This document shows, in pieces, positions 1 to 64,000 of a stretch of DNA of 64,000 nt. Position numbers and translations under genes: made by a program. Position 1 is the first letter of the stretch; every line of letters begins with the position of its first letter. Under the pieces are notes generated by a model that ran no database searches, was not told the DNA's origin, and worked only from the letters and a program-made list of their open reading frames with translations. Source of the DNA: Eledone cirrhosa (Eukaryota); assembly GCA_964016885.1 (NCBI GenBank), contig OZ024753.1:9920001-9984000 (forward strand), written 5' to 3'.

Positions 1-1146
1 ATCGCAGGGTTAAACCCTCAGCTATTACTGGTACTTATCCCGGTTTCATGGTGTGAAGCGACTGAGAGTACAAGACTTACTCCTGGATAGGACACCAGTC
101 CATTGCAGGGTTAAACCCCCAGCTATTACTGGTACTTATCCTGGTTTCATGGTGTGAAGCGACTGAGAGTACAAGACTTACCCCTGGACAGGACGCCAGT
201 CCATCGCATGGTTAAACCCCCAGCTATTACTGGTACTTATCCTGGTTTCATGGTGTGAAGCGACTGAGAGTACAAGACTTACCCCTGGACAGGACGCCAG
301 TCCATCGCAGGGTTAAACCCCCAGCTATTACTGGTACTTATCCCGGTTTCATGGCGTGAAGCGACTGAGAGTACAAGACTTACCCCTGGACAGGACGCCA
401 GTCCATCGCAGGGTTAAACCCTCAGCTATTACTGGTACTTATCCTCGTTTCATGGCGTGAAGCGATTGAGAGTACAAGACTTCCTCCTGGATAGGACGCC
501 AGTCCATCGCAGGGTTAAACCCTCAGCTATTACTGGTACTTATCCCGGTTTCATGGTGTGAAGCGACTGAGAGTACAAGACTTACTCCTGGATAGGACAC
601 CAGTCCATCGCAGGGTTAAACCCCCAGCTATTACTGGTACTTATCCTGGTTTCATGGTGTGAAGCGACTGAGAGTACAAGACTTACCCCTGGACAGGACG
701 CCAGTCCATCGCATGGTTAAACCCCCAGCTATTACTGGTACTTATCCTGGTTTCATGGTGTGAAGCGACTGAGAGTACAAGACTTACCCCTGGACAGGAC
801 GCCAGTCCATCGCAGGGTTAAACCCCCAGCTATTACTGGTACTTATCCCGGTTTCATGGCGTGAAGCGACTGAGAGTACAAGACTTACCCCTGGACAGGA
901 CGCCAGTCCATCGCAGGGTTAAACCCCCAGCTATTACTGGTACTTATCCCGGTTTCATGGCGTGAAGCGACTGAGAGTACAAGACTTACCCCTGGACAGG
1001 ACGCCAGTCCATCGCAGGGTTAAACCCCCAGCTATTACTGGTACTTATTCCGGTTCCGTGGCATGAAGCAACTGAGAGTACAAGACTCCCCCCTGGACAG
1101 GACGCCAGTCCATCGCAGGGTTAAACCTCCAGCTATTGCTGGTACT
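1..1146 (-). repeat. Tandem array of a 101-bp unit (about 11 copies, truncated by the window start) derived from the 3' part of the adjacent SINE
   Basis: Unit ATCGCAGGGTTAAACCC...GGACGCCAGTCC restarts at 1, 102, 203 and onward. The last copy runs directly into the SINE body at about 1141-1270. Confidence 0.9.
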
Positions 1147-1270
1147 CATTTTCAGCTGGAGGAATGTAAAATGAAGTGTTTTGCTCAAGAACACAACACA
1201 GCCCAGCCCAGGAATTGAACCCACATTATGATCATAAGTCCAACACTCTTACCACTAGGCCACATGCCTC
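1141..1270 (-). mobile_element. tRNA-headed CORE-type SINE (head and core)
   Basis: The minus strand reads AGGCATGTGGCCTAGTGGTAAGAG...GGGTTCAATTCC (A/B-box-like), then TTGAGCAAAACACTT...CAGCTGAAAATGAG, similar to the copy at 3400. Confidence 0.75.
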
Positions 1271-1915
1271 TACACACATACATATATATATACACGCACA
1301 CACATATACATATGTATACACACACACACATATATATGTATACACACACACACATATATATATGTATACACACACTCTCACATATATATATGTATACACA
1401 CACACACACATATATATATGTATACACACACACACATATATATATGTATACACACACACACACATATATATATATGTATACATACACACACATATATATG
1501 TATACACACACACATATATATATGTATACACACACATATATATATGTATACACACACACACACACACATATATATATGTATACACACACACACATATATA
1601 TGTATACACATATATATATATATGTATACACACACACACACACATATATATATATGTATACACACACACACACACATATATATGTATACACACACACATA
1701 TATATGTATACACACACACATACACATATATATATATGTATACACACACACATATATATATATGTATACACACACATATATATATGTATATACACACACA
1801 CACATATATAGATGTATACACACACACACATATATATATGTATACACACACATATATAGATGTATACACACACACATATATATATATATGTATACACACA
1901 CACACATATATATGT
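1270..1915. repeat. Compound (TA)n/(CA)n microsatellite
   Basis: Alternating TATATATG/TACACACA runs. These explain the six overlapping YIHT/VCVY ORFs. Confidence 0.95.
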
Positions 1916-1934
1916 ATTTTTTTTTCTTTTTTTT

Positions 1935-2150
1935 TTCGATCGACTTTCGTCAAATTGGACCGAGGAAACAATGTTTCCGTTGGTCTTTCCAGTTGCTAGT
2001 ACTATCTATCGGTCGCAACTCCAGGTAGAAGGAGCAACGTGAAATAAAGTGTCTTGCTCAAGGACATAACGCATCGCCTGGTCCAGGAATCGAACTCACA
2101 ACCTCAAGATTGTGAATCCACTTCTCTAACCACTCAGCTACATGCCTTCA
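1935..2150 (-). mobile_element. CORE-type SINE with a different 3' tail (related copies at about 20130-20500 + and 62850-62960 -)
   Basis: Contains GTGAAATAAAGTGTCTTGCTCAAGG (reverse core) and a tRNA-like head. GGACCGAGGAAACA...GGTCTTTCC is shared with the other two copies. Confidence 0.7.
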
Positions 2151-2656
2151 CATATATATGTATACACACATATATATATATGTATACACACACACACACA
2201 TATATATCTATACACACACACATATATATATATGTATACACACACACACACATATATATCTATACACACACTTGTATTTGGATTACTATCAGGTCCTTGT
2301 CTAACTAATGTTTAAAAAAAAACTTTAATTCCATAGATGTTAGAATCGGTAAAGAACATGAAGAAACCCAATACATCCATTTTACTGTTGTTAATAAAAA
2401 ATAATTATAACTGTCTTAATTAATTGTTTCTACTTTTGGCACAAGGCCAGCAATTACCCAGTGCATTACTGGTACTTTATTTTATCAACCTCGTAAGGAT
2501 GAAAGGCAAAGTTAACCTTGGCGGGATTATAACTGTCTTAATTAATGAAATAATTATAATTGTCTTAATTAATGAAATAATTATAATTGTCTTATATAAT
2601 AAATCATTTACTTCAACTCTATTTTATGGGAGAAGGAGTATGTAAAAACTTGTTTA

Positions 2657-2871
2657 TTAGCCCTTTAGCATTTAAACCGGCTGTATCCGGCCAGAATTCT
2701 TTCACCTCTTCTGTACAAATCAACTGTAACTGGCCACTCATACTGATGTTAAGGTATTGTTCTCAAAATAAATAATATCAAAATCTCATAGATTCGATAT
2801 TATGGTAGATAAAGCCATTACTGTGAAAATACAATAGTATATATAGAGTAATGTAAATGCTAAAGGGTTAA
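2657..2871. mobile_element. piggyBac-like MITE of about 210 bp (further copies at about 4215-4420, 11500-11706, 45809-46018, 46123-46351, 47018-47234, 51759-52510, 53893-54184, 54705-54954, 55409-55624, 55639-55854)
   Basis: Termini TTAA-CCCTTTAGCATTT...AAATGCTAAAGGG-TTAA. A TTAA target with CCC/GGG ends is the piggyBac signature. The internal sequence is conserved between copies. Confidence 0.8.
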
Positions 2872-3074
2872 ATTAAACCTCATTTTTTAGAATAATTAAT
2901 ACTTTACAGATTTAGAACTGGGAATCAACTGCAAAACTACATTCGTATAACTTCATGGTTTGTAGAGGTAATTAGGTTGAGTGTTACACCTTCATATATA
3001 ATTAGGGTCAGTACTTCACCTGTAGATGTAATTAGGACCAGTGTTACACCTGTAGATTTAATTAAGATCAACAC

Positions 3075-3370
3075 TATAGAGAGTCACTCCAGGTAGAGCC
3101 ACTACTTCTCCGAACTGAGAGTTTGCAGCTCCGATACTATGGGTATGTGGTTAAAATGTCTCATAAAAAAATTGCTGGACAAATTTTACAGGTAAAACTA
3201 ACCAGGAGGAAACCCAGAGCAAGATGGTTGGATAACATTTATGAGCTCAGCTGGTCTTGCTTGGGGAATCAGGTATAACAATGGAGGTGGTTGCTTCTGA
3301 CAGGACCCGCTGGAAGGAGTGTTTGAGGATTCTGCCCTCCCCATGATCTTCACAGGAATAAATGGAAAAA
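3075..3370 (+). mobile_element. Degenerate RTE-type LINE 3' fragment (same family as 15985-17420 and about 61730-61915)
   Basis: GAGAGTCACTCCAGGTAGAGCC...GGAAGGAGTGTTTGAGGA is shared with 16260-17400. Confidence 0.7.
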
Positions 3371-3399
3371 GAAGTTTTATACAGATTTGTATTATTAAT

Positions 3400-3830
3400 G
3401 GAGGCACATGGCTTAGTGGTTAGAGCACTGGCCTTGCAATCGAAAGGTTGTGAGTTCGATTATCAGACCGGGTAATGTGTTGTTTCCTTGAGCAAGACAC
3501 TTTATTTCACATTGCTCCAGTTTACTCAGCTGTAGAAATGAGATGATAGAGACTGGGGTCCCTATAATTCCACTGCAAAGTGGTCGTGGAGGTGCCACGG
3601 CAAAAAAGCACCCAGCACTCACTGTAAAGTGGACGTGTAGGTGCCACGGCAAAAAAGCACCCAGTGTAAAGTGGATGTGTAGGTGCCATGGCAAAAAAGC
3701 ACCCAGCACTCACTGTAAATGAGGTTGGTGTTAGGAAGGGCATCCAGCTGTAGAAATCAAGCCAGAATCAGTTCCTGTCTCACCCTTGCAAGCAGGGAAA
3801 AGCGGACACAAAATGATGATGATGATGATG
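3400..3830 (+). mobile_element. tRNA-derived CORE-type SINE with an RTE-derived 3' tail ending in (GAT)n (copies at 4494-4868 +, 10092-10398 +, 19200-19524 -)
   Basis: Head GGAGGCACATGGCTTAGTGGTTAGAGC...GAGTTCGATT. Core TCCTTGAGCAAGACACTTT...CAGCTGTAGAAATGAG. Tail GGTTGGTGTTAGGAAGGGCATCCAGCTGTAGAAA...(GAT)n is shared with the RTE 3' UTR at about 14250-14408. Confidence 0.85.
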
Positions 3831-5673
3831 AACTAAAATTTATAATACTTTTCTGTAATCAATAAATAAATCACTCAACATCTGTCGTGTAGCAGTGGTG
3901 ATGTTTGTGTAATAACCTATTACATGATTTGTCACGAGTGAGTGTGAACTGTGTAGTAGAAAATACAGGCTTGGAACTTTCTTAGCATAGTTTGAGCAAG
4001 AGTCAAAAACTAAGGTTGTCATCTTGCCATGTTATATGTTGGAACTATTTTATTTGAAAGAGGTGTGGTGTATAGCTGGGAGAAGAGATAACTAAATACT
4101 CATGTGTTGGCCCTGTATGTAAAAACAGCAGACATGTTGAAAAATTAACACTCTCAAGAAAATTAATCTATTTAAAATATAATACATTTTTTTTTACTTA
4201 TCTTTTTGGTGTATTAATCCTTTAGCATTTAAACTGGCTGTATCCAGCCATAGTTCTCCCACCCCTTTCTGTTCAAACCAGCCACTCATACTGATGTTAA
4301 GGTATTGTTCTCAAAATAAATAATATCAAAATCTCATAGATTTGATATTATGTGAGACAAAACCTTTACAATGAAAATTCATTAGTAAATATAGAGTAAT
4401 GTAAATGGTAAAGGGTTAATTTTACCAGGTATATAACTAAAGATATACAAATTGAAATATATCCAGTGACACCTTAATTCTACCAGATATATATGGAGGC
4501 ACGTGGCTTAGTGGTTAGAGCATTGGCCTTGCAATCGAAAGGTTGTGAGTTCAATTCTCAGACCAGGTGATGTGTTGTTTCCTTGAGCAAGACACTTTAT
4601 TTCACATTGCTCCAGTTTACTCAGCTGTAGAAATGAGATGATAGGACTGGGGTCCCTATCATTCCACTGCAAAGTGGTCGTGGAGGTGCCACAGCAAAAA
4701 AAGCACCCAGCACTCACTTTAAAGTGGACGTGTAGGCACCACGGAAAAAAATCACCCAGCACTCACTGTAAATGAGGTTGGTGTTAGGAAAGGCATCCAG
4801 CTGTAGAAATCAAGCCAGAATCAGTTCCTGTCCCACCCTTGCAAGCATGATGATGATGATGATGATGATATATGTCCAGTAACACCTTAATTTTAGCAGG
4901 TATAGAACTAAAGGTATAGAACTAAAGTTATACAAATGTCTAGTGATACGTTATCTATCCTTGACTCAATTTGAAGAAGTCAATAATGAAATATAATACA
5001 ATAAAGAGAAAGCAAAGATATAGAAACATATATTTTACGGAATATCTGAAATTTAGGAATTCTTAGGAATGTCAAAATCAGATTTACCAATATAATGTTG
5101 AGATATAGAAACATATTTTACTGTATATCAAATATATACTACTAGACCACCTGTGAATCATTGGGTCATGTCCACTTCGAGTTGTACCATTGTAGAGTTC
5201 TGAAGGGTTTTTGTCAGTTTTTTAGATTGATTGGGTGAAGGCTTTTATGATCAGTGCTTTTTAAGCTGTGATTACACCATTTTTTGTTCAAGAAATTCAT
5301 GCATTTATCAGTGATCTTAGCAAAGCTAAAGTCACTTGTCAATGACGAAATCTCTACATGGTCAATAGACTTGTTATAAATGGCAGCTAAATTTCTATCA
5401 ATGCACTCTGCTGACTTAAAAAGGTCATAATGTATTGTATCAAAGAGAGCTGACCACTGACATCAGTGTTAAAGTGGTTTGTAAATTGAAGTACTTTACT
5501 TAAGGACAAACACACTGCCCAGACAATGTTTATTTTATATATATCGATTTTTAATCTAATGTAAATATATAATCTACATATATATATAATTGGTGTTGGA
5601 TGCTTAAAGTGTCCGTATAACCACTCGATGCCTTCGTAGAGCAGAGTATGATATATATGTAGATAATTACTTA

Positions 5674-5706
<33 letters not shown>

Positions 5707-5709
<3 letters not shown>

Positions 5710-5782
5710 CAAAATGAAAATCCGAAGGCAAGGTAAAATTCCAATTGGAATTTTACCTTGCCCTCAGATTTTCATTTTGATA
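5707..5782. repeat. Near-perfect 76-bp palindrome at the left end of a (TA)n-flanked element (about 5707-5922)
   Basis: TATCAAAATGAAAATCCGAAGGCAAGGTAAAATTCCAA|TTGGAATTTTACCTTGCCCTCAGATTTTCATTTTGATA. Confidence 0.9.
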
Positions 5783-5921
5783 CTTATACTCCGTTTTACA
5801 TCATCTAGCTGTTCCCTCGAATGGAATTGGAGATATACAAAAGCGTGGAGACTTAATATTGCTAACATAAAGTTATTGGACCATTTTACACAACCAATAT
5901 TGCACCTTACTATATAACAAC

Positions 5922-6010
<89 letters not shown>

Positions 6011-6704
6011 AGTGGCACTCCGTCGGTTACGACGACGAGAATTCCTGTTTTTATTACTAAGAAATAAAATTTGACTAACAGCACTAAGAAAGGCATGAAC
6101 GCCACCAGATCTTTTTTTCACAATGTTGCTCACCTGCCCAGGGTTGATTTGAACCTGTAACCCGAGTTTCATTTCTGTCTCTGTGTATGTGAGACCTACA
6201 ATAGTATTTCATTCCTATATTAGTATGTTTGTGGCTGTAATATTAGAATCTTACCTTATTCACATGTGTCTGTATGTCAATCAGATTACGAACATACCAC
6301 CTGTAGAATAAGGGATACAGCCGAGCATTTATTAACATTAAATTAAAAATCGATTGACATATATAAAATAAACGCCTCAAACAAGGGCTGTTATTTCTAG
6401 CAGTTGATAATCCTATCCACGGCACTGGGTTGACGTCGGGGTGATGTGTGTATTTTTCTAAATAATAAACCACACGTGCTTTTCTTCATTTCCAGATTTG
6501 CTTTTAGATCATCCGGCACTTTTAAGATCTGTGATTTACCGATCAATGGTGAAATATATACAAAGGAGATTAATCATTATTGCAGGTTCTCGTTAATTTT
6601 TAATGTTACCTACGTAACTTCGATTTGTAATCTGACCGACAAATCGTAATAGATTATTTATTACAGACACACACACTAATATAGGAATGAGGTACTATGT
6701 TAAG

Positions 6705-6742
<38 letters not shown>

Positions 6743-6746
<4 letters not shown>

Positions 6747-7312
6747 AACTCTGGATGTCGGTGAGCATGTCCAGCTAACGTCAGTCTCCTCTGTGTCACT
6801 TTTGAGCTGACTTTTGGGATGCTCCCATACAGCTCTGAGTTTTTCATCCTCAGTGTATACTGATTAATGTTCAGAGCCATCCTCAGCATTCTCGTGTAAC
6901 ACCCATCCACCATCTGAGTGAGTTTCTTGGTCAGTGTCCAAGTCTCAGACCCATACAGCAGCACAGACTCCACTACAGCAATGAAGAGGCGGACTTTCAG
7001 GTCTACGAAGGTCCGACTTCCACACCGATCTCAAGCTGTGGCACGCCGCCCAGGCCTTGCCCTTCCTCTCAACCACATCACCTTCCGTATTCCCAATCTT
7101 TGCTCCCCACCTACATTGCACTCAGTGCTCCTTTGGGAGCCCCTACATGGACACACTAGAAGAGGAAGACCAAGGTTAACGTATGTTGATGCCCTAAGGA
7201 CAGACACCGGTCTGTTGGAGACGCAGGACATGGCAGCGATAATGAGGGACAGAGACCGCTGGAGAGAACTCGTCCATGGATCTCGGGAATTTTACCCGCC
7301 TTAGATAGATAT
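6743..7312 (+). mobile_element. RTE-X-like LINE 3' fragment with a 5' inversion (6743-7111 inverted, 7112-7304 direct)
   Basis: The minus strand encodes ...KGKAWAACHSLRSVWKSDL/KVRLFIAVVESVLLYGSETWTLT...LAGHAHRHPELT. The plus strand continues TLHSVLLWEPLHGHTRRGRPRLTY...DRDRWR and ends in TAGAT repeats. Confidence 0.85.
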
Positions 7313-7391
7313 ATATGTAGATGAGATATTTAATTTGTTAGAAATCCAACATGACTTTCCAGAAATAACTTGAACCGTTAAGGTCATGTCA

Positions 7392-7483
7392 AATATTTAT
7401 AAAACATTTTGTATTTTATCTGATGATAGCGTACCAACATTTTTGGTACCCTTGAAATAGAATAAATATGGTTTTATAAATAT
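7392..7483 (+). ncRNA. Degenerate hammerhead-like motif in a Penelope-type remnant
   Basis: CTGATGA (7420-7426), stem GTACCAA/TTGGTAC and GAAA (7454-7457). Flanks TATTTATAAAAC/GTTTTATAAATA pair. Stem III is eroded. Confidence 0.5.
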
Positions 7484-8535
7484 AGTTTCCATTTATTTAA
7501 TATCATTGAATTATATATGTATATACATATCTCTCTCTGTATATTATATATATATATATACGCAGACAGAGAGATTATTTATGTTCATACATACATACAT
7601 AAAAAAACTTTCCCAACTGAAACTTTTTTGCACCCATTTTTGCGATTAAGTAAAAACAGAGTTATTGTTCTTGAGATTTCAGCTGAGAGAAATTTGGGGA
7701 ACTGATGTCGCTAAATCGTCAAAGTATTTACCTCCACTGTTGCATCATGGGAGGGGTAATGGCTGAATTTTTTTTAACGACGGCAATTTTTTAAATTTGT
7801 TTCCCAGCATCTTGTTCCTTGTTTGGTATTAATGAATAAATATGAAATAATTAATTTATTGCACACCTCTCTTTCATCTGAACATCAAGTTACCATGGGA
7901 GCGAGAGGGCAAGGGTAACGTAAAATCCCGAAACCGGTGTCAATTTTACACTATTATTCTCAAAATAATTGTTTCCACTTTTGGCACAAGGCCAAATATT
8001 ACCTAGTGCATTACTGGTACTTTATTTTATCGACCCCGTAAGAATGAAAGGCAAAGGCTCTACCGATACTGCCAATCCACTCTCAAAATAATTTTCTACT
8101 TTTGGCACAAGGCCAGCAATTATCTTAGTGTATTACTGGTACTTTATTTTATCGACTCCGTAAGAATGAAAGGCAAAGGCCGTAACTCTATGCGTCAAAG
8201 GATGGCGTCCGATCCTCTACCGATACTACCAATCCACTCTCAAAATAATGTCAGATATTATTTTGAAGTTTTATTTAACTTCTATCGCTACACTTTCCGT
8301 ATTTATAATTAAATTAATAAATTTAAGGTTTTAATACTTTAAATATAAAACTTTCGACAAGTTTTCTGGTAGCTTCGTTGGTAGGAGTAATGGGTATTCA
8401 TTGTTTCGTAACGAGGTGAGTGGTTCAATATCGAACTGCCGTAGTAGGAATACTTTTATTCTATTATACAAATGATATATTGTATATTATATATTTATAT
8501 GTATATATTTCCATTTATTAATATATTGAGTATTT

Positions 8536-8987
8536 ACTCCAGTAAATCTGTTAAGTGCTCTATATCAGTTATAAACTTTTAAGTTTGTTGGAATCCCAAC
8601 AAATTAAATATAACTTCTACATATATGTAGTATTTCCGTCGGAAAGGTACAGGAAAAAAGAGTGCTCTATGTAAGCTATAGAGCTTATTAGTTATGTAAT
8701 AAACAAGATAAGATAATTATTTCATTTACCAGTGGTTTCTTGAAGATAGATGTATCTATCTTCAAGGAACCACTGGTAAATGAAATAATTATCTTATCTT
8801 GTTTATTACATAACTAATAAGCTCTATAGCTTACATAGAGCACTCTTTTTTCCTGTACCTTTCCGACGGAAATACTACATATAAAAATATATATACATAT
8901 ATGTAGAAGTTATATCTAATTTGTTGGGATTCCAACAAACTTAAAAGTTTATAACTGATATAGAGCACTTAACAGTTTTACTGGAGT
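8536..8987. repeat. Fold-back palindrome of about 450 bp centred at 8752/8753
   Basis: The arms are near-perfect reverse complements, from ACTCCAGTAAA...TTGAAGATAGAT to ATCTATCTTCAA...TTTACTGGAGT, with a small TA-rich insertion at about 8884-8900. Confidence 0.95.
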
Positions 8988-9014
8988 GTGTGTGTGTGTA
9001 TATATATATATATA

Positions 9015-9998
9015 CCACTATTAGCCGCTAGAGGGTTCTCCCTAAAAATGAAAGGCAGGTTATACGATGCCTGCATACATACGAACAGCAATGCTGCATG
9101 GCAGTGAGACCTGAGCATTGTGTGCAGAGGATATACGCAGACTAGAGAGGAACGAAGCTTGCATGCTCCGCTGGATGTGCAATAGTAATATACGTGAACG
9201 GCAAAGCATAAACGAACTAAGGAAAAAATTAGAAATAAGAGGGATCAGATGTTGTTTACTCGAGAGAAGGCTACGTTGGTACGGTCACGTGATGCGCATG
9301 AAAGACGACAGCTGTATAACAAAGTGCAGGGCAATAAAGATAGACGGTAGCCACGGAGTAGGCAGACCCAGAAAAACATGGGACGAGCTGATAAATTCCG
9401 ACCTCACACGCTTACACCTCTCCAAGACAATGTCACTGGACCGAGACCTTTGGCGGTACTCAGTAATAGAGAAGACCCGCCTTACCTAAATACAAAGTAA
9501 AAACCTACTACAGTCAGTAGGCATCTCTATCAAAACACACCCCCGTCCCACCACCCTCCACCCCACCCACACCGCCCCTTTCAATGTAAAGTTATGTTGG
9601 TCCCACAACATCCAGGCCGAAACAAATGAGATCGTGTAGGTGTCACGACAAAAAACACACAGTCCACGCTGTAAATGTGGCCGTGTAGGCAACACGGTAA
9701 AAACCTCCCAGCCCCACACTGTAAATGTGGTTGGTGTTAGGAAGGGCATCCAGCTGTAGAAAACCCGCCAGACAGTCCACGCTGTAATGTGGCCGTGTAG
9801 GCAACACGGTAAAAACCTCCCAGCCCCACACTGTAAATGTGGTTGGTGTTAGGAAGGGCATCCAACTGTAGAAAACCCGCCAGACAGTCCTATGCGAGCA
9901 AGACAACCACTCTTGCCTCAAGTGGGAAAACCCCCGTCCAAACCCATGCAAGCGTGGAATACGGACGCTAAACCTGATGATGATGATGATGATGATGA
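9015..9998 (+). mobile_element. RTE LINE 3' fragment (ORF end plus 3' UTR with an internal duplication). Related fragments at 10635-10908, 20548-21135 and 48335-48860
   Basis: ORF 9118-9489 is nearly identical to the C-terminus of ORF 12376-14049. Same 3' UTR and (GAT)n tail. Confidence 0.9.
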
Positions 9999-10054
9999 TA
10001 GAACTCCTTTATATATATATATGGAACTCCTTTAACCATCTTTTGATCTTATAT

Positions 10055-10095
<41 letters not shown>

Positions 10096-11135
10096 GCACA
10101 TGGCTTAGTGGTTAGATCATTAGCCTTGCAATCGAAAGGTTGTGAGTTCAATTCTCAGACCGGGTGATGTGTTGTTTCCTTGAGCAAGACACTTTATTTC
10201 ACATTGCTCCAGTTTACTCAGCTGTAGAAATGAGATGAGAGGGACTGGGGTCCCTATCATTCCACTGCAAAGTGGTTGTGGAGGACCCACGCCAAAAAGG
10301 CACCCAGCACTCACTGTAGAAATCAAGCCAGAATCAGTTCCCGTCCCACCCTTGCAAGCAGGGAAAAGCGGACGTAACATAAAATGATGATGATGATGAC
10401 ATATATATATATATATATACGTAAGTACTTTAGTAACCTAGTATGGGACCTTGTTATGGCTCACAGCCCATGACGAGGTTTCTTGGGGCTCGTTTAATGA
10501 TAGACTCTCTATAAGAATAAATATATATATATATAAAGAATTTGAAGTTTATACCATAATTCTTTATACCACATACAATTCTTCAAGTAAACTACAAATT
10601 CCTTATATATATGTATATATATATATATGATGACTACAACATCCAGTCCGAAACAAATGAGGTCATGTAGGTGTCACGACAAAAAAACACACAGTCCACG
10701 CTGTAATGTGGCCGTGTAGGTAACACGGTAAAAACCTTCCAGTTCCACACTGTAAATGTGGTTGGTGTTAGGAAGGGTATCCAGCCGTAGAAAACTCGCC
10801 AGACAGTCCTATGCGAGCAAGACAACCACTCTTGCCTCAAGTGGGAAAACTCCCGTCCAAACCCATGCAAGCGTGGAATATGGACGTTTAAACGATGATG
10901 ATGATGATATATTATATAATATATATATTATAAACCCTGAAAGTCCAGCACTAAACCTCGTAACTCTACATGACATTATGCACTTACCCTTACCTGGTGG
11001 AGAGACTTTATTGGTCTTAAGTAGGATAATGAAGTCCACTACTAGATAATAATTCTTTATCCATTTGACCACCAGAGTTCCTCATTGAATACAACTAGTG
11101 CTGATGACATGACACCCAGTAAAGTGGCTGTGTTC

Positions 11136-11460
11136 ATACCATGGTACATAGTTCAGTGGTAGTGGTGATACCATGGTACATAGTTCAGTGGTAGTGGTGA
11201 TACCATGGTACATAGTTCAGTGGTAGTGGTGATACCATGGTACCCAGTTCAGTGGTAGTGGTGATACCATGGTACCCAGTTCAGTGGTAGCGGTGATACC
11301 ATGGTACCCAGTTCAGTGGTAGCGGTGATACCATGGTACCCAGTTCAGTGGTAGCGGTGATACCATGGTACATAGTTCAGTGGTAGCGGTGATACCATGG
11401 TACATAGTTCAGTGGAGATACCATGGTACCCAGTTCAGCGGTAGTGTCGATACCCAGTTC
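11136..11460. repeat. 32-bp minisatellite (about 9-10 copies)
   Basis: Unit ATACCATGGTACATAGTTCAGTGGTAGTGGTG starts at 11136, 11168 and onward. Confidence 0.9.
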
Positions 11461-12021
11461 ACCCAGTAATGTATTGGTGTTATGAAAACTGCCCTCAGTG
11501 TACACCCTTTAACCATTTAAACTGGTCATATCCGGCCAGAATTCTCTCACCTCTTTCTGTTCAAACTGGTTGCTCATACTGATGTTAAAGTATTGTTCTC
11601 AAAATAAACAGTATCAAAATCTCAGATTCAATATTATGTGAGGTAAAGCCTCTACCATGAAAATATAACAGTAATTATAGAGTAATGTAAATGCTAAAGG
11701 GTTAAGTGGTTGGCATTAGGAAGGGCACCACACCAAATATAGAATGTAAAAAGCAAGAATGGTTACAACAACCTGTCTGGTCGCAAACAGAGACAACCCG
11801 CCCGACCCATGCCAGCATGGAAAAGGGATGTAAAGTAATGATGATGATGATGATGTTATTTACACCAAGCTGTTAGTAACCATGTTCCCCCCACATTATA
11901 TATATTTTAATACTAACTATATTTACAGCAGCTGTTAGTATCCATATTCCCCCACATTATACATATATTAACACAAGCTATATTTATAGCAAGCTTTTAG
12001 TATCCATGTTCCTCCCACATT

Positions 12022-12206
12022 TGGATTGGCAGTATCGGTAGAGGTTCGGACGCCATGCTTTGACGCATAGAGTTACGGCCCTTGCCATTCTGAGTTCAAA
12101 TCCCGCCGAGGTTAACTTTGCCTTTCATCCTTACGGGGTCGATAAAATAAAGTACCAGTAATGTACTGGGTAATTTTCTGGCCTTGTGCCAATAGTAGAA
12201 ACAATT
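12022..12206 (+). mobile_element. Meta-domain-type tRNA SINE (other full or partial copies at about 2424-2530, 7965-8240, 23217-23388, 25015-25222, 25255-25435, 25530-25635, 32760-32870, 47285-47468, 53938-54010, 56568-56688)
   Basis: Head GGATTGGCAGTATCGGTAGAG...GAGTTCAAATCCC, then GCCTTTCATCCTTACGGGGTCGATAAAATAAAGTACCAG, which resembles the MetaSINE central domain. Confidence 0.75.
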
Positions 12207-12279
12207 ATATATATATATATTAACACTATATTTATAGCAAGCTTTTAGTATCCATGTTCCTCCCACATTATATATATAG

Positions 12280-14049
12280 GCAGCTTGGAAGTGTCACTAT
12301 GAAAGGCTACTAAATGAGGAGAATAAATGGGAGAAAGACAGTCTCCCCCATGTCGACCCAATAGAGGGACCAGCAGTGTTAGTCGAGGGGAGTATAATAA
12401 GTAAGGCAATCAAGGATATGAAGACAGGTAAGGCGGCTGGGCCTTCGGAAATAGTTGCTGAGATGCTGAAGGCATCTGGCACGGTGGGACACACCATGGT
12501 CACCCGCATAGTTAACCAAGTCGTACAGAATGGGGCTGTTCCGAAGGACTGGCATAGCAGCATCATCGTTAACTGTTATAAGGGTAAAGGAGACGCCCTA
12601 GATAGGAGTAACTATAGAGGCATTAAATTAATCGACCAGGTCATGAAGGTCACAGAAAAAGTAATAGCGCAACTAATCAGAGAGAGAATTGACCTAGATG
12701 AAATGCAGTTCGGGTTTGTGTCAGGCAAAAGTACCACAGACGCTCTTTTCATAGTACGACAACTACAGGAGAAGTACCTAGCTAAAGGTAAACCCCTCTA
12801 CTTAGCTTTTGTCGACTTGGAGAAAGCCTTCGACAGAGTCCCCCGCTCCATTATCTGGTGGGCTCTTAGAAAACTAGGCGTTGACGAATGGCTTGTGAGG
12901 GCTATACAAGCCATGTATAAAGAAACAGTCAGCAAGGTTAGAATTAACAACGAATATAGTGAAGAGTTTAGCGTAAAAGTTGGCGTCCATCAGGGCTCTG
13001 TTCTCAGCCCCCTACTATTTATTATTGCCCTTCAGGCTATAACAGAGGAGTTCAAGACAGGCTGCCCATGGGAACTCCTATACGCAGACGACCTGACACT
13101 CATAGCGGAATCAATGGCCGAGCTAGAGAAGAAATTCCAAACATGGAAGCACGGCCTAGAGTCAAAAGGACTTAAAATTAACCTGGCTAAGACCAAAGTT
13201 CTAGTTTGTAGGAAAGAAAACAAGGCGGCGGTCCCTTCTGGGAAATGGTCGTGCTCGGTGTGTAGGAAAGGCGTAGGTAGAAACTCCATTTTGTGTCCTA
13301 AATGCAAAGTATGGGTGCATAAAAGATGTAGTGGGATCACAGGTAAGCTAACTAAGAACATAGATTTTACATGTGGCCGGTGTTCTGGTGCAATAAGTAG
13401 CAGCAAGTGCCCACACAATACTAGCTCTTTCAATTGCGCAGAGGGTTCTATAGAAATAGTGGACAGCTTCCGTTACCTGGGCGATAAAATCAGCAGTGGG
13501 GGAGGGTGCTCTGAAAGTACTGTAGCTAGAGTCAGAACTGGTTGGAAAAAGTTCAGAGAGCTTATACCACTATTAGCTGCTAAAGGGTTCTCCCTAAAAA
13601 TGAAAGGCAGGTTGTACGATGCCTGCATACGAACAGCAATGTTGCATGGCAGTGAGACCTGGGCATTGTGTGCAGAGGATATACGCAGACTAGAGAGGAA
13701 CGAAGCTTGCATGCTCCGCTGGATGTGTAACAGTAATATACGTGAACGGCAAAGCATAAACGAACTAAGGAAAAAATTAGAGATAAGAGGGATCAGATGT
13801 TGTTTACTCGAGAGAAGGCTACGTTGGTATGGACACGTGATGCGCATGAAAGTCGATAGCTGTATAACAAAGTGCAGGGCAATAAAGATAGACGGTAGCC
13901 ACGGAATAGGCAGACCTAGAAAAACCTGGGACGAGCTGATAAACTCCGACCTCACACACTTACACCTCTCCAAGACAATGTCACTGGACCGAGACCTTTG
14001 GCGGTACTCAGTAACAGAGAAGACCCGCCTTGCCAGTAGGCATCTCTAA
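12280..14049 (+). CDS. Reverse transcriptase ORF of a 5'-truncated RTE-clade LINE, with a PHD-like Cys/His finger
   Basis: Motifs NYRGIKL, QFGF, FVDLEKAFDRV, GVHQGSVLSP, LLYADD, FRYLG and HGSETW. C4HC3-like CSVC...CPKC...H..C...CGRC. The frame is open from 12280 (AAWKCHYERLLN). The endonuclease domain is missing. Confidence 0.95.
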   Translation, partial: AAWKCHYERLLNEENKWEKDSLPHVDPIEGPAVLVEGSIISKAIKDMKTGKAAGPSEIVAEMLKASGTVGHTMVTRIVNQVVQNGAVPKDWHSSIIVNCYKGKGDALDRSNYRGIKLIDQVMKVTEKVIAQLIRERIDLDEMQFGFVSGKSTTDALFIVRQLQEKYLAKGKPLYLAFVDLEKAFDRVPRSIIWWALRKLGVDEWLVRAIQAMYKETVSKVRINNEYSEEFSVKVGVHQGSVLSPLLFIIALQAITEEFKTGCPWELLYADDLTLIAESMAELEKKFQTWKHGLESKGLKINLAKTKVLVCRKENKAAVPSGKWSCSVCRKGVGRNSILCPKCKVWVHKRCSGITGKLTKNIDFTCGRCSGAISSSKCPHNTSSFNCAEGSIEIVDSFRYLGDKISSGGGCSESTVARVRTGWKKFRELIPLLAAKGFSLKMKGRLYDACIRTAMLHGSETWALCAEDIRRLERNEACMLRWMCNSNIRERQSINELRKKLEIRGIRCCLLERRLRWYGHVMRMKVDSCITKCRAIKIDGSHGIGRPRKTWDELINSDLTHLHLSKTMSLDRDLWRYSVTEKTRLASRHL

Positions 14050-14408
14050 CAAAATACACCCCGTCCCACCACCACCACCCCCACCCCATCCACACCACCC
14101 CGTCCTATGTAAAGTTATGTTGGTGCCGCGCCATCCGGGCCGAAACAAATGAGATCGTGTAGGTGTCACTACAAAAAAACACACAGTCCACGCTGTAATG
14201 TGGCCGTGTAGGCAACACGGTAAAAACCTCCCAGACCCACACTGTAAATGTGGTTGGTGTTAGGAAGGGCATCCAACTGTAGAAAACCTGCCAGACAGTC
14301 CTATGCGAGCAAGACAATCACTCTTGCCTCAAGTGGGACTACCCCCGTCCAAACCCATGCAAGCGTGGAACACGGACGTTAAACGTTGATGATGATGATG
14401 ATGATGAT
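12280..14408 (+). mobile_element. RTE LINE, 5'-truncated, with 3' UTR and (GAT)n tail
   Basis: RT ORF followed by a UTR of about 350 bp ending in GATGATGATGAT. Confidence 0.92.
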
Positions 14409-15441
14409 TAACACTATATTTATAGCAAGCTGTTAGTTTCCATGTTCCCCTGCATTATATATATATAAATACTAACTATATTTATAGCAAGCTGTTAGTA
14501 GCCATGTTCCCCGGCATTATATATATATAAATACTAACTATATTTATAGCAAGCTGTTAGTATCCATGTTCCCCTGCATTATATATATATAAATATTAAC
14601 TATATTTATAGCAAGCTGTTAGTATCCATGTTCCCCTGCATTATATATATATAAATACTAACTATATTTATAGCAAGCTGTTAGTATCCATGTTCCCCTG
14701 CATTATATATATATATATTAATACTAACTATATTTATAGCAAGCTGTTAGTATCCATGTTCCCCTGCATTATATATATATATATATTAATACTAACTATA
14801 TTTACGGTAAGCTGTTAATATCCATGTTCTCTCACATTATATATGTATATATATTAACTCTAACTATATTTATAGCAAGCTGTTAGTATCCATGTTCTCC
14901 CACATTACATTAATGTTGAACTCACTGTAAATGAGGTTGGTGTTAGGAAGGGCATCCAGCTGTAGAAATCAAGCCAGAATCAGTTCCCGTATGAGCAAGA
15001 CAAGGTCACCCGACCTGGCATTGCTCACAACAGGACAACCCGTCTAACCCATGCTAGCGTGGAAGAATGGACGTAAAACGGTGATGATGATGATGACTAT
15101 ATTTACAGCAAGTTGTTAGGGTGGGGTGGGGGGATGTTAAAACTATCAGCAATCCACATATTATGCGTGTCAACACTAACTTATGTTCTTTTTCATGCAG
15201 ATAGCACCTCAGAATTATATTAATTCTCTAAACAATTCAATGTTTCTCATGCTAAAAATTGTATAATCTTGGATATATTACATAGTAAAGAAGCAATGCT
15301 TTGCTTAGCTGATGAGGTCAGAATAAAACCAAAACCTGTTTGACTATTCTGTAACTAATGAGTGGCTCATGAGCTACCAATTTGAAGTTGAAATCTTAAG
15401 AAGAGTCAACCACATGAAATAAAGTAAATACTGCTAGAAAC

Positions 15442-15728
15442 ATATTTTGACCATATCTAGCATATTATTCAACAGATGTGAAGATATTTTGACCATATCT
15501 AGCACATTATTCAACAGATGTGAAGATATTTTAACCATATCTAGCACATTACTCAACAGATGTCAAGATATTTTAACCATATCTAGCACATTACTCAACA
15601 GATGTCAAGATATTTTAACCATATCTAGCACATTACTCAACAGATGTCAAGATATTTTAACCATATCTAGCACATTACTCAACAGATGTCAAGATATTTT
15701 AACCATATCTAGCACATTACTAAACAGA
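15442..15728. repeat. 42-bp minisatellite (about 7 copies)
   Basis: Unit ATATTTTAACCATATCTAGCACATTACTCAACAGATGTCAAG. This explains the repetitive 107-aa ORF. Confidence 0.9.
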
Positions 15729-15984
15729 ATCTGTAAAACACTACCACTCAAGTCATTCTTGTTTGTTTAGTTAGTGCAGGGTTTGTTTTTTAACCCAAAG
15801 ATTAATGATTTAGATGGTTAATAAAATTGTTCATTAAAAAAACATCTTTAGCCCAGTCAGTAGCTTAGCAAAGGAGAGAAACTCCAGGAACATTTCTGCC
15901 TTATTGTGACTTTATCAGCAAAGTATAACCTTCATCAATATTGCATTATGTTCTTGGATAATCTATTTTATTTATTGTAAATGA

Positions 15985-17420
15985 GAAATAATAAATTTGA
16001 GTTGTTCAATTCGGTTTTCATGCCGATCCTTGCCTATGCACATGAATCTTGGGTAATGACTGAAAGAATACAATCGCAAATACAAGCAGCCAAATTGGGG
16101 TTCCTCCGAAGGGTCTTTGGAGTAATGTTACTTGATAAAGTGCGGAGCTTGGAGATCAGAAAGTCACTCCAGGTAGAGATCACAGCTCCGATGCTACGGG
16201 CATGTGGTTAGAATGTCTCAGGAAAAAATTGCTGGAGATATTTGTAACTCTGAGATTAGAGAGTCACTCCAGGTAGAGCCGCTACTTCTCCGGATTGAGA
16301 GATGACAGCTCCGATACTATGGGCATGTGGTTAGAATGTCTCAGGAAAGAATCGCTGGACAGATTTATAGCTAGGAGATCAGAGAGTCACTCCAGGTAGA
16401 GCTGCTACTTCTCCAGATTGAGAGATCACAGTTCCGATACTTCGGGCATGTAGTTAGAATGTCTCAGGAAAGAATTGCTGGACAGATTTATAGCTAGGAG
16501 ATGAGAGAGTCACTCCAGGTAGAGCTGCTACTTCTCCGGATTGAGAGATCACAGTTCCGATACTATGGGCATGTGGTTAGAATGTCTCAGGAAAGAATCG
16601 CTGGACAGATTTATAGCTAGGAGATCAGAGAGTCACTCCAGGTAGAGCTGCTACTTCTCTGGATTGAGAGATCACAGTTCCGATACTATGGGCATGTGGT
16701 TAGAATGTCTCAGGAAAGAATCGCTGGACAGATTTATAGCTAGGAGATCAGAGAGTCACTCCAGGTAGAGCCGCTACTTCTCTGGATTGAGAGATCACAG
16801 TTCCGATACTATGGGCATGTGGTTAGAATGTCTCAGGAAAGAATCGCTGGACAGATTTATAGCTAGGAGATCAGAGAGTCACTCCAGGTAGAGCTGCTAC
16901 TTCTCTGGATTGAGAGATCACAGTTCCGATACTTCGGGCATGTAGTTAGAATGTCTCAGGAAAGAATCGCTGGACAGATTTATAGCTAGGAGATCAGAGA
17001 GTCACTCCAGGTAGAGCTGCTACTTCTCTGGATTGAGAGATCACAGTTCCGATACTTCGGGCATGTGGTTAGAATGTCTCAGGAAAGAATCGCTGGACAG
17101 ATTTATAGCTAGGAGATCAGAGAGTCACTCCAGGTAGAGCTGCTACTTCTCTGGATTGAGAGATCACAGCTCCGATGCTACGGGCATGTGGTTAGAATGT
17201 CTCAGGAAAAAATTGCTGGACAGATTTTACGGGCAAAACCCAGGTGTAGAGCCCGAACAAAATGGTTGGATAACATCCAAGAGCTTTACTAGTCATGCTT
17301 GGGGATCCAGCCGAATCAGTTGGAGATGGTTGTTTCTGACAGGACCTGCTGGAAGGAGTGTTTGAGGACTCTACCCCCATGACCCTCTCAGGAATAAGTG
17401 GGCAAAGACAAGTTGTAAGC
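15985..17420 (+). mobile_element. Decayed RTE-type LINE 3' end containing a 123-bp tandem amplification (about 16130-17230, about 9 copies)
   Basis: LFNSVFMPILAYAHESWVMT...GFLRRVFGV..LDKVRSLEIR is a LINE C-terminal motif. The unit AGCTAGGAGATCAGAGAG... starts at 16369 and 16492. Confidence 0.85.
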
Positions 17421-18098
17421 ATTAAGGAAGGCTTATTTAAAAAAAATTCAAGCTGCTGCAAAAAAAACAACAAAAAAAAAAAACAAAAAAAAAAACAAAG
17501 CAATATTAAAAAAATATGTCATTTGCAAACTGAATTAAAAACATTTTTGTATTTAAAAAAAAAATAAATGCAAAAATAATTTTATGAAATACAAAAAAAC
17601 TTTAAATTTTGATGTTTATCTTTAAGGCATCAAAGTTTATATTATACCCGGGAAATATAAGTGGATCAAAACGATAAATTTCATTGATTGTAATCGCTTG
17701 TTTTTTGTTTTAAACACCTCGACACACAAAGTCGGACAGCAGGAATATGGTGATACATGTCAAAAATCCTAAAAACTACATCAAAAAAAAAAACAAAAAA
17801 AAAAAAAATATAACCCAAAATAAATTATCAAGGTGGTTAAAAATAACATAGGTTATCTTGCTACAAAAATTCATTTTTTTTTTTTCTTTTTCATTCTACA
17901 TTTTACATGAATTTATTTTAGAAAGTAGTTTTAAAAATATCTAAATTTAACCTTTATTTGTCATTATTGAAAATATGTTTTTCTTGATTCTCAATTTAAA
18001 GAAATATATTTTATATTCAGCGTTTGATAGAGAAATACACCAACCATAACCCTAAGCAGAAGATAGATGTAAAAAAATAAATACATATGAATATAATT

Positions 18099-18859
18099 TT
18101 ATATCATATTAAATTCTAGAACGCGAAAATGGCTTTCAGCGTTACCATATCGTGTACGCAATAGCTGGTCTGTTTGTTGGTTGGGATCGATTTGTAAAAC
18201 ATTGTGATTGTGGTTGCTGTTGTTGTTATAGGTAAAGTTGCATGGATAGTCAGCAGTTGTCGGTTCGTACTGATGAGAATGAAAATGAAGAGGAAAACGA
18301 TGATAAAGATTTGATTGATGGTCTTGGAATGATTCGGGTGATCTGCTGACATGGCAATCTGGTGTGGCGCTGCTGTAGGAATATGGGGGTGGTGGTGGAG
18401 GTAAATATGGTGGGTGTGCCAGATGTGTTTGACTAGTGGGTGTCAAAGAAGACGGTGGGGTAGGAGTCTGGCGACAAGATGAAGTCGAAGCACTGGAAGG
18501 TGGAGCAGGGCTGTCAGATCGACTGGCAGACAAGCCACCAGAAGCTGAAGCTGGCGACGATGGTGCTGGTGATGATGGATTTTGGTCGGAGGAATAAGAT
18601 GCCAGACGTCTCCGTGTGATTCTATAATCTCGTGGTTCTTTACCTTCACTTGATATAAGGGCAGGTAGAATACGACGCCTAGCATTTATATACCAGTTGT
18701 TCACCTGCTGGATTGTTAGACCTGTGTCATTGGCCATCTTACGTTTCGTTTCTTCACAAGGATAGGCACGGAATCTGTTTCGATACAACCATTTCATGAG
18801 ATAATCAACAGCATCCTTTGGAAGATTGCCACGAGTCCGCTTCCTTTTAGAGCAGTTAT
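18099..18859 (-). CDS. TGIF: TGIF-family TALE homeobox protein, last (homeodomain-containing) coding exon
   Basis: KRKRTRGNLPKDAVDYLMKWLYRNRFRAYPCEETK...QVNNWYINARRRILP followed by the TGIF-specific extension EGKEPRDYRITRR. Poly-T tract plus TTCCATTCTAG acceptor at 18860-18861 (phase 1). TAA stop at 18099. Confidence 0.9.
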
Positions 18860-18984
18860 CTAGAATGGAAAAAAAAAAAAAAAAAAAAGTTTATTTCAAT
18901 GAATCAATTATATATATATATATAGTATTAATATATAAAGGAACAAAGAATCAGTGTTGCTGTATCATACACATATTTATTTTT

Positions 18985-19070
18985 TAATACATATGTTTCA
19001 CCGTCGATCAGCTCGAGGAACGATCTAGTAATGATCGAACTTGACTCTGGGATTGGAAGCTCCTCAGTTA
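18985..19070 (-). ncRNA. Minimal type I hammerhead-like motif in a (TA)n-flanked remnant (about 18925-19170)
   Basis: Minus strand TAA-CTGAGGA-[long imperfect stem II containing CGATC/GATCG]-GAAA-CATATG-TA-TTA. The stem III loop is palindromic, but stem I is only about 3 bp. Confidence 0.55.
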
Positions 19071-19168
19071 TGTTTTAATATGTAGACTCACATCTGAGAG
19101 TGTATGAATATTTTCCAAAATCCTTATAAATTAGCACAAATTCCATCATAGTGGTATTCATCTTAACA

Positions 19169-19203
<35 letters not shown>

Positions 19204-19649
19204 TCATTTCATCTTACGTCCGCTTTTTCCCTGCTTGCAAGGGTGGGACGGGAACTGATTCTGGCTTGATTTCTACAGCTGGATGCCCTTCCTAACACCA
19301 ACCTCATTTATAGTGAGTGCTGGGTGCTTTTTTGCTGTGGCACCTCCACGACCACTTTACAGTGGAATGATAGGGACCCCAGTCATTTCTACAGCTGAGT
19401 AAACTGGAGCAATGTGAAATAAAGTGTCTTACTCAAGGAAACAATACATCACGCGGTCTGAGAATTGAACTCACAACCTTTCGATTGCAAGGCCAATGCT
19501 CTAACCACTAAGCCATGTGCCTCCATATATATATACACAGATACATTTGTCTGATGTGCCTCCATATATATATATACAGATACATTTGTCTGTGTGTATA
19601 TACATATATATATATGTGTGTGTGTGTGTGTATATATATATATACACAG

Positions 19650-20085
19650 ACGAGTCAATGGCAATCCAAAATCACCGGGTGAGATGACCCCTTAGCCTTT
19701 GTCAAGGCAGAATTCTAGGAGAAGGAAAACTCTGATATAACACCTGCAACCCTGATGGTATCCAATGATGTTGATTTGTTCTTCTTTTTGGTAAATATCA
19801 TCTTGGTTAAGAGAGTGGGACTGGCTTTGTGCAGTGCCTTTGCTCACTATAAAAGCTTCACGGCACAGGCATTGCTTTAGATCTGGAGATCTCTCTGCAC
19901 TTGTCGTCACATGGTACCATGGGCCCAGCACTATGTGTCAATAATTGTCACAAGTGTAGTGTTTGTAGCAGAGTTTTCAAGTCGCTGGCTGGACTAAAAA
20001 GTCACACTCGTTCAGCGCATCGGTAGGGGTTCTCCTACATGGATATAAAGTAGTGGCCGTACTCGAAAACGAGTTGGCAGCCACC
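19650..20085 (+). mobile_element. Non-autonomous retroposon with a LINE-derived 3' end (C2H2 finger remnant). Longer inverted copy at about 23817-24420
   Basis: The plus strand at about 19948-20026 reads HKCSVCSRVFKSLAGLKSHTRSAHR*. A near-identical reverse complement lies at 23817-24240. Both copies are flanked by (TA)n. Confidence 0.7.
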
Positions 20086-20118
<33 letters not shown>

Positions 20119-21131
20119 GACATATTTAGTGAAGGCTGGTGGCTGAGAATTGGGTTTGCAATTGTGAGGTTGTGAGTTTCATTCTCTGACTGGGCGATAC
20201 GTTATGTCCTATGTCCTTGAGCAAGACACTTTTATTTCACGTTGCCCCCCTTACCTGGAGTTGCGACGGACGGATAATATTAGCAATTGGAAAGACCAAT
20301 GGAAACATGGTTTCCTTGGTCCGATTTGACGAGCTCCACCCCATTTGTTAAGTGAACACGACATATCAATTACAAGTATAATCCATCCAATGGGCTTCCA
20401 CATAGTTTCCGCCTACTAAGTCAATCGGAAATATGGTAAAAACCACTAGGGATCGAACTCGGGATCTCAACCTTCTTAACCACTCAGACATGGCTGCAGT
20501 AGCTGTCAATAACAGTGACAAATGTGATAGGAAACTACTATATATATACACCTCTCCAAGACAATGTCACTGGACCGAGACCTTTGGCGGTACTCAGTAA
20601 TAGAGAAGACCCGCCTTACCTAAATACAAAGTAAAAACCTACTACAGTCAGTAGGCATCTCTATCAAAACACACCCCCGTCCCACCACCCCCACCCCATC
20701 CACACCGCCCCTTTCAATGTAAAGTTATGTTGGTCCCACAACATCCAGGCCGAAACAAATGAGATCGTGTAGGTGTCACGACAAAAAACACACAGTCCAC
20801 GCTGTAAATGTGGCCGTGTAGGCAACACGGTAAAAACCTCCCAGCCCCACACTGTAAATGTGGTTGGTGTTAGGAAGGGCATCCAGCTGTAGAAAACCCG
20901 CCAGACAGTCCACGCTGTAATGTGGCCGTGTAGGCAACACGGTAAAAACCTCCCAGCCCCACACTGTAAATGTGGTTGGTGTTAGGAAGGGCATCCAACT
21001 GTAGAAAACCCGCCAGACAGTCCTATGCGAGCAAGACAACCACTCTTGCCTCAAGTGGGAAAACCCCCGTCCAAACCCATGCAAGCGTGGAACACGGACG
21101 CTAAACCTGATGATGATGATGATGATGATGA

Positions 21132-21170
<39 letters not shown>

Positions 21171-21311
21171 CACATCTATATACATACACACATAAACATA
21201 CATATATATATACATACATACACATCTATATACATACACACACAAACATACATATATATACACACACAAACTTGCAAATACATATATATATATACACACA
21301 CGAACATACAA

Positions 21312-21342
<31 letters not shown>

Positions 21343-21441
21343 ATCTTACAAATATATATAAACACACAATCTTATAAATAAATATATACTCTTATAAATG
21401 AATACCTATATATTTGTTTATACAATTAAACACCCACGCAA

Positions 21442-21475
<34 letters not shown>

Positions 21476-21605
21476 GGGTATATACACATATATTCACAAG
21501 CAGAGAATAAACTCCAATAAAATACAAGTTTCCTTCTAAACAGGAAATGTGAGGAAATGAATAAGATTTAAAATCTGTTGTTGTGGATTTATGAAGAGAG
21601 AGAAG

Positions 21606-21609
<4 letters not shown>

Positions 21610-21702
<93 letters not shown>
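21610..21702. repeat. (GA)n microsatellite (another at 5941-6009)
   Basis: Direct inspection. Confidence 0.95.
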
Positions 21703-21704
<2 letters not shown>

Positions 21705-22335
21705 AATTTCCGTCCTTGTCTCCTATGTCATGTTAATCTAAAACGGTGACAGAAATAGTCACCACACAACATGACAACACAAACACACCTTGACGACGAC
21801 AAACACAAACACGAGCAACGCCATTGAATTTCATATCCTCCTTGACTTATTTCTAATATTGAATAATATATATGAGGTGATAAAAAGCCGACCATACTCA
21901 ATTGCACCTCTCAAGGGCAATGACACACGACCGTTACCTCTGGCATCACGCAGTAATACAGAAGACCCCCCCCCTCTCCACAGGAACAAGCCGAAGCTGA
22001 AGCATATAGACAATATGCCTCCCCGCCCCCCACAGCAAAAAAAAAAAGCACCCAGCCCACACTGTAAAGTGGAGGTGCCACGGAAAAAATAAAAAAACAC
22101 CCAGCACTCACTGTAAATGAGGTTGGTGTTAGGAAGGGCATCCAGCTGTAGAAACCAAGCCAGAATCAGTTCCTGTATGAGCAAGACATGGTCAACCGAC
22201 CAGACACTGCCCACAACAGGACAACCCGTCTAACCCATGCTAGAGTGGAAGAACAGACATAAAACGGTGATGATGATGATGCTATAGTAATAATAATAAA
22301 TGTGAAGACTAAAATCCGAAGAGAGCTCGATAAGG

Positions 22336-22368
<33 letters not shown>

Positions 22369-22502
22369 CTTTATTTACCATAAAGGCATAAAAAGAAGGG
22401 ACAAATACAAAGGGGGAGTTTACATACAATCGAGTAAAAAGGGTATAACATGAAAATAATCGAAAATAACCTCAAAAGGGAGGGGACGTGATGGGGGTTG
22501 CA

Positions 22503-22573
<71 letters not shown>

Positions 22574-22688
22574 CTTTATTAGCCACAGGGGCACAAAAGA
22601 AGGGGACAAATACAAAGGGGGAAGTTTACATACAATTATATATAGATAGATAAATATACACGGGTGTGTATGATTGTGTATAGAAGAT

Positions 22689-22901
22689 TATATTAATAAA
22701 AGGAATTCCAACTTTGTCTGATTTACTCGTTTTATTTACAATCCTTTAAAATTTATAATGTAATTATAATGAAATAGTATGGTAGAACATTAACATTTAA
22801 TATTCTACCATACTATTTCATTATAATACCATTATAAATTTTAAAGGATTGTAAATAAAACGAGTAAATCAGACAAAGTTGGAATACCTTTTATTAATAT
22901 A
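22689..22901. repeat. Fold-back palindrome of about 210 bp centred near 22795, ending in (TA)n
   Basis: TATTAATAAAAGGAATTCCAACTTTGTCTGATTTACTCG...GGTAGAA mirrors TTCTACC...CGAGTAAATCAGACAAAGTTGGAATACCTTTTATTAATA. Confidence 0.95.
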
Positions 22902-23397
22902 TATATATATATATATATAGTAGAATAATCGAATATCGAAAAATCGGCGCACGAGTTCACGATAAACAAAATTCGATATGAGTGGCAGAGGGCTCAATAA
23001 TTCAGATAAATCAGAGCTATAACTATCGTTAAAATACCAACACACATAGATCATGTCTAAAATCAACCATACGACCGAAAAATTACGATCTGGAAGATTC
23101 GGGTCACTCAGATAAAATATCAATAAATCAATAAATCATATGAATAAAATAACAGATTAAAGTTTAAGCAAAGAATCACTGGTTTCACCCTTAACGGGAT
23201 CTTCTAATATATATATAATTGTTTCTACTTTTGACACAAGGCCAGCAATTACCCAGTACATTACTGGTACTTTATTTTATCGTCCCCGTAAGGATGAAAG
23301 GCAAAGTTACCCTCGGCGGGATTTGAACACAGTCCGTAAAGGGACGTAACTCTGTGCTGCAAAGCATGGCGTCCAACCCTCTACCAATATATATATA

Positions 23398-23452
<55 letters not shown>

Positions 23453-23544
23453 GTTAAACAAGGTTCAATGAATAAATCAAAGAATAAAGTTTTACAATAG
23501 ATTAGAAGCACTCCACAGTGATGGTTTTCCGGAGTTATTAATAT

Positions 23545-23611
23545 TATTTTATCTGATGAGGACGTACTGTTGAAGATAGCTCAGTACCTCTGAAATATGT
23601 ATAATAAAATA
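23545..23611 (+). ncRNA. Minimal type I hammerhead ribozyme (Penelope pLTR type)
   Basis: TATTTTAT-CTGATGA-GGACGTACTG...CAGTACCTCT-GAAA-TATGTA-TA-ATAAAATA. Stem I is a perfect 8 bp, stem II is present, and the AUA cleavage triplet is intact. Confidence 0.8.
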
Positions 23612-23652
23612 TACTTGATCACACGAATGTCTATTTTTATTAATATTTTGAA

Positions 23653-23691
<39 letters not shown>

Positions 23692-23759
23692 CAAAGAGGT
23701 TGTGGTAAAATACCAAGTGGACCAGAACGCACCAGAGTACTCAATACTTAGGGTAGGAG

Positions 23760-23818
<59 letters not shown>

Positions 23819-26122
23819 GATGGTTGCCAACTCGTTTTCGAGTACGGCCACTACTTTATATCCATGTAGGAGAACTCCTACCGATGCGCTGAACGAGTGT
23901 GACTTTTTAGTCCAGCCAGCGACTTGAAAACTCTGGTACAAACACTACACTTGTGACAATTATTGACACATAGTGCTGGGCCCATGGTACCATCTGACGA
24001 CAAGTGCAGAGAGATCTCCAGATATAAAGCAATGTCTGTGCTGTGAAGCTTTTATAGTGAGCAAAGGCACTGCACAAAGCCAGTCCCACTCTCTTAACCA
24101 AGATGATATTTACCAAAAAGAAGAACAAGTCAACATCATTGGATACCATCAGGGTTGCAGGTGTTATATCAGAGTTTTCCTTCTAGAATTCTGCCTTGAC
24201 AAAGGCTAAGGGGTCATCTCTCCCGGTGATTTTTGGATGGATATTGACTCTTAAGAGCTCCTTTGCCCTTTGACAGGTTTTGTTTTTAGTCCTGCAGGAT
24301 GTCCAAAGTCACCCTCCACCAAGAAACCTTGGTGGGGTTGCCAGTTTAGTCGCCAACGACTCGACCATGAGACAGGTTGTACTGGGATACATGTTACCAG
24401 TAGCACCAACTGGTGGCCTGACACACATATATATATATATATACACACATACATACATACACAAGTACACCTTTAGGTGTGAAATCTAAGTATTATCCCA
24501 AATATGCTAAAACTAAATTACTAAGTTGACATCTATTTGCTCCCCCCCACTCCTATCAAAAACACCACCACCACCACCATCAATGTCATCACTGGAATTT
24601 TAACTGAATCACGTTCGGACTGAAATTACAATTGTTTTTAAAACAAATACTAAATAGTCTGTGATTCATTTCAGTTTGTTTTTTGTGTGCATACATTAGA
24701 AATGAGTTAATTTTAACACAATTGCAGCTTTCCAGCCATGACCATCCCATCCCATAGAGTTTCTTAATCTCAACAGAACTTCTGACCAATAAATAAACTC
24801 TACGACATATTCTTGAATGTTACTGCACACACACACACACACACAAAACTCCCTCAAAATTAATAGAAGTTCTATTATTTCAAACGGTGAAATCTAAGGT
24901 TTCCCCCACCCTAACATGAATAAACTAATAAACTATACAAAAATAAGACAAGAGGCCTGTCCAGGCTCGACTAAAGCAGATTTCTTGCAGCGAAGGATAG
25001 AAAGTGAGATTAGGGGAAGAATCGACCCAGTATTATTAGATGGGCAGTATCGGTAAGGGTCGGACACCATGCTTTGACGCATAGAGTTACCTCCCTTTAT
25101 GATCTGAGTTCAAATCCCGCCGAGGTTAACTTTGCTTTCATCCTTACGGGGGTCAATAAAATAAAGTACCAGTAATGCACCGAGGTAATTGCTGGCCTTG
25201 TGCCAAAAGTCGAAACAATTATTAGACTGGTACTTTTTATTTTATTTTATTAATATAATTGATTCTACTTTTTTTGGCACAAGGCCAGTAATTACTCAGT
25301 GCATTACTGGTACTTTATTTTATCGATCCCGTAAGGATGAAAGGCAAAGTTAACCTCGGCGGGATTTGAACTCAGAATGGCAAGAGCCGTAACTCCATGC
25401 GTCCGACCCTCTGCCGATACCGCGCCAATCCACCACCATATTATTATATTAATATAATATTAATGAAATGATTGTGTACAGTGCTCAGGTGCACTACAAC
25501 TCATCAAAGGTGCATGTACAGTACATAGAATAATTGTTTCTACTTTTGGCACAAGGCCAGCAATTACCCCAGTGCATTACTGGTGCTTTACTTTATCGAC
25601 CCCGTAAAGATGAAAGGCAAAGTTAACCTCTACGGGTTTATATATATATATAATCCTTATCGAACTCTCTTCAGATTTTAGTCTTCACATTTATCATTAC
25701 TATATATACGAGAGAGATCAGTGAGGATGTAATGGCCACGTGATGTCAATAAACGAAGGGTGACAGGTTGAAATTTTACAGCTACACTAGTTTAACTTTG
25801 GAGGTAGAATTTATGTTTTTCCCGTGGTTTTTGAACGAATCTGACTTTCGAAATCTGCCTGAAATGATGTTTTTTTTTTTTTTTTTTTTTTTTAGTTCAC
25901 TGGTGGGGCAATGAGTACACTAGTATTTCTTGGGTTTGAGGGTGAAATGTACCTTTCTCGCCCTCTCCTCCATCTAACTAAAAACAAAACAATTTTCGAC
26001 TGTTTTGTTGGTCAGGTTCGTTTAAAACATTAGAAACTACAGAAAACAAAACAAAAACATATTCTACAATTTAAAGCGAGATTATAAAGAACCGCTACAT
26101 AAGTTAACAAAATAAAATAAAA

Positions 26123-26156
<34 letters not shown>

Positions 26157-26157
<1 letters not shown>

Positions 26158-26326
26158 CAAAGAAAGTGTGGTAAGGAACCAGAGTACTCGATACTTAGGG
26201 TAATAGGTAAAGAGTCAGGCCCCCGACGGCTGAGCTCTGGCCGTTTATACAGCTAGATCCGAACAGTTAGGATCTAGCTGTCGAAACGGCCGGAGCTCAG
26301 CCGTCGGGGGCCTGACTATTTTCCTA
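26157..26326 (-). mobile_element. Short (TA)n-flanked element with a 123-bp terminal hairpin (26204-26326). Second copy at 63756-63948
   Basis: AGAGTCAGGCCCCCGACGGCTGAGCTC...GATCC-loop-GGATC...GAGCTCAGCCGTCGGGGGCCTGACT. The unpaired extension matches 23690-23760 and 63880-63948. Confidence 0.8.
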
Positions 26327-26489
26327 TATATATATATATATATATATATATGTAGATAAATCTACCAAGAGTTTACGGTAGTGTCCAATCCGTATGAAGA
26401 ACTCAATGTATTCCGGATATCATGGAAAGAAGAGATGTAATGAAAATCCACTTTCGGTGAAAGATAAACGGTATACAGAGTCAAGATAA

Positions 26490-28403
26490 AAGATAAACCT
26501 GAAAGATCACAAATCTAACTTTAACTCTAATCCTTCTATTAGACTTATATGTCCCTCCAAATCAGATATTGGAATAATTAGCAAAAAAATTTTAGATAGA
26601 GTCATCCCACAAATAAGAAAATATGTTATTTTACCACTCTGGGAAAACACCTCCCAGGTAATTAATTGGTTTAAAAATATTAGGTGTAAATCTTCTGCTT
26701 CTTTCCTACAATTTGATATAGATAATTACTATTCTTCTATATCACCCATACTCCTGAACAAAGCATTAATATTTGCTAAAAATAGATCTAATTTAACTTC
26801 GGATGACATTAACATTATTACACATGCTAGACAAACACTTATTGAATTTCAGAATGAATACTGGACCAGAAACACATACAGTAATCTTTTTGATATTACT
26901 ATGGGTTCAAGCGATTCCGCCCAAATTACTGATCTTGTGGGCCTCTTTCTCCTTTTCAACATAAATGCCTCTTTTCCCCACCTCAAAGGTGGTTTATATC
27001 GTGATGACTGTCTTCTTCTTTCTAACAACCTTAGCCTTTCAGAAATCGAAAAAAACAAAAAGCATATTAGAACTTTCCTTAAAGACTATTATAATCTTAA
27101 TATTACTTTTGAAAAAACAAGTAAAGTAGTAAACTTCCTAGATATAACTTTAGATTTAGCTACGGGTATATACCAACCTTACCATAAACCTAACCAAAAC
27201 TTACATTACATACACTCACAATCTAATCACCCTAAATCTATCCTTAAAAACCTTGCATATAATATATCACTTAGAATTTCTAACCTTTCTTCTAACCAAG
27301 ATGTATTTGATAAAAATGCGACCTTTTATAATGAAGCTCTAGATAGAAGTGGCCACAAAAATAGATTAGAGTATATACCTTCTACTAAAAATACTGAAAG
27401 CATACAGCATAATATTACCAACAAACACCAAATGAAAAGTACACACCTAAATGCCACCCACAGTATACCCCAAAATACTAAATCTTCTAATATAAAGTAT
27501 AGTAACCCTCAAAAAACTACTCATCATACAACTATAATAAATATTAATAATAAAACTCCTAATAAAAAAGATAAAACACCTAAATCTACAAATATAACTA
27601 AAAATAGTTGTGGTGAGATCATTAACATTAATCCTCCTGGTAAAAATCATGATACAACATATAAAAATAATAAAAATAATAAACAACATAGAAACCGTAA
27701 TAGACGAGTTACTTGGTATAATGCTCCTTTTAATTTACAAGTTAAGGATAATATTGCTAAAAATTTTTTTTATATCCTTGAGAAAAACTTCCCGCCAAAC
27801 CACAAATACCATCAAATCTTAAATAGATCTACAGTTAAATTCTCATACTCTACAACAAATAACATAAAACAAAATATAAGTGCATATAATGCATATAAAT
27901 GTAAGAAAACCATAAGTATACCACCAGTACATCAAATTAACAATAATATCTCCTCAAATACAGAATTAACGAAAGGATGTAACTGTAGAAACAAAACAAA
28001 CTGCCCATTAAAAGGGAATTGTCTTGTTAACAACATAGTCTATAAATGTAATGTTAAAACTAAAGATTCTATCTGCTCATATATAGGAGCTACCTCTAAC
28101 AATTTTAAGACAAGGTATAATACCCACAAACATAGCTTTAAAAATGCCGCACTGGCTAATACAACATCTCTAGCAGAAAAAATCAATAGTTATAAAAATA
28201 AAAATATAAAATATGATTTGACCTGGAGTGTGCTCAAAAGAGCCACCCCTTATCAAAATAATAGAAAGGAATGTAGATTATGTTCCCAAGAACTATTTGA
28301 AATAATGAAGTCTAGGGATATCTTATTAAATAAAAGACAGGAATTAATTATATCGTGTAATCATAAACTAAAAAAAACATTTAAATATTATAAACCTAAT
28401 TAA
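26490..28403 (+). CDS. Penelope-like element polyprotein (RT plus C-terminal GIY-YIG endonuclease), Naiad-like, 5'-truncated
   Basis: The frame is open from about 26490 (KINLKDHKSNFNSNPSIRLICPSKSDIG). RT motifs FLQFDIDNYYSSI, TMGSSDSAQ, GLYRDD and VNFLDITL. CNC..CPL.G.C followed by IVY...YIG.T..FKTRY..H (GIY-YIG), then CRLC...CNH. Confidence 0.92.
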   Translation, partial: KINLKDHKSNFNSNPSIRLICPSKSDIGIISKKILDRVIPQIRKYVILPLWENTSQVINWFKNIRCKSSASFLQFDIDNYYSSISPILLNKALIFAKNRSNLTSDDINIITHARQTLIEFQNEYWTRNTYSNLFDITMGSSDSAQITDLVGLFLLFNINASFPHLKGGLYRDDCLLLSNNLSLSEIEKNKKHIRTFLKDYYNLNITFEKTSKVVNFLDITLDLATGIYQPYHKPNQNLHYIHSQSNHPKSILKNLAYNISLRISNLSSNQDVFDKNATFYNEALDRSGHKNRLEYIPSTKNTESIQHNITNKHQMKSTHLNATHSIPQNTKSSNIKYSNPQKTTHHTTIININNKTPNKKDKTPKSTNITKNSCGEIININPPGKNHDTTYKNNKNNKQHRNRNRRVTWYNAPFNLQVKDNIAKNFFYILEKNFPPNHKYHQILNRSTVKFSYSTTNNIKQNISAYNAYKCKKTISIPPVHQINNNISSNTELTKGCNCRNKTNCPLKGNCLVNNIVYKCNVKTKDSICSYIGATSNNFKTRYNTHKHSFKNAALANTTSLAEKINSYKNKNIKYDLTWSVLKRATPYQNNRKECRLCSQELFEIMKSRDILLNKRQELIISCNHKLKKTFKYYKPN

Positions 28404-30189
28404 TAACATTATTCTAGAATTTAATTTAATTTAAATGTTAGTTAACCTATAAATTTAATTTAATTAATATTTTATTACAGATGAGAAAATATTATGTAAT
28501 CATAAATTTTGAAAAACATTTAAATATTACTAATATATACTCAGTAATTTAATTTATAGATTAATTTTAATTTATTTTAACCTTTTATTATAATTTTTTT
28601 TATTATAATTCTTTTACAGATAAAATATAACAAAATAATATCATGTATCCAATGACGGAGAAAGAATTTTTAGTATTATAGACCTAATTAATATACATTT
28701 TGGAAATATATTTATTATTTGGTTTTAGTTTTAATCAACCTAAAACTTTAATTTTAATTTGCTTAAAATTAGTATCCTTGTACAGACGAATTGCAGAATG
28801 TCATGTAATCATAGAATGGGATGTGTTTTGGATATATACCTAGTTAATATATTCTGTGCAATTTTTTGAAAAAGATATGTATATCTATATGTATATGTAT
28901 ATGTGTGTGTTGTGTATGTGTATCTGTATGTATGTTTATGTGAGTATATATGTATATATGTGTATATATATGTATATATATATATATATGTGTGTATATG
29001 TATATGTATGTGTATGTGTATGTATATGTATATGTATGCGTATTAATTTTGATTTTTATTTGCATATAATTATATTATGATATTGATGAAATACAATATC
29101 TGCTTTATGTATTGTATACCTAATTAACATATACTAATTAACGTATACTATTGAAATAAATATATAATTTTTAATTTAGTTAACATATAATTTATATGCT
29201 ACTACCGATGTAATACTTTATTTTATTTTTATTTGGGTTTCTTTTCCCTATTACTAAATTCATCTCCTAATATTGATACCATAACGTTATTAACTTTAAT
29301 TTAGTTATAATGTAATTAATAATCTACTACTGTTTGACTTCATAATTCTGCTTCAAATATTATAAACCTAACTAATTTACACCTTGGAAATCAATATGTT
29401 GACTATCTTTGGTTTAATTAACATATGATTAATGGTATACTTTTTTGTTTTGAGATGCATGGATTTCGTGTTTCCTAGCACTGAAAATATGTAAGAACAT
29501 ACATTGAATTAAGATACGGAAAATATTATATGTTTCTTGAAACATATATTTACTTTGATCCCCTTCTCCAAACCCCCCCTTTCCCCCATACTATTATCAT
29601 CTGTTTTTGTAAGCGTATATGTATGAATATATGTGTAGGTGGGTGTCTATATAGGTTTTGGTATTTATTTCTAAATATAAAAATACATATATGAGCATGT
29701 AAATATGAATGTAAGATTGAGTGTGTATATATGATTGTACATACATATGTATGTATATATATGTATATATATGTATTATATATGTATGTGTATGTGAATG
29801 TGTGGTATGTATATGTGTATGTATATGTATATATGTGTATGTATGTGTATGCTTGTATATAGGAATATATATATGTGTATATATGTATGTATATGTATAT
29901 GCGTGTTTGTATGTATGTGTATATGGGTTCTGTATATATTTGTATGTCTCTCTATTTATATGTTTATCTTCGTATCTATGTGATATATGTGTGTGTGTGT
30001 GCACGTATGCATATGTATGTGTTTGTGTGTGTTTGTATGTGTGTGTGTATATATATGTGTATTTGCGCACACTCACATACACATATATATATATATATAT
30101 GTGAGTGTGTATGTGTGTCTGTGTGTGTGTGTGTGTGTGTATGTGTATATATATATATATATATATTTATGTATATATATATATATAGA

Positions 30190-30221
<32 letters not shown>

Positions 30222-30464
30222 GGTGTCTATGTGTGAATATATGTCTTTATTCGTATGTGTGTATTTATGTATGTATATATTTATGTGTATGTATGTATGT
30301 GTATGTTTGTATGTATATATATATATATGTGTATATATGTATATGTATATATATATATATGTATATATTATTCTTTATTATTATTGTAATATAACTTATG
30401 TGTATATGTGTATAAGTGAGGTTGTGTATGTATATATACTATGTGTATATATAAGAGTAATGAA

Positions 30465-30495
<31 letters not shown>

Positions 30496-30579
30496 CATGT
30501 CTGTGTTTTATGTGTGTGTATATATATATATGTATGTGTATATATATATATATATATATATGTGTACGTGTGTGTATGT

Positions 30580-30615
<36 letters not shown>

Positions 30616-30710
30616 GTGGGTGTTTGTATGTGTATTTATGGTGGTATGAGTGTGTGGATATATATGTTTATATATATATATGTATGTGTATATATATATA
30701 TATGAGTCTA

Positions 30711-30761
<51 letters not shown>

Positions 30762-31531
30762 ATGTGTGTATGTGTTGCGCGTGTGTGTGTGTATATTTAT
30801 ATCTTTTTATATGTGTATGTGTATGTTCGTGTAAATGTATGTGTGTGTATGACTGTATAGGTATGTGTGTATGTATGTATGTGTAAATATCTCTATGTGC
30901 GCGTACATGTATGTATGTCTATGTATATCTGTATGTGTATGTACATTATATTATATTTATTATATTTTATTGTTTTTATTTTTTTATTTTTCTTAATTTA
31001 TAGATACATTTATATTAGGCAGTCTGGTCTGACAATCTAATACTGACCCCTCCCCCCCCCCTCCCACCTAATTTCTGTATCTTGATCTTGAAAAATGTGT
31101 GTGCTAGTGTTTTATGTGAGTGACTTAATTTCTATTTGCTTATGATTTTATATCCACATATATAAATGTGAGTGGGGGAGTGTGTGTGTTTGTATGTTCG
31201 TGGTTTTGTGTATATTTATGCATATACGCACATGTATGTGTGATTATACTGATATGTGTGAGTATGAAAAAAATATATTTATATGCTTGACTCCATAAGT
31301 ATCATTGCGTATCTTATCAGCGCATTAAGCTTACAGAGATATTAACCTTGAAATTTTGTGTTTGCATCCATCTTTTTAGTATACACATACAAATTATACA
31401 CACATTATTGTAAAATATGTGTAGGGTTTTTACATGTATATACACACACCAAACTGCTTTTAACCCTTTGTGTTTTCATTGGTCAATTTTGAACTGATAT
31501 TTTGAATTGTTGTTATTATCAATAAATATAC

Positions 31532-31686
31532 TTCATTATTTCTGAAGACGGCGTATATATGGGTTAGGTATGTATATTTAATCTTGATAATTTGTATAAT
31601 TTTGTATAATTTTGTACATAGATCTGTTAAATATGCATACCAATTATAACACATATGTACCCTAGAAACGATCGTTAAATAGTGAA
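31532..31686 (+). ncRNA. Type I hammerhead ribozyme with a very long stem II
   Basis: TTCATTATTT-CTGAAGA(31542-31548)-stem II (GTATATATG/CATATGTAC, GTTA/TAAC, GGTATGTATATTTAA/TTAAATATGCATACC)-GAAA(31665-31668)-CGATCG-TT-AAATAGTGAA. Confidence 0.8.
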
Positions 31687-33222
31687 CTTTTTTTGTTTAA
31701 TATAAGGAATTGTTTGTTCATTATTTGTTTAATATTTTATATATATATATATATATTAATTACTGACAGTTTTAAAAGTCTGAATTGTTCAAAGTCCACC
31801 GAAAGCCGCAGAACAAACAATTTTCACCTCCAACGCGAGACAGATGTAATTGTAAACATTATCAAAGGCAGCATGGTTGGTTTACGTCATTCATTGTAAA
31901 CGTGAAAAAAATAATAATAAAAAAAAAAAAAAAAATCTACATTTCCCCTTTCCAATAATTAATTCAACCAGACTCCGAGAATAATGGTTGAGACAATTAA
32001 CAATACCCCTATCACTAAATTAATGACCACCGTGTATTACCAACGATAGAAATAAATATACTGGCCTTAGCCTGACCTGACATGACCAGACCAGACCAGC
32101 AAGTCTTTGAATCAAATGTCCTCTGATATGTCAAAAAATAAAAATAAAATCGTTATTTACTACAACTAACTCTAGCAGGAATGGGGGACCTTTTTGAAAA
32201 CGTAAAATAAAATTAAATTTAAAAAAAAAAAAGGAAATCCCTCGTGTGCCCGTGAAGGTTTTTAAGCATCGTTTTTATAACAAATATATTTTATAAATTA
32301 TCTTATCGAATTACCAAACCAAGTGACATGAAATTCAGTGGAACTTTACAAGAACTTACACCAACATTGAATAGTCGATATTAAAACTTAAATTCAGACT
32401 GCCACACACGTGTATATATATATATACTCTGCTATGTATTGAGTACCTTACTTACTGTGGTTACCCCCGAGATAAACATATATACATGGGATAACAAATT
32501 ATCGTTTTAGGTAATCCAGTTAGAGGTTGTTAGTATTCTGTTAATACTGTAAATAAAACCCTTTTTGTACAGCCGACCATGTTATTCTTCACTCTTTCAC
32601 TATATATATATGTGTGTGTGTGTGTGTAAAGGTTAACGAGATATCGTTATGGGTTACCTTAGTTCAAATTAATCATCTTTTTACTTCTTATATAATAGTA
32701 ACAAACGAAAGATATACACTTTATATCATCTCTATTTATTTCATTATATATATTTCGAAGTAAATCCCGCCAAGGTTAACTTTGCCTTTCATCCTTACAG
32801 GGTCGATAAAATAAAGTACCAGTAATGCATTGAGTATTTGCTGGCCTTGTGCCAAAAGTAGAAACAATTATATATATTTCGAAGATGTAAAATGTTATGT
32901 ATAACATAAAGCAAAACATGTTCTCACACAAAATACATAGAAACTGCATAATTTTCTCCTGATATGCTGGTAGACAAACGAACTGGGCAGATCGATGACC
33001 ACCAGACTCTGTATCGAAAAGATTTGCTTGGTATATTTTGCACCTGTATTACCTTAAAGAATATATTTTCACTCTTCACCATTGCTCCTTATACTTTGAT
33101 ATCTGTATAACATAACATCCTTTTGTCACTCCTGCTTTTCAATATGATGTCATTGTCAATAGTAATGTATTTTTATGGATGTTCTGAGCACTAGGATTAT
33201 AATTACTTGTTTAAACACTGGA

Positions 33223-33269
33223 TGCTCCGATGATTCTAGACATTTGTCCGAAAGAAACAATTGTCAGCA
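33223..33269 (+). ncRNA. Minimal hammerhead motif with a core substitution (CCGATGA)
   Basis: TGCT-CCGATGA-TTCTAGAC ATTT GTCCGAAA-GAAA-CAATTG-TC-AGCA. Palindromic stem III loop and GUC triplet. Confidence 0.7.
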
Positions 33270-33457
33270 ATTAAATGTATTAAACTAAATGTATTAAAAT
33301 TTAATTAAATGTATTAAAATGTAATTGAATGTATTAAACTAAATGTATTAAATTAAATGTATTAAACTAAAATCTGATTGTATATATATATATATATATA
33401 TATATAACAATCAAATTTTAGTTTAATACATTTGGTGATTCTATAGACATGTTTTAT

Positions 33458-33493
<36 letters not shown>

Positions 33494-33652
33494 TTTATAT
33501 CTGTATTTTTAACCGTTGGTCAATCAATGATAAACATTGATTGCCAGATAAATTAACTATGGAGATATAAAAGATACAGACGCGAAAACCAATCCAAACT
33601 AAACAGTGAGTGTGTTTTATTATTATTTCTGGCAATAATATATATATATATA

Positions 33653-33848
33653 TAGTGTGCTTTTTACGCGAAGATGCGTCCGTGAATGCGGTGCGTAGAA
33701 CAAATTCCTGTAATTCAAGTCACATTTCTGATAAATGAAAACAAAATTAAAAGCTACACGCGCTAAATGGATATTTAATATTTTCTCAAGAGGCGTTAAA
33801 TTGAATCCGCGTACTTTAAGTTCTTCGCGTAAAAAGCGAACAGACTGT
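33653..33848. mobile_element. MITE-like element with terminal inverted repeats
   Basis: GCTTTTTACGCGAAGA at about 33659 and TCTTCGCGTAAAAAGC at about 33822, between dinucleotide runs. Confidence 0.55.
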
Positions 33849-34274
33849 GTGTGTGTGTGTGTGTGTGCGCGCGCATGGGGGGGGGGGAGTTATCCACAGT
33901 AAACAAGGTACTCAATAAATAGCAGAGTATAAATATTTCCTTCGAATGAAACAGTTCTAGTCCTGTAGAAGCCATTTATATATATATATATATATATATG
34001 GCGGTGCCCCAACATGGCCTCAGCCTATCGGCTGGAATACGACATAGTAATACATATATATGTGAGAGAGAGAGCGCGCACGTGCTGTTCTAGTTAAATT
34101 CAAATTGGGGAATTGAAATGGACCCTTTGTGAAAAATTAAAACATAGCTATGTAACATTACTTGCTAGCCAGAGTGACCAAAATACTGCAGCTATTACTA
34201 TTATTAAATAATAAATAGTTTTTAACGATAACTAAAAAAAGGAAAACAAATAGTTAGTTGGACACAAAACTTAC

Positions 34275-34301
34275 AGTCTGGCCCTGACATAGTTTCCATT
34301 G
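34275..34301 (-). CDS. Candidate short upstream coding exon of the TGIF-like gene (METMSGPD)
   Basis: Minus strand ATG GAA ACT ATG TCA GGG CCA GAC T|GTAAGT. The consensus donor is in phase 1, matching the acceptor at 18859. No homology or transcript support. Confidence 0.4.
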
Positions 34302-36331
34302 CTGGTAGGTAAGTGACCTATGGGTTGTTGAAATGGTCTGAATAAGATCATCACCCATCAGTCAATTTATTTCACAATCACATGGTCAAGGGAGTCATTT
34401 TTTAAAAATTTTGAATAACAATAACTACTATTGTTGAATACAAAAGAAAGAAAAAAGACCAGGATGGTAACAAAGTAGTAGTAGTAGTGATTGGTCATTT
34501 AAAATAAATTAGAGAGCGATGGGTAATGAGAAGTAAAATAAGGTGTTTTAAATGCTTCTCTTCGTTACTAAGGGGTCACAAATTAAATAGAAGAAAGCAG
34601 CAGTATCTTACATACACATAATCAATTAATTATTGCTAGGAACCTTAAAAATATAATACACAAAAATATATACCGTATTTCCCGGCGCCGAAGACGCTTC
34701 GTACCCTAATTTTGACAACCAAAAATTTGATTAAAAAAATTATAAACAACCTTCGGCCTCCAGACTTTGAGACAAGATATTAAACAAGAGAGGTTAACAC
34801 GATATCAAGTCAATTAAGCAACGATCACTTAGGATTAGAGTATATATATTTAATAGAGTTAACTCGATGTCAAACCTGTTGGGATTTCTCATTAATTATC
34901 ACTAGCCACGTGTCGAATTTTATACAGCAGTCGTCAAATCTCAAATATATATCGAATAGGCTACGTAGCCGGTAAACCCTAAAGGGACGTAATACACACA
35001 TCGCTTTAGCGTTTCAGCAGCCCCTTCCTTCCTCAATCATTCATTAGATGTGTGTGTTTATAATAATTATTTTGTATAATAATTATTTTGTATTTATGAA
35101 TATGTACGAGTAGATAAGTGTGTGTGTGTGTGTATGTGTGGGTTTGTACTTCTGTTGTCTGTATATGTTTATATATTTACCTGTAGATGTGTGTATATGT
35201 AACTAAAGCGCAACGTACGTTACGAATGGACAACTAAATGATTTTAACTTGTTTTTTAACAATTGATGGTGTAAAAGATAGATTTCAAATTGTCTTAACT
35301 CAGACCGTAAAGGGCCGCAACACATGGTGTCTGACACGATTACCGGCTTCATAGCCTCTTCCAAATTAAATACAACACTTGTCAAATCTCAAATATATTT
35401 CACAGCCAAATACTTGTGAAATATTTATCAGATTTCACTTAATTTCAAGGCACATCTACAGATTATCGATCGGCGTCATCCATTTTGGAAACTTCTGTCT
35501 TAGAGTAAAGGATAAAGATATCCCATAACTCCTTGTGGAGTGGTAGAGGCACCGTCAAACGACGTGCCTGGGGCACTTTTAAACCTGGCGGAGCCCAACC
35601 CTCTCCAGGTCTGACTGAACACAGCCGATTTTTTTCTATAGAGGAAGAATCGAACCCAGTACTGGACTGGTACTTTGTTTTTATCGACCTCGAGAGGATG
35701 AAAGGCAAAGCTGAACCCGGCGGGATTTGAACTGAGAGCGTGCAATGAGGTGGGACAAATACCGTAAAACATTCTATCTGACGTCTTAACCACTCTGCAA
35801 ATTCTTCTGTCTTAGAATAACGTCAAATTAAGTTGGTTGCTTGTTGTTTAACCCTAGGCAAGCTTTGATTAAATCTATAGCATGCATATAGGTAGGGTGG
35901 ACTGGGTGATTTTTTTTCCATGGCACCAGTACAACAACCATTTGACAGTGTGGAGCAGGTGATTTTTTTTTTCATAGCACCAGTACAACCATTTCACAGC
36001 ATTTTTTCCCCCATGACACCTAGACTACCACCTTACAGAGTGGACTGGGTGATTTTTGCCATGTCTGGGGTAAATATGTTGAGAGAATTGCCTAAAATAA
36101 TGTGATTTAACCATTCAATAAATAGAGATCGATAACATGAGAATCAGACGAAGTACAGGGGTTGATATAATTGACTAAAGAAAAAAAAAAGCTACTGAAG
36201 GTCGTGCCCCAGGATGGCCACACACCAATAAGTGAAACCTGTTGAAGGACTTTAAAAATTGAAAATAGATATATGTAGATTAATATAATCATATTTCATA
36301 ATCTCTTAAAGGCTCCAACATTTGTTTCTAT

Positions 36332-39300
36332 TTGGTGGTGATAGTAGTGGTGGTGGTAGTGGTGGTGATAGTAGTGGTGGTTGTGGTAGTGGTGGTGATA
36401 GTAGTGGTGGTTGTGGTAGTGGTGGTGATAGTAGTGGTGATGGTGGTTGTGGTAGTGGTGGTAGTGGTGATAGTAGTGGTGATGGTGGTTGTGGTAGTGG
36501 TGGTGATAGTAGTGGTGGTTGTGGTAGTGGTGGTGATAGTAGTTGTGGTAGTGGTGGTGATAGTAGTGGTGGTAGTGGTGGTGATAGTAGTGGTGATGGT
36601 GGTTGGTAGTGGTGGTAGTGGTGATAGTAGTGGTGATGGTGGTTGTGGTAGTGGTGGTGATAGTAGTGGTGGTTGTGGTAGTGGTGGTGATAGTAGTGGT
36701 GGTAGTGGTGATAGTAGTGGTGATGGTGGTTGTGGTAGTGGTGGTGATAGTAGAGGTGGTTGTGGTAGTGGTGGTGATAGTAGTGGTGGTAGTGGTGATA
36801 GTAGTGGTGATGGTGGTTGTGGTAGTGGTGGTGGTGATAGTGTTGATGGTGATAGTAGTGGTGGTGATGGTGATATTGATGGTAGTAGTGGTGGTGGTGG
36901 TGATAGTAGTGGTGGTGGTAGTGGTGATAGTAGTGGTGGTGATGGTTGTGGTAGTGGTGGTGATGGTGATAGTAGTGGTAGTGGTGGTGGTGATAGTAGT
37001 GGTGATGATGGTGATATTGATGATGGTTGTAGTGGTGGTGGTAGTGGTGATAGTGTTGATGGTAGTGGTGACAGTGGAAGTAATGGTGGTGGTGGTGTCA
37101 GTGGAAGTAGTGGTGGTGGTGGTGACAGTGGAAGTAATGATGGTGGTGGTGACAGTGGAAGTAATGATGGTGGTGGTGACAGTGGAAGTAGTGATGGTGG
37201 TGGTGACAGTGGAAGTAGTGATGGTGGTGGTGACAGTGGAAGTAATGGTGGTGGTGGTGACAGTGGAAGTAGTGATGGTGGTGGTGACAGTGGAAGTAGT
37301 GGTGGTAGTGGTGACAGTGGAAGTAAAGATGGTGGTGGTGACAGTGGAAGTAGTAATGGTGGTGGTGACAGTGGTAGTAGTGGTGGTGGTGGTGGTAGTG
37401 GAATTAAAGATGGTGGTGGTGACAGTGGAAGTAGTGATGGTGGTGGTGACAGTGGAAGTAAAGATGGTGGTGGTGACAGTGGAAGTAGTGATGGTGGTGG
37501 TGACAGTGGAAGTGATGATGGTGGTGGTGACAGTGGAAGTAGTGGTGGTAGTGGTGACAGTGGAAGTGATGATGGTGGTGGTGACAGTGGAAGTGATGAT
37601 GGTGGTGGTGACAGTGGAAGTAGTGGTGGTGGTGGTGACAGTGGAAGTAGTGGTGGTAGTGGTGACAGTGGAAGTAGTGATGGTGGTGGTGGTGACAGTG
37701 GAAGTAAAGATGGTGGTGGTAGTGGAAGTAGTGATGGTGGTTTTGACAGTGGAAGTAGTGGTGGTAGTGGTGGTGACAGTGGTAGTAGTGGTGGTGGTGG
37801 TGACAGTGGAAGTAGTGGTGGTGGTGGTGGTGACAGTGGTAGTAGTGGTGGTGGTGGTGACAGTGGAAGTAGTGGTGGTGGTGGTGGTGACAGCGGAAGT
37901 AGTGGTGGTGGTGGTAGTGGAAGTAAAGATGGTGGTGGTGACAGTGGAAGTGATGATGGTGGTGGTGACAGTGGTAGTAGTGGTGGTGGTGGTGACAGTG
38001 GAAGTAGTGGTGGTGGTGGTGGTGACAGTGGTAGTAGTGGTGGTGGTGGTGACAGTGGAAGTAGTGGTGGTGGTGGTGGTGACAGTGGTAGTAGTGGTGG
38101 TGGTGGTGACAGTGGAAGTAGTGGTGGTGGTGGTGGTGACAGCGGAAGTAGTGGTGGTGGTGGTGGTAGTGGAAGTAAAGATGGTGGTGGTGACAGTGGA
38201 AGTAGTGATGGTGGTGGTGGTGACAGTGGAAGTAAAGATGGTGGTGGTGACAGTGGAAGTAGTGATGGTGGTGGTGACAGTGGAAGTAGTGGTGGTGGTG
38301 GTGGTGACAGTGGTAGTAGTGGTGGTGGTGGTGACAGTGGAAGTAGTGGTGGTGGTGGTGGTGACAGCGGAAGTAGTGGTGGTGGTGGTGGTAGTGGAAG
38401 TAAAGATGGTGGTGGTGACAGTGGAAGTAATGATGGTGGTGGTGACAGTGGAAGTAGTGGTGGTGGTGGTGGTGACAGTGGTAGTAGTGGTGGTGGTGGT
38501 GACAGTGGAAGTAGTGGTGGTGGTGGTGGTGACAGCGGAAGTAGTGGTGGTGGTGGTGACAGTGGAAGTAAAGATGGTGGTGGTGACAGTGGAAGTAGTG
38601 ATGGTGGTGGTGACAGTGGAAGTAGTGGTGGTGGTGGTGACAGTGGAAGTAATGATGGTGGTGGTGACAGTGGAAGTAGTGATGGTGGTGGTGACAGTGG
38701 AAGTAAAGATGGTGGTGGTGACAGTGGAAGTAGTGATGGTGGTGGTGACAGTGGAAGTAGTGATGGTGGTGGTGACAGTGGAAGTAGTGATGGTGGTGGT
38801 GACAGTGGAAGTAGTGGTGACAGTGGAAGTAAAGATGGTGGTGGTGACAGTGGAAGTAGTGATGGTGGTGGTGACAGTGGAAGTAGTGGTGACAGTGGAA
38901 GTAAAGATGGTGGTGGTGACAGTGGAAGTAGTGGTGGTAGTGGTGACAGTGGAAGTAAAGATGGTGGTGGTGACAGTGGATGTAGTGATGGTGGTGGTGA
39001 CAGTGGAAGTAATGGTGGTGGTGGTGACAGTGGTAGTAGTGGTGGCGGTGGTGACAGTGGAAGTAAAGATGGTGGTGGTGACAGTGGAAGTAGTGATGGT
39101 GGTGGTGACAGTGGAAGTAAAGATGGTGGTGGTGACAGTGGAAGTAGTGATGGTGGTGGTGACAGTGGAAGTAAAGATGGTGGTGGTGACAGTGGAAGTA
39201 GTGATGGTGGTGGTGACAGTGGAAGTAGTGGTGGTGGTGGTGACAGTGGAAGTGATGATGGTGGTGGTGACAGTGGAAGTAGTGATGGTGGTGGTGACAG

Positions 39301-42300
39301 TGGTAGTAGTGGTGGTGGTGGTGACAGTGGAAGTAGTGGTGGTGGTGGTGGTGACAGCGGAAGTAGTGGTGGTGGTGGTGGTAGTGGAAGTAAAGATGGT
39401 GGTGGTGACAGTGGAAGTAGTGATGGTGGTGGTGACAGTGGAAGTAAAGATGGTGGTGGTGACAGTGGAAGTAGTGATGGTGGTGGTGACAGTGGAAGTG
39501 ATGATGGTGGTGGTGACAGTGGAAGTAGTGATGGTGGTGGTGACAGTGGTAGTAGTGGTGGTGGTGGTGACAGTGGAAGTAGTGGTGGTGGTGGTGGTGA
39601 CAGCGGAAGTAGTGGTGGTGGTGGTGGTAGTGGAAGTAAAGATGGTGGTGGTGACAGTGGAAGTAGTGATGGTGGTGGTGACAGTGGAAGTAGTGGTGGT
39701 GGTGGTGACAGTGGAAGTAATGATGGTGGTGGTGACAGTGGAAGTAGTGATGGTGGTGGTGACAGTGGAAGTAATGATGGTGGTGGTGACAGTGGAAGTA
39801 GTGATGGTGGTGGTGACAGTGGAAGTAGTGATGGTGGTGGTGACAGTGGAAGTAGTGATGGTGGTGGTGACAGTGGAAGTAGTGATGGTGGTGGTGACAG
39901 TGGAAGTAGTGATGGTGGTGGTGGTGACAGTGGTAGTAGTGGTGGTGGTGGTGACAGTGGAAGTAATGATGGTAGTGGTGACAGTGGTAGTAGTGGTGGT
40001 AGTGGAAGTAAAGATGGTGGTGGTGACAGTGGAAGTAATGATGGTGGTGGTGACAGTGGAAGTAGTGATGGTGGTGGTGACAGTGGAAGTAGTGATGGTG
40101 GTGGTGACAGTGGAAGTAGTGGTGGTAGTGGTGACAGTGGAAGTAGTGATGGTGGTGGTGACAGTGGAAGTAGTGGTGGTAGTGGTGACAGTGGAAGTAA
40201 TGGTGGTGGTGGTGACAGTGGAAGTAAAGATGGTGGTGGTAGTGGAAGTAATGATGGTGGTGGTGACAGTGGAAGTAGTGGTGGTGGTGGTGACAGTGGA
40301 AGTAAAGATGGTAGTGGTGACAGTGGAAGTAATGATGGTGGTGGTGACAGTGGAAGTAGTGGTGGTGGTGGTGGTGACAGCGGAAGTAGTGGTGGTGGTG
40401 GTGACAGTGGAAGTAATGATGGTGGTGGTGACAGTGGAAGTAAAGATGGTGGTGGTGACAGTGGAAGTAGTGGTGGTGGTGGTGGTGACAGCGGAAGTAG
40501 TGGTGGTGGTGGTGACAGTGGAAGTAATGATGGTGGTGGTGACAGTGGAAGTAAAGATGGTAGTGGTGACAGTGGAAGTAAAGATGGTGGTGGTGACAGT
40601 GGAGGTAATGATGGTGGTGGTGACAGTGGAAGTAGTGGTGGTAGTGGTGACAGTGGAAGTAAAGATGGTGGTGGTGACAGTGGATGTAGTGGTGGTGGTG
40701 GTGACAGTGGAAGTAGTGGTGGTAGTGGTGACAGTGGAAGTAAAGATGGTGGTGGTGACAGTGGATGTAGTGGTGGTGGTGGTGACAGTGGAAGTAAAGA
40801 TGGTGGTGGTGACAGTGGAAGTAGTGATGGTGGTGGTGACAGTGGAAGTAGTGATGGTGGTGGTGACAGTGGAAGTAGTGATGGTGACAGTGGAAGTAGT
40901 GGTGGTGGTGGTGACAGTGGAAGTAATGATGGTGGTGGTGACAGTGGAAGTAGTGATGGTGGTGGTGACAGTGGAAGTAATGATGGTGGTGGTGACAGTG
41001 GAAGTAGTGATGGTGGTGGTGGTGACAGTGGAAGTAATGATGGTGGTGGTGACAGTGGAAGTAGTGATGGTGGTGGTGGTGACAGTGGAAGTAAAGATGG
41101 TGGTGGTGACAGTGGAAGTAGTGATGGTGGTGGTGACAGTGGAAGTAATGGTGGTGGTGGTGACAGTGGAAGTAGTGATGGTGGTGGTGACAGTGGAAGT
41201 AATGATGGTGGTGGTGACAGTGGAAGTAATGGTGGTGGTGGTGACAGTGGAAGTAATGGTGGTGGTGGTGACAGTGGAAGTAATGATGGTGGTGGTGACA
41301 GTGGAAGTAAAGATGGTGGTGGTGACAGTGGAAGTAAAGATGGTGGTGGTGACAGTGGAGGTAATGATGGTGGTGGTGACAGTGGAAGTAGTGGTGGTAG
41401 TGGTGACAGTGGAAGTAAAGATGGTGGTGGTGACAGTGGATGTAGTGGTGGTGGTGGTGACAGTGGAAGTAGTGGTGGTAGTGGTGACAGTGGAAGTAAA
41501 GATGGTGGTGGTGACAGTGGATGTAGTGGTGGTGGTGGTGACAGTGGAAGTAAAGATGGTGGTGGTGACAGTGGAAGTAGTGATGGTGGTGGTGACAGTG
41601 GAAGTAGTGATGGTGGTGGTGACAGTGGAAGTAGTGATGGTGACAGTGGAAGTAGTGGTGGTGGTGGTGACAGTGGAAGTAATGATGGTGGTGGTGACAG
41701 TGGAAGTAGTGATGGTGGTGGTGACAGTGGAAGTAATGATGGTGGTGGTGACAGTGGAAGTAGTGATGGTGGTGGTGACAGTGGAAGTAATGGTGGTGGT
41801 GGTGACAGTGGAAGTAGTGATGGTGGTGGTGACAGTGGAAGTAATGATGGTGGTGGTGACAGTGGAAGTAATGGTGGTGGTGGTGACAGTGGAAGTAATG
41901 GTGGTGGTGGTGACAGTGGAAGTAGTGGTGGTAGTGGTGACAGTGGAAGTAATGATGGTGGTGGTGACAGTGGAAGTAGTGATGGTGGTGGTGACAGTGG
42001 AAGTAGTGATGGTGGTGGTGACAGTGGAAGTAGTGATGGTGGTGGTGACAGTGGAAGTAGTGATGGTGGTGGTGACAGTGGAAGTAGTGATGGTGGTGGT
42101 GACAGTGGTGGTAGTGGTGACAGTGGAAGTAATGATGGTGGTGGTGACAGTGGAAGTAATGATGGTGGTGGTGACAGTGGAAGTAGTGATGGTGGTGGTG
42201 ACAGTGGAAGTAATGATGGTGGTGGTGACAGTGGAAGTAGTGGTGGTAGTGGTGACAGTGGAAGTAAAGATGGTGGTGGTGACAGTGGAAGTAGTGGTGG

Positions 42301-44680
42301 TAGTGGTGACAGTGGAAGTAGTGGTGGTGGTGGTGACAGTGGAAGTAATGATGGTGGTGGTGACAGTGGAAGTAATGATGGTGGTGGTGACAGTGGAAGT
42401 AGTGATGGTGGTGGTGACAGTGGAAGTAGTGATGGTGGTGGTGACAGTGGAAGTAGTGGTGGTAGTGGTGACAGTGGAAGTAGTGGTGGTGGTGGTGACA
42501 GTGGAAGTAGTGATGGTGGTGGTGGTAGTGGAAGTAATGATGGTGGTGGTGACAGTGGAAGTAGTGGTGGTGGTGGTGACAGTGGAAGTAGTGATGGTGG
42601 TGGTGACAGTGGAAGTAGTGATGGTAGTGGTGACAGTGGAAGTAGTGATGGTAGTGGTGACAGTGGTAGTAGTGATGGTGGTGGTGACAGTGGAAGTAGT
42701 GGTGGTGGTGGTGACAGTGGAAGTAATGATGGTGGTGGTGACAGTGGAAGTAAAGATGGTGGTGGTGACAGTGGAAGTAGTGATGGTGGTGGTGACAGTG
42801 GAAGTAGTGATGGTGGTGGTGACAGTGGAAGTAGTGGTGGTGGTGGTGACAGTGGAAGTAATGATGGTGGTGGTGACAGTGGAAGTAGTGGTGGTAGTGG
42901 TGACAGTGGAAGTAGTGGTGGTGGTGGTGACAGTGGAAGTAAAGATGGTGGTGGTAGTGGAAGTAATGATGGTGGTGGTGACAGTGGAAGTAATGATGGT
43001 GGTGGTGACAGTGGAAGTAGTGGTGGTGGTGGTGACAGTGGAAGTAGTGGTGGTGGTGGTGGTGACAGTGGAAGTAGTGGTGGTGGTGGTGACAGTGGAA
43101 GTAGTGGTGGTGGTGGTGACAGTGGAAGTAGTGGTGGTGGTGGTGACAGTGGAAGTAGTGATGGTGGTGGTGACAGTGGAAGTAGTGGTGGTGGTGGTGA
43201 CAGTGGAAGTAGTGGTGGTGGTGGTGACAGTGGATGTAGTGATGGTAGTGGTGACAGTGGAAGTAGTGGTGGTGGTGGTGACAGTGGAAGTAGTGGTGGT
43301 GGTGGTGACAGTGGAAGTAGTGATGGTGGTGGTGACAGTGGAAGTAGTGGTGGTGGTGGTGACAGTGGAAGTAAAGATGGTGGTGGTGACAGTGGAAGTA
43401 AAGATGGTGGTGGTGACAGTGGAAGTAAAGATGGTGGTGGTGACAGTGGAAGTAGTGGTGGTGGTGGTGACAGTGGAAGTAGTGGTGGTAGTGGTGACAG
43501 TGGAAGTAGTGATGGTAGTGGTGACAGTGGAAGTAGTGGTGGTGGTGGTGGTGACAGCGGAAGTAGTGGTGGTGGTGGTGACAGTGGAAGTAATGATGGT
43601 GGTGGTAGTGGAAGTAATGATGGTGGTGGTGACAGTGGAAGTAATGATGGTGGTGGTGACAGTGGAAGTAGTGATGGTAGTGGTGACAGTGGAAGTAGTG
43701 GTGGTGGTGGTGACAGTGGAAGTAAAGATGGTGGTGGTAGTGGAAGTAATGATGGTGGTGGTGACAGTGGAAGTAGTGGTGGTAGTGGTGACAGTGGAAG
43801 TAATGGTGGTGGTGGTGACAGTGGAAGTAGTGGTGGTAGTGGTGACAGTGGAAGTAGTGGTGGTGGTGGTGACAGTGGAAGTAAAGATGGTGGTGGTAGT
43901 GGAAGTAATGATGGTGGTGGTGACAGTGGAAGTAGTGGTGGTAGTGGTGACAGTGGAAGTAATGGTGGTGGTGGTGACAGTGGAAGTAGTGATGGTAGTG
44001 GTGACAGTGGAAGTAGTGGTGGTGGTGGTGACAGTGGAAGTAAAGATGGTGGTGGTAGTGGAAGTAATGATGGTGGTGGTGACAGTGGAAGTAATGATGG
44101 TGGTGGTGACAGTGGAAGTAGTGGTGGTAGTGGTGACAGTGGAAGTAATGGTGGTGGTGGTGACAGTGGAAGTAATGATGGTGGTGGTGGTGACAGTGGA
44201 AGTAAAGATGGTGGTGGTAGTGGAAGTAATGATGGTGGTGGTGGTGACAGTGGAAGTAATGATGGTGGTGGTGACAGTGGAAGTAATGATGGTGGTGGTG
44301 ACAGTGGAAGTAGTGGTGGTAGTGGTGACAGTGGAAGTAATGATGGTGGTGGTGACAGTGGAAGTAATGATGGTGGTGGTGACAGTGGAAGTAATGATGG
44401 TGGTGGTGACAGTGGAAGTAGTGGTGGTAGTGGTGACAGTGGAAGTAGTGGTGGTGGTGGTAGTGGAAGTAAAGATGGTGGTGGTGACAGTGGAAGTAAT
44501 GGTGGTGGTGGTAGTGGAAGTAGTGGTGGTAGTGGTGGTAGTGGAAGTAATGATGGTGGTAGTGGTAGTAATGATGGTAGTGGTGACAGTGGAAGTAGTG
44601 ATGGTGGTGGTGGTAGTGGTAGTAATGATGGTGGTGGTGACAGTGGTAGTGATGATGGTGGTGGTGACAGTGGAAGTGAT
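36332..44680. repeat. 8.3-kb (GGT)-based satellite. From about 37070 the unit is about 27 bp, GGTGGTGGTGACAGTGGAAGTARWGAT
   Basis: Direct inspection. The trinucleotide substructure keeps several frames on both strands open. Confidence 0.95.
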
Positions 44681-45029
44681 GTACAGTAGAGATTCTAAAC
44701 AAATGTCAATCAGAATAAACAATAACTTCCCATAATTTTGTTTTCTTTTCAAAGTCAATCTGGTGTGAGAGGGTGTCTTCACTTATTGCTGTTATGTGTA
44801 TGTGTGTGACCTATTGCTATCATGTGTGTGTGTGACCTATTGCTATCATGTGTGTGTATGTGTCCCCCTATTTGCTGTCACTGTATGTGTGTGTGTGTTA
44901 GATCATCTCTCCATATCCCAGGCCTTCTTTATATAAATGTCATGCAGTTGTTACATGCAACTGAGTATTACTTGGAAGTATATACCCCATGCTGGAGCAT
45001 GGGGTATATACTTCGCACTTCCCACCTCC

Positions 45030-45410
45030 AGAATTGGAGAGCTGAAAGGGAGACAAGGCTAGCTGCACCATTGCTTGGCTGCTGTCCCTACCTCCCTCCA
45101 GAATTGGAGAGCCGACATTACTGGGTTGCTATCCCTTCTCCCCTCCAAGATTGAAGAGCTGAAAAGGAGAGAAGGCAAGCTGCAACATTACTGGGCTGCT
45201 AACCCTTCCTCCCTCCAGGATGTGAGAGCTGAAAGGGAGAGAAGGCTAGCTGCACCATTGCTGGGTTGTTATTCCTTCCTCCTTCAAAGATGGAAGAGCT
45301 GAAAGGGAGAGAAGGCTAGCTGCACCATTGCTGGGTTGCTATTCCTTCCTCCTTCAAAGATGGAAGAGCTGAAAGGGAGAGAAGGCTAGCTGCACCATTG
45401 ATGGGTTGCT
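45030..45410. repeat. Minisatellite of about 70 bp (about 5-6 diverged copies)
   Basis: GAGCTGAAAGGGAGAGAAGGCTAGCTGCACCATTG at 45226, 45296 and 45366, plus diverged copies upstream. Confidence 0.8.
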
Positions 45411-46389
45411 ACTGTCTTATCAACCCTGAAAAGTAAAGTGGACCTCAGCAAGATTTAAACTCAGAACACATAGTCAGAACCAATATTCAACGCTCTAAAG
45501 ACCCTATCAACTCAATCACCTTTCAGGGAAGGTACATCTTTGGTCATTGCTGAGTATATGAACTTTGCCTCTTCTCATGGTATCGATGTTATAGCAAGTG
45601 GATATGATTGTTTCTTTTAGTTCATTGAGTCAGTTCATGTTGACCAGCTTCAGATAACCCCCTGACCCCCACCAAAAACGAAATAAATAAATGAAATAAA
45701 CTCTTTACTGTCTTATGTGTCCTTACTATTTCATTCTTCCTTACAAAATAAATACGTCATAAGAAGGGACTAAAAGGGTTGGTACAAACCATAAAACATT
45801 ACATTACATTAACCCATTAGCATTTACATTACTCTACTATTGTATTTTTGTGGTGACAGCTTTATCTCACATAATATCAAATCTATGAGATTTTGATGAT
45901 GTTATATATTTTGAGAATATCTTAATGTTGGTATAAGTGGCTGGTTATGGCAGGTTTGAACAGAAAGAAGTGAGAGAATTCTGGCTGGATATGGCTGGTT
46001 TAAATGCTAAAGGGTTAAAATAAATACATGTCATAAGAAGCAACTAAAAGGGTTGGTACCAACTATAAAACATTACCTTTAAAAGGACACCTATAATGAG
46101 CCCCATGTGGCTAAGCATCACTTTAACCCTTAAATGTTCAAACCAGCCAAAACCGGCCAGAATTCTCTACCTCTCTGTTGAAACTGGCTGTAACCGGTTA
46201 CTCAAACTGATGTTAAGGTATTGTTCTCGAAATAAATACTTTCAAAATCTCATAGATTTGATATTATTGTGAGATAATTATGCGAGGTAAAGCCTTTACC
46301 ATGAAAATATAATAGTATATATATAGAGTAGTGTGAATGCTAAAGGGTTAATGCTTGTTTGTTACAAAATAAATGTTTTTTTCATTCAT

Positions 46390-46950
46390 AAAAAAATTCT
46401 GAAACACGATTTCTTTGAAGAGGTTGTACAGTCATTTCTGTTATATGGATGTACAACACGGACTCTAACAAAGTGTCTTGGAAAGAAAATTGATGGAACT
46501 TATACAAGAATACTTCAAGCTGCTCTGGACATATCCTAGATACCACATCCTATGAAAGAACTTCTCCAAGGTAATTAATTTACCATCAATATCACACATG
46601 TCCTTAGAGAAAGAAGAACCAGACGTTCTAGACATTTCTGGAGACAACACTCTATGAAAGAACTTTTACATTGTAATTTACCATCAATAATCACACATGT
46701 CCTCAGAGAAAGAAGAAAAGATGTGCAGGACATTGCTGGATAGAGCAAAGGATGAGATCATCAGCGACATTCTTCTTTGGGAACTGAAGCATGGGTATAC
46801 AATTGTTGGTAGACCATATCAAATTTACATAGAGCAACTGTACAAGGATTCTGAGTGCACCTGAGATGACCTACCACTAGCAATGACTGACTGAACAGAC
46901 TGGAGAGAACAAGTCATAGCGATCCGGGCAATAAGAATGCTCGGGTGATA
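46390..46950 (+). pseudogene. Decayed RTE-X-like LINE C-terminal fragment
   Basis: VVQSFLLYGCTTRTLTK...IDGTYTRILQAALDIS is homologous to the 6743-7304 fragment. Contains stops and an internal duplication. Confidence 0.7.
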
Positions 46951-48937
46951 ATTCATATTACTCCAAGTCACTTACTAACTAGTGAAATAGTCACTAACTA
47001 TCCAATAGTTACTAAGTTTAACCTTTTAGCATTTACATTACTCTATATTTATTATTATATTTTCACAGTAAAGGCTTTACCTCACATAATATTGAAACTA
47101 TGAGATTTTGATATTATATATTTTGAGAACAATACCTTAATATAAGTATGAGCAGCCAGTTATGGCCGGTTTGAACAGAAAGAGGTGAGAGAATTCTGAC
47201 CGGATACGGCCGGTTTAAATGTTAAAAGGGTTAAACCAATATAACTGGACTAATATAAAACCTCCTGTTGTAAGAACAAGAAAATAATTGTTTCTACTTT
47301 TGGCACAAGGCCAGCAATTATCCAGTGCATTACTGGTACTTTATTTTATCGACTCCGTAAGGATGAAAGGCAAAGTTAACCTCGGCGGGATTTGAACTCA
47401 GATCATACAGGGGGGTAACTCTATGCTTCAAAGCATGGCGTCTGACCCTCTACCGATACTGCCAATCCTAATGATAGGTAATTGATGTAAAAGTATATTA
47501 ATCTTAGGAGGCTGACATGTTTTTATGAATTGCTTCCCATGACACTGTATTATGTATCAAGGGGAGACTACTCTACCTGCGACTTATGTTGCCAACAGCG
47601 CCAAGAGGATTAATTACAAAAATGTATTTCTTTTATTAGCAGATGACAGCAAGAGAACCAACTGACCTGTGGTAATATATATTGTACATCAATGTTCCTG
47701 TTCCTCAACCCTGATGTTAAAGGGGGCATTATGAAGGAGGGACAAAAGAAGTGAAATAATTGTGATATGTTAATAAAGTTCTCTGGTAAAGGTAAAAGAA
47801 AGAATGTCGACAATAAACGCGATCAACAGGATCTATATCTTACAAAGTTTCTCACAAAATATCTCGTTAAAACCGAAATGACTCTTCAAGGTGTTGTCAA
47901 CAACCCTTTATAATATAATAATGTCTTTGTATTCTTTAGATAACAAACAACAAAAGTTGATTTTGGCAGTTTTTGTTAAAAGAACAAAGATAAGATTCAT
48001 TTAGAAAAAGGTAGAACATTTCAATGGAGATGTTAATACCTTTTCCTTCATTTCCTCTCTCCCTCATATACAAATTGTGTGTGTATGTATGTATAGTTTC
48101 AGAAGATCCCGTTTTAGGGTGAAAACAGAAATTGTTTGCTTAAACTTTTAATCTGCACTAATAATAAATATTTGCTCTATGGGTTTATATATACATATAT
48201 ATATATATCATCATCATTGTTTAACGTCCATCTTCCACGTTAGCATGGGTTAGACAAGATTGTCCTACAGATTTTCTATGGCTGGATGCCCTTCTTAACA
48301 CCAACCACATTTATAGATATATATATATATATATATGTAGGCAGACCCAGAAAAACCTGGGACGATTTGATAGATTCTGACCTTACACACTTACACCTCT
48401 CCAAGACAATGTCACTGGACCGAGATCTTTGGCGTTACACAGTAATACAGAAGACCCGCCTTGCCTAAGTACAAAGCGAAACCTACAGTCAGTAGGCACC
48501 TCCTAACAAAATATACACCCCATCTCACTAACCCTACCCCCATCTACACCACCCCTTTCTCTGTAAAGTTATGTTGGTACCACAGCATCCAGTCCTAAAT
48601 AAATGAAGTCGTGTAGGTGTCACGACAAAAAAAAACACACAGTCCACGCTGTAATGTGGCCGTGTAGGTAACACGGTAAAAACCTCTCAGTCCACACTGT
48701 AAATATGGTTGGTGTTAGGAAGGGCATCCAGCCATAGAAAACCCGCCAGACAGACAGTCCTATACGAGCAAGACAACCAATCTTGCCTCATGTAGGACAA
48801 TTCCCGTCTAAACCCATGCTAGCGTGGAAGATAGACCTTAAACGATGATGTTGATGATGACACAGACACACACACATATACAGCCCTTATCGAGTTTTTG
48901 TATTTATCATTACTACTATATATATATATATATATAT

Positions 48938-49350
48938 GGCCCACTGTCATGCCACCAGAGCGCAGACCAGTGCCCCCCACGACATGCTACTCTCAATGAC
49001 ATATTGAGAAGGAGCCTAGATGCAGCTGACTTCCCACCACAACTGGAGCCAGCAGGCCTCGACTGCAGACATGGCAAGCACCGTGAGGAAATTCAAAAGA
49101 GGTAAATCACTCATCTGGGACGCCATATGTTGCAACACGTTCTCTGCCTTCAATTTAGTCGCCTCGACCACAAACCCTTGTACTGTGGCCCGCAATGCAG
49201 AGGAGAGGAAGACTAGCTAATACCGGGGATTGCCCAGCCACTTCCTCGTCACACCGGTCGCCATCAACGACTCAGGCATCCTTGAACCCCATACTGCTGA
49301 GCTACTTTTGATTTGATGAAAGTTGATCGACTGTCGGCTGTGTCATCCCT
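48938..49350 (+). pseudogene. Fragment of a CRE-like non-LTR retrotransposon restriction-like endonuclease domain
   Basis: LSC....RHATLNDILRRSL..A..P.QLEPAGL and, after a frameshift, GKSLIWDAICCNT...ARNAEERK. This follows the CCHC plus PD-(D/E)xK layout of CRE-clade elements. Confidence 0.7.
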
Positions 49351-49384
49351 CTTTCTACATTTCTGTCTCTCTCTCTCTCTCTCA

Positions 49385-51450
49385 AACACACACATCTCTC
49401 TCTTCCATACACTAACACACACACATCTCACTCTTCCATACACTAACACACACATCTCACTCTTCCATACACTAACACACACATCTCACTCTTCCATACA
49501 CTAACACACACATCTCACTCTTCCATACACTAACACACACATCTCTCTCTTCCATACACTAACACACACATCTCTCTCTCTTCCATACACTAACACACAC
49601 ATCTCACTCTTCCATACACTAACACACACATCTCACTCTTCCATACACTAACACACACATCTCACTCTTCCACACACTAACACACACACATCTCACTCTT
49701 CCATACACTAACACACATCTCAATCTTCCATACACTAACACACACATCTCACTCTTCCATTCACACACATCTCACTCTTCCATACACTAACACACACATC
49801 TCTCTCTCTTCCATACACTAACACACACATCTCTCTTCCATACACTAACACACACACACATCTCTCTCTTCCATACACTAACACACACATCTCACTCTTC
49901 CACACACTAACACACACATCTCACTCTTCCATACACTAACACACACATCTCACTCTTCCACACACTAACACACACATCTCACTCTTCCATACACTAACAC
50001 ACACATCTCACTCTTCCATACACTAACACACACATCTCACTCTTCCATACACTAACACACACATCTTTCTCTTCCATACACTAACACACACATCTCACTC
50101 TTCCATACACTAACACACACATCTCTCTCTTCCATACACTAACACACACATCTCACTCTTCCACACACTAACACACACATCTCACTCTTCCATACACTAA
50201 CACACACATCTCACTCTTCCACACACTAACACACACATCTCACTCTTCCATACACTAACACACACATCTCACTCTTCCACACACTAACACACACATCTCA
50301 CTCTTCCATACACTAACACACACACGTCACTCTTCCATACACTAACACACACATCTCACTCTTCCACACACTAACACACACATCTCACTCTTCCATACAC
50401 TAACACACACACATCACTCTTCCATACACTAACACACACATCTCAATCTTCCATACACACACATCTCACTCTTCCATACATTAACACATATCTCACTCTT
50501 CCATACACTAACACACACATCTCTCTCTCTCTCATACAAACACACACATGTCACTCTTCCATACACTAACACACACATCTCTCTCTTCCATACACTAACA
50601 CACACATCTCTCTCTCTTCCATACACTAACACACACATCTCTCTCTTCCATACACTAACACACATCTCTCTCTCTCTCATACAAACACACACATCTCACT
50701 CTTCCATACACTAACACACACATCTCTCTCTCTTCCATACACTAACACACACATCTCTCTCTTCCATACACTAACACACACATCTCACTCTTCCATACAC
50801 TAACACACACATCTCTCTCTCTTCCATTCACTAACACACACATCTCTCTCTCTTCCATACACTAACACACACATCTCTCTCTTCCATACACTAACACACA
50901 CATCTCACTCTTCCATACACTAACACACACATCTCACTCTTCCATACACTAACACACACATCTCACTCTTCCATACACTAACACACATATCTCACTCTTC
51001 CATTCACTAACACATACATCTCTCTCTCTTCCATACACTAACACACACATCTCACTCTTCCATACACTAACATACACATCTCACTCTTCCATACACTAAC
51101 ACACACATCTCTCTCTCTTCCATACACTAACATACACATCTCACTCTTCCATACACTAACACACATCTCTCTCTCTCTTATACAAACACATATCTCACTC
51201 TTCCATACACTAACACACATCTCTCTCTCTCTCATACAAACACACACATCTCACTCTTCCATACACTAACACACACATCTCACTCTTCCATATACTAACA
51301 CACACATCTCTCTCTCTCTCATACAAACACACACATCTCACTCTTCCATACACTAACACACATCTCTCTCTCTTCCATACACTAACACACATCTCTCTCT
51401 CTTCCATACACTAACACACATCTCTCTCTCTCTCATACAAACACACACAT
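49385..51450. repeat. Minisatellite of about 29 bp, about 2 kb long
   Basis: Unit CTCTTCCATACACTAACACACACATCTCA at 49431, 49460 and onward. Confidence 0.95.
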
Positions 51451-51560
51451 ATATTGTTCTTACCCCACTTTCCCAACCTTCAATACAATCCATCAGACAC
51501 ACTCTCACCTTTATACATGACACACACACACTAACAAAACATAATCAACTCAATACTTAC

Positions 51561-51644
51561 CTATAGGTTCTGAGAAATCCATATTAGCGGCACTATACTG
51601 TTGGTGGTTTTCAAACCATCCTATTTCTTCAGATGTAAACATTC
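51561..51644 (-). CDS. Candidate 84-nt exon (xGMFTSEEIGWFENHQQYSAANMDFSEPI), possibly part of the TGIF-like gene
   Basis: Strong acceptor TTTTGTTTTCTTCTTTTACCTCCAG| and donor G|GTAAGT. Open frame, phase 1 at both ends, non-repetitive sequence. Confidence 0.65.
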
Positions 51645-51904
51645 CTGGAGGTAAAAGAAGAAAACAAAAAAAAAAATTAAATAAGGCAAACTGATTTTCA
51701 AATATTAATCCTTTTGGTATCAACCCGATCAAAACCAGCTATTTTAAAGAGTTCCTACTTAACCCTTTAGCATTTAAACCGGCCGTATCTGGCCAGAATT
51801 CTCTCATCATAACCATCTGTTCAAACCAGCCATTACCATACGCTCATACTTATGTTAAGGTATTGTTCTCAAAATAAATAATATCAAAATCTCATAGATT
51901 TGAT

Positions 51905-52512
51905 ATTATGTGAGAAAATTATGTGAGGTAAAGCCTTTACCATGAAAATACAATAGTATATATAGAGTAATGTGAATGTTATGTGAGATATTATGTGAGG
52001 TAAAGACTTTACCATGAAAATACAATAGTATATATAGAGTAATGTGAATGTTATGTGAGATATTATGTGAGGTAAAGCCTTTACCATGAAAATACAATAG
52101 TAAATGTAGAGTAATGTAAATGTTATGTGAGATATTATGTGAGGTAAAGACTTTACCATGAAAATACAATAGTAAATATAGAGTAATGTAAATGTTATGT
52201 GAGATATTATGTGAGGTAAAGACTTTACCATGAAAATACAATAGTAAATGTAGAGTAATGTAAATGTTATGTGAGATATTATGTGAGGTAAAGACTTTAC
52301 CATGAAAATACAATAGTAAATGTAGAGTAATGTAAATGTTATGTGAGGTAAAGACTTTACCATGAAAATACAATAGTAAATGTAGAGTAATGTAAATGTT
52401 ATGTGAGGTAAAGACTTTACCATGAAAATACAATAGTAAATGTAGAGTAATGTAAATGTTATGTGAGGTAAAGACTTTACCATGAAAATACAATAGTAAA
52501 TGTAGAGTAATG
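51905..52512. repeat. Tandem amplification (72-bp then 60-bp units) of the internal 3' part of a piggyBac-like MITE
   Basis: TTATGTGAGGTAAAGACTTTACCATGAAAATACAATAG...GTAAATG is repeated about 9 times, following a MITE left end at 51759. Confidence 0.9.
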
Positions 52513-54271
52513 TTACTTTATTTCTCAACTCTTCTCTCCTTCCCTGAAGGATGAAAGGCAAAGTTGAGACCTTGGTTGGTTTTAAACTCAGAACATAAAG
52601 AGATGTAACTACTGTATATCTTTAAATATAAGCTGACTGCCCCTCTCTCCTATTTTATGTGAGAGGGGTTAGGAAGGGCATCCAGCTGTAAAAAACCAGC
52701 CAGAAACAGTCCTATATGAGTGAGACACGGTCACTCGACCCAACTTGCCTCTAATGGGACAAACCTATCTAACCGAATCTAGCGTGGAAAATAGACGTTA
52801 AACGACGACGGTGATGATTGGGGAGGATTGGGCAAAAATCCAAATCCTATTTATAAGGAGAGGCTGCTAATCAAAACAGTGTAGATGGGATATATAAGCT
52901 GATCCCCCCCACCATTCTACCATCAATTCTTTGATCACACATTCCTCGGTTTATATTCAAATATACACGGTAAATACCAAAAGATATTTTTGTCTGATGG
53001 TGACAGCAATAGTTTGGAGTTTGTTATAAAAGGTATATTCTAACAAATATCTGTGACAACCTACCGTAGTTTAGCAAAGAATTTCTTCATCAATTCGCCA
53101 CTTATAAGTATCTACACCTTAACCCGTGTTTGCCATTTTGTCTGGAGGTGGGCACAGCTGAAACACTGCTCTGATCAAGGCCTAGAGTCTGTCACCCTCT
53201 CCCCTTCCCCCTTTCTTTCTTCCTGTCGTCCAATAATCTTTGCTCTTTTCCTCTTTTTCCTCTCATTTATAGTCCTTTCCAATAGTGCTTTCTTTTTCTG
53301 TATGTATGACCAAATAATAAAATGTTTGTACTTATATATATATATATCTGTTATTATCAGCTGCATCTACCCTCGTCACCACCCAGCTGCTTTAAATACT
53401 TATATATCTGTTGCCATCAACTGTATTTACCTACCACCACCACCCAGCCACTTTAAATGCTATTACACTGCCAGGCATCAATCATCCTCACTATGACACA
53501 CGTACAGTATACCTTACACTGCACCAATATTTCTGACTAAGCAACCTGGTTCAACTGAATATCACAGCATTGCATTCCTTAACTCATAACATCCTAACAT
53601 CAGTACCTAGACTAGACTGGACTGACCGACCAAACCACATTATACCTGTCACTCAATCTACTCCATTTGCTATATTTTCTACCAGACCTTGTTCAAGCAC
53701 ACCCCACAAACCGGCGTTAAAACACAATGGTTCAATGTTGCTTGTTATAAACATCCTGGAACTAACTACATCAGCACCTAAGCACCTGTTATTGACATGT
53801 AACAAAAACAGGTGCCAATCCTAAAGTCCCCCCCCCCCCTTCCACCACCACCACCACCACTCGAAAATTATCTGCTCATCCTCACCATGTATTAAACCTT
53901 TACCATTTACATTACTCTATATATACTATTATATTTTCGGGGTCGATAAAATAAAGTACCAGTAACATACTGGGTAATTGCTGGCCTTGTGCCAAAAGTA
54001 GAAACAATTATATTTTCATGGTAAAGGCTTTTACCTCACATAATATCGAATCTATGAGATTTTGATATTTATTTTGAGAACAATACCTTAACATCAGTAT
54101 AAGTGGTCGTTTACAGCTGGTTTGAACGGAAAGAGATGAGAGAATTCTAGCTGGACAGGGCCAGTTTAAATGCTAAAGGGTTAAAACATGTGGTTGTTGG
54201 TGCTATATTTTCAAAATTATTCCAGATATAACCACCATGTTTATTCCTATGCAACCATAGTGTATCTAGAA

Positions 54272-54587
54272 AAGTGATTCTCAATGTGGGGCGCACTCCC
54301 CACAGGGAGCAATTTGGATATTCAAGAGGGCAATTTGAAAATGATGCTAATGAGAGAAAACTTCAGGTTTTACCTTATTACTTTTACACCAACGCAAATT
54401 TGGAACAAATTATGGTCGGAAACCCCTATCTCACCTCCTCCACACGTTATTGTGCATCTGGCCTCACTCATATGACAATTTGTTTAAATTTTGAAGTTGA
54501 TCATCGCTGTTTTTATATCAAAGTGGGGCATAAAAATGTTTGAGATGTTGATGTGGGGCATGGTGCATAAAAGGTTGGGAACCGCTG
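54272..54587. mobile_element. hAT (Charlie-like) MITE with an 8-bp target site duplication
   Basis: TSD ATCTAGAA at 54264-54271 and 54588-54595 (NTCTAGAN-type target). Imperfect TIRs AAGTGATTCTCAA / TTGGGAACCGCTG. Confidence 0.8.
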
Positions 54588-55972
54588 ATCTAGAACTACC
54601 TTCTCTGGTGTGTCCTTCTCATATTAATCCTTTTGATACCAAACCACCCCAAAACTGCCCCTGGTTCTATGAAACAAAACCTCCTATTTTAAAGTGTTCC
54701 TATTTAACCCTTTAGCATTTACATTACTCTAGATTTAATATACAACTTTATATATACATAGATTGTGTTTTCATGGTAAACATTTTAACTTACATAATTA
54801 TCTCACATAATACTGAATCTATAAGATTTTGATATTATTTATTTTGAGAACGATACCTTCACATAAGTATGAGTGGCCAGTTACAGCCGGTTTGAACAGA
54901 AAGAGGTGAGAGAATTCTGGCAGGATACGACCGGTTTAAATGCTCAAAGGTTAAATTAATATCTTACAATATATAAAAAAAAAAAAACATAGAAAAACAT
55001 AGTAACAAAAGTTTTAAGACTAGGGTATGATACAAAGGAGATTTTGCTGCTATTTCTAGCAAGCAGAGCACTCTCATTAGCTCTATTCCATCCATTTCGT
55101 CACTGTAATAGTGCTGCTATACTATAAATGTCATTCTTTCACAACCTCATTCATAGTTTATAAACTATCAAAGTATTTCTCTTCAGTACCTCGGGTTGCC
55201 AGCTTCTGCTGCATGGAAGTAAAACATGGCTACTTTACAACAGCAGTTACCAACCAGTGGTCTGCAAGAAAAATTATTTATCTTTTTAAAAAAAATTCAT
55301 ATTAGTGGTCCGTGGGATTTAAAATTATGAATTTAGTGGTCCATGAGGTCCGAAAGGTTGGGGGGGTTGTATAGCTGTTATAGTTGCCTATAGTCCCTGA
55401 CAGTGTTACTTAACCCTTTAGTGTTCAAACCGGCCAAAACCGGCCAGAATTCTCTACCTCTTTCTGTTGAAACTGGCTGTAACTGGTCGCTCAAACTTAT
55501 GTTAAGGTATTGTTCTCAAAATAAATACTTTCAAAATCTCATAGATTCGATATTATGTGAGGTAAAGCCTTTACCATGAAAATATAATAGTATATATAGA
55601 GTAATGTGAATACTAAAGGGTTAAGTGAAAATCGAGGGTTAACCCTTTTGCATTTAAAGCGGCCATATCCGGCCAGAATTCTCTCACCTCTTTCTGTTTA
55701 AACCAGTTATAACCAGCCGCTCATACTGACGTTGAGGTATTGTTCTCAAAATAAATAATATAAAAATCTCATAAACTTGATATTATGTGAGATACAGCCT
55801 TTTCTGTGAAAATACAATAGTATATATAGAGTAATGTAAATGCTAAAGGGTTAAGCTAGATGCGAACTATAGGGAGCTGGAAGGAAGACATGATAGTTGG
55901 AATAAATAATCAAGATAAAACTTTTTAAAACGGTAAATGGTTTATGTTTTATTGTATATATATATATACACA

Positions 55973-56019
55973 CACCTTCTGATGAAGACCCAACTAGGTC
56001 TGAAAATCAATGAAAGGTG
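55973..56019 (+). ncRNA. Hammerhead-like motif with a non-canonical cleavage site
   Basis: CACCTT-CTGATGA-AGACC CAACTA GGTCT-GAAA-ATCAATGA-AAGGTG. Stems I and II are perfect, but the NUH triplet is not intact. Confidence 0.6.
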
Positions 56020-56305
56020 GTTATGGTTTCTTCAATTTAAAAGGAAATCCTTATTGCTGGCATGTTTACATACACATTGGCACAGTCTCAGCCACCCACT
56101 CTGTATATATATACACACATATACTTTATACACACACATGCATATATATATATATATATATATATGAGGAGTGTAAAATCGTGGAACATATTTACAACTC
56201 TGTGAATATGCTGTGGTTTCCACGAACAAGTATTAGTTAGGTTCTAAAGAAAATTCCACGAACAACTGAAACTGCAAATGCCAGGGGTACACTGTATATA
56301 TATAT

Positions 56306-56369
56306 ATTATTCGTTCTGACGACTGAAGACAAATATCTGTCTTCAAGAAACCACTGGTAATGAAATAAT
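56306..56369 (+). ncRNA. Type I hammerhead motif at the 5' end of a (TA)n-flanked remnant (to about 56462), same family as the 8536-8987 palindrome
   Basis: ATTATTCGTT-CTGACGA-CTGAAGACA AATATC TGTCTTCAA-GAAA-CCACTGG-TA-ATGAAATAAT. The downstream 100 bp match 8765-8880. Confidence 0.75.
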
Positions 56370-56713
56370 TATCTTATGTTGTTTATTACATAACTAAAAA
56401 GCTCTGTAGCCTACATAGAGCACTCTCTTTTCCTTTACCTTTCCTATGGAAATACTTCATTTATATTTATATATTAAAACACACAAACACAATATATTAA
56501 TTAGTTAGTGGGGACAATTAACACTTCTCACAAAGACTGATTAAAAAAAAAGAAGTCATTATTAAAAGGTGGATTGGCAGAATCGGAAGAGCATCGGACA
56601 ACATGCTTAACAGCATAGTGTTACGGCCTTTTACGTTCTGAGTTTAAACCCCGCCATGGTTAGCTTTGCCTTCCATCCTTATAGGGATCATGGATCTTGC
56701 AGATCACCTCATT

Positions 56714-59700
56714 GAACTCAATGCCACCATCTGAGGCTGTGCTAAACTCAATGCCGCCATCTGAGGCTATGCTAAACTCAATCTGCAGAACTCAATGCCA
56801 CCATCTGAGGCTGTGCTAAACTCAATCTGCAGAACTCAATGCCACCATCTGAGGCTGTGCTAAACTCAATGCCACCATCTGAGGCTGTGCTAAACTCAAT
56901 GCCACCATCTGAGGCTGTGCTAAACTCAATGCCACCATCTGAGGCTGTGCTAAACTCAATGCCACCATCTGAGGCTGTGCTAAACTCAATGCCACCATCT
57001 GAGGCTATGCTAAACTCAATGCCACCATCTGAGGCTATGCTAAACTCAATGCCACCATCTGAGGCTATGCTAAACTCAATGCCACCATCTGAGGCTATGC
57101 TAAACTCAATGCCACCATCAGAGGCTGTGCTAAACTCAATGCCACCATCTGAGGCTATGCTAAACTCAATGCCACCATCTGAGGCTATGCTAAACTCAAT
57201 GCCACCATCTGAGGCTATGCTAAACTCAATGCCACCATCTGAGGCTATGCTAAACTCAATGCCACCATCAGAGGCTGTGCTAAACTCAATGCCACCATCT
57301 GAGGCTATGCTAAACTCAATGCCACCATCTGAGGCTGTGCTAAACTCAATGCCACCATCTGAGGCTATGCTAAACTCAATGCCACCATCTGAGGCTATGC
57401 TAAACTCAATGCCACCATCTGAGGCTATGCTAAACTCAATGCCACCATCTGAGGCTATGCTAAACTCAATGCCACCATCTGAGGCTGTGCTAAACTCAAT
57501 GCCGCCATCTGAGGCTGTGCTAAACTCAATGCCACCATCTGAGGCTGTGCTAAACTCAATGCCACCATCAGAGGCTGTGCTAAACTCAATGCCACCATCT
57601 GAGGCTATGCTAAACTCAATGCCACCATCTGAGGCTATGCTAAACTCAATGCCACCATCTGAGGCTATGCTAAACTCAATGCCACCATCTGAGGCTATGC
57701 TAAACTCAATGCCACCATCTGAGGCTATGCTAAACTCAATGCCACCATCTGAGGCTATGCTAAACTCAATGCCACCATCTGAGGCTATGCTAAACTCAAT
57801 GCCACCATCTGAGGCTATGCTAAACTCAATGCCACCATCTGAGGCTATGCTAAACTCAATGCCACCATCAGAGGCTGTGCTAAACTCAATGCCACCATCT
57901 GAGGCTATGCTAAACTCAATGCCACCATCTGAGGCTATGCTAAACTCAATGCCACCATCTGAGGCTATGCTAAACTCAATGCCACCATCTGAGGCTATGC
58001 TAAACTCAATGCCACCATCTGAGGCTATGCTAAACTCAATGCCACCATCAGAGGCTGTGCTAAACTCAATGCCACCATCTGAGGCTATGCTAAACTCAAT
58101 GCCACCATCTGAGGCTGTGCTAAACTCAATGCCACCATCTGAGGCTATGCTAAACTCAATGCCACCATCTGAGGCTATGCTAAACTCAATGCCACCATCT
58201 GAGGCTATGCTAAACTCAATGCCACCATCTGAGGCTATGCTAAACTCAATGCCACCATCTGAGGCTGTGCTAAACTCAATGCCGCCATCTGAGGCTGTGC
58301 TAAACTCAATGCCACCATCTGAGGCTGTGCTAAACTCAATGCCACCATCAGAGGCTGTGCTAAACTCAATGCCACCATCAGAGGCTATGCTAAACTCAAT
58401 GCCACCATCTGAGGCTATGCTAAACTCAATGCCACCATCTGAGGCTGTGCTAAACTCAATGCCACCATCTGAGGCTATGCTAAACTCAATGCCACCATCT
58501 GAGGCTATGCTAAACTCAATGCCACCATCTGAGGCTATGCTAAACTCAATGCCACCATCTGAGGCTGTGCTAAACTCAATGCCACCATCAGAGGCTGTGC
58601 TAAACTCAATGCCACCATCAGAGGCTATGCTAAACTCAATGCCACCATCTGAGGCTATGCTAAACTCAATGCCACCATCTGAGGCTGTGCTAAACTCAAT
58701 GCCACCATCTGAGGCTGTGCTAAACTCAATGCCACCATCTGAGGCTATGCTAAACTCAATGCCACCATCAGAGGCTATGCTAAACTCAATGCCACCATCT
58801 GAGGCTGTGCTAAACTCAATGCCACCATCTGAGGTTGTGCTAAACTCAATGCCACCATCTGAGGCTGTGCTAAACTCAATGCCACCATCTGAGGCTATGC
58901 TAAACTCAATGCCACCATCTGAGGCTATGCTAAACTCAATGCCACCATCTGAGGCTATGCTAAACTCAATGCCACCATCTGAGGCTGTGCTAAACTCAAT
59001 GCCACCATCTGAGGCTGTGCTAAACTCAATGCCACCATCTGAGGCTGTGCTAAACTCAATGCCACCATCAGAGGCTGTGCTAAACTCAATGCCACCATCT
59101 GAGGCTGTGCTAAACTCAATGCCACCATCTGAGGCTGTGCTAAACTCAATGCCACCATCTGAGGCTGTGCTAAACTCAATGCCACCATCTGAGGCTATGC
59201 TAAACTCAATGCCACCATCTGAGGCTATGCTAAACTCAATGCCACCATCTGAGGCTATGCTAAACTCAATGCCACCATCTGAGGCTATGCTAAACTCAAT
59301 GCCACCATCTGAGGCTGTGCTAAACTCAATGCCACCATCTGAGGCTATGCTAAACTCAATGCCACCATCTGAGGCTATGCTAAACTCAATGCCACCATCT
59401 GAGGCTATGCTAAACTCAATGCCACCATCTGAGGCTGTGCTAAACTCAATGCCACCATCTGAGGCTATGCTAAACTCAATGCCACCATCTGAGGCTGTGC
59501 TAAACTCAATGCCACCATCTGAGGCTATGCTAAACTCAATGCCACCATCTGAGGCTGTGCTAAACTCAATGCCACCATCTGAGGCTATGCTAAACTCAAT
59601 GCCACCATCTGAGGCTGTGCTAAACTCAATGCCACCATCTGAGGCTATGCTAAACTCAATGCCACCATCTGAGGCTGTGCTAAACTCAATGCCACCATCT

Positions 59701-60260
59701 GAGGCTATGCTAAACTCAATGCCACCATCTGAGGCTGTGCTAAACTCAATGCCACCATCTGAGGCTATGCTAAACTCAATGCCACCATCTGAGGCTGTGC
59801 TAAACTCAATGCCACCATCTGAGGCTGTGCTAAACTCAATGCCACCATCTGAGGCTGTGCTAAACTCAATGCCACCATCTAAGGCTGTGCTAAACTCAAT
59901 GCCACCATCTGAGGCTGTGCTAAACTCAATGCCACCATCTAAGGCTGTGCTAAACTCAATGCCACCATCTAAGGCTGTGCTAAACTCAATGCCACCATCT
60001 GAGGCTGTGCTAAACTCAATGCCACCATCTAAGGCTATGCTAAACTCAATGCCACCATCTGAGGCTATGCTAAACTCAATGCCACCATCTGAGGCTGTGC
60101 TAAACTCAATGCCACCATCTAAGGCTGTGCTAAACTCAATGCCACCATCTGAGGCTGTGCTAAACTCAATGCCACCATCTAAGGCTGTGCTAAACTCAAT
60201 GCCACCATCTAAGGCTGTGCTAAACTCAATGCCACCACCTGAGGCTGTGCTAAACTCAAT
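56714..60260. repeat. 30-bp satellite, about 118 highly homogeneous copies
   Basis: Unit GCCACCATCTGAGGCTRTGCTAAACTCAAT, head-to-tail with no spacers. Confidence 0.97.
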
Positions 60261-60519
60261 CTGCAATATTCTGACTGCACCAACTGGCAACAAGCAAAGC
60301 CCCACCCTTACAGTTGTTGTTGTATATGTCATACAGTGTAGTTACTGTTGTCGAACCCACTCTGAAAGTTGGTTTTTAATTCTACTTTTTCTAAGTTATT
60401 TTCTCTACTGCCCCAAGGCTGGGCTGGTGTCATTGTCAACTTTGATATATTTATCTGGTGTCTCTTTTGAAGATGTAGCCCTGTTCTCTTAATTCAGACA
60501 CACCCCTCTATTACATACA

Positions 60520-61460
60520 CACTCTCACATACATACACTCATGGTATAGATATATATATTGGTGCACACATACACACATACACACATACACTCACATATA
60601 TAAACTGGTAAGGTAACACATACATACACTCATGGTATATATATATATATTGGTGCACACATACACACATACACACATATATATAAACTGGTAAGGTAAC
60701 ACATACATAGACTCACGGTATAGATATATATATTGGTGCACACATACACACACACACTCTCACATATATAAACTGGTAAGGTAACACATACATAGACTCA
60801 TGGTAGATATATATATATTGGTGCACACATACACACATACACACATACACTCACATATATAAACTGGTAAGGTAACACATACATAGACTCATGGTATAGA
60901 TATATATATATATATTGGTGCACACATACACACATACACTCACATATATATAAACTGGTAAGGTAACACATACATACACTCACACATACACACACTGTCA
61001 CATATATAAACTGGTAGGGTAACACATACATAGACTCATGGTATAGATATAGTGGTGCACACATACACACACACACTCACACTCACATATATAAACTGGT
61101 AAGGTAACACATACATAGACTCATGGTATATATATATATATATATTGGTGCACACATACACACACACACTCACATATATAAACTGGTAAGGTAACACATA
61201 CATACACTCACGGTATATATATATATATATTGGTGCACACATACACACACACACTCACATATATAAACTGGTAAGGTAACACATACATAGACTCATGGTA
61301 TATATATATATATATATTGGTGCACACATACACATACACTCACATATATAAACTGGTAAGGTAACACATACATACACTCACGGTAGATATATATATATTG
61401 ATACACACATACACACCCACATATATACACTAGGAAAGTAATATATACACTCATGGTATA
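60520..61460. repeat. Minisatellite of about 85-90 bp with embedded (CA)/(TA) runs
   Basis: TAAACTGGTAAGGTAACACATACA...ATTGGTGCACAC recurs about 10 times. Confidence 0.9.
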
Positions 61461-61620
61461 GAAATATATATCATCATCATCATCACCATTTTACGTCACT
61501 ACAACGATATATACAAACAGGTAGAAAGACAATATATATATATATAATTCGTATAATAGCTTCACTTGAAGTACTTCCCTGTGATCATTTAGATTTTTGA
61601 AAATGTTGATGCATCTCAGA

Positions 61621-61681
61621 AGGGAAGGTTAATAATCCTGATGAGCTGTAAAGACACGTGAAACCACCGATCATCGTCCCT
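61621..61681 (+). ncRNA. Degenerate hammerhead-like motif
   Basis: CTGATGA (61638)-GCTGT AAAG ACACGT-GAAA-CCACCGA-TC. Stem I pairs only distally (AGGGA/TCCCT). Confidence 0.35.
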
Positions 61682-62436
61682 AGTTGCTGAAAAAAGTACC
61701 CTACTCCTTATATTTATTTATTTAAAGATCTTAGGATATGTGGTTAGAATGTCTATGGAAAGAATTACTGGACAGAACAGATTTTAGCTGTAAAGCCAAC
61801 CGGTTGGAGATCCATTGGGACCATTTGGAGACGATAGCTTTCGATAGGACTTTCAGGGAGGCGTGTCTGTGGACTTTGCTCTCACAACCCTCGCAGGAAT
61901 AAGTAGGCGCAGGCATAGAAATTAGTCTGTGTGTGTAGAATTTAGACCGTTTGCTTAGTGGTTTGGCAAAGAGAGATCGATAAAATAAATATCAGATTTA
62001 AACAAAAGAAAAAAAAAAAGTATCGATAGATCGATACGATCAACTATGAAAAAAATCCCTTCAAGGTGGTGCCTCAATATGAATGAAACCAGTCAAAGAA
62101 TAAAAAAAATTTAAATTTCTCTTCGGTAAATATTTGATACGTATATATTTTAACAAATGAAATTAAGAGGAACGCATTCACCGTTTACACCGGCAGTAAA
62201 ACTAATTTTTGTTACTATTGTCATCAGAAATTAATGACTTCGTTTGTTTCCATGACTATAGGCAAATGTGTTTCTGTTGTAAGATTAGCTATGCAGATTA
62301 AGAATAAGAATATCTCAAATATCTCTTCTTTAGTACTATACAGTTTAAAAACAAATACTTGAAAGTGGTCACTGTACCTGTTAGAAATGGCAACCAAATG
62401 TTACTATCACACTCTCCTAACCGATATATATATATA

Positions 62437-62700
62437 TAAGTATTAATAAAATAGATGTTCTTTTGATCAATTACATTTTATTATACATATTTCGGATGTA
62501 CAACAGTACGTCCTCATCAGACAAAATATAATGATACATGACATACTCTGAGATGTTAAATGGTTAATCTTAACCATTTAACATCTCAGGGTATGTCATG
62601 TATCATTATATTTTGTCTGATGAGGACGTACTGTTGTACATCCGAAATATGTATAATAAAATGTAATTGATCAAAAGAACATCTATTTTATTAATACTTA
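62437..62700. repeat. 264-bp near-perfect palindrome centred at 62568/62569, carrying one hammerhead on each strand. The element continues to about 62810
   Basis: The arms mirror about GGTTAA-TC-TTAACC. Confidence 0.95.
62605..62667 (+). ncRNA. Minimal type I hammerhead ribozyme (mirror copy on the minus strand at 62470-62532)
   Basis: ATTATATTTTGT-CTGATGA-GGACGTAC TGTT GTACATCC-GAAA-TATGTA-TA-ATAAAATGTAAT. Same family as 23545-23611. Confidence 0.85.
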
Positions 62701-62980
62701 TATTTTAATATTAATAACTCCAGAAAATTATTTACCGTTGAGTGCTTCCAATCTACTGTAAAACTCATTCTTTGACATAATCATTGAATATTGTTTAACA
62801 ATTTAAAAAATATATATATATATATACATTTATATATATCGACAAGATCCCAGACCTAATTCGCTTAACGAGTGAGGTGGAGCTCGTCAAACAGGACCGA
62901 GGAAACAAAGTTTCCATTGGTCTTTCCAATTGCTCATACTATCTGTCATACGTAAATCCAGGCAGAAATATATGTATCTT

Positions 62981-63059
<79 letters not shown>

Positions 63060-63066
63060 ATATATA

Positions 63067-63156
<90 letters not shown>

Positions 63157-63755
63157 TTAAATTTTAGAGAAAACAATACCAAATTCTTGAACAAAATATA
63201 TTTAATGGCTTACGATTGTTTCAAAAATCATATCAACATTATGAAAATTATCGATTATATAATCGATCAGAGCAAATGATAATAAAAAGAAAAGAATGAT
63301 ATGATTTTATCTTCAGAGACGACAGAAAATAAATAATTAATTAAAAAATACATGTCACTGATCATCCGTTTGAGGTGAAACAAATTGTTGTTGGAAATGG
63401 TGTATTAACTGTTGTGGAACTAATATATTATATAGTTTAAGATGGTAATATGGACGAAACAAGAGAAGAACCCCTTCATCAGCTGTTAACTGCAGAACAC
63501 AGATGTTTCGACGCTTAAAACAGGACATCGAAAGCGATCAGTAGCGCGTCCAAGGCCTTTTATCGATCAAAAGGCCATGAGGGAAAGAAAAGAAAAAATT
63601 GGTTTACAGTAACCACACAGCCGGATTCGTTTCTTGTAATATATATATATATATATATATTTAATCCCGGCTTCAATCGGGGGTAACCACAGTAAGTAAA
63701 GTACTCAATCCCGAATGAAACAGCTCTAGTCCTGTAGAAGCCTTATATATATATA

Positions 63756-63948
63756 TAGGAAAAGAGTCAGGACCCCGACGGCTGAGCTCCGGCCGTTTCG
63801 ACAGCTAGATCCGAACTGAGTTCTTATCTAGCCGTCGAAATGTCAGGAGCTCAACCGTCGGGGTCCTGACTCTTTTCCTATTACCCCACCCTACTACCCT
63901 ACGTATTGAGTACTCTGGTGCGTTATGGCCCACCTGGTATCTTACCAC
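63756..63948 (+). mobile_element. Second copy of the terminal-hairpin element (hairpin 63756-63880)
   Basis: Homologous to 26157-26326 in the opposite orientation, flanked by (TA)n. Confidence 0.8.
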
Positions 63949-63955
63949 ACACACA

Positions 63956-64000
<45 letters not shown>

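Follow-up and report, generated by a model that had tools for sequence, protein, structure and literature searches.

The giant palindrome at 8536-8987 of the window, which denotes the whole analysed stretch of 64,000 nucleotides from contig OZ024753.1 of Eledone cirrhosa, turns around at the place of a hammerhead helix II. It is likely an instance of a known Penelope-type structure, an ordinary by-product of folded-back cDNA. The placement of the turn at helix II is solid here, suggestive for a second repeat family, and testable. With a confidence that falls a little short of even, we read the locus as the mirror-duplicated stub of two related repeats, termed A and A', left by one Penelope-type insertion whose cDNA snapped back on helix II and served as the primer for its own copy. 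What is left is a dead stub that shows no sign of function. No open reading frame of at least 110 aa overlaps it, and Rfam returned only generic hairpin (miRNA-type) matches below the gathering score at this position.

The palindrome exists as the initial annotation had claimed. It is about 450 nt long, and its arms (8536-8751 and 8754-8987) differ by three substitutions (8767, 8916 and 8976) over 216 aligned positions plus one gap event, which is the 18-nt surplus of the right arm at the junction of its inner and outer parts. The inner arms, 130 nt each and separated by 2 nt, are 99% complementary, and the outer arms (8536-8629 and 8894-8987, 94 nt each) are 98% complementary. An 8-nt direct repeat lies at the junction of inner and outer parts, in two copies in the right arm and a single one in the left (8622-8629). 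The ends of the palindrome are situated in low-complexity DNA. Folded as DNA, the centre stem reached -10.2 kcal/mol (z -6.9) and is among the stronger short hairpins of the window. None of three shuffled windows contained a palindrome of this class. We also considered a MITE and rejected it, since the locus has no spacer, its ends are unequal and its flanks are asymmetric. Perfect hairpins are a known class of artefact. However, the two arms are set apart by their substitutions and the 18-nt indel, and over all six palindromes of the window the arm divergence ranges from 1/134 to 7/63, which reads as an age series and speaks against an artefact. Moreover, the palindromes end on microsatellites and have their axes on meaningful hairpins. 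A fold-back chimera from library preparation or assembly is thus highly improbable.

Table 1. Coordinates of the palindrome, its flanks and its related repeats in the window.
Feature	Position	Strand	Remark
Second A'-like copy	7312..7370	+	85% over 41 nt, E 8e-7; z 7.1
Left outer segment A', diverged relative of family A	8520..8629	-	z 5.9, 0/300 shuffles
Left inner arm, 3' half of family A, likely first-strand cDNA (putative role)	8622..8751	-	88.8% to 56324-56463; passes the 3'-half test
Symmetry centre, 12-bp stem with 2-nt loop (8752-8753)	8740..8765	.	at the place of hammerhead helix II
Right inner arm, mirror of the 3' half of family A	8754..8883	+	GGAA in place of GAAA (8767)
TA-rich 18-nt surplus of the right arm	8884..8901	+	10-nt linker and second copy of the 8-nt direct repeat
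Right outer arm, copy of A'	8894..8987	+	98% to left outer arm; ends 16 nt before the 3' end of A'
(GT)n(AT)n microsatellite, likely other side of the target site (putative role)	8988..9014	.	GT overlap with the short arm
5'-truncated LINE fragment, outside the palindrome	9015..9990	+	95% to 13567-13848
Intact reference copy of family A, hammerhead-like	56305..56463	+	one A missing after the cleavage site

Both inner arms matched 56324-56463 with 88-89% identity over 143 nt (E about 1e-40). The right arm had been claimed to match the 3' half of a hammerhead element, and over its inner 130 nt it is indeed 88% identical to the 3' half of the repeat at 56305-56463. The left inner arm contains an intact GAAA, which is GGAA in the right arm, followed by the palindromic helix III of three pairs, the UA cleavage site, the 3' strand of stem I and the body of the repeat, and the 3' end of family A lies at 8622. 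The copy at 56.3 kb is solitary and displays the type I hammerhead core CUGANGA...GAAA...UH together with helix II (56316-56359), consisting of CTGACGA at 56316-56322, helix II at 56324-56345, GAAA at 56347-56350, helix III at 56351-56357 and UA at 56358-56359. Helix III of family A is small and palindromic, with three pairs and a C-G beside the core. A putative helix I flanking the cleavage site would comprise 10 pairs between the 5' strand of the 56.3-kb copy and the 3' strand of the palindrome, the 56.3-kb copy being one A short. Its helix II starts with U-A, and the G10.1-C11.1 pair is absent. This layout agrees with Penelope-type hammerheads as described in the accessible text of PMC4209133. 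Rfam reported no hammerhead family at 56.3 kb up to E 10, nor across the whole window up to E 1. A strict hammerhead descriptor, which was too strict, found 0 matches in the window, and a revised one found three sites, none of them in family A; the 56.3-kb copy failed the revised descriptor because an A is missing behind the cleavage site. From its sequence we consider this copy hammerhead-like and not a proven hammerhead, with putative self-cleavage. A metagenome scan for family A gave 0 matches, and we take the repeats of the window to resemble those of octopus genomes.

The palindrome contains no more of the hammerhead than its 3' half, so it cannot form a ribozyme in cis. The CTGACGA half is missing, as had been stated before: neither strand has a match to CTGANGA...GAAA between 8.5 and 9.0 kb, and nothing in this locus matches the 5' part of the 56.3-kb copy. 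A functional ribozyme at 8536-8987 was ruled out, as the 5' core is absent. In the intact copy, helix II is centred at 56334.5, 12.5 nt ahead of GAAA, and the palindrome axis (8752/8753) precedes the GAAA position by 13.5 nt. The axis and the helix II centre of the 56.3-kb repeat thus differ by no more than 1 nt, which confirms the initial placement of the axis at stem II. The cDNA strand of helix II of the intact copy folds as a stable DNA hairpin of -6.3 kcal/mol (z -3.3). A scan for mirrored hammerhead 3' halves gave 66 loci, of which none had a long arm and the longest extension was 21 nt.

The symmetry does continue for about 90 bp beyond the match to family A, but this outer DNA is A', a relative of family A, and not an unrelated flank. 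The outer arm aligned with the segment of family A following the ribozyme in the same orientation (z 7.1, 0/300 shuffles, within 182 pair-and-orientation tests), with 56 of 81 columns identical (about 69%). It also aligned with 7312-7370 (z 7.1) and weakly with 23453-23546 (z 4.1). Over 2556 sliding windows, its best non-self matches were all hammerhead-associated repeats, with scores of 50-36, and all others scored at most 33. Since the outer 90 nt or so are repeat-derived and related to family A, the supposed flanking DNA is not unique sequence, and the alignments rule out unique host DNA. Nor do these 90 bp belong to the standard unit of family A, because they do not follow the 56.3-kb copy, the single copy compared. 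The proposed check of whether 8536-8622 belongs to the family consensus or to the flank thus has a divided outcome that partly counts against the original interpretation: the segment is a related repeat, albeit not within the family A unit.

Judged from these alignments, each arm is a tandem of A followed by A'. A' carries no hammerhead, and a second copy of the A-A' junction was not found in the window. When extended to 8520, the left A' aligns with the 3' terminus of family A, which places its 3' end at about 8520-8535, outside the palindrome. Because the left A' is complete and the right A' is 16 nt short, the left arm represents the template and the right arm its shortened copy. The 7312 copy follows a TA-rich tract and shares its starting point with the outer arm. 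The starts of the A'-like copies (8629/8894 and 7312) roughly align with the ribozyme cleavage site of family A in a weak alignment, and the 5' ends of these copies may have been set by self-cleavage.

For the origin of the palindrome, we propose that an endonuclease would have nicked TA-rich DNA near 8520 and that reverse transcription, primed by this nick, would have begun with the 3' end of A'. Copying would have gone on into A, which either followed on a tandem RNA or was reached by a jump to another RNA molecule, and would have halted just past helix II. The near-perfect stem could then have snapped back, allowing return synthesis along the cDNA, and the new end would have joined the (GT)n(AT)n tract by the 2-nt GT overlap. 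If only cDNA was copied, no unique host DNA would have been duplicated, and the hairpin would count while ribozyme catalysis would have no role. A' was possibly part of the cDNA from the start, since it is a relative of family A in tandem orientation and its natural 3' end lies 16 nt beyond the duplicated part. This position of the copy end favours the restriction to cDNA, as does the finding that the short arm runs past the element end in none of the three other placeable palindromes (26.2, 62.5 and 63.8 kb). Against it, the A-A' junction was found only once in the window, A and A' are only about 69% alike, which requires one enzyme to have handled both, and the 18-nt difference between the arms exactly at the A/A' junction also fits priming there. 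A tandem cDNA template fits at least as well as copying of adjacent host DNA, which we regard as possible at 8536-8987, though less likely than not.

Priming near 8623 followed by copying of the target, the sequence of events originally suggested, was not established, as the outer segment is the same-orientation relative with its 3' end 16 nt farther out; the turn at helix II is supported. In such a scenario, A' would have been resident beside the TA/TG microsatellite, the RNA of A would have been primed at a nick at 8622-8629, and after the snap-back at helix II synthesis would have run about 90 nt into A'. A composite RNA would not be needed. The natural 3' end of family A meets A' with an 8-nt overlap, like microhomology priming, the 18-nt difference is located at this very junction, and the A'-like copy at 7312 also has a TA-rich tract at the corresponding end. 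Inverted genomic duplications beside L1 insertions (10.1101/2024.12.14.628481) and the rarer snap-back of R2 onto nearby target DNA (PMC11371274) are known, as far as the accessible text of these reports goes. However, copying ended 16 nt short of the 3' terminus of A', which on the best reading is the expected priming place, the short arm passes the element end in none of the other three placeable palindromes, and resection or strand displacement of the duplex flank would be required. Even if a resident A' was copied, the duplicated DNA would be a related repeat and not unique host sequence. On balance, we find this course of events possible, and a close rival of snap-back within a tandem cDNA.

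Alternatively, two cDNAs could have been made on a tandem A-A' RNA, one from each cut strand, with starts 16 nt apart, and both could have stopped in helix II and annealed by its self-complementary stem, which would make helix II a joining site. According to the accessible text of PMC11167929, both strands are cut and extended by a Penelope-type protein in purified form, with starts at two internal sites close to each other, and such a process would yield one longer and one shorter arm. We nevertheless deem it improbable: both cDNAs must end within the same 25 nt, and the arms are 98.6% identical, compared with 88% for the other family copy, which demands a single source for both RNAs.

Six hairpin palindromes were found in the window (5707-5782, 8536-8987, 22689-22901, 26203-26327, 62434-62703 and 63755-63881). 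Every one of them adjoins a TA/TG/CA microsatellite at exactly one end, compared with 916 of 20,000 placements (4.6%). In the 3'-half test, GAAAC, helix III and UH occurred 13-19 nt from the axis in three of the six, namely 8536-8987 and two palindromes of a family C, compared with 156 of 20,000 random positions. The criteria of this test were set post hoc with the cases already known; P is 6e-4 for two of the five other palindromes, and 0.03 when family C is counted once and 8536-8987 is excluded. The remaining three axes are without a hammerhead 3' half. Besides the palindromes, 23 short hairpins were present in the window, two of which are hammerhead helix II. This proportion bears on an origin independent of reverse transcription, in which replication template switching or break repair would have folded at helix II long after A had inserted beside A', losing the 5' half of the ribozyme and duplicating 220 nt. 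Fold-back and template-switch duplications at short hairpins are known from the accessible portions of PMC11724301 and PMC8794818, and the strength of the centre stem among the hairpins of the window would suit them. But helix II makes up only 2/23 of the other short hairpins, yet such a position is found at 3/6 axes, and all six palindromes end on a microsatellite, the known type of Penelope target. We therefore consider an origin without reverse transcription very unlikely.

Family C is represented by the palindromes 26203-26327 and 63755-63881, and also by 23701-23759. The axes of the two palindromes lie ahead of GAAA, a helix III of four pairs and UC. Both short arms end at the same site on (TA)n, and the long arm reaches the 3' end of the family. 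As the window contains no intact copy of family C, the axis is only helix-II-like. The two copies have one differing site at which the arms within each copy agree, a weak hint in the sequences that the mirror may be rebuilt with each insertion. The palindrome at 62434-62703 has a complete hammerhead in each arm, with its axis about 48 nt upstream of the core. This axis falls on the natural hairpin at 7349-7389 in a weak alignment. Within 62434-62800, the right arm is tail to tail with a segment that is found at 23453-23546 in tandem upstream of a related hammerhead. No hammerhead motif was found in the palindromes 22689-22901 and 5707-5782, both of which end on (TA)n. There is also a smaller palindrome of 19 bp at about 44995.

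The head-to-head inverted copy, the palindrome at the junction and the shorter arm at 8536-8987 are among the features described for Penelope-type insertions, and so is an AT-rich or microsatellite target, here the (GT)n(AT)n at the right end. No open frame with reverse transcriptase and GIY-YIG is linked to the repeat, nor would one be expected for a non-autonomous stub. Elsewhere in the window, an open frame of 637 codons (26490-28403, + strand) has ESM Atlas neighbours of the RT/GIY-YIG type at 0.96-0.97, and it carries motifs that we take to be Penelope-type; it was unrecognised by Pfam and by a strict motif scan. On these neighbours and motifs, it is a candidate Penelope-type frame. Comparison of its flanks with A and A' gave no score above z 3.5 in 36 comparisons. 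Downstream of it, 28465-28540 is hammerhead-like, with CAGATGA in place of CTGATGA. Taken as a whole, the initial annotation is upheld in the turn at helix II, the left arm as template and the Penelope-type layout with the short arm on the TA/TG microsatellite, and the two family C palindromes are in line with it; its priming near 8623 and copying of the target are a possibility.

In the accessible text of Arkhipova et al. 2013 (PMC3846280), inverted Penelope pLTRs, one shorter than its partner, have palindromes of 18 and 38 bp at the pLTR 5' ends, and self-priming with an antisense template is concluded to be their best explanation. Craig et al. 2021 (PMC8557442) describe inverted 5' copies, partial tandems and a microsatellite bias as typical and call their origin undefined. 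The endonuclease-bearing elements of these two reports share with 8536-8987 the head-to-head inverted 5'-truncated copy, the junction palindrome, the shorter arm, the AT-rich or microsatellite target, partial tandems and the proposed self-priming. In contrast, 8536-8987 is only a stub of about 230 nt without an open reading frame, its tandem joins two diverged families, and its junction palindrome can be identified as hammerhead helix II. Furthermore, an antisense RNA was proposed as the template in those systems, whereas at 8536-8987 the antisense strand would be cDNA. In vitro, a Penelope-type protein cut and extended both strands at AT-rich DNA, started 111-118 nt past the start of helix II, and inserted without needing ribozyme cleavage, according to the accessible text of Frangieh et al. 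2024 (PMC11167929). A squid genome contains both hammerheads and Penelope elements, as stated in the accessible part of PMC6962438.

Family A and type I Penelope-type hammerheads have in common the CUGANGA and GAAA...UH core, a long helix II, an unpaired base 5' of helix II and a small palindromic helix III. Mostly solitary copies, with some opposite-strand pairs 100-700 bp apart, are likewise shared. The differences are that 8536-8987 has only the 3' half, and that the 56.3-kb copy, of putative activity, is without the G10.1-C11.1 pair and is one base short downstream of the cleavage site. The non-LTR retrozymes of 10.64898/2026.07.22.740005, in its accessible text, are similarly short non-coding repeats with type I hammerheads derived from Penelope pLTRs and scattered as monomers; 8536-8987 has no tandem array with a hammerhead in each unit. 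For R2, cDNA 3' ends were reported in 2024 to snap back and to prime synthesis ahead of 5' junction formation, with the cDNA itself as template or, more rarely, target DNA close by (PMC11371274). R2 differs in belonging to another class of retroelement and in the use of engineered templates in human cells, and the accessible text makes no link to a hammerhead helix. The inverted duplications and foldbacks of L1 (10.1101/2024.12.14.628481) are also primed by self-annealing of small hairpins and duplicate genomic DNA beside the insertion, although, as far as the accessible text goes, at the reciprocal end and by 2-bp homology in genomic DNA, not by a hairpin inside the cDNA.

The palindrome is thus a known kind of structure. 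Self-priming at head-to-head Penelope palindromes (PMC3846280) and snap-back of R2 cDNA (PMC11371274) are known from the accessible texts, and the link to helix II is one testable refinement. A statement equating the junction palindrome with hammerhead helix II was not found in the literature searched, most subscription papers and supplements being outside its scope. Should the turn take place at helix II, the junction palindromes described in 2013 would get a name. It appears rather doubtful to us that Penelope-type elements of different families use helix II as an inbuilt primer for turning round in second-strand synthesis, and that the returning strand can run beyond the priming site, so that adjacent chromosomal DNA is duplicated as an inverted copy. 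If both the turn-around and the overrun were true, a ribozyme fold would have a second, non-catalytic job, and this genome would steadily gain long hairpins from Penelope-type elements.

The LINE fragment beside the palindrome contains an internal tandem duplication of 112 nt at 9674-9890. Its relative at 13567-13848 lies within the open frame 12280-14049, which has an RVT_1 domain (E 1e-32), and this LINE also has a PHD-like finger. Very long frames that are open on both strands, probably tandem repeats, are found at 36296-44782 and 56778-60492. Finally, an open frame on the minus strand (18102-18890) has a Homeobox_KN (TALE-type) domain with an E-value of 7.5e-15.
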